Below are positions 1 through 37,689 of a stretch of DNA of 37,689 nt, piece after piece. This stretch comes from Octopus bimaculoides (lineage: Eukaryota): contig NC_069009.1 in NCBI RefSeq assembly GCF_001194135.2, positions 4,124,819 to 4,162,507 of the forward strand, written 5' to 3'. The notes beneath the pieces were generated by a model that had not been told where the DNA came from, made no database searches, and saw nothing but the letters and a program-made list of their open reading frames with translations. The translations under genes were made by a program, and so were the position numbers. Numbering within the stretch: the stretch's first letter is position 1; each line of letters starts with the position of its first letter.

Positions 1-1130
1 AGTTCTCGATCGTACTTCCGTTAGTTCGATTCCTGACGATACGTTGTGGCGTTAAGCAAGACACTTTATTTCACGTTGTCCCAGTCCACTCGGCTGGCAA
101 AAATGAGTTGTACCTGTAATTCAAAAGGGGCCAGCCTTGTCACATTCCGTGTCATGCTGAATCACCCTGATAACTACTTTGAGGTTACGTGTGCTTGTAG
201 AGGGCTCACCCACGTGTGCGTTGATTTCACGGTTAGTTTGTTCCGTTGATCGAATCAACTAGAACCATCGTAAATGTCGACGACAGTGTCAAAGAGAAAG
301 ACAGAAAGACAGAAGGAAAATAGAGAGAGAGAGAGGGGGGGAGAAGCGTGTTAGATGGAGCGATAGATCGTTGTGAAATGTTCATGCTGCCACGGATAGA
401 TCTATGTAAAATATACATCCACAGAATGGAACTAAGAAGTCTCTCATATTTTCCCTCTCAAGTTGCCCAGCTATTCTGGAAGATATTCCTGAACCAATAA
501 TGCCAGTATTTTACAACATAGTCCTGATAATTAAATCCTCACTACTAGTTTCTGTAACTAATGTTTTCGATATAAATTGTGTTTAATAATATAAATTGTG
601 TATGATTCTTCTGTAATTCATATCTTCATTGTATGTGGAAACAGTAGATGACAACTGGGGTTATATATAATATAAGGGCTAGAGTTATTTTACTTTATTT
701 TATAGAAGTTTTCTCATTGTGTTTCCAGGTTCAAGTTCTGGTAATGAAACAGACGTTGGAACAGCAGAGACGAAGACATAATTAAAAATATGAAAAACTA
801 ATCTCTTTGAGAATCTTCTTTTCTTCTTATATTACATTAAACATACTTGCATACGAGAGAACTTCGTTTTTATCTATCAATACAACTCTACGAAACTTAG
901 ACACTGTATAAACCACAATGTAATTTAAACCTTCTCATTTTTCTGTAACACATAAAATCTAACATCATATGGTTTGATTTGTAATTCTATAAATATTTTC
1001 TAACTGCTAATTTCACTTTTAATTTTCAATATAATCTTTAACTTTTATTAATGAAGAAATAAATGTGGTTTCATACTACAATCTGTTTTGTTTTTATTTG
1101 AAACATCGTAATATTCTACTCTAGGTTCAA

Positions 1131-1325
1131 GGTGGCGAGCTGGCAGAAACATTAGCATGCCGGACGAAATGCTTACAGGTATTTCGTCTGCTGTTACGTT
1201 CTGAGTTCAAATTCCGTCGAGGTCGACTTTGCCTTTCATCCTTTCGAGGTCGATAAATTAAGTACCAGTTACGCACTGAGGTCGATGTAATCAACTCAAT
1301 CCCTTTGTTTGTCCCCTTGTGGGCA
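1131..1325 (+). mobile_element. tRNA-derived SINE, family 1, copy 1
   Basis: Head GGTGGCGAGCTGGCAGAAAC (A-box-like), B-box-like GAGTTCAAATTCC and central block GTCGACTTTGCCTTTCATCCTTTCG..GTCGATAAATTAAGTACCAG. The same blocks recur immediately downstream. Confidence 0.8.
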
Positions 1326-1338
1326 GTAAAGAAATAAG

Positions 1339-1537
1339 AAACGTTGGCATCCCGGGCGAAATGCTTAGAGGTATTTCGTCTGTCTTTACGTTCTGAGTTC
1401 AAATTCCGTCGAGGTTGACTTTGCCTTTCAGCCTTTCGGGGTCGATAAATTAAGTACCAGTTGCGTAATGAGGTCGATCTAATCGACTTGCCCCTCCCCC
1501 AAAACTTCGGGCCTTTTACCTACACTAGAAAAGAATA
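1339..1537 (+). mobile_element. tRNA-derived SINE, family 1, copy 2 (tandem, head truncated)
   Basis: Direct repeat of ~1147-1300 (AGAAACGTT..GAAATGCTTA..GTATTTCGTCTG..GAGTTCAAATTCCGTCGAGG..AAGTACCAGTT) with a different 3' end. Confidence 0.75.
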
Positions 1538-2384
1538 ACACCTAGAGAGAGTACGATTCCATCAGTTACTAATTACTCCACTAAAAATGTGCAACTATAC
1601 ATGATAATTAGCTGGTTAGATTTATAATCATTTATCTAATTACAATTATCAGGTCTTTCACCTGTCAGTATCGTACTTAATGTGATAATGAACATTTTAC
1701 AAACAGCTGAATTACAATCAGAGAAGTCTAGGTATTTCTGCCTCTAACCTCCATAGCATTAACACAAACACGTGCATGCATCCTCAAAGGATTCTAGCAT
1801 TTAGTATCAAATATATTCAATAAATTATATAGCTTCGAAGTAACAGTGGATATTGATATGATTATATAAAATAAAGTGTTAAGTGATTGCTATAACACGC
1901 AGTTATATCTTCTTTCCTGTGTGGATACCTCTATTATTATTTAAGACATCTCTTTCATCAAATGATTTTTGACATTGGTACAGTAACTCTTCTGTATAAT
2001 TAGATGCATGTTTAGTTAGCTGTCTGTTTTTAAATGATATACCACAATATTGGTAACATGCCTCAGCATCATGCTTTGTCTTCTGAATGAATAGTTAAGG
2101 GACCATTTGGGAAGAATAATTTACCGCAGACAATGATATGGTGTTTTTCCTCCTGTATGAATATGTTTGTGTATAGTTACATTACTACTTGTAAAGTAGT
2201 GAAGTAAAGGAACTGGATCCGAATCCACCAAGGGAAGGTATGTCGGAAGAAAGTAATTCAACAACGCGGGTTGATGAACCGTAAGACGTGTGGCCAGAAC
2301 CTCCTGGAAAATAACCATAGCGAGGGACATTCCACAGTTGAATTAGAACAGTCACAAACAGTGAAAGAAGACATGCACCCAACA

Positions 2385-2545
2385 CCAGAGCTGAAGACAC
2401 CTCCGAAAGGGGGTGGCCCCGCCACGTCAAAACGGTAGAGGAGTAGGGGCCGAAACCGGACGTGGTTCCTCCTGATGATGTCTTGAGCTAACTGGATCCT
2501 ATAAAGGAGCTGTTGTGGTAGCAGACCACGAAACATGGTTGAAAT
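2385..2545 (+). mobile_element. Penelope-like pseudo-LTR remnant with two degenerate hammerhead-like cores
   Basis: CTGAAGA (2391) ... CGAAAC (2451) and CTGATGA (2472) ... CGAAAC (2529), the motif pair typical of Penelope terminal repeats. No RT or GIY-YIG coding sequence is seen. Confidence 0.4.
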
Positions 2546-2711
2546 TCCTCCCCACAAATATCATAGTGATATGGTCTCTCTCTCATTTGTGTGAATAGTT
2601 AAATTAGTCCTTGCTAGAATGATTTACCATAAATGTCACAGCTTTCCCCCTGTATGAGTGGATGGGCACTCTTGCCAACCTACAGTGGATGACGAGCGGC
2701 AAGAGTGAGGA

Positions 2712-3190
2712 TTGAAAGAGTGTCCCCAGAAAATAGACACGGAATGGCTGGCAGCAGTCATAATATATAATTGCAAAGATGAAACAGAAATCATCATAAA
2801 GGTAGAGAAATCCAGAGACATCAACTGGTGGGGCTTTGGATTAGAGGTTCTAATCCATGTGACCCTACCAGATTTGCACAACACTGCAGAGGAGTTGGTA
2901 CTCCCCGATGAGACCCGACTGAGAGTCGTGGTGGAGGAGAGACCACCCCGTATGTTACAATTGTAAGAGCAGAGGACACATGCAGGCAAAGTGTCCTCTA
3001 AGAGAAATAAGAGATGTACGGATGGAAGACGCAGTGGTGGAAGAGGAAAAAAAGAATGCAGCTGAGAATAAAGAGAGTTCAGAGAAGCGAACTTCAGAAC
3101 CCGAGGAAGCAGACGTTAACATTGAAAATGTAGCAAGAATGCAGAAAATTATTGAGTGGGAAGAAAGACTGGAGAAGCAGTTAGAGTATG
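2712..3190 (+). mobile_element. Non-LTR retrotransposon ORF1 (gag-like) remnant with CCHC zinc knuckle, frameshifted
   Basis: LRVVVEERPP is followed after a frameshift by CYNCKSRGHMQAKC (CX2CX4HX4C, 2953-2994) and an acidic/basic low-complexity tail. Confidence 0.6.
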
Positions 3191-3437
3191 TGGTGAGAAC
3201 TGTGTACAAACGGACACAGTCCCTATTCTCAGACGTCATTTCCGCTTCCATTGTCAGATGTCAATCAAAACAATTTCTGCGTCGAAATTACTGGATACTT
3301 TATATANNNNNNNNNNNNNNNNNNNNNNNNNNNNNNNNNNNNNNNNNNNNNNNNNNNNNNNNNNNNNNNNNNNNNNNNNNNNNNNNNNNNNNNNNNNNNN
3401 NNNNNNNNNNNNNNNNNNNNNNNNNNNNNNNNNNNNN

Positions 3438-3489
<52 letters not shown>

Positions 3490-3496
3490 ATATGTA

Positions 3497-3531
<35 letters not shown>
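3438..3531. repeat. (TA)n/(TATG) microsatellite next to assembly gap 3307-3437
   Basis: Direct reading. Confidence 0.95.
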
Positions 3532-3536
<5 letters not shown>

Positions 3537-3636
3537 CTACAAGCAAGAGAAGGTTAATTAGTAAGAAAAATTATAATTAAGAAAATAGTCATAACCGAGG
3601 GATCGAGCAAGAGTCGTCTTCCCTAGTTTAAGACTA

Positions 3637-3745
3637 ACGCATGCGCATTATAAATATATAGTGTTACTTTCCGGATTTGGCGCTTTATTTTCTTTTAATC
3701 CACTCCACGCATAGTTTATAACAATATCCTGTACTAAACAGTTGT
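3637..3745 (+). promoter_or_regulatory. Putative promoter and non-coding exon 1 of ZNF gene 1; intron 3746-4418
   Basis: CGCATGCGCA (NRF1-like), TTATAAATA, TTCCGG (ETS core), donor GTAAGT at 3746, and acceptor TTTTCCATTTTCAG ending at 4418 whose downstream sequence is homologous to the 5'UTR of gene 2. Inferred; no transcript data. Confidence 0.55.
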
Positions 3746-4069
3746 GTAAGTATTTCAGTTTAATTTGGGCTTTATTTTGTTTTGTAAAATTAATGAAAGT
3801 AAAAAGGTCTGGTTCTACTTTAGTTTTTTCTTTCATTATTGAGGCCAAAACATCCGTATTTCACCCAAAGCTATTAATGTTACTAATTAGACACCAATAT
3901 TAATTTTGTCTTATTACATTAAGAATGCATGTTTCTGTGGTAAGTTAATTTACAGTCTAGATTTAATGAACATCGTCAATGGAAAACCTTTTTATGCTGT
4001 TAGTCAGGCGATATCGACACAAACAGACATAAACATACACACTCGAACATTCATTCATATATAAAAATG

Positions 4070-4145
4070 GACTTCTTTTAGTTTCCGTCTACCAAATCCA
4101 ATCACAAGGCTTTGGTGAGCCCAGGGCTATAGAAGTTTCTTGCCT
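4070..4145 (-). mobile_element. SINE family 2 internal fragment
   Basis: TTTCCGTCTACCAAATCC.ATCACAAGGCTTTGG matches the copy at 7390-7786. Confidence 0.7.
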
Positions 4146-4727
4146 TTAAGTGCCATGGACATTTAAGCATTCTGTTTGGTTTGCTTATAATTCTGCCTGT
4201 ATGCCTTTTATATACAGACATATGTATTTACACACACACTCTCTTTTATAATATACATTCATCACGAAAATGAATGGTAACATTAGATAAGTTTTTGTAG
4301 AGGTAGATGTTTATTTCTACAGTTAATCTGTAAAGAAAATGTTGAATGTTGTATCTCTAATTATTACGTCCCCTCTATATCTCACATTGCTGTTTCCCTG
4401 TTATTTTTCCATTTTCAGATCACGTTGTCAAAATTCTTTCCATGAACATTTCTCATTTGTTAATGACTTGAAGTAACCAGTCTAAGCCTGCTTCTATGAA
4501 TCTGAGGTAAAGTTACAGTGAAAGAAGTTTCTTTCTGCTGACATTTGCAGCAACATTTTCCTTTTCACTGCTTGGAATTTTTATAAGATGATTCTGTTTT
4601 CTAATGGAGTTTGGATTACCAAGGAGCTTGCTGCACCATCTTCAAATATTAACTGAGAAAAACAGTTAATGGAAGAATAAAAGAAATACGTAAAGGATAT
4701 AATATAAAAACTTCAAGAAGCAAAAAC

Positions 4728-6674
4728 ATGATAACAAACGAATTGGGTGAGGAGACTGTTGGGTGTAAATCACAGGCTAAAAAAACAGGTGCTATTAATG
4801 AGATACTAACTGAAAGTAGTACACCACCAAACTACTGTGATATCTGTGGTAAGTCATTCTCTCGAAAAGGTAACCTTGATAAACACAAACATATTCATAC
4901 AGGAGAGAAACCATATCGGTGTGATATCTGTGGAAAAGCATTCTCTGTGGCATGTGACGTCAGTAGACACAGACGTATTCATACAGGAGAAAAGGCATAT
5001 CACTGTGATGTCTGTGGCAAATCATTCACTAACAAGTGGAGCTTAATTAATCACAAACGTGGACATTCAGGAGAAAAACCATATTGTTGTGCTATCTGTG
5101 GAAAATCATTCTCTCAAAGTTCTAATTTAGCTAGCCATAAATTTATTCACTCAGGTAAAAAACCACATCAGTGTGATATCTGTGGTAAGTCATTCTATAA
5201 AAAAGACCATGTAACTATACACAAGCGGGTTCATACAGGCGAGAAACCGTTTGACTGTGATATCTGTGGTAAATCATTTTCTAATAGTAGTAACTTGACC
5301 AAACACAAGCACCTGCATGCAGCAGAGAAACCATTTCACTGTGATACCTGTGGTAAATCATTCTCTGAAAATAAAGAATTAACTACTCACAAACATATTC
5401 ATAGAGAAGAAAAACCATTTGAATGTGAAATCTGTGGTAAAGAATTCACTGAAAAAGATACTTTCATCACTCACAAATTTAGTCATACAATAGAAAAACA
5501 ATATCAGTGTGATATCTGTGGTAGTTCATTCCCGCAAAGGAGTAAGCTCACTAAACACCAGCTTATTCATAGAGGAAAAAGACGATATCATTGTGATATC
5601 TGTGGTAAGTCATTTTCTCAAAGTGGTGCCTTAACCATTCATAAACGTGTTCATACAGGAGAGAAACCTTATCACTGTGATATATGCGGTAAGTCCTACT
5701 CTCAAAATGAAGGATTAATTTGTCACAAGCGTATTCATACAGGTGAAAGACCCTATCAGTGTGATGTATGTGATAAATCCTTCTTGCAGAGTTGTACCTT
5801 AAAGTTTCACAAATACATTCATACAGGAGAGAGACCATATCAGTGTGATATCTGTGGTCAATCATTCGCTCATTCAAACACCTTAACTACACATAAACGT
5901 ACTCACACAGGAGAGAAACCACATTGCTGTGTTATCTGTGGTAAATGTTTCGCTCGTAGTAGTAGTCTAACTGTTCATAAACGTACTCACACAGGAGAGA
6001 AGCCACATCGCTGTGTTATCTGCGGTAAATCATTCTCTGAAAGTAGAGACTTAACTTCTCATAAACGTATTCATACAGGTGAGAAGCCATTTTCCTGTAA
6101 TATCTGTGATAAATCATTCTCTCATAGATGCGCATTTGCTCGACACAAACGTTCTCATACGGGAGAAAAGCCATATAACTGTGATGTCTGTGGTAATTCG
6201 TTCTCTCAGTGTAGTCAATTAACAGTACACAGACGTCTTCATACAGGAGAGAAGCCATATCGATGTAATATCTGTGGTAAATCATTCAATCGGAGAAATG
6301 CCTTGACTGCCCACAAACGTATTCATACGGGAGAGAAACCATACAACTGTGATGTCTGTGGTAAATCATTCTCTCATAAAACTTCGTTAACTATACACAA
6401 GCATATTCATACAGGAGAGAAACCACATCAATGTAATATCTGTGGCAAATCATTTTCCGAGAAGCGTGAATTAACTAGACACAAACGTATTCATACAGGA
6501 GAAAAGCCATATCACTGCAACATCTGTGGTAATTCATTCTCTTGTACTAGCCACTTATCTAGGCACAAACGCACTCATACAGGAGAGAGGCCACATCATT
6601 GTGATACATGTAATAAATCATTCACTCGAAAATATACCTTAACTACCCACGCTTGTATTAATGTAAAAGTATAA
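4728..6674 (+). CDS. C2H2 zinc-finger protein (ZNF gene 1), 648 aa, 21 intact fingers plus 1 degenerate C-terminal finger; no KRAB/SCAN/ZAD
   Basis: Uninterrupted ORF with 28-aa periodic CX2C..HX3H units and TGEKP linkers after a 34-aa leader. Confidence 0.95.
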
Positions 6675-7389
6675 CTGTATCTTGTTGTACTTGGGGACGG
6701 TCATATTGCCAGTTTAGCCAGTAAAAACACATGCACTGTATATTTGGTGTTAATTTGCTTCAACTTTATATTACATTATATTACATTAATCCTATTTCGG
6801 CCAGAGTTCTTTCGTCACACTTCTGTGACCTCATCAGTGGTCCTTTGCTTTCTTCTTTCTTATGTGTGTCTCACCTTGCTAACTATCAGCCGTTTGGTAT
6901 CCATATCAATATTCAGACCATAGATACAACCCACAGTATGTGCAGTACATGTTTGTCGTGCAAGATATCCTTATAGTGACTGGGGTAATCTAACAGTTTT
7001 GTCAAGATTGGACCAAATGCACCCCACATGAGAATGTATTAATAGCATTCCTTTATGTTGGATAAGTGCACCATGTACATTACATTTTGTCTTTGGTTCG
7101 GTCCCACAAGAGTTTTAAAAACAACAGTGTGTGTGGTTATGAACTTCACAACCAATATATTGTTATCTGGACCGTAACCCACACCACCATTCTGTTCTAC
7201 CATCTTGCGCTTTGTGGATGCTGATATTATAAAATTCAATAAAGCTGATTTCTTCAATGATTAATTTTAGATGTAACATAGTCTTTGCAGTATTTGAAAT
7301 GACCGAAACATGAACTGTAGAAGTCAAAGACTTGATCAATGTATGATTAAAGGTTGCACATTTCTTCAAACTGATCTTCATTTAACTTT

Positions 7390-7579
7390 TATCTCTTTTA
7401 CTTATTTCAGTCATTTGACTGCGGCCATGCTGGAGCACCGCCTTTAGTCGAGCATATCGACCCCGGGACTTATTCTTTGTAAGCCTAGTACTTATTCTAT
7501 TGGTCTCTTTCACTGAACCGCTAAGTGACGGGGGCATAAACACACCAGCATCGATTATCAAGTTATGATAGGGGGACAA

Positions 7580-7620
<41 letters not shown>

Positions 7621-7786
7621 TATGACGGGCTTCTTTTAGTTTCCGTCTACCAAATCCACTCACAAGGCTTTGGTCGGCCCGAGGCTATAGTAGAAGACAC
7701 TTGCCCAAGATGCCACGCAGTGGGACTGAACCAGGAACCATGTGGTTGGTAAGCAAGCTACTTACCATACAACCACTCCTGCGCCT
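7390..7786 (-). mobile_element. Full-length tRNA-derived SINE, family 2
   Basis: Reverse complement of 8718-9097: head GGCGCAGG.GTGG, internal TA/TG microsatellite, tail GTGCTCCAGCATGGCCGCAGTCAAATGACTGAAA. Confidence 0.9.
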
Positions 7787-7956
7787 AACTGTTTAACTTT
7801 TTTCATTCTAATCCACCTGAGATCACACCTACTTCTAACAATACTTACTTCCTCATTTAAAGTGTTCAGTGTTAGTCTTCCATCAAAATTTCATATAAGT
7901 TTATATACGAAACACCAGTTTAATAATTACTAAGTTATTTTACTAAAAAGAAATTG

Positions 7957-8405
7957 GAAGACAGGTAGGTGTATCAGGTAAGGATTGAAACCAGCTTGCC
8001 AATCAAGAGGAAGAGGAATCTTAATAATGATTGGGAGAAAGACAGGTAGGTGTATCAGGTAAGGATTGGAACCAGCTTGTCAGTTGAGAGGAAGAGGAGT
8101 CTTTATAGTAAATGGTTGGGAGAAAGACAGGTAGGTGTATTAGGAAAGGATTGGAACCAGCTTGCCAATCAAGAGGAAGAGGAATCTTAATAATGGTTGG
8201 GAGAAAGACAGGTAGGTGTATCAGGTAAGGATTGGAACCAGCTTGTCAGTTGAGAGGAAGAGGAGTCTTTATAGTAAATGGTTGGGAGAAAGACAGTTAG
8301 GTGTATCAGGTAAGGATTGGACACAGCTTGCCAGTTGAGAGGAAGAGCAATCATTATAGTTGATGGTTGGGTAGGTGTATCCAGTGTGGATTGGACACAG
8401 CTTAC
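7957..8405. repeat. Minisatellite of alternating 81- and 85-bp units (166-bp higher-order repeat), ~5.5 units
   Basis: GACAG anchor at 7960, 8041, 8126, 8207 and 8292; units 1 and 3 are near-identical, as are units 2 and 4. Confidence 0.9.
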
Positions 8406-8717
8406 TAAGAAGAGGAACCACATTGTAGCAAATGGTTGAAACATGATGAGTGAACATTTGATAATCACAGACAGAGTGGTCTTGCTGTTCTGACTCGGCT
8501 GTGTTAGCAATTCTCTTAATACAAGTTAAACCAGTGTCTTGTAAAAGGTTAGCAACTGATCAGTATTTTCTGGCTAAGAAAACATAAATCTGTGGGTTCT
8601 TGTAATTATGTGTAGTTTGACATCAAAAATCATCAGAAATTGTTCACAGGAATAGTTAGGAATGACATTAGTAAGCACAAGGAAAACAGATCACAAAATG
8701 TAAACAGATTATTTATA

Positions 8718-9097
8718 GGCGCAGGAGTGGCTGTGGTAAGTAGCTTGCTTACTAACCACATAGTTCCGGGTTCAGTCCCACTGTGTGGCATCTTGGGCAA
8801 ATGTCTTCTACTATAGCCTCGGGCCAACCAAAGCCTTGTGAGTGGATTTGGTAGACGGAAACTGAAAGAAGCCCGTCGTATATATATATATATATGTGTG
8901 TGTGTCTGTTTGTCCCCCTAGCATTGCTTGACAAACGATGCTGGTGTGTTTATGTCCCTGTCACTTAGTGGTTCGGCAAAAGAGACCGATAGAATAAGTA
9001 CTAGGTTTACAAAGAATAAGTCCCGGGGTCTATTTGCTCGACTAAAAGGCGGTGCTCCAGCATGGCCGCAGTCAAATGACTGAAACGAGTAAAAGAG
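8718..9097 (+). mobile_element. Full-length tRNA-derived SINE, family 2
   Basis: GGCGCAGGAGTGGCTGTGGTAAG (A box), CGGGTTCAGTCCC (B box), central microsatellite, tail ending GACTGAAACGAGTAAAAGAG. Confidence 0.9.
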
Positions 9098-10379
9098 ATT
9101 CAACTATGAAAAGTGAGAGAATCATGGTTGTCCATGTGACTCACAAATCATAGATTTGTGAGTCTGAAATTATTCCAGAAGAGTAGAAGTATAGAGGGAT
9201 TATACAACATGTGAATATAACAAGATGGATCTGCTCTCAATACCATGGAAGGTACACTGTCAGATATTCCCAAGTCACAATCATGATGAAATGGTAAAAA
9301 TGATGTGCAGAACAAAGCTTCATCTAATGGTGCAATATAATGAAGTATGTGTTATTTACAATCAGTTTCATAAACTTTGGTACAATCTGTAGTGTAGTCA
9401 GAATCTAGGATTTTCCTCCCACTCCCTGCATTTTCTTTACCATTTATTTTTTTTCCCCCGTATTTTCAATGAATATGAGCTCCAAACTAGTTGTAAACAA
9501 TTAGCTTTGTAGAAAAAGTGGGGTTGGAAAGATCATTGTAGTTTCGCATTTGGTGAAGGGGTTGGATTGCAAGCAAAGTTTCTTGATTATTGGAATAGAG
9601 TAAACCAGTAAACATTGTTTTGCTGTGTTGAACTGGTCAGAAGTGTGACAGAGTGACACTGATTTTTCTCATTCAAACAGTTTTCGAACCTGGCTTGGTT
9701 ATTTACAGCAATTCTTGGGCTGCCTACAGGAATCTAAACAGTTTAAGGTATAAACAATTTACTATAAATCATTCTGAACATTTCGTTGTCAGCACACAAA
9801 ACACTGAACGATTTCGGTGAGATTTGAATGAGTGGATTAGATGTTTGGTTAGAATATCTATACCAGTACCTGGCCAGATATTTATTGAACATTTCAGTTA
9901 AAAATAACAACAACAAAATCTGCTACACCAATTTTTATTGAGGCAGCCAACTTATATCTCCATCTACCCCACTTGCAGATCAGTAAAGTACTACAAATCC
10001 GGATACCGAATATACACAAGTCTGCGGTTTGTTAGGAGGTTAGATTAGTTGATACCACAAGAAAATGAAAAACGGAAAAAGTTCATCTTTTCTTTTGGAA
10101 AACACATTTAAAGTAGGAATGGTACATTTTTTTGTTTTTTAAACACATTCACAAGTAGGTGAACTGCTCATTATTTTACGGATATATATATATATACAAA
10201 TTAATGCCTAGTCCCCGGGCGCTAATTCATATAATTGTAATATACGATAATTTAGAAAATAGAGAAGTTTTCAGAATTTCATTGATTTTTTTTTTTAATC
10301 TGTTTTAAGTCTAAATTTTCAGAAATAACGTTTTGTTGTTTGTGTAACAGCTTCTATACAGAAATTAAATCCATTTCGT

Positions 10380-10531
10380 TTTTGTGTGTTTCCGAGTCGG
10401 TTTTTATATTTTCTGTTGTCAAATATTACTTCCGGTTTGATCACTCCATAAAATTCGCGACTCTTTTTTTGTGATTCTGGAAGGATATTTGACAGAATCG
10501 CTGTAAATACAGATTTATATACCAATAAAAG
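10380..10531 (+). promoter_or_regulatory. Putative promoter and non-coding exon 1 of ZNF gene 2; intron 10532-12979
   Basis: ACTTCCGG at 10428, strong donor AAG|GTAAGA at 10531/10532, acceptor TTATTTCAG ending at 12979. The block is homologous to 36420-36660. Confidence 0.55.
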
Positions 10532-10643
10532 GTAAGATATATACTATATTATTTACTAAAATTAAGGTGAAAATTGATAACTGGAAACTTTTAAATGTTT
10601 CTGATCGATATTCTATTTACTATCACTGATTATCTTAAATTAA

Positions 10644-10967
10644 TGGTGGAGATGGAGTATATGTAATCTGGGTATACCCCCACTTTTAAATTTTTTTTTT
10701 TTTTTACGGAATCCTATGTTTCAGACCATGGAGAATCCGATTCTGGAAANNNNNNNNNNNNNNNNNNNNNNNNNNNNNNNNNNNNNNNNNNNNNNNNNNN
10801 NNNNNNNNNNNNNNNNNNNNNNNNNNNNNNNNNNNNNNNNNNNNNNNNNNNNNNNNNNNNNNNNNNNGAATCGGAATCTCCATAGCCTAAAACGTGGGAT
10901 TCCGTAAAAAAAATTAATAAATAAGGGGGGGGGGGAGGTTCAGATTACATATAGTCCATCTCTACCA
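10644..10967. repeat. Imperfect ~100-bp inverted repeat spanning an assembly gap (foldback/MITE-like)
   Basis: 10644-10743 (TGGTGGAGATGGAGTATATGTAATCTG..TTACGGAATCC..GGAGAATCCGATTC) is the imperfect reverse complement of 10868-10967. Confidence 0.8.
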
Positions 10968-11234
10968 AATTAATAATTAGAGCGATCTTCGCTTTAAAAG
11001 TAAAATAATTCTCGTTAGTATTCGACTGATCTCAGAAATGGACCACAAAGTTTATTTCGAAATTGTCCTAGAAATTATTTGAGTGATGTTTGTGTTATGG
11101 TGATGTTTTAACCGTCTTGTTTAAAGGAAACGTGAAATCATCGTAGAAACTAAAGTCATGCATCACAATTACCACCGTGGTCATTAATTAGTAAGACGAC
11201 CACTCTTCTCTTCGCATGATCGAATGCAACAACC

Positions 11235-11789
11235 TTGGCACTATCCTGGTATTAGCTGTCTGTCTGTCTATCTATCTCTCTATCACTCGTCCATCTTCGT
11301 TTGTTTCCGTAGAATTTATCAAATTAGAAAAAAAATTTTTTGGCTACTTCCATCACACGAGGGGCATATTTTTGGGGTATTTAAAAGTCCATGTCTCTTA
11401 AGCCAATTAATACTATTTTCTGTTGTAGCGGTGGCGATGGCAATATCGCGGTGATTAATTCCAACTTTGGATTACGCGTGGTGGTGGTGGTGCTGATTGG
11501 TTTTTTAAAACAATGAATAATGCAAAAATTTATTTATTTATAAAGTTTAAACTGAATTTCATTTGTTTAAATTCTACGGAAACGCATTTTCTAATTTGAT
11601 AAATTCTACGGAAACAAACGAAGGTGGACGAGTGATAGATAGATAGAGAGAGAGGGAAAGAGACAGACAGACAGATAGCTCCGGCCAGTCAGTAGCCAAA
11701 GAAACAGATTTCAACTCAAACCAGCAGTAACATTCCTTGTTTGGATTTTTCTACTTTCATTTCTGACAGCTAATACCATGACAGTGCCA
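11235..11789. repeat. Inverted-repeat element (TIR-like) in intron 1 of ZNF gene 2
   Basis: 11279-11331 vs 11587-11639 are reverse complements with 1 mismatch in 53 bp; outer arms 11235-11260 vs 11765-11789. A homologous arm lies at 37385-37530. Confidence 0.8.
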
Positions 11790-12061
11790 CAACCTTAAGT
11801 GTGACACTGTGTTTATCTCTCATACAAGTGTTGCGGTATTATTACCAATCACCATTGACCAAAAGAAATTTGGCTGTTGTTTCTAGCACATCGTACGACC
11901 ACCTTCCTTGTTTCATTGTCATTCTAACATGTATTGATGTTTTTCTGTATTTTTCTTCCATTAAACACGTTTATGCTATTAAAAAAAAACTTCCATTTAT
12001 GATTTTGTCAACCCCACTCCCTCACCCCCATTTCTTTCTGTTTATAATTTTAAAATATTGT

Positions 12062-12110
12062 AGGCGTAGGAGTGGCTGTGTGGTAAGTAGCTTTCATATG
12101 CTGAACCATG
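12062..12110 (+). mobile_element. SINE family 2 head fragment
   Basis: GGCGTAGGAGTGGCTGTGTGGTAAGTAGCTT. Confidence 0.7.
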
Positions 12111-12744
12111 GCTAATTTGCAAAGAACATGCCACCTCATTGATGGTTGCTCTCAAAAACAAAACAGTCTCTCAAACTTGTTGAATCTCTATGTTACTAGT
12201 GGAGGTTGAGGGGCCTCTTGCTCCCTCTTCATGATGCTTGTCCAGCCATTTTAAAACTTCTTGATCTTCTCATACACACTTCCACATGTTGGGGTGCTGT
12301 GCCCATATTGTAAAACTTGCAATGAATTTCAGCACCTGACATACCTTCAGACCACAGAAATCAGATCCTTAATCCTTGTTATTCCTTGGGGCACACTGCC
12401 AGCAGAACAGCGATCTTTACCCTTTAACATAAAGAAAACCGGAGCAATCACGGTCAAACTCTAGTTACATAACCACAAGAGTACCACCCTAAAGATAATT
12501 TTGGTGAAAATGCAGATAAATTTTTGACTTTTTGTAATGTAAATCTTTAAAAGTAATTTGCAAAACTTGTACTTGACACAATCACAATATTTGAAGACAG
12601 ATTTTCTTAAAAATTATTCTAAAACTTTTAGAAACACTGAATGACATGAACCTTTTGTGTAGTTTTGTTTTTCTAAGATTTTTTAAATAGTAAATAATTT
12701 TTACAAAAATCTTTTCCAATATAATATAGACCCACACTTGGGCC

Positions 12745-12885
12745 TTTTCTCACTTTCTGTCTACCGAATCCACTCAAAAGGCTTTGGTTAGCCCAGAGTG
12801 GAAGACCCAAGGTCTCTCACAGTGGGACTGAACCTGACACCATTTGATGTGAAGGAAATTTCTTAAGCACACAGCCATATCTGCA
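12745..12885 (-). mobile_element. SINE family 2, degraded 5' half
   Basis: TTTCTGTCTACCGAATCCACTCA..GGCTTTGG..CAGTGGGACTGAACC..CACAGCC. Confidence 0.65.
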
Positions 12886-13395
12886 CCAATCTTTATAAAA
12901 GTAGTAAAATGTCTTATGTTATGTCTTTATGTCTTCATTATCTTCTCCATCTTATGCTGTTGTTTCTCTATTATTTCAGATCATCAGAAGACACTGGCAC
13001 CAAAGAATTGTTTACATCATCATCAGTATTGATCATCTTTTAAATTCCAAAGCAAGATGTTAAACATAATTGATATAAACCTTTTTGTATAAATCTATGA
13101 GGAATTCCTGTGAAATATTGCTTCTCAACTGAAATTTATAGCAACATTTCTCTAGCACACTGGAGTTTCTACAAATGGATTTTACAAACAAATTAAAGTT
13201 GGTTTTATTTACAAAAGAAACTTGCTGAATCTGCAAGCATCAATGAAGACTGCGATGTTTGGAAGTACAAAAGTTGAAATGTTTGTAAGAGATGAACTAA
13301 AAAAGTTGGAACCAAGAAACCTATCTTCATATTGTTGTGAAAGAACGAAAATGAATAGTGTTAGAGATTTGAAGATTTAATTTTTGCAAAAAACA

Positions 13396-14784
13396 ATGTC
13401 AAGGAAAATTAGAAAACCATATCACTGTGATATCTGTGGCAGATTGTTTTCTCAAAGAGCTATCTTAACTATACACGTACGTATTCATACAGGAGAGAAA
13501 CCATATCACTGTGATATCTGTGGTAAAACATTCTCTCAAAGTAGTAGCTTAACTTCTCACGAGCGTAGTCATACTGGAGAGAAACCATATCACTGTGATA
13601 TCTGTGGTAAGTTATTCTCTCAGAGACACAATATAGCTAGACATAAACGTATTCATACAGGAGAGAAACCATACAACTGTGATAGCTGTGAAAAATCATT
13701 TGCTGGAAATAATGACTTGATGAAACACAAACGTGTTCACACAGGAGAGAAAGCATATCACTGTGATATCTGTGGTAAATCATTCTCTCAAAGTTGTAAC
13801 TTATCTTCTCACAAGCGTACTCATACAGGAGAGAAACCTTATCACTGTGATGTCTGTGGTAAATCATTCTCTCGATGCGATAGCTTAATTAAACACAAAC
13901 GTATTCATACAGGAGAAAAACCATATCACTGTGATATCTGCGGTAAATCATTTTCTGAGACGGGTTGTTTAGCTTCTCACAAACGTTCTCACACGGGAGA
14001 AAAGCCATACCACTGTGATGTCTGTGGTAAATCATTCTCTGGAACTGGTTGTTTAACTTCTCACAAACGTATTCACACAGGTGAGAAGCCATATCGCTGT
14101 GATATCTGTGGTAAATCATTCTCTCTAAGTCGTAGTTTAACTTCTCACAAGCGTACTCATACAGGAGAGAAACCTTATCACTGTGATGTCTGTGGTAAAT
14201 CATTCTCTCGATGTGATAGTTTAACTAAACACCATCGTATTCATACAGGAGAAAAGCCATATCCTTGTGATATCTGTGGTAAATCATTTTCTGAGACAGG
14301 TTGTTTAACTTCTCACAAACGTATTCATACAGGAGAGAAACCTTATCACTGTGATATCTGTGGTAAATCATTCTCTCAAAGTAGCAGCTTAACTTCTCAC
14401 AAGCATAGTCATACAGGAGAGAAGCCATATCACTGTGATATCTGTGGTAAGGCGTTCTCTCAGAAACATCACATAACTAGACATAAACGTATTCACACAG
14501 GAGAGAAACCATACAACTGTGATAGCTGTGAAAAATCATTTGCTGGAAATAATGACTTGATTAAACACAAACGTGTTCACACAGGAGAGAAAGCATATCA
14601 CTGTGATATCTGTGGTAAATCATTCTCTCAAAGTAGTAATTTATCTTCTCACAAACGCACTCATACAGGAGAGAAACCTTATTGCTGCAATATCTGTGGT
14701 ATATCGTTCTCTGAAAGTAATGCCTTCATTAGACACAAACTTATTCACTCTGTAGGGAAGTCTTATCCCCGACATTTGTCGTAA
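13396..14784 (+). CDS. C2H2 zinc-finger protein (ZNF gene 2), 16 fingers, starting at the first in-frame ATG after an in-frame stop
   Basis: 16 periodic C2H2 units. The ORF track starts at TTG 13384, but the first ATG is 13396. An in-frame 45-codon ORF (13243-13380) precedes it. Confidence 0.85.
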
Positions 14785-14970
14785 ATCATTCTCATAGATA
14801 GGTAACTTAAGTAGACACAATCATATTCACACACGAGGAAAACCATATTAGTGTGATATGTTGTAAATCATTGATACAAAGAGATGATTAATTAAACACA
14901 AATGAATTTTTACAGAAGAAAAACCATGTCTCTTTGATATCTGGTAAATCATTCTCTAAGAAATATACCA
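14785..14970 (+). pseudogene. About 2-3 decayed zinc fingers in the 3'UTR of ZNF gene 2
   Basis: Residual AAATCATTCTC, AGACACAATCATATTCAC, AAACCATAT..TGTGATAT and GAAGAAAAACCAT motifs with indels and stops. Confidence 0.7.
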
Positions 14971-15741
14971 TAACTTGTGAATTTTTCTGTTGTAAACAAC
15001 AGGCAATGGTTCTGTAATTTCTTGCTGAACAGACTGCAGAGGTGATCTGTTTATTGTGATCAAATGTTTGTGCTGTACATTAGCTCACTTCCTCCATCAA
15101 ATCAATATTGCTTGGACAGATGCAAAATGTGTCACTCATAGTTGTCAAGTGTCTTGCTCAAGAATCCAATGATCAGTCCAGGAATTGAAACCACAATCAA
15201 AAGATTGTGGATGTGACACCCTGAGTACTAAGCCATTCACCACCACAAATACTGTAACTAGATAGAAATGCATTCATACACAAAATAAATTAATATCACT
15301 GCTAGATCTGTCATAAATCATTCACTGAGACAGTAATTTAGCTACATCATCATTGCTTTAATGTCTCCTTCTCCACACTTGAGTGGGTCAGACACTATTC
15401 ATTGAAGCAGATAATTCCTGGCCAGCTGCCTCTTCTGTTACCAGCCCTCTCTCCAAGGAAGGTGATATTTCCCCATGACTGGACATGTTTCCATGGAAGA
15501 TTGGAAAGGAAAGACACAGGTTGCATGATGGTGATACGTGTTTATAATCATCACATGATGTGAAATCAAAGCGACACAAACATGCACACGTGGATATGTA
15601 TATACTTGAGAAGATCAGTTCAAAGAAATATTTGTGAAGGTTTGCCATTGCTGTTGGTTGTAGAATCAGTTTAGAGTTGTCTCTCTTGGTATCTGCTGCT
15701 GAACAAGTTTGAAATGCTTCCAGAGGGTGTTTTGTGCTGAA

Positions 15742-16090
15742 TCATCATCTTCGTTTAACGTCCGCTTTCCATGCTAGCATGGGTTGGACGATTTGACTGA
15801 GGACTGATGAAACCAGATGGCTACACCAGGCTCCAATCTGATTTGGCAGAGTTTCTACAGCTGGATGCCCTTCCTAACGCCAACCACTCAGAGAGTGTAG
15901 TGGGTGCTTTTACGTGCCACCGGCACGAAGGCCAGTCAGGCAGTACTGGCAATGGCCACGCTCAAAATGGTGCAATTTATGTGCCACCTGCACAAGAGCC
16001 AGTCCAGGGGCACTGGCAACGATCTCGCTCGAAAATTCCACGAAGGCCAGCCAGGCGGCCCTGGCAGCGGTCACGCTCAAAATGGTGCAT
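15742..16090 (-). mobile_element. RTE-type LINE 3' end (5'-truncated) with (GAT)n tail
   Basis: Same 3'UTR as 23271-23636, 21503-21707 and 31010-31245. The longer copy at 20330-21170 links this UTR to RTE ORF2-like sequence. Confidence 0.8.
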
Positions 16091-17898
16091 TTTAACTTTT
16101 TTGTTTCAAGTGAGAATTCTTTTCTCCATAACAATCTGTAGTGAAAAACTTTTAAAGGTCCAAATATCTTTTAAACATATTTGAACTGGTCTTGAACTTG
16201 TATGCTTTCTGTCATCTCTTAAATATAGAATATTTCCTTGTTTCAAAAGGCTTGTTTCTAGATATTTCTAATGTAGAAATATTTTAATCACTGGAACCGA
16301 AATTGTTACCATCAGTTGCCAACACCAGTTAACACAGACATCAATAGTCTTCCCAGAAGTGAATTTCTTACAATAATAGCAAGACAGTAGAGATTGTTCC
16401 TGTCATATGAAAGATGAACAAGCCAGTTTGGGTTCTGAAAAATTTATTAATTTATTACATCATGAAAAAAACATTTCAAAAGCAATAAGCTTCAACATCT
16501 TTGTATATGAATTACTCAAAAAACAAAAATAACAAATGTTCACTTCTGAAAATTCCTTGGCTTATATTTGTGTCAGCCATAAACATTTCTCCAGTGATTA
16601 ATAATATCCTGTCATTTGATTAATTTCTTGCTGCCTACTTGCCTGCAATTTGACAAGCTAGTTTGCCAGATTTGCTACATAAACTTATCTGATTTGGCAA
16701 AATTTTAAGGTTTTACTGAACCACTGTAAGGACATTATATAATTATTCATTGCTCCAATAAGAAATGGCACCCACTCATTTTACTCACATTGTACCTTGA
16801 AGATCAACTCTGACACCTCATCAACACTTTTATCTTTCTCCAACTCAATCCGATCACTCCCATCCTCTTTTATAAATGTGAATAGCCATGCAGCCTCTCT
16901 GACAAGAAAGCTGCTGTGTTTTGGCCACTTTTCTCATCTTCAAATCATGCTTTACATCATATAGAGATTAAAGTAAAAAAACAGAGAGAGTTACAGAAGA
17001 GGTGGGGAGAGGAGAGGGAGTAAATGACAGTGAGGTTATACAAATGAGAAGTTTGTTATATTTAAAAAAAATTTTAAGTGAAAATTGTATTGGGAAAGAT
17101 GGAAAGTTCACATAAGATGTGGAAGGTGAGTGTCTTGTAACTTTCTGAAAAATAGAATTTTATGAAATTCTGTTGATAAAATATAGAAAACTCATATAAC
17201 CTTTATTGCAAATATGCACATGACAAATCAGTTTTTATCTAGTTTTATTTTAAGTAAATATCTTTCTTTTGAAAATTAGTATTTCACCAAAAAATTTATT
17301 TGATAAATGTCAAATTGTAAAAATTGCCTGTGTGCCATATTTCCTGATATTATCCATTGTGCATAAGTATATTTTCAAAGATATCTGTCACATGACAGGT
17401 AATGCTCTCTCTTTATGTATATATATATATATATATATTTAGTTTTAATGGATTAGTCACTTTGCTAAGGAGAGATGGTGATTAAGGAGAAGACTCAAGA
17501 ACAGTTCACATGGTTTACTTTGTATAGCACAGGACTAGGAAATGAAAGTTAACCTGGAGAAGCAGCTACAATTACCATCATATGTCCAACGGAGTTTGTT
17601 GAAAACAGATATCATTGTTTTGAAAATAACAAGGTAGCTAATCATGTTGAAGTTGAGTGTGTCTAGGGAGAGGGGGATGGAGGAGGTGCAAGAGAAGAGT
17701 TGGTAGCTGACTGCCACAGGGCTGAGCAGAGAATAAGGGGTTTGCCAATGAAGATGATAGGTAGGGTTAGTAGAATATCACTAAGACAGGTCTAGGTTTG
17801 ATCAATCTAGGTTACAACATTGATGCTGTGTCCATGTACTGTATGCGTAGATCATGTTAAACCAAATATACGTGTGTGTGTGTGTGTGTGTGTATCTT

Positions 17899-18287
17899 TT
17901 ACCCTTTACTTGTTTTGCTCATTAGACTGGTGATTTTGGAGCATTGCGTTGAAGAATTTTTATCAAATGAATCAACAATAGTATTTAATTTAGTGCTAAG
18001 CCTTTTACATATTCTTACCAGTCTCTTGTGCTGAACCACTAGGTTACAGGGAGGTAAACAAACCAACACCTGTTGTCAGGCAGTGGTGGGCAAACACACA
18101 TACAAAGACATATACATGCACACACTCACATATATATACGACAGGCTTCTTCCAGGTTCTGTGTGCCAAATCCACTCGCAAAGCTTTGGTTGGCCCGAGA
18201 CTATAGTAGAAGACACACATCCAAGGTTCTATGCAGTGGGACTGAACCCAGAACCATGTGGTTAGGAAGCAAGCTTCTTACCACAGA
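17899..18287 (-). mobile_element. SINE family 2, old diverged full-length copy
   Basis: Colinear degraded match to 7390-7786. Confidence 0.7.
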
Positions 18288-18519
18288 GTTACTATATATA
18301 TGTATAAGTTCACCAGCAATTTTCCTGTAGCATATGGTCCAGCACTTCCTATAATGTAGATAAATCACAAAATTGAACTTATAACTCTTGTGTTTTCCAG
18401 CCTAGTTAACTCTATGACTACAAGTGGCATTGAGTATGTCTATATATATTATTTACAAGTGGATTACACTGTACTCGTTAGTGGTGAACAGCTCTGCTGT
18501 TCATTTAGCTTAAGATTTC

Positions 18520-19081
18520 GGATCTTTTTTAAAACGGGGGCCACATTTTTCATTAACGAAACACTTTGAAACTTGGAACACTGGTAGAATGTGTCGTATA
18601 AAACATCTTTTTCTCTTAGTCTTCTTAAAAAATAAAGAAATCCCTAAGTTATTCCATGTTAAAGTTGTTGTATTTCTGTAATTTCAACCAATCACTGACG
18701 TCCATTCAGCCGATATACATTAAGTGCCGACTACATAAACAAACGATTCTGAAACAATTCTATCGGTGATAGGGTTAGGGTAAAACAGCAAATTTAAAAA
18801 GAAAAAAGCAAATAAAACGAAGAAAATGAAAAAAGCAAATAAAACGAAGCTATGGCTTAATCAGCCAAAGGAGTAAATGTAAACAACTGAATACTTGTCA
18901 GTGATTGGTTGAAATTATCGAAATAAGACAATTTTTTACATGAAATAAATTCGAATCCAAAAATCTTTTTCTGTTCTATAACACAAAATAGATAAGTATA
19001 CGAAGTTTGAAAGTCTTTCCGTACCAAAAACACTACGTAAAACATTAATGAAAAATGTGGCCCCCGTTTTAAAAAAGATCC
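18520..19081. mobile_element. 562-bp non-autonomous DNA transposon (MITE-like) with perfect 37-bp terminal inverted repeats
   Basis: GGATCTTTTTTAAAACGGGGGCCACATTTTTCATTAA (18520-18556) has an exact reverse complement at 19045-19081. An internal inverted pair AATTTCAACCAATCACTGAC is also present. No ORF. Confidence 0.8.
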
Positions 19082-19665
19082 AAAATTTCCATTAGCGATG
19101 GCTACTACAAGTAAGAGAACTGAGCAAGTCAGTGGTAGTGTCTAACATAAATAACAATCCATATTGCACCACAATAAAGTAGGACTGTTGTAAAAAATAG
19201 ACCATGGTCTTGTCTCGATATGGTAAACTGTGTGATATAATTAGTAATTAAAGCATGATTAATAGGTTAGAGGTATGTTAACAGATAATTATAATGGGTG
19301 ATAGACGGTCTGGCAAAATGGTTAATACACCAAGGTTCCAATAACAAGGATACCTGAAAATTAGTGCTGGACCTACACGTTTGCGTGTGTAAATAAGCTT
19401 CTTGGAAACAGGCCGAGGTTTGAACAAACTAAGCCTGTAAGAGAGTGTATACTATATGACCTGAAACAACCAGTGATCCCAGGATACAACATTGATGATG
19501 TGTCTAATCATTGCATCTGTAGGCGTATGTAGACCTGATACAATTTTCCCAGGTTAATCGCTTAGACTGTGAAGTAGATTTTATATATACTTATATAGAA
19601 ACTGTCTGTAATTTATAGCAAGATGTAAACCAATGTAGAAGCATTGAAAACAATTAGATATTAAA

Positions 19666-20102
19666 TTACTGTTTTTTTGATCCTGTGAAAGCTGAAATAA
19701 CCTGATATGGTTTGCTCTGATACTTGCGACTCTCCATATTTACATTTTCAAATTTATTCTTGCTAAGAACCTTCATATAATATTCCACATCAATATTGCC
19801 ATATTTCAGTAAACCAAATTTTTTTGAAAGTTTTACCTTTTCATACTGAATTGTCGTTATCATTAATGAGTTTGGCTTTAAACAACGATGCAGCTCTTGA
19901 ATACATTTGTCAAAATCAGGCCAAAAATAAAAAGAATTGCAGTGAAAAATCCGATCAAAGGAATTTGTTTCAAATGGCATTTCCATAACACTTCCAAGAT
20001 GTAGTTCCACCTGTTTATTACTGATGCCTTCACTCAGTCGTTTACTTGTTAATTCAAACATATAAGGCGATAAGTCAAGGCCATGTAATTTCCCTTTGCC
20101 AC
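19666..20102 (-). CDS. Class I SAM-dependent methyltransferase, coding exon 3 of 3
   Basis: Acceptor TTCTTTCAATTTAG|GT at 20103/20102, phase 1. Encodes GKLHGLDLSPYM..MPFETNSFDRIFHCNSFYFWPD..ELHRCLKP (methyltransferase post-I, II and III-like motifs); stop at 19666-19668. Confidence 0.9.
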
Positions 20103-20141
20103 CTAAATTGAAAGAAGAAAATATATTAGTACATACATTAT

Positions 20142-20236
20142 GGCTGTTTGGTAAGAAGCTTGCTTCCTAACCATATGGTTCTGGGTTCAGTCTAGTATAG
20201 CCTTGGGCTGACCAAAGATTTGTGAGTGGATTTGTA
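20142..20236 (+). mobile_element. SINE family 2, degraded head fragment
   Basis: GGCTGTTTGGTAAGAAGCTTGCTT..GGGTTCAGTC..TTGTGAGTGGATTTG. Confidence 0.65.
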
Positions 20237-20329
20237 TATTTTATATACAGACATTGAACTTTGGGGCAGTCCTCTGGTGAACTCTCCAAGCCAGGCCAAC
20301 AGGGAAGATATATATGTTATGATCTGCTG

Positions 20330-21170
20330 GATGAGTAATGTCAGTGTGCATACATGACAGAGTGTAAGTGCCCCGAGAGAAAAGTTGGGCATAAGAAGCA
20401 TCAAATGTGGTGTGCAAGAGAGGCGATTGCATGCACTTGTATGGTTATGTGTTATGTATGGATGAGGACAGCTGTGTGAGGAAGTGCCACTCCCTAACTG
20501 TGGAAGGAACCTGTGGAAGAGGTAGACCCAGGAAGGCATGGGATGAGGTGGTGAAGCATGACCTTTGAACATTGGGCCTCACAGAGGCAATGACAGGAGA
20601 CCGAGACCTTTGGAGATATGTTGTGATTGAGAAGACCTGGAAACTAAAGTGAGATCGCAGCCATGCCTGTCTGACCCAGTTAAGAGTACCCCTGATGTGC
20701 CATATGATATGATATGCTTGAGAAGACCTGTTGAGTAAAGTAAAACCAATATCGTAACTGGCCTGTGCCCTCTGACTGGCTCCTGTGCTGGCAGCACGTA
20801 AAAAGCACCATCCAAACGTGGCTGATGTCAGTACCCCCTGACTGGCTCTCATGCCAGTGGTACATATAAAGCACCGACTGAACGTGGCCGATGCCAGTAC
20901 CACTTGACTAGCTCCTGTGCCGGTGGCATATAAAAAGCATTATCTAAACATGATCGATGCCAGGCCCACCTGACTGGCTCCTCTGCTGGTAGCACGTAAA
21001 AAGCACCCACTACACTCTCGGAGTGGTTGGCATTAGGAAGGACATCCAGCTGTAGAAATATTAGATCAGCCTGGAGTCTGGTGCAGCCACTGGCTTTCCA
21101 GACCTCAGTCAAACCGTCCAACCCATGCCAGCTTGGAAAATGGACGTTAAACGATGATGATGATGATGAC
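20330..21170 (+). mobile_element. RTE-type LINE 3' portion (decayed ORF2 C-terminus, repeat-containing 3'UTR, (GAT)n tail)
   Basis: Homologous to 26520-26880 (GTGCAAGAGA..GGTAGACCCAGGAAG = GRPRKTW motif); ends ACGTTAAACGATGATGATG. Confidence 0.8.
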
Positions 21171-21845
21171 TACAAAAGCATCACAAAACTGTCAGTCAGA
21201 GCTTCACGTTTCCGTTTGTCGGACAATTGTGATCTAGTCTTGACCCAACTGTTTGATGAGTGGAAACGTGAAGCTCTGAGTAACAGTTTTGTGGTGTTTT
21301 TGCAGCTTNNNNNNNNNNNNNNNNNNNNNNNNNNNNNNNNNNNNNNNNNNNNNNNNNNNNNNNNNNNNNNNNNNNNNNNNNNNNNNNNNNNNNNNNNNNN
21401 NNNNNNNNNNNNNNNNNNNNNNNNNNNNNNNNNNNNNNNNNNNNNNNNNNNNNNNNNNNNNNNNNNNNNNNNNNNNNNNNNNNNNNNNNNNNNNNNNNNN
21501 NNGTGGCCGTTTTCGTGCGGGTGACACGTAAAAGCACCCACTACACTCTCTGAGTGGTTGGCGTTAGGAAGGGCATCCAGCTGTAGAAACTCTGCCAAAT
21601 CAGATTGGAGCCTGGTGTTGCCATCCGGTTTCACCAGTCCTCAGTCAAATCGTCCAACCCATGCTAAGCATGGAAAGCGGACGTTAAACGATGATGATGA
21701 TGATGACTACAAAAGCATCACAAAACTGTCAGTCAGAGCTTCACGTTTCCGTTTGTCGGACAATTGTGATCTAGTCTTGACCCAACTGTTTGATGAGTGG
21801 AAACGTGAAGCTCTGAGTAACAGTTTTGTGGTGTTTTTGCAGCTT
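21171..21845. repeat. 138-bp direct duplication (21171-21308 = 21708-21845), each copy a ~130-bp hairpin with 41-bp imperfect arms
   Basis: Identical sequence on both sides of a gap plus an RTE tail. Arms CAAAAGCATCACAAAACTG..GAGCTTCACGTTTCC / GGAAACGTGAAGCTC..CAGTTTTGTGGTGTTTTTG. Confidence 0.8.
21503..21707 (+). mobile_element. RTE 3' end (young subfamily), 5' part lost in gap
   Basis: Near-identical to the reverse complement of 23271-23470. Confidence 0.85.
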
Positions 21846-21949
21846 TAATAAAAATAGGTGTGTGTGTGTGTGTATACACATAAATATTTACATATATATA
21901 GTAGATGTCAAGACTGTGATGGTAGTGACAGTGGTGTATGATGGTGGTC

Positions 21950-22085
21950 AGGCTTCTTTCAGTTTCCATCTACAAAATCCACTCTCAAGGCTTTGGTTGG
22001 TCGGGGGTTATAGCAGAAGACACATGTATAAAAGTGCCAAACATTGGAACTGAACCTGAAACCATGTGGTTGGGAAGCAAACTTT
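21950..22085 (-). mobile_element. SINE family 2, degraded 5' half
   Basis: CTTCTTTCAGTTTCC.TCTAC.AAATCCACTC..GAAGACAC..GAACTGAACC..ACCATGTGGTTGG. Confidence 0.65.
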
Positions 22086-22138
22086 CCAACTATTCAATCA
22101 TAAATACCTTAATACAATAATTTTTTTATCCAAATTAC

Positions 22139-22274
22139 CTTTGATCTTCTGATAGGCTGCTTCTAGACCCAAGCCAGGGCCAAAACCAACTTCAAGAACA
22201 TAATAGTCAGGTTTAATGTTACAATGTTCAACTGCAGCTATTTCTACTTTTCCATTTATCCTCAGGAGAAAGTG
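22139..22274 (-). CDS. SAM methyltransferase, coding exon 2 of 3 (motif I)
   Basis: ATTTTTCAG|CAC..AAAG|GTAATT. 136 bp encoding HFLLRINGKVEIAAVEHCNIKPDYYVLEVGFGPGLGLEAAYQKIK with glycine-rich motif VLEVGFGPG; phase matches exon 3. Confidence 0.9.
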
Positions 22275-22679
22275 CTGAAAAATATTCAGAAATTAATAAT
22301 ATTAGATTCTTACTTACTTGTACTTGTGCAGCTACTCACTTGGAGTTGGTTGAGTTCACTCCAACCAATGAGATCACCACATCTCTCACCATTGTTGACC
22401 ACATCCAAGGAAATTTGCCAAATGCCCCACTGGGTGAGCAAGCATGTCAGATAACAAAGGCATTGTAAACCATACTCGTCATTTGCTGTTGCGGTGTAGA
22501 ATTCATGTTCAAAGTTTCAAGTGAGAATACAAGTTCACATGTGGCCCCTTGGTTACATGCATACACACTTTGGGATAGTGTGATCCATAGCGGCTCATCT
22601 TGCAATCGATTGCCAACCATTGCAGATGATTCACTAGCCAAGTCACCTCCTCTCCACCTTACCTCTTGGATGCATCACA

Positions 22680-22726
<47 letters not shown>

Positions 22727-22731
22727 CAAAC

Positions 22732-22800
22732 CTTAACGAATCTTCCGGCAATGGATTTTTGTGGTAGACGCAAATTTTTGGCAAATGTAGTTAGAAGCAT
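22732..22800 (-). CDS. SAM methyltransferase, coding exon 1 of 3
   Basis: ATG at 22800, 23 codons MLLTTFAKNLRLPQKSIAGRFVK, donor AAG|GTTTGC, phase 0. The spliced CDS is 69+136+437=642 nt = 213 aa plus stop, with no disruptions. Confidence 0.8.
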
Positions 22801-23270
22801 TTTGAAGTTCTAGAATTGATAGCTACTGTGATTTCTTGTTCAATAGCTTTCCAAGAGATGCAAATGTTTCCAAGAAACGAGGGCTCCAAATTAAATAACA
22901 GTCTCTGGAATTGCTGGGTTACTTGCTATGGAAAAGAACATGTTTGTGTAGAACAGTGTGAAAAAGATAAACACATAACGGCAATATAAACATTATAAGT
23001 TTTAACATCATCATCATTATTTTAACATCCATTTTCTCATACTTTCATAGGTTGGACTGAATTTATTGGGACATATTTTCTATAGTTGGATGCCCTTCCT
23101 TTAACCTACCTCTTCTCAAGACCAAACATGTTTTCATTGACGATTGGAAAGAAACGATACTGCTTGCATAGTGGTAATATTTGCTGACAACTATTATGTC
23201 ATGTCAAGACAATGAGACAGTAAGAAACACAAACATTCATATATATATATATATATTAGTTTATGTATAT

Positions 23271-23636
23271 CATCATCATCGTTTAACGTCCGCTTTCCAT
23301 GCTAGCATGGGTTGGACGATTTGACTGAGGACTGGTGAAACCGGATGGCAACACCAGGCTCCAGTCTGATTTGGCAGAGTTTCTACAGCTGGATGCCCTT
23401 CCTAACGCCAACCACTCAGAGAGTGTAGTGGGTGCTTTTACGTGTCACCCGCACGAAAACGGCCACGCTCGAAATGGTGTCTTTTATGTGCCACCCGCAC
23501 AAGCCAGTCCAGGGGCACTGGCAACGATCTCGCTCGAAAATCCTACAGGAGCCAGTCAGGCGGTACTGGCAACGGCCACGCTCAAAATGGTGCATCTCAT
23601 GTGCCACCCGCACAAGAACCAGTCCAGGGGCACTGA
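23271..23636 (-). mobile_element. RTE 3' end, 5'-truncated
   Basis: CATCATCATCGTTTAACGTCCGC.. tail plus repeat-unit UTR. Confidence 0.85.
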
Positions 23637-23858
23637 TTAATATTATCTCAGTTTAAAAAAACCTTCGACAATGTAAATATGTTAATAGTTACCATGGGTA
23701 GCAAAAATTACACAAAAAACCAGGATATCACACCCGTTTTATAGGTAGCGATACTAAGTTGAAGTGATGAATTTTGAGTAGATATGAATAATAATAATAA
23801 ATGGAGCATGCGTTTTGCTCCATTTATTGTTATTATTCATATATATATATATATATAT

Positions 23859-23940
23859 ACTCTTTACTCTTTTACTTGTTTCAGTCATGTGACTGCGGCC
23901 ATGCTGGAGCACCTCCTTTAATCGAGCAAATCGACCCCCA
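23859..23940 (-). mobile_element. SINE family 2 3' tail fragment abutting the LINE
   Basis: Reverse complement GGGGGTCGATTTGCTCG..GTGCTCCAGCATGGCCGCAGTCACATGACTGAAACAAGTAAAAGAG. Confidence 0.85.
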
Positions 23941-24956
23941 ACGGCCTGGATAGCCACCCTTGCTAGCTATGCAGATGATACAAAAGTCTCGCAGAAAATA
24001 CAGAACTCTGGCGATGTTGCACGTCTGCAGTAGGAGTTAGACTCAATTTACAGATGGGCTGAGGATAACAATATGCAGTTTAATGCTGAAAAATTCCAAG
24101 CCCTGCGCCTCCAGCGTCCAAAACTGAATATGAAACTTACAAGATGCACTGGTCCACAGGGAATTACAATACTAGAGCCTAAATCAGTGAGGGACCTGGG
24201 CATCGACATGAGTGATGATACCTCTTTGCAAGTGCACATTACCTGGATGGTGACAAAGTGCAGAAGACTGGCTGGATGGATCCTGAGAACATTCAGAACC
24301 AGAGAACAGGAAACCATGATAGTCCTCTGGAGGACATTCGTCTTCAGCCGCCTGGATTACTGCTCACAGCTGTGGTCACCCACCAGTCTGAAATTAACAG
24401 CAGACCTTGAGGCAATCCAGAGAAGATTCACAAAGAAGATTGTCTCTTTGCAACTGCTCAGCTACTGGGAAAGGCTGAAACAGCTAAGACTCTACTCCCT
24501 GGAGAGAAGGCGGGAGAGGTATGCAGTAATATACATCTGGAAGATCCTGGAAGGAATTGTGCCAAATTTTGGCATTGAAAGCTACACCAATGCTAGAACG
24601 GGATGACACTGCACAGTGCTAAAGATCCCATCAATGCCATCGCGCTTCAGGACCAGTTACTGCAACAGCCTGGGTTTCAGGGGCCCACAGCTTTTTAATA
24701 TTCTCCCAAAGAACCTGAGGAACCTGCACAAAGTGGATGTAGGTGTTTTCAAATCAAGGGTGGACCTCTTCCTGTTGAGAGTCCCAGATGAACCTACCTC
24801 ACGGCGAGAGATGCAAATGAGGGTAGCTACATCAAACTCCATTCTTCACCAAGTGACACATATTAGAGGAGGCGCTCAGTAATAAAAGTGTAGCAAACGG
24901 CAGTGCTCCAGCATGGCCACAGCTCCGAGCTGAAACTACAACAACAACAACAACAA
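23941..24956 (+). mobile_element. CR1/L2-group LINE, 5'-truncated RT C-terminus plus 3'UTR and (CAA)n tail
   Basis: YADD at 23968, then MQFNAEKF, VRDLGI, LDYCSQLWSP, LYSLERRRER and PDEPT motifs. Only two in-frame stops (24031, 24604). Confidence 0.9.
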
Positions 24957-25137
24957 AAAAGAAGCAACAAAACAGTTGCGTAGTCAAAGTAAATTTTTTT
25001 TTTTTTAACATTTAACAGCAAGGGAGTTCTTTGGCAAGTTCTTTTCTTTCTTCTTTATTTTTCTTTTGAATCATTTACATTTAACGGCAACAAAGTTCTC
25101 TTCAAATATTTAATAACCCAAAAATTCTTTCATTTAC

Positions 25138-25260
25138 CTTTGTGAACTTCCACAATCCTGGCTAGCAGCAGCATCAACTTCCCACTACATCAACTTGCCA
25201 ATTCCTTCCAATCGTCCGTGTTTCTCCCGCTTTGTCTGTCTCTCTGCCCCTGTCTATCTT
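25138..25260 (-). other. Putative non-coding first exon of the methyltransferase gene
   Basis: Strong minus-strand donor CAAAG|GTAAAT at 25138/25137, next to a CpG-richer island at 25200-25340. Inferred only. Confidence 0.4.
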
Positions 25261-25540
25261 TGTCCTCGCAACTGAGAGCTACCTGTATATATTAGGTCAT
25301 CCAGTGAGAAAGTTAGGTATACCGTACGTGACAGTGTGTGTTTTCATTCGAAACATTGTCTTTTTAATCTCTCTGTGACCGTAAAGAACAAGAGATCATG
25401 TACCTTCAGTCATAAACAACCGTGCTTCTTGACAAAACAATGGAAATACCGCTGGCCTGAACAACTAGAGAACCGTTTCGAACCCAGCTAATGTTTTTTT
25501 TATATTTTGTGTTCGTAACAATATGTATGTAACATTATTT

Positions 25541-25915
25541 ACATTATTTACATTTGACGGATATTTGTCCTCATATTGTTTGTTGTTAACACAACGTTTC
25601 GGCTGATATACCCTCCAGCCTTCATCAGGTGTCACGGGCATATGGCGTAGTGGTTAAGAGCGCAGGCTACTAACCCCAAGGTTCCGAGTTCGATTCACGG
25701 CAGCGACCTGATTAATAATAGTAATAATAATAATAATAACATAATAATAGTAACATCGTTAGGAATGAGAACCCAGGTTCGAAATTTCCCCAAGACACCT
25801 GACGAAGGCTGGAGGGTATATCAGCCGAAACGTGTTAACAACAAACAAGATGAGGACAAATATCCGTCAAATGTAAATAATGTTAATAATTCCTCATCTC
25901 TTAAATATAGAACTG
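25541..25915 (+). mobile_element. Composite element: tRNA-derived head, (AAT)n and Penelope-like tail, preceded by an inverted copy of the tail
   Basis: Arms 25541-25633 and 25794-25883 are near-perfect reverse complements (2 substitutions plus a 3-bp indel). Head at 25635-25708 has A box TGGCGTAGTGG and B box GAGTTCGATTC. Confidence 0.8.
25588..25633 (-). ncRNA. Minimal type I hammerhead ribozyme motif (Penelope type)
   Basis: Minus strand reads GACAC-CTGATGA-A-GGCTG(GAGGGTATAT)CAGCC-GAAAC-GTT-GTGTT: helix I GACAC/GTGTT, core CUGAUGA..GAAA, 5-bp helix II, loopless palindromic helix III AACGTT, cleavage triplet GUU. Activity untested. Confidence 0.65.
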
Positions 25916-25926
25916 TAATATGTATG

Positions 25927-25971
<45 letters not shown>

Positions 25972-26010
25972 GTGTGTGTGTTTGTATATATATATATATA
26001 TATATATATA

Positions 26011-26885
26011 GCAAAATCCAAAGTCATAGTAAGTAGGAAGGCAGACAAGTCACAAACCCCCTCAGGTAGATGGCCCTGCTCAATCTGTAGAAAAGGTGTA
26101 GGTAGAAACTCCATAAGGTGCACCCAGTATAAGCTTTGGACTTACAAAAGGTGCAGCAGCATCAAAAGAAGGTTAACAGAGAAACTATCCTTTGTATGTG
26201 GGAGATGCACAGGCGTAATAAATGCTGGGCAGGTGCAGAAAATAGACTCCATCAACTGCCAGGGAAGCAGGCTAGAGGTAGGAGATAGATTTTGGTATCT
26301 AGGCAACCAGGTTAGTAGTGGAGGTGGATGTTCTGTGAGCGTAGTTGTGAGAATAAGATTAGGTTAGGCAAAATTCAGAGAGCTCCTACGCCTGCTAGCA
26401 GCAAAGGGCCTCTCTCAGAGCGAAAGGCAAATTGTTTGATGTCTGTGTGCGGACAGCAATGCTACATAGCAGTGAAACATGGGCTTCAACAGTCAAGGAC
26501 ATGCATAGGCTTGAAAGAAATGAAGCTGGTATGCTTTGTTGGATGTGCAATGTCAGTGTGCATGTTCCACAGAGTGTAAGCATCTTGAAAGTAAACTTAG
26601 GCATAAGAGGAACCAGATGTAGTGTGCAAGAGAAGCAACTGCACTGGTATGGTTATGTGATGCATAAGGACGAGGACAGCTGTATAAAGAAGTGCCGATC
26701 ATTAACTGTGGAGGGAACCTGTGTTAGAGGTAGACCCAGGAAGACATGGGACAAGGTGATGAAGCATGATCTTTAAAACTTGAACCTCACAGAGACAATG
26801 ACTAGTGACCGAGACCTTTGGCGATATGCTCTGCTTAAGAGGATCCATCAAGTCAAGTGCACCCATGCTGGTGGTACATAAGAAA
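26011..26885 (+). mobile_element. RTE-type LINE ORF2 3' part, decayed, with a PHD-like finger inside the RT domain
   Basis: KSKV, then CSIC..CTQY..YKRC..CGRC (26077-26208), FWYLG, AMLHSSETW and GRPRKTW, with frameshifts and stops. Confidence 0.85.
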
Positions 26886-27925
26886 ATCATCAAGTGTTGG
26901 GCCTCTTGGAGGCAAAGTGGCTGAGTTCCTTTTGAGAAGAAACTGGAGAAGGCACTTGCTCTTGGACAGTAAGGTTCCTCAATTATCCCTAGAGGTCATC
27001 TCATATTGGGAGAGCTACATCTCTATCAACTCCACCATTTTTTAGCCTTTTTATACTATGTATATGTCCCTTCCTTTTCATTGTATTTTGTGTATATTTA
27101 CATTTTTGATTTATTAATTTTTTAAATAACTATTTTATCATTACATGTAAACACCCACACTTCTAAGCTGTATTTGTTTTACTTTCAACACAATCTCAAA
27201 CCAAGTGACTTACCTGGCAAGTATACCTCCTATTTACATAATTTGGATCCAATATTTAGCAAGATGTCACCATATGCAATCAGAACTTTAGTTAGAATAT
27301 ATAATGATGATTCCGTGACAACTAATTTTTTTTTTGCTAAACCACATAGCTTTATCTATTTCTCTGTAATTTTGTAACATGTCTTATCTTATGAGATTTC
27401 AGCTTATCTTATTATTTATAACCTTACACATCAAAACTTCTCTATTCATTTTATATTTTATTTTTATTTTTTTTATTTTAAATTTATTGGTAGGAGAAGA
27501 GTAAAACTTGCTTAAGCCGTGTAAAAAAATAGAAAAAAACTGTTATTGTTATATACAATTATATACTAGTTGCAAAAGAAACACCTCTCACTACTTCTTT
27601 TATATTATTTTTATCTTTGACTTAATCCAGATTATTTTTCAGATATCTAATGTTTAAACATAAGAAATCATGATTCTGCATGTGTGTGTGTGTGTAGATA
27701 GATATATATATAATTAAAAAGTAATGTAATAATACATTTATGGCAGATATATCATAAACAATTAACAATTATTTATGAATATATGACCAAACATGTTATC
27801 ATAAAATACATAGAAAAATGTGTTTATAATTATGAACAAGTCACAATTAGAACTAAGAGGGTTTCAAAAACCCTTACATGTTTAGAAATAGCAGTCAAAA
27901 ACCACTATAAAGCCACTCTTATCAC

Positions 27926-28243
27926 TCACAGTTGTATGGCTTCTCTCCTGTACGAATATGTTTATATCTAAATATGTGATGTCTCTGAGAGAATGACTAT
28001 GCTTGTGAGAAGAAAAATTACTACTTTGAAAGAATGATTTACCACAGATATCACAGGGGTATGGTTTTTCTCCAGTGTGAGAACGTTTGTGAGAAGCTAA
28101 ACAACCTGTCTCAGAAAATGATTTACCACAGATATCACAGGGATATGGCTTTTCTTCTGTATGAATACGATGGTGTTTAGTTAAACTATCACATTGAGAG
28201 AAAGATTTACCACAGACATCACAGTGATATGGTGTCTCTCCTG
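27926..28243 (-). pseudogene. Orphan C2H2 zinc-finger fragment (~3.5 fingers) related to ZNF gene 2
   Basis: [52 protein letters not shown].. matches gene 2 fingers 10/11/7. No leader or 5'UTR; contains an internal deletion/frameshift. Confidence 0.9.
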
Positions 28244-28386
28244 TCTGCGGGTGACATGACATATAAAATCCACAACTTAAAAATAAAAGGATGTCTTCTA
28301 TCAATTTTTATCTATAGGAATATTTTCCTGAAGAGACAAATGAGACCCTTAATAGGTTCCTAACACTGAAATAGCAATAGAAAATT

Positions 28387-28800
28387 CATCATCATCATCA
28401 TCATTGTTTAACGTCCGCTTTCCATGCTGGCATGGGTTGGACATTTTGACTGAGGACTGGCGAACCGAATGGCTGCACCAGGCTCCAATCTGATCTGGCA
28501 GAGTTTCTACAGCTGGATGCCCTTCCTAACGCCAACCACTCCAAGAGTGTAGTGGGTACTTTTACGTTCCCCCAGCACAAGGGCCAGTCAGGCGGTACTG
28601 GCCATGCTCAAAATGTCTTTTATGTACCACCTGCACAGAAGCCAGTCCAGTGGCACTGGCAATGTTATTTTTCATGTGCCACCAGCACAAGTGCCAGTAA
28701 GGTGACACTGGTAACGATCACACTCGAATGGTGCTTTTTGTGTGCCATCGGCATGGGAGCCAGTCAGTGGCCCTCACAATGATCACGCTCGGATGGTGCT
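28387..28800 (-). mobile_element. RTE 3' end, 5'-truncated (older subfamily)
   Basis: (CAT)n followed by GTTTAACGTCCGCTTTCCATGC and UTR repeat units. Confidence 0.85.
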
Positions 28801-30787
28801 TTTAACATTGTGGATTTTATACGTCATGTCACCCGCAGATAGCATTTATTGTGAGGAGATACAATATGAATGATAATAGTGGCTTTAGTGTAGTTTTTGA
28901 CTGCTATTTCTAAACATGTAAGGGTTTTTGAAACCCTTTTAGTTATAATTGTGACTTGTTCATATTATAAACACTCTTCTTCACATATATATATATAACA
29001 AGTTGAAAGAAACGAGAAGTCAAAGGAATTAAACTTCTACATTAATTTATTATATACATTTTTGGCATTTATAATACATTTAGAAATAAAGTCATTTCGT
29101 TGTAGCGAATTACAACTTATATTTTATACTAACTAATCTTTCATTTTAGTTCACGATTCAATATTGTCGGATTTGAGTATTGAACATGGCATAAATATTA
29201 GCCAATACTCAAGAGGGTGAGTGTCGTGGATTTGAGTGGCATCCAACGATCACTGGAGAGTTTGCCGAAAATCAGGGTTTTTATAACTACTTCCTAGAAC
29301 CATACCCCGTGAAAAACTTCTTCAACGAAGTTCAGAATTCATATATGGGCAGTAATTTTTAACCAATGAGAAATCGATAATTTCTCATGTTCGGGCAAAC
29401 GAACTTACGTTCTCTCTCCGCCTCTAATGAGTTTGCTACACTTCTATTCCTCCGGATTCATGTCTTTGAACCTTTACTTATTTGGCCTTTCTTTGACTCC
29501 ATTATTGTTCTGTCTCTTTTTCTCTTCGTTGCTGCCCATTTGGCTCTCTGTTCTTGTTTTTCTTCTGTTCGCCCCGTTATTGATATGTAACTCTTGTGTT
29601 TGCAGGTCCTTTCCTTGTCTTTGTACACAGCCCATTTTTCGGGGTTTGTTTTTGCGAAGTTCTTGATATATCTAGAGGTATGACACAAAGTGTCTACTGC
29701 CTGAGAACTACCTTTCTCTGTTGTTTTTTCAAGAGGCAACTTTCTCTGGTGAAGTCTGGATGTTTTCTAGTCAAACAAAATAACAAGATGATCCATCTCA
29801 GTTTGGCTTTAGTCTCTCATATTAGCCTCTTAGATCAGTCTCTCATACAGCTGGAGAACAACACCATCAGCAACACAGATGTGAGGAAGAAGCATGAGTT
29901 AGTATCTACATATATAATGCAGAAGTGAAGCAAAAGCATGCAGAAGTGGGTACAAAGATGAGTAAGATAGTAAGCAGCTAGTTAGTTTCACACACAAGCC
30001 CACAACCAAGGTCTGTAAAATACAGAATAAGAAAATGTGTATAGTATGTGCCAGAAGCATAGTTTAATGCACACATACATACACAGAATGGCCAATATTC
30101 TTAATTATTTGTGGATGTTAAAAACATGTCCTTTCCTAAACGAGAAGATCAAGATTTATTGGCAGCCTTGTGAATACCAATAACAATTGTTGTAGATGAG
30201 CTGTGCCTTTCTAAAAATTCTTTCCAATAAGATACATATATTTAAGCAAAAATATGCCATCCAGTGCTGTGTTCTTGGCAACAGAAGAGCAATGTCTAGA
30301 TGACCTTAATTTTAGATGAAGATCACCATAAAGATGTTTAGTAAACAACTCAAAAAACAGAAAATAGACATCATTCATGTATTGATATTATCAAAACACC
30401 ATCCCACATAAAATATAAAATTAAGATAGCATGCTATAGTAGGTTTACACAATACAGATTCCCAATATATTAAACAGCCATTCAGGGAAGGACATTTTTT
30501 AACCAGAACAAATCTTTACAAAAATGTGATTGCTCCTCAAATGTTTCCTTGTGGGGTTCTTAGTTGGGGACACATACAAACATGATATGAAATAAGTTTG
30601 AATTATAGCATGAAATGTGGTGACCAGCTTCACAATAATACTCTGTTCAGGAAAGGATATTTTTTAACAAACAACTTAACACAACAATTGAATTTACAGT
30701 TTTTTAACATGTTGGTACTAAAAGGCACAACTTAAATGTATTTGCCTTCCAATGTAGAAGCAATGACATGTTTTATTGTAGAAATAC

Positions 30788-31428
30788 TTACTCTTTTACT
30801 CGTTTCAGTCTTTTGACTGTGGCCATGCTGGAGCACCGCCTTTTAGTCGAGCAAATCGACCCCAGGACTTATTCTTTAGAAGCCTAGTACTTATTCTATC
30901 GATCTCTTTTGCCGAACCGCTAAGTTACGGGGACATAAACACACCAGCATCTGTTGTCAAGCGATGTTGGGGGGACAAACACAAACACATACAAACATAC
31001 ACACACACACATCATCATCATCATCATCATCGTTTAACGTCCGCTTTCCATGCTAGCATGGGTTGGACGATTTGACTGAGGACTGGTGAAACCGGATGGC
31101 AACACCANNNNNNNNNNNNNNNNNNNNNNNNNNNNNNNNNNNNNNNNNNNNNNNNNNNNNNNNNNNNNNNNNNNNNNCACCCGCACGAAAACGGCCACGC
31201 TCGAAATGGTGTCTTTTATGTGCCACCCGCACAAGCCAGTCCAGGATACATATATACATATATACGACGGGCTTCTTTCAGTTTCCGTCTACCAAATCCA
31301 CTCACAAGGCTTTGGTCGGCCCGAGGCTATAGTAGAAGACACTTGCCCAAGATGCCGTGCAGTGGGACTGAACCCGGGACCATGTGGTTGGTAAGCTAGC
31401 TACTTACCACACAGCCACTCCTACGCCT
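30788..31428 (-). mobile_element. Full-length SINE family 2 split by a nested RTE fragment
   Basis: Tail half 30788-30990 and head half 31265-31428 are colinear with 7390-7786. Confidence 0.85.
31010..31245 (-). mobile_element. RTE 3' end nested in the central microsatellite of the SINE (contains gap)
   Basis: (CAT)n GTTTAACGTCCGC..; identical to the corresponding parts of 23271-23510 on either side of the gap. Confidence 0.85.
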
Positions 31429-32502
31429 ATATATTTTCCCTAATATTACTTCATAATAACAAAGTTGGGAATGGAGTTCTCTTGCTGTTAATAATGTATA
31501 CTAATTTGAGATTAAAGAAGTGGTCTAGAAATGGGAATTGAGAAATTATCACCATAAGTTTTTCATGATTTTGTTGAAAATAATGTTAGACTCATTCTGT
31601 AAACTGTGTAAGGTAAAGTAGCCATGAAGCAGTTTGGTCAAGTATGGCTTTGGTCAACATTTGTTTACTGTTATCTGCTATTCTTGGAAAATGTAAGTTT
31701 CATTTATAACCACCTTTCCCATGAAATTGACCTTAAGAAGTTTGCTTCACAACCACATGGTTTCAGGTTGTTACTGCATGGTACCTTGGGTAAGCATCTT
31801 CTTTCATAGCCCTGGGCCAACCAATACCTTTTTAAACTAAAGATGATTTTATTGCTATATTGGACTGGAAATTCACTTCACTGAATTTTGAGCCAAAACC
31901 ACAGATATAAATGTAAAAAAAAAAAAACTTTATTTGTTACAGTTGGAGGTTCACTTTGTAAAGCCTTCTATCACAGATAATTCTGGTTCAATTCTTCATA
32001 AGAGATTTCTAAAGCATTTCACTTTTCCAGCCCATCAACTCATAAATAAGAGGATCCAACAGACATAGAAATGGTGCTGTCATCATCATTTTAACATTTT
32101 AACATTTACATAATAATTATCTTCCACTTGTTACATATTTCAACACTAGAAGGCCTCACATATTTAGCTTACCCTGACCTTTTTCAGAAGGAACAATTTT
32201 CCAAAGATCTCCCACTCAAGTGCAAGAGAATTTTTCCTACATATCACTTCCGTTCTGTTTGTAATAGGATTAATGAAAACATGGAAGTAATTCATGCAGA
32301 AGTTTGAATATTTGTATTACGTAATAAGAGTGTAGACGATGGTAGATAAGCAAGTACGTGATCCTATTTTCAGTCAATCAAATTTTGGTCTTTTGATTGA
32401 CTGAATTCATAGGAAAATATCAATATTCATAAAATAAAGCAATTTCCTTGACAAATATGAAGGACTTTATTTACCACAGCCTAAATTTTGACATTTACAC
32501 AA

Positions 32503-32739
<237 letters not shown>

Positions 32740-33765
32740 TCACAGCTTCTCTCCTGTATGAGTACGTTTGTGATTAGCTAGGTGATGACTTTGAGGAAAT
32801 GATTTACCACAGATATCACAGTGATATGGCTTCTCTCCGGTATGAGTACGTTTGTGAATAGCAATGTGTTGACTTTGAGAAAATGATTTACCACAAGTCT
32901 CGCAGTGATATGACTTCTCTCCGGTATGAATACGTTTGTGAGTAGCAATGTTTTGACTTCGAGAGAATGATTTACCACAAATCTCGCAGTGATATGGCTT
33001 CTCTCCAGTATGAATACGTTCATGTGCAATTAAGGAATGTTTATGAGAGAATGATTTACCACAGATATCACAGTGATATGGTTTCTTACCTGTATGAATA
33101 CGTTTGTGGTTAGTTAGGGTATAATTTGCAGAGAAAAATTTACCACAGATCTCACAGTGATATGGCTTCTCTCCAGTATGAATACGTTTGTGACTAGCAA
33201 TGTGATGCTTTCGAGAGAATGATTTACCACAGATTTCACAGTGATATGGCTTCTCTCCAGTATGAATAAGTTCATGTGAAATTAAGAGAGATCTTTGAGA
33301 GAACGATATACCACAGATTTCACACTGAAATGGTTTCTCTCCTGTATGAATATGTATGTGTACAGATAATTGACTGACACAAGCGAATGATTTATCACAG
33401 ATATCACATTGATATGGTTTCTGTCCAGTATGAATATGTTCATGTATAATTAAGGAATGTTTTTGAGAGAATGATTTACCACAGACATCACAGTGATAAG
33501 GTTTCTCTCCTGTATGAGTACGCTTGTGAGAAGATAAGTTACAACTTTGAGAGAATGATTTACCACAGATCTCACAGTGATATGGCTTCTGTCCTGTGTG
33601 AATACATCTGTGTCTGGTTAAGGCATTACTTGCAGAGAATGATTTACCACAGAATTCACAATGGTATGCTGTTTTACTTGTTCTTTTCTTCATACCATCA
33701 AGAGAATCAGTCCTTTTAGATTGCATTTCAACTTTAACCTCATCCTGACACAATTCACTTTCCAT
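32740..33765 (-). CDS. C2H2 zinc-finger protein (ZNF gene 3), 341 aa, 11 fingers; no effector domain
   Basis: ATG-initiated ORF with a 32-aa leader and 11 periodic fingers. The acceptor at 34190 (ATCTTATGCTGTTGTTT..ATTTCAG) is homologous to that of gene 2. Confidence 0.92.
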
Positions 33766-33817
33766 GATTTTCTTTTTCTCAAAACAATATTCAAATGTTT
33801 TGGTTTTCTTTTCTTTT

Positions 33818-33905
33818 CATCATCATTTAACGCCCGTTTTCCATGCCGGCATGGGTTGGACGGTTTGACTGAGGTCTGGAGAGCCAGCAGCTGCACCAGG
33901 CTCCA
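33818..33905 (-). mobile_element. 88-bp RTE tail in the inferred 5'UTR of ZNF gene 3
   Basis: TGGAGCCTGGTGCAGC..AACCCATGCCGGCATGGAAAACGGGCGTTAAATGATGATG on the minus strand. Confidence 0.8.
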
Positions 33906-35182
33906 TTCACTGCTAAATTTCCATTAACTGTAGTCTTTATCGATAAGGACAGCTGTTAGAAACTTCTCTGATATCTGTAATCCATGTTTAATTTGTCTCA
34001 AAAATCATTCTGCTGTCATTCCATCACATGCTGTAGAAAAGATGGAATTAGTCTCAGTTCAGTTATAATATGGCTACTACAGGATTATATTTGTCCTGTA
34101 CAAACATATCCCTTTCACCAGTGAAGTTGATAAATATTGAAGATGCATGTGATGTAAGTAATACTTTGATGCCAATATCATTGGATAATCTGAAATAAAC
34201 AACAGCATAAGATGTAGAGGACACATGAAATGTAAACATGCACACACATATGTGCATCATATTTATAGACACACACATATCATATATATATATATATCAT
34301 TTTAGTTCCCACTTTTCCTTAGTGGTAGAGATCAGACAGAATTTAATGAGATTCATTTTTTGTATAGCCAGACATCCTTCTGTTGCTAACACATGACTTC
34401 TTCCAAGCAACTTAATCTTTTTCTATGGCCAGACTAGAAATGAAGGACACTGCTTCTATGATGATGTCACCCATTTATAAGTATCACATGATGTCAAGAA
34501 AACAAGACATCAACTCAGACATAGTCAAGGCTTTGGACTATATTTGAAGACACTTGGTAAGGTACCACACAATCAGACTGAACCTAGGACCGTGTGGTCC
34601 AAATATATATATATATTAAATGGTATGGCAGACTTCTAGTATATCTATAACAATTTCATGCAGAAGGAAAATGGCTAGAGATTAGATGGCTTCTTCCTTC
34701 ATGTTTTAGAGTTCCTGGGTTTTATACAACAGAAATAGCAATTCTGAAGAACTTTTTGTTCTATAAATTTATGTTGCACCCCCACTAATTCTGTGGACTT
34801 TTGTCTTATTTTTCATGAGGTAGTGATAGCTAATTCCAGACAACCTCTAACAATATATCGACTGGATGGTCATGACAGGAATACCTCTATACTATTTATT
34901 ACAGTGGGTTAATGGAACATAAAATAAACAATAACAAATCAACATTATCGTTTGAATGTTATTAGCAAGACGAAGAAATATAGTTTCTCAAAGTTATGTG
35001 TTTTCACTTGTATACATCGGAGGCTTCCCATAATTCTATTATTAACATTATTATTGATACAGTTTTAAAGTAAACCTTTGTCAACTTGCCTTTTTCAGAT
35101 TTAAACAGTTAGTCGATGACCGGTAAACAATAGGGAACATTTAACAAATTACTACTACTACTACAACTACACTCGCTTGTAC

Positions 35183-35290
35183 CTCTTGACTGAAGTCTCT
35201 TCTCCCATTTGACTGTCCCCAAAATAAGGTCAGATCAAACTGCTGCTACCGGACATCGCCTCGCCTTTCACTTCCGGGGCGATGCCACAA
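35183..35290 (-). promoter_or_regulatory. Putative non-coding exon 1 and promoter of ZNF gene 3
   Basis: Minus-strand donor GAG|GTACAA at 35183/35182, ETS-like ACTTCCGG at 35270, local CpG enrichment. Confidence 0.45.
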
Positions 35291-35371
35291 AAGTATTGCT
35301 ATTAAAATTGATTAATCTTCTCAATTTTTCCACCGGGTGTGGATCTATAAAATAACCCTTCTAGTAATCTC

Positions 35372-35819
35372 TTAAGGGTAATCTTCCAGTTTCGGGAGGT
35401 AAAAAAAGTAAATAAGAATACAAGGGAAATAACTTAAGGTCTTACTAGTATTATCCGTACCTTCCTCACCCCACCCGTTCGCGAGCGCGCATTTTTCATA
35501 TTCGTTCACAGCAAGTTGTTTTACACCTATTACACTAATTTATTATTTTTGAGCTCGGGTCAAACGCTTTAGTTTGACTGTTATTTCCCTATACTGGAAG
35601 ATTACCATAAGTTGTTGTGCAGCCGGTACAATGATATTCAATCACGTGTGTGATTTATATATAAACAGCTAACTTCAATCACGTGTGTGATTTTATTTAT
35701 AAACAGCTAAAAAAAAAAAAACAAACATTAGTACGGATAATACTAGTAAGACGTTAAGTTATTTCCCTTGTATTTTATTTACTTTTTTACCTCCCGAAAC
35801 TGGAAGATTACCCAATTAA
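35372..35819. mobile_element. MITE-like element with ~84-bp inverted arms, TTAA-flanked (possibly Kolobok-like)
   Basis: 35376-35460 is the near-perfect reverse complement of 35731-35813. TTAA at 35372-35375 and 35816-35819; internal 2x37-bp tandem repeat at 35637-35710. Confidence 0.7.
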
Positions 35820-36419
35820 GCGATCATATTGTAATTCATCCATTACTATACTTGAGTAAATACTGCGAAAGCTATGTATTTAATATCAATTTTATTATAC
35901 AATCAGTTAATTAATTAAATCAGTCGTTAACTGCCCATAAAGGGCTTCCGAGTTTGCATATGTTTTTTATTGCTGTTTTTAATCGCTAAGTCATTGTTTT
36001 TTTTTCTCGCATTTCATCGTACGTAGAATGTACAAAAAACCCGACACCGAAGAAACGAAACGTACTAAGTTTCTGCTTATATGCCGCTTCCACAGTCTTT
36101 GTACGTTTTCTTTTAAAAAATACATCCAAAGTATGAATGATACTTCATCTTCTTTTATTTTCAGAAACATTTATAACTTAATTAATACTCGATTCTTCTT
36201 TAGTATCTCACCACATGCGAGGTTACTAATTTGTATTGTACCTCACGACACGGTACTTTGGCTGTCAGGCATAGAACTTTTCAGAATACCATTACGTTTG
36301 TATATAAAGTAAAACTTAGAAATTACTGTTACATTTAACAGGGTATTTTTTATATTGCAGATGAGATTTTTATGATAATAAAACATATACATTCATCTAG
36401 CAACGTAGATTTAAAAAAA

Positions 36420-36576
36420 AAGAAAATTTACGTTTCGCCGTTTATGTATCCGAGTCAGTTTTTTAAAGTTTCTGTTGTCAGAGATTAGTCGTGGCGAATT
36501 CGCACTGGTGTGGTAAGGACATTTGGTGTAATTGAAGATATTTCACTGTAAACACTAGTTTATATAGCAACAACAG
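36420..36576 (+). promoter_or_regulatory. Putative non-coding exon 1 of a fourth ZNF paralog whose coding exon lies beyond the window
   Basis: CTGTAAA..TTTATATA.CAA.AA.AG|GTAAGATATATA..TATTTA.TAAAATTAAGGT is colinear with 10500-10570; TCCGAGTC.GTTTTT..TTTCTGTTGTCA is also shared. Confidence 0.55.
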
Positions 36577-37331
36577 GTAAGATATATAATATATGTTATT
36601 TAGTAAAATTAAGGTAAACATCGGTAACTGAAAACCTTTTTATATTGCTAATCAAAGATCGATATTAATTCCATTGCCCAGCACTAATTGTCTGACGTTA
36701 ATTAATAAGATTAATCAACAGCATATTTTTTATTCTAGGTCATTCTCCAAACTACCTGCTCTGAATGCATAGAAATCCAGTGTAAAACTAGTTTTTCTTA
36801 ATGAACCTGCAATGATAGAACAGTAAACACTTTTCGAGTGTTTTCTATTTAATTACTTGGATCTTAATTAAGCCCAGCTGTCGTTGCATTCAGCTCTTTT
36901 GACATGATATATATTCTCACCACGAGCGAACTGTAGTCAGTACAAAACTTACATATAAAAATACACTTTAGAAACAAAATAATTCTTATAAAAAAACTAC
37001 ATGAATATTATAACGATCGTTAGAATAAAATGGTAATCCTGCAGGATAGAGTCGGAAATAACCTATTGCCCCGCCGACTCGCAATTTCTTGAGATTTCTG
37101 TCTTAAACATCGGAGATTACGTGTAACAAAAAAATTTTTTTGAAATTCGATTTATTTGAATTTTTGCCTCCACTTCCTTTCAGTAACTTTTCTTCACTCT
37201 TTTTTCGAAATTTTTCCAATTGTAGTATGAAAACAGTGGTTTTTACGATTTCAGAAAAACTTAAATTTTCTGTAATTTTATTGATGGAGTTTCGCATTAA
37301 AACGCCTACACATAAGTTAGATTTTCTCTCG

Positions 37332-37530
37332 TTTACACCTATTTACACTATTTTTCTTTTGTTTTTGTGCTCGGGTCAAACGCTTTGGCACTATCATGCT
37401 ATTAGCTGTCAGAAGTGAAAGTGCTCACTGCTAGTGAAGTATCTGTCTGTCTGCCTGCATGCCTGTGGCCGGAGCGAGCTATATGTCTGTCTGTCTGTCT
37501 GTTTCTCTATCTATCTATCTATTACTCGAA
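37332..37530 (+). repeat. Homolog of the 11235/11789 inverted-repeat arm, preceded by a block shared with 35520-35570
   Basis: TTGGCACTATCATGCTATTAGCTGTCAGAA.TGAAAGT..GGCCGGAGC..TCTATCTAT.ACTCG; TTTACACCTATT.ACACTA..GCTCGGGTCAAACGCTTT. Confidence 0.7.
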
Positions 37531-37689
37531 AGTTCGCGCGTCCGCGCTAGCTAGTCGTGAGTGGTCGATCCTATTATTTTTAAACTTCAAACTTCATTTG
37601 TTTTCTATTTTGATAAATTCTCTCTGTTGAAAATTATCTTTTTATATTTTAAATAATTTGCAATTTCAAGAAATATGTTTTTATATTAA

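Follow-up and report, generated by a model that had tools for sequence, protein, structure and literature searches.

A lopsided inverted repeat with a zinc-finger gene fragment in one arm, within a C2H2 cluster of Octopus bimaculoides

How did a piece of zinc-finger (ZNF) coding sequence come to occupy one arm of an inverted repeat whose other arm holds a short filler at the same position, and does the resulting structure support any role in regulating ZNF genes? The window analysed, a stretch of 37,689 nt, corresponds to about 4,124,819-4,162,507 of Octopus bimaculoides chromosome CM046629.1 and contains a C2H2 zinc-finger cluster of fast turnover that is repeat-rich and rapidly rearranging. 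The palindrome itself lies at an AT-rich, hairpin-prone site flanked by (TA)n tracts. Its component features are collected in Table 1.

Table 1. Features of the inverted repeat and its nearest zinc-finger relative, numbered from the first letter of the window
Feature	Position	Strand	Remarks
Arm A, left copy	27820..27937	-	non-coding, not ZNF-derived; 118 nt
ZNF cassette	27926..28247	-	internal fragment of gene-2-like C2H2 array (BLAST, 322 nt)
Arm B, left copy	28241..28283	-	43 nt, inverted partner of 28800-28842
Unique spacer	28284..28385	.	102 nt, not palindromic
5'-truncated 3' end of non-LTR retroposon	28386..28803	-	LINE 3' UTR, 52-65-nt internal repeats
Arm B', right copy	28800..28842	+	begins at retroposon 5' junction
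Right-only filler	28840..28858	+	19 nt, TAGCATTTATTGTGAGGAG; opposite cassette position
Arm A', right copy	28859..28974	+	inverted partner of 27820-27937
ZNF gene 2 segment nearest cassette within window	14158..14522	+	in ORF 13384-14784

The order is B-ZNF-A in the left arm, taken along the minus strand, and B'-short filler-A' in the right arm, taken along the plus strand. This arrangement, a palindrome with a ZNF cassette in a single arm, had been proposed in a sequence-only reading of the same DNA, and BLAST and alignment confirmed both inverted pairs; the sizes then given for the cassette and its counterpart (318 bp and 27 bp) fall inside the boundary ambiguity set by the BLAST, HMM and alignment limits. 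Arms A and A' are 91.5% identical over 118 nt (BLAST E 1e-41) and arms B and B' are identical at 38/43 positions (88-91%; E 3e-10), both far beyond chance. Taken together, A and B share 146 of 159 aligned bases with their inverted copies, a JC distance of 0.087 +/- 0.024, with only 2 gap columns over the 161 positions outside the filler region. A small hairpin, GGGTTTCAAAAACCC, is contained within left arm A. Beyond the outer ends of the arms, no significant continuation of the inverted repeat was seen (p 0.65).

The arms have drifted at about the pace of non-coding blocks that distinguish O. bimaculoides from O. sinensis. With this much divergence, they reflect neither a recent event nor an assembly duplicate. 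A local misassembly of this draft might be suspected from the N-gaps elsewhere in the window (10750-10867, 21309-21502 and 31108-31177) and from the fact that the locus is seen in one assembly of O. bimaculoides; ZNF gene 2 is likewise recorded in one NCBI assembly alone, with no independent contigs. We nevertheless consider such an artefact extremely improbable: no gap falls in the 27-30 kb interval, an artefactual fold-back would not show the 8% of differing sites seen between the arms, and every junction is unique sequence.

The arms are unrelated to the gene family whose fragment they enclose. Even at E 100, a finger-profile HMM left A, B and the right arm without a match, which rules out arm A as a decayed fifth finger. 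Nor do A and B prove to be the normal flanks of a ZNF gene family, an explanation that the sequence-only reading had set against its own: they do not flank any of the four ZNF genes examined, three in the window and one at the O. sinensis locus. Across the window and loci L002 and L003 (~90 kb of octopus DNA), neither A nor B recurs in full; the sole relative of the arms there is a single partial copy, X, at 5231-5294 of the O. sinensis locus L002. Copy X comprises the outer 41 nt of A together with the right flank, and is more diverged, forming an outgroup to both arms; the sequence of outer A and the right flank therefore predates the duplication. The orthologous locus L002 is collinear with the window to position 27424, with no alignment beyond, and the comparable O. 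sinensis sequence yielded no such palindrome. For an allele lacking the cassette, the right arm serves as the sole stand-in. A decayed ZNF remnant at 750-970 of L002 lies at about the right distance but resembles neither the cassette nor the arms. A match in O. vulgaris was rejected as an ortholog, being a different, paralogous locus without A or B, and a scan of metagenomes with a 29-mer from A returned 0 matches.

Between the arms lie a spacer that matches itself alone in nhmmer searches, with no inverted partner, and a retroposon fragment whose (ATG)n tail appears on the plus strand as (CAT)6 at 28389-28406. At least 6 copies of this retroposon in the window share a common tail end and have differing 5' ends; a longer LINE copy at 20315-21169 carries the C-terminus of ORF2, and further copies occur in the O. 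sinensis and O. vulgaris loci. No target-site duplication of the central copy was seen. Since homology to the other copies reaches about 28803 and that of B' starts at 28795-28800, the two abut with an overlap of a few bases, so that the right arm does begin, as had been claimed, where the retroelement is truncated at its 5' side, the element here being a LINE 3'-UTR end.

The cassette comprises, in order, a linker, three intact C2H2 fingers, a fourth finger broken by a 43-nt deletion at 27993/27994, a second linker and the residues PYNC; Pfam recognizes zf-C2H2 three times. Homology to ZNF in the finger-profile HMM spans 27926-28244 only, and the stretch strictly confined to the left arm spans 27938-28240 (303 nt), the two sets of limits agreeing within 4-12 nt at each end. 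An open frame of 315 nt (28244-27930) is bounded by CAG/ and /GTGAGT. The fingers form an 84-nt tandem repeat in which the first and last linkers are near-identical direct repeats (22/26) lying 293 nt apart. Beginning with a full linker and stopping after PYNC, with both edges cutting the array, the cassette is a fragment and does not reflect a natural gene end; as an internal array fragment of this kind, with no A-run, it is also ruled out as a processed pseudogene. Peptides from the cassette ends or the arms are absent from every database protein, and a non-consensus peptide query (the gene 3 N-terminus, B with the cassette start, and the cassette end with A) gave no match at E <= 1, indicating that the cassette is not part of any database protein, and led to no further translated copy of A or B. 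Neither the junction-spanning ORFs (140, 126 and 43 aa) nor the gene 3 ORF had an exact entry on record, the exact sequences of ZNF genes 1-3 are absent from the cluster collection, and a homology search with gene 3, dominated by generic multi-finger proteins, yielded no ortholog. The cassette is a dead pseudogene fragment without sign of function.

Within the window the cassette is closest to gene 2, which is encoded on the other strand at a distance of 13.4 kb. The two are collinear, with 292/322 positions identical outside the deletion, perfect runs of ~40 nt, a dS of 0.22 +/- 0.07 and a dN/dS of 0.33. The source of the cassette is a gene-2-like paralog, and gene 2 itself is not a recent donor, its synonymous distance of 0.22 contrasting with the 0.087 between the arms. 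No donor as similar to the cassette as the arms are old occurs within the window, gene 2 being the best, and the cassette may be older than the inverted duplication. Decayed ZNF relics are common in the cluster, at 2.1-2.6 kb, 15.25-15.34 kb and 32.47-32.74 kb of the window, as well as in the L002 remnant described above.

The junctions bear directly on how the arms came to differ. Overlaps of 7 nt on the B side (CAGA[C/T]AG) and of 12 nt on the A side (ATACAA(C)T(G/A)TGA, 10 matching) were evident in the alignment, in agreement with the microhomology reported earlier. Such overlaps are also expected under internal deletion, so the pattern fits both gain of the cassette by the left arm and its loss from the right. 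The filler opposite the cassette shows no significant similarity to it (p 0.30-0.89; against the cassette ends, p 0.30-0.35) and, allowing up to 3 mismatches, recurs nowhere else in the window; with p about 0.3, these 19 nt do not discriminate between capture and loss. The right arm lacks GT...AG boundaries on the plus strand, which rules out its origin from the left by splicing or retro-copying.

The account we prefer, to which we would assign about an even chance, is capture into the left arm. A non-coding segment of ~160 nt (B'-19 nt-A') would have been duplicated in inverted orientation at about the time O. bimaculoides and O. sinensis diverged, with a LINE 3' fragment at the centre whose 5' junction forms the inner edge of the right arm. 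During that duplication or soon after, 19 nt of the left arm would have given way to 0.3 kb from within a gene-2-like ZNF paralog, through microhomology-mediated template switching or through capture in double-strand-break repair, using the 7-nt and 12-nt overlaps seen at the cassette edges. We lean to this account because the left-only stretch matches ZNF homology at both ends. Templated capture, as first proposed for this locus, is a reasonable reading; as a proof of it the coincidence of these edges falls short, since an 84-nt array with near-identical end linkers would, by slippage in the right arm, keep exactly both observed edges. Deletions, moreover, are far commoner than 300-nt insertions of non-transposon DNA, which counts against capture.

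Loss is the leading alternative, and we regard it as possible, if somewhat doubtful. The starting point would have been a ZNF relic lying between B and A, duplicated together with its cassette in inverted orientation. In the right arm the array would then have collapsed, either because the first and last linkers slipped against each other or because ends were joined with filler, and the 7- and 12-nt edges would be what remains. The direct-repeat linkers of the cassette offer the substrate, the right arm keeps CAGATAG and ATACAATATGA, matching the two ends of the cassette, ZNF relics are frequent in the cluster, and the dS between cassette and gene 2 points to a greater age than that of the arms; deletions also arise readily in palindromes and tandem arrays, which counts for this history. 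A clean collapse, however, predicts a hybrid linker of 26-29 nt, and the expected remnant of such a linker-to-linker event, GAGAGAAGCC, is absent from the right arm, the middle of which, CATTTATTGTGAGGAG, is not significantly linker-like. Deriving CATTTATTGTGAGGAG in this manner needs ~3-4 more indels in 30 nt, against 2 gap columns over the other 161 arm positions, and a deletion other than by slippage must strike both cassette edges by chance.

Known systems present similar features on each side. FoSTeS/MMBIR events and templated or captured insertions at repaired breaks likewise display inverted duplication around a short spacer, overlaps of 7-12 nt at both junctions, the loss of a few recipient bases, and an additional segment whose limits are those of its homology to a gene family that is present nearby in either orientation. 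The octopus locus differs in that no donor of the right age was identified within the window, and in its age, about 9% divergence, over which the junctions have mutated; templated insertions made by polymerase theta are usually much shorter than 300 nt. Contraction of tandem C2H2 arrays and the pseudogene relics of ZNF clusters share the 84-nt periodic array, the linkers as direct repeats, and the several decayed relics of the window and the O. sinensis locus. They differ in that the right arm has no recognizable single linker, the remnant that contraction would be expected to leave.

Inverted termini could instead mark the whole 1.15-kb unit as a transposon with long terminal inverted repeats, of foldback or Pack-type, carrying a gene fragment, and other inverted-pair repeat families lie nearby (for example 7390-7781 / 8722-9099). 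Pack-MULEs and similar elements do combine a gene fragment with inverted repeats. We find this reading very unlikely for the octopus unit, which has no target-site duplication at 27819/27820 and 28974/28975 (the flanks, ending in AGAAAAAT on the left and beginning with TCTTCTTC on the right, have no direct repeat in common), has no family of copies in the ~90 kb sampled except the 41-nt partial copy, and carries its gene fragment inside one arm, not between the arms.

The same architecture had also led to the suggestion that a transcript of the palindrome, paired along A:A' and B:B', would guide silencing or editing of gene-2-like genes in trans. The predicted RNA fold does pair the arms and bulge the cassette, the cassette and gene 2 have perfect runs of ~40 nt in common, and the palindrome, lying within the span of the sole gene model across it, may be transcribed. 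That gene model, however, is a minus-strand one, relative to which the cassette is sense and not antisense; the loop is filled by a retroposon, the arms have drifted at about the interspecies non-coding rate, and no counterpart of the palindrome was found in the comparable O. sinensis sequence. With the ZNF part not double-stranded, Dicer-type processing would give arm-derived and not ZNF-derived RNAs. The hpRNA and endo-siRNA loci of Drosophila and plants resemble this locus in having a long inverted repeat near a gene family and a predicted RNA fold, but in those loci both arms consist of target-gene sequence; the octopus arms bear no relation to ZNF genes, and the fragment bulges unpaired from one of them. 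The guide idea therefore fails one defining requirement of an hpRNA silencer, since the gene-derived sequence lies outside the stem. Rfam gave no match. We judge a functional hairpin-RNA gene to be exceedingly improbable, and a regulatory role of the palindrome is unsupported. Scarcely more probable is a composite scheme, in which one replicative template switch would have made the inverted duplication and copied in the open, frame-preserving 315-nt ZNF segment; the segment might then serve as an alternative exon in the intron of the minus-strand gene model, or the A:A'/B:B' stem might recruit ADAR, yielding an editing-dependent regulator of gene-2-like ZNF transcripts.

The lopsided inverted repeat looks like an ordinary rearrangement scar, and as it stands adds one further structural scar to a repeat-rich cluster that rearranges rapidly; that the palindrome and its ZNF fragment are a neutral product of rearrangement in the C2H2 cluster of O. 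bimaculoides is a view we hold with roughly balanced confidence. On present evidence, ZNF regulation and RNA editing gain no new handle from this locus. If capture were proven, it would provide a dated natural case in which a few hundred bp of coding sequence were copied into a break at a hairpin-prone site of a cephalopod genome, and would illustrate how finger fragments are lost from ZNF clusters and dispersed.

Repeat search, self-BLAST and global alignment recovered the same two inverted pairs, A/A' and B/B', and thus bear out the sequence-only reading in its description of a lopsided inverted repeat. The left arm, read on the minus strand, runs from B through a C2H2 zinc-finger (ZNF) fragment, the cassette, to A; the right arm, read on the plus strand, runs from B' through a short filler to A'. 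Combined, the arms match at 146 positions, mismatch at 13 and have 2 gap columns, a Jukes-Cantor (JC) distance of 0.087 +/- 0.024. The repeat has no significant extension into its flanks (p 0.65), and no target-site duplication surrounds the 1.15-kb unit. A separate, AT-rich palindrome, about 60 nt long and nearly perfect (27735-27797; CATTTATGGCAGATATATCATAAACAATTA followed by ACAATTATTTATGAATATATGACCAAACATG), lies 23 nt to the left of arm A, and its score was matched by 0 of 3000 shuffles. Because of this palindrome and of (TA)n/(TG)n tracts on both sides of the unit (27681-27712 and 28985-28999), the site looks hairpin-prone.

Features of the inverted repeat and its surroundings (window coordinates unless L002, the orthologous O. 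sinensis locus, is named)
Feature	Position	Strand or orientation	Description
A vs A'	27820-27937 vs 28859-28974	inverted	118 nt, 91.5%, E 1e-41
B vs B'	28241-28283 vs 28800-28842	inverted	43 nt, 38/43 identical
Strictly left-only stretch	27938-28240		303 nt
Strictly right-only stretch (filler)	28840-28858		19 nt, TAGCATTTATTGTGAGGAG
Spacer	28284-28385		unique, non-palindromic
Non-LTR retroposon, 3' end	28386-28803	minus	tail (ATG)n, seen as (CAT)6 at 28389-28406
Gene 1	4728-6674	plus	long finger ORF
Gene 2	13384-14784	plus	long finger ORF
Gene 3	32740-33765	minus	long finger ORF
Methyltransferase exon (non-ZNF)	19666-20061	minus	Methyltransf_11; 100% identical to Octopus bimaculoides methyltransferase
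Repeat family of ~390 nt, window	7390-7781 and 8722-9099		further pieces 30788-31012, 31246-31429
Repeat family of ~390 nt, L002	2656-3056 / 3246-3666, 7444-7833, 8842-9220

The window contains at least six further copies that have the tail end of the central retroposon but differ at their 5' ends; a longer copy at 20315-21169 encodes an ORF2 C-terminus (GRGRPRKAW...DRDLWRY) matching a LINE at 26527-26843, a putatively RTE-like motif. Retroposon homology stops at about 28803 and B' starts at 28795-28800, which confirms the earlier statement that the right arm begins at the 5' truncation of this element. No target-site duplication of the retroposon was seen; in a simple reading, the inner edge that the right arm now has was set when the element inserted, possibly deleting a little of the target. 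The window holds two LINE copies of related families: in that at 20315-21169 the ORF2 C-terminus is followed by a repeat-bearing 3' UTR, 5'-truncated pieces of which are dispersed over the window, and that at 23600-26900 (ORF fragments 24073-26776) has a different 3' end.

The window lies in a C2H2 zinc-finger cluster and has three long ORFs that encode fingers (genes 1-3), along with a number of decayed finger relics, numerous retroposon copies and, as visible gaps, three runs of N. The locus retrieved for the methyltransferase (L001; GCA_001194135.2, CM046629.1) matches the window at every base, and the recorded position of gene 2 places the window at about CM046629.1:4,124,819-4,162,507. 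Within gene 2, some 500 nt, or six fingers, are tandemly duplicated (13411-13907 vs 14250-14747, 88.6% identity). Decayed finger-coding sequence continues for about 270 nt past the gene 3 stop codon (32468-32740), so that this gene is apparently truncated by a premature stop. The methyltransferase gene occurs once in the O. bimaculoides window (19666-22800) vs two inverted copies in O. sinensis (L002 10001-15089, plus, and 23387-25089, minus), and repeats of one family, each about 390 nt long, form inverted pairs some 0.2-0.9 kb apart in both species, as a foldback-like element or paired insertions.

The cassette (27926-28247, minus strand) has a 140-codon open frame with three intact C2H2 fingers by Pfam. 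Its collinear counterpart in gene 2 is 14158-14522. In the cassette a linker comes first, followed by three fingers, by a fourth finger that has lost 43 nt at 27993/27994, and by another linker and PYNC; with this deletion excluded, 292 of 322 positions are identical. A finger profile HMM made from genes 1-3, cut into 45 tiles of two fingers each, matched 27926-28244 only; A, B, spacer and right arm gave nothing even at E 100. Hence the ZNF homology has sharp limits, and A and B are ruled out as decayed fingers. Since both edges fall inside the finger array, the start bearing a full TGE.P linker, which implies that a preceding finger was lost, and the end lying five codons into a finger, the cassette is a fragment rather than a natural gene end. 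Its synonymous distance from gene 2 is 0.22 (12 changes/62 sites), with dN 0.074 and dN/dS 0.33, values by which the parent was a gene-2-like paralog, for some time under constraint; gene 2 itself is not a donor whose age fits the arms. Non-consensus peptides of the region (the gene 3 N-terminus, B into the cassette start, and the cassette end into A) occur in no protein of a 5.8-billion-sequence database.

Templated capture of ZNF DNA had been proposed for this structure. The anatomy stands, and from it we infer, at even confidence, that the cassette was captured into the left arm during the duplication or soon after, either by serial template switching in the former case or by break repair in the latter. 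At both ends the left-only stretch and the ZNF homology coincide within 4-12 nt, and the filler has neither significant similarity to the cassette (p 0.30 and 0.35 for the two ends, 0.89 for the whole) nor another copy in the window, all of which supports capture. Loss of the cassette from the right arm is a less probable but serious alternative. The array repeats in tandem every 84 nt; its outermost linkers, the first and the last, are direct repeats (22/26 identical, 293 nt apart), and slippage between them would keep exactly the two edges that are kept, CAGATAG and ATACAATATGA. Deletions are, moreover, far commoner than non-transposon insertions of 300 nt, ZNF relics occur often in this region, and the cassette is apparently older than the arms, as judged by its only available relative. 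Yet a clean linker-to-linker collapse predicts a hybrid linker of 26-29 nt with GAGAGAAGCC in the middle, which is absent, and fitting a collapse to the filler needs 3-4 extra indels in 30 nt, vs two gap columns in the other 161 arm positions. The remaining probability belongs to a transposon, a misassembly or something else.

On the question whether A and B are normal flanks of ZNF genes, which the sequence-only reading had named as a refutation, or a transposon, nhmmer profiles of each were run against the window, L002 and a paralogous O. vulgaris locus (L003), about 90 kb in all, and yielded no further copy except a partial one at L002 5231-5294. This resembles A's outer 41 nt together with the right flank (E 2e-4) and is directly preceded by a weaker match (5152-5231) to the left flank at window 27695-27775, both matches being enclosed by (TA)n tracts. 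At about 20% of sites the partial copy differs from either arm, vs 3/41 between the arms, which places it as an outgroup to both and makes the outer part of A older than the duplication. The L002 stretch as a whole (5152-5294, about 80% identical) is non-collinear and inverted relative to the window, and may be a paralog of low copy number or else an ortholog that a rearrangement has moved. The O. sinensis locus is alignable as far as window 27424, followed by complete divergence. A heavily decayed ZNF remnant (STGEKPFHC...) occurs at L002 750-970. The ortholog of window 27167-27424 is about 660 nt away, roughly the cassette's distance in O. bimaculoides; similarity of the remnant to A, B or the cassette was not detected.

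Unique non-coding blocks compared between the window and the O. sinensis locus give JC distances of 0.065-0.13, a range that includes the arms. On the scale of a repeat study in which JC 0.09 from consensus was calibrated as about 25 My, and which cites 13-33 My for the O. vulgaris / O. bimaculoides split (PMC13282606), the arms would have separated, very roughly, 12 My ago, if not homogenised since.

The suggestion that the locus supplies a silencing or editing guide for the gene 2 family gained no support. Rfam returned no match. In the predicted fold of a plus-strand RNA, the two arms pair (A:A' and B:B') and the cassette forms a large unpaired bulge, whereas hairpin-RNA loci derived from their targets are defined by gene sequence within the stem. 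The sole gene model across the locus (224 residues; window 22891 to beyond 32800, or 1-9910 of the window's locus record L001) is on the minus strand, and the cassette would therefore be sense in that transcript. This model has weak C2H2 matches, spans about 10 kb over the palindrome and a LINE, and lacks the gene 3 N-terminus; its tiny last exon (...NPAIPETVI, then stop) comes to an end 90 nt before the start codon of the methyltransferase, so the prediction is probably chimeric. Within its span, 28244-27930 (minus strand) resembles an exon, being 315 nt long, open and a multiple of three, with CAG and GTGAGT at its ends and a T-rich tract upstream; the stretch occurs in no database protein. 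Arm divergence about equal to that of non-coding blocks between the two species also counts against function. Perfect runs of about 40 nt common to the cassette and gene 2 would make antisense pairing physically possible if a plus-strand transcript exists, which is speculation. Most likely, this real but asymmetric inverted repeat is a neutral scar, left in a ZNF cluster when a break was repaired, or replication switched template, at a fragile, AT-rich site.
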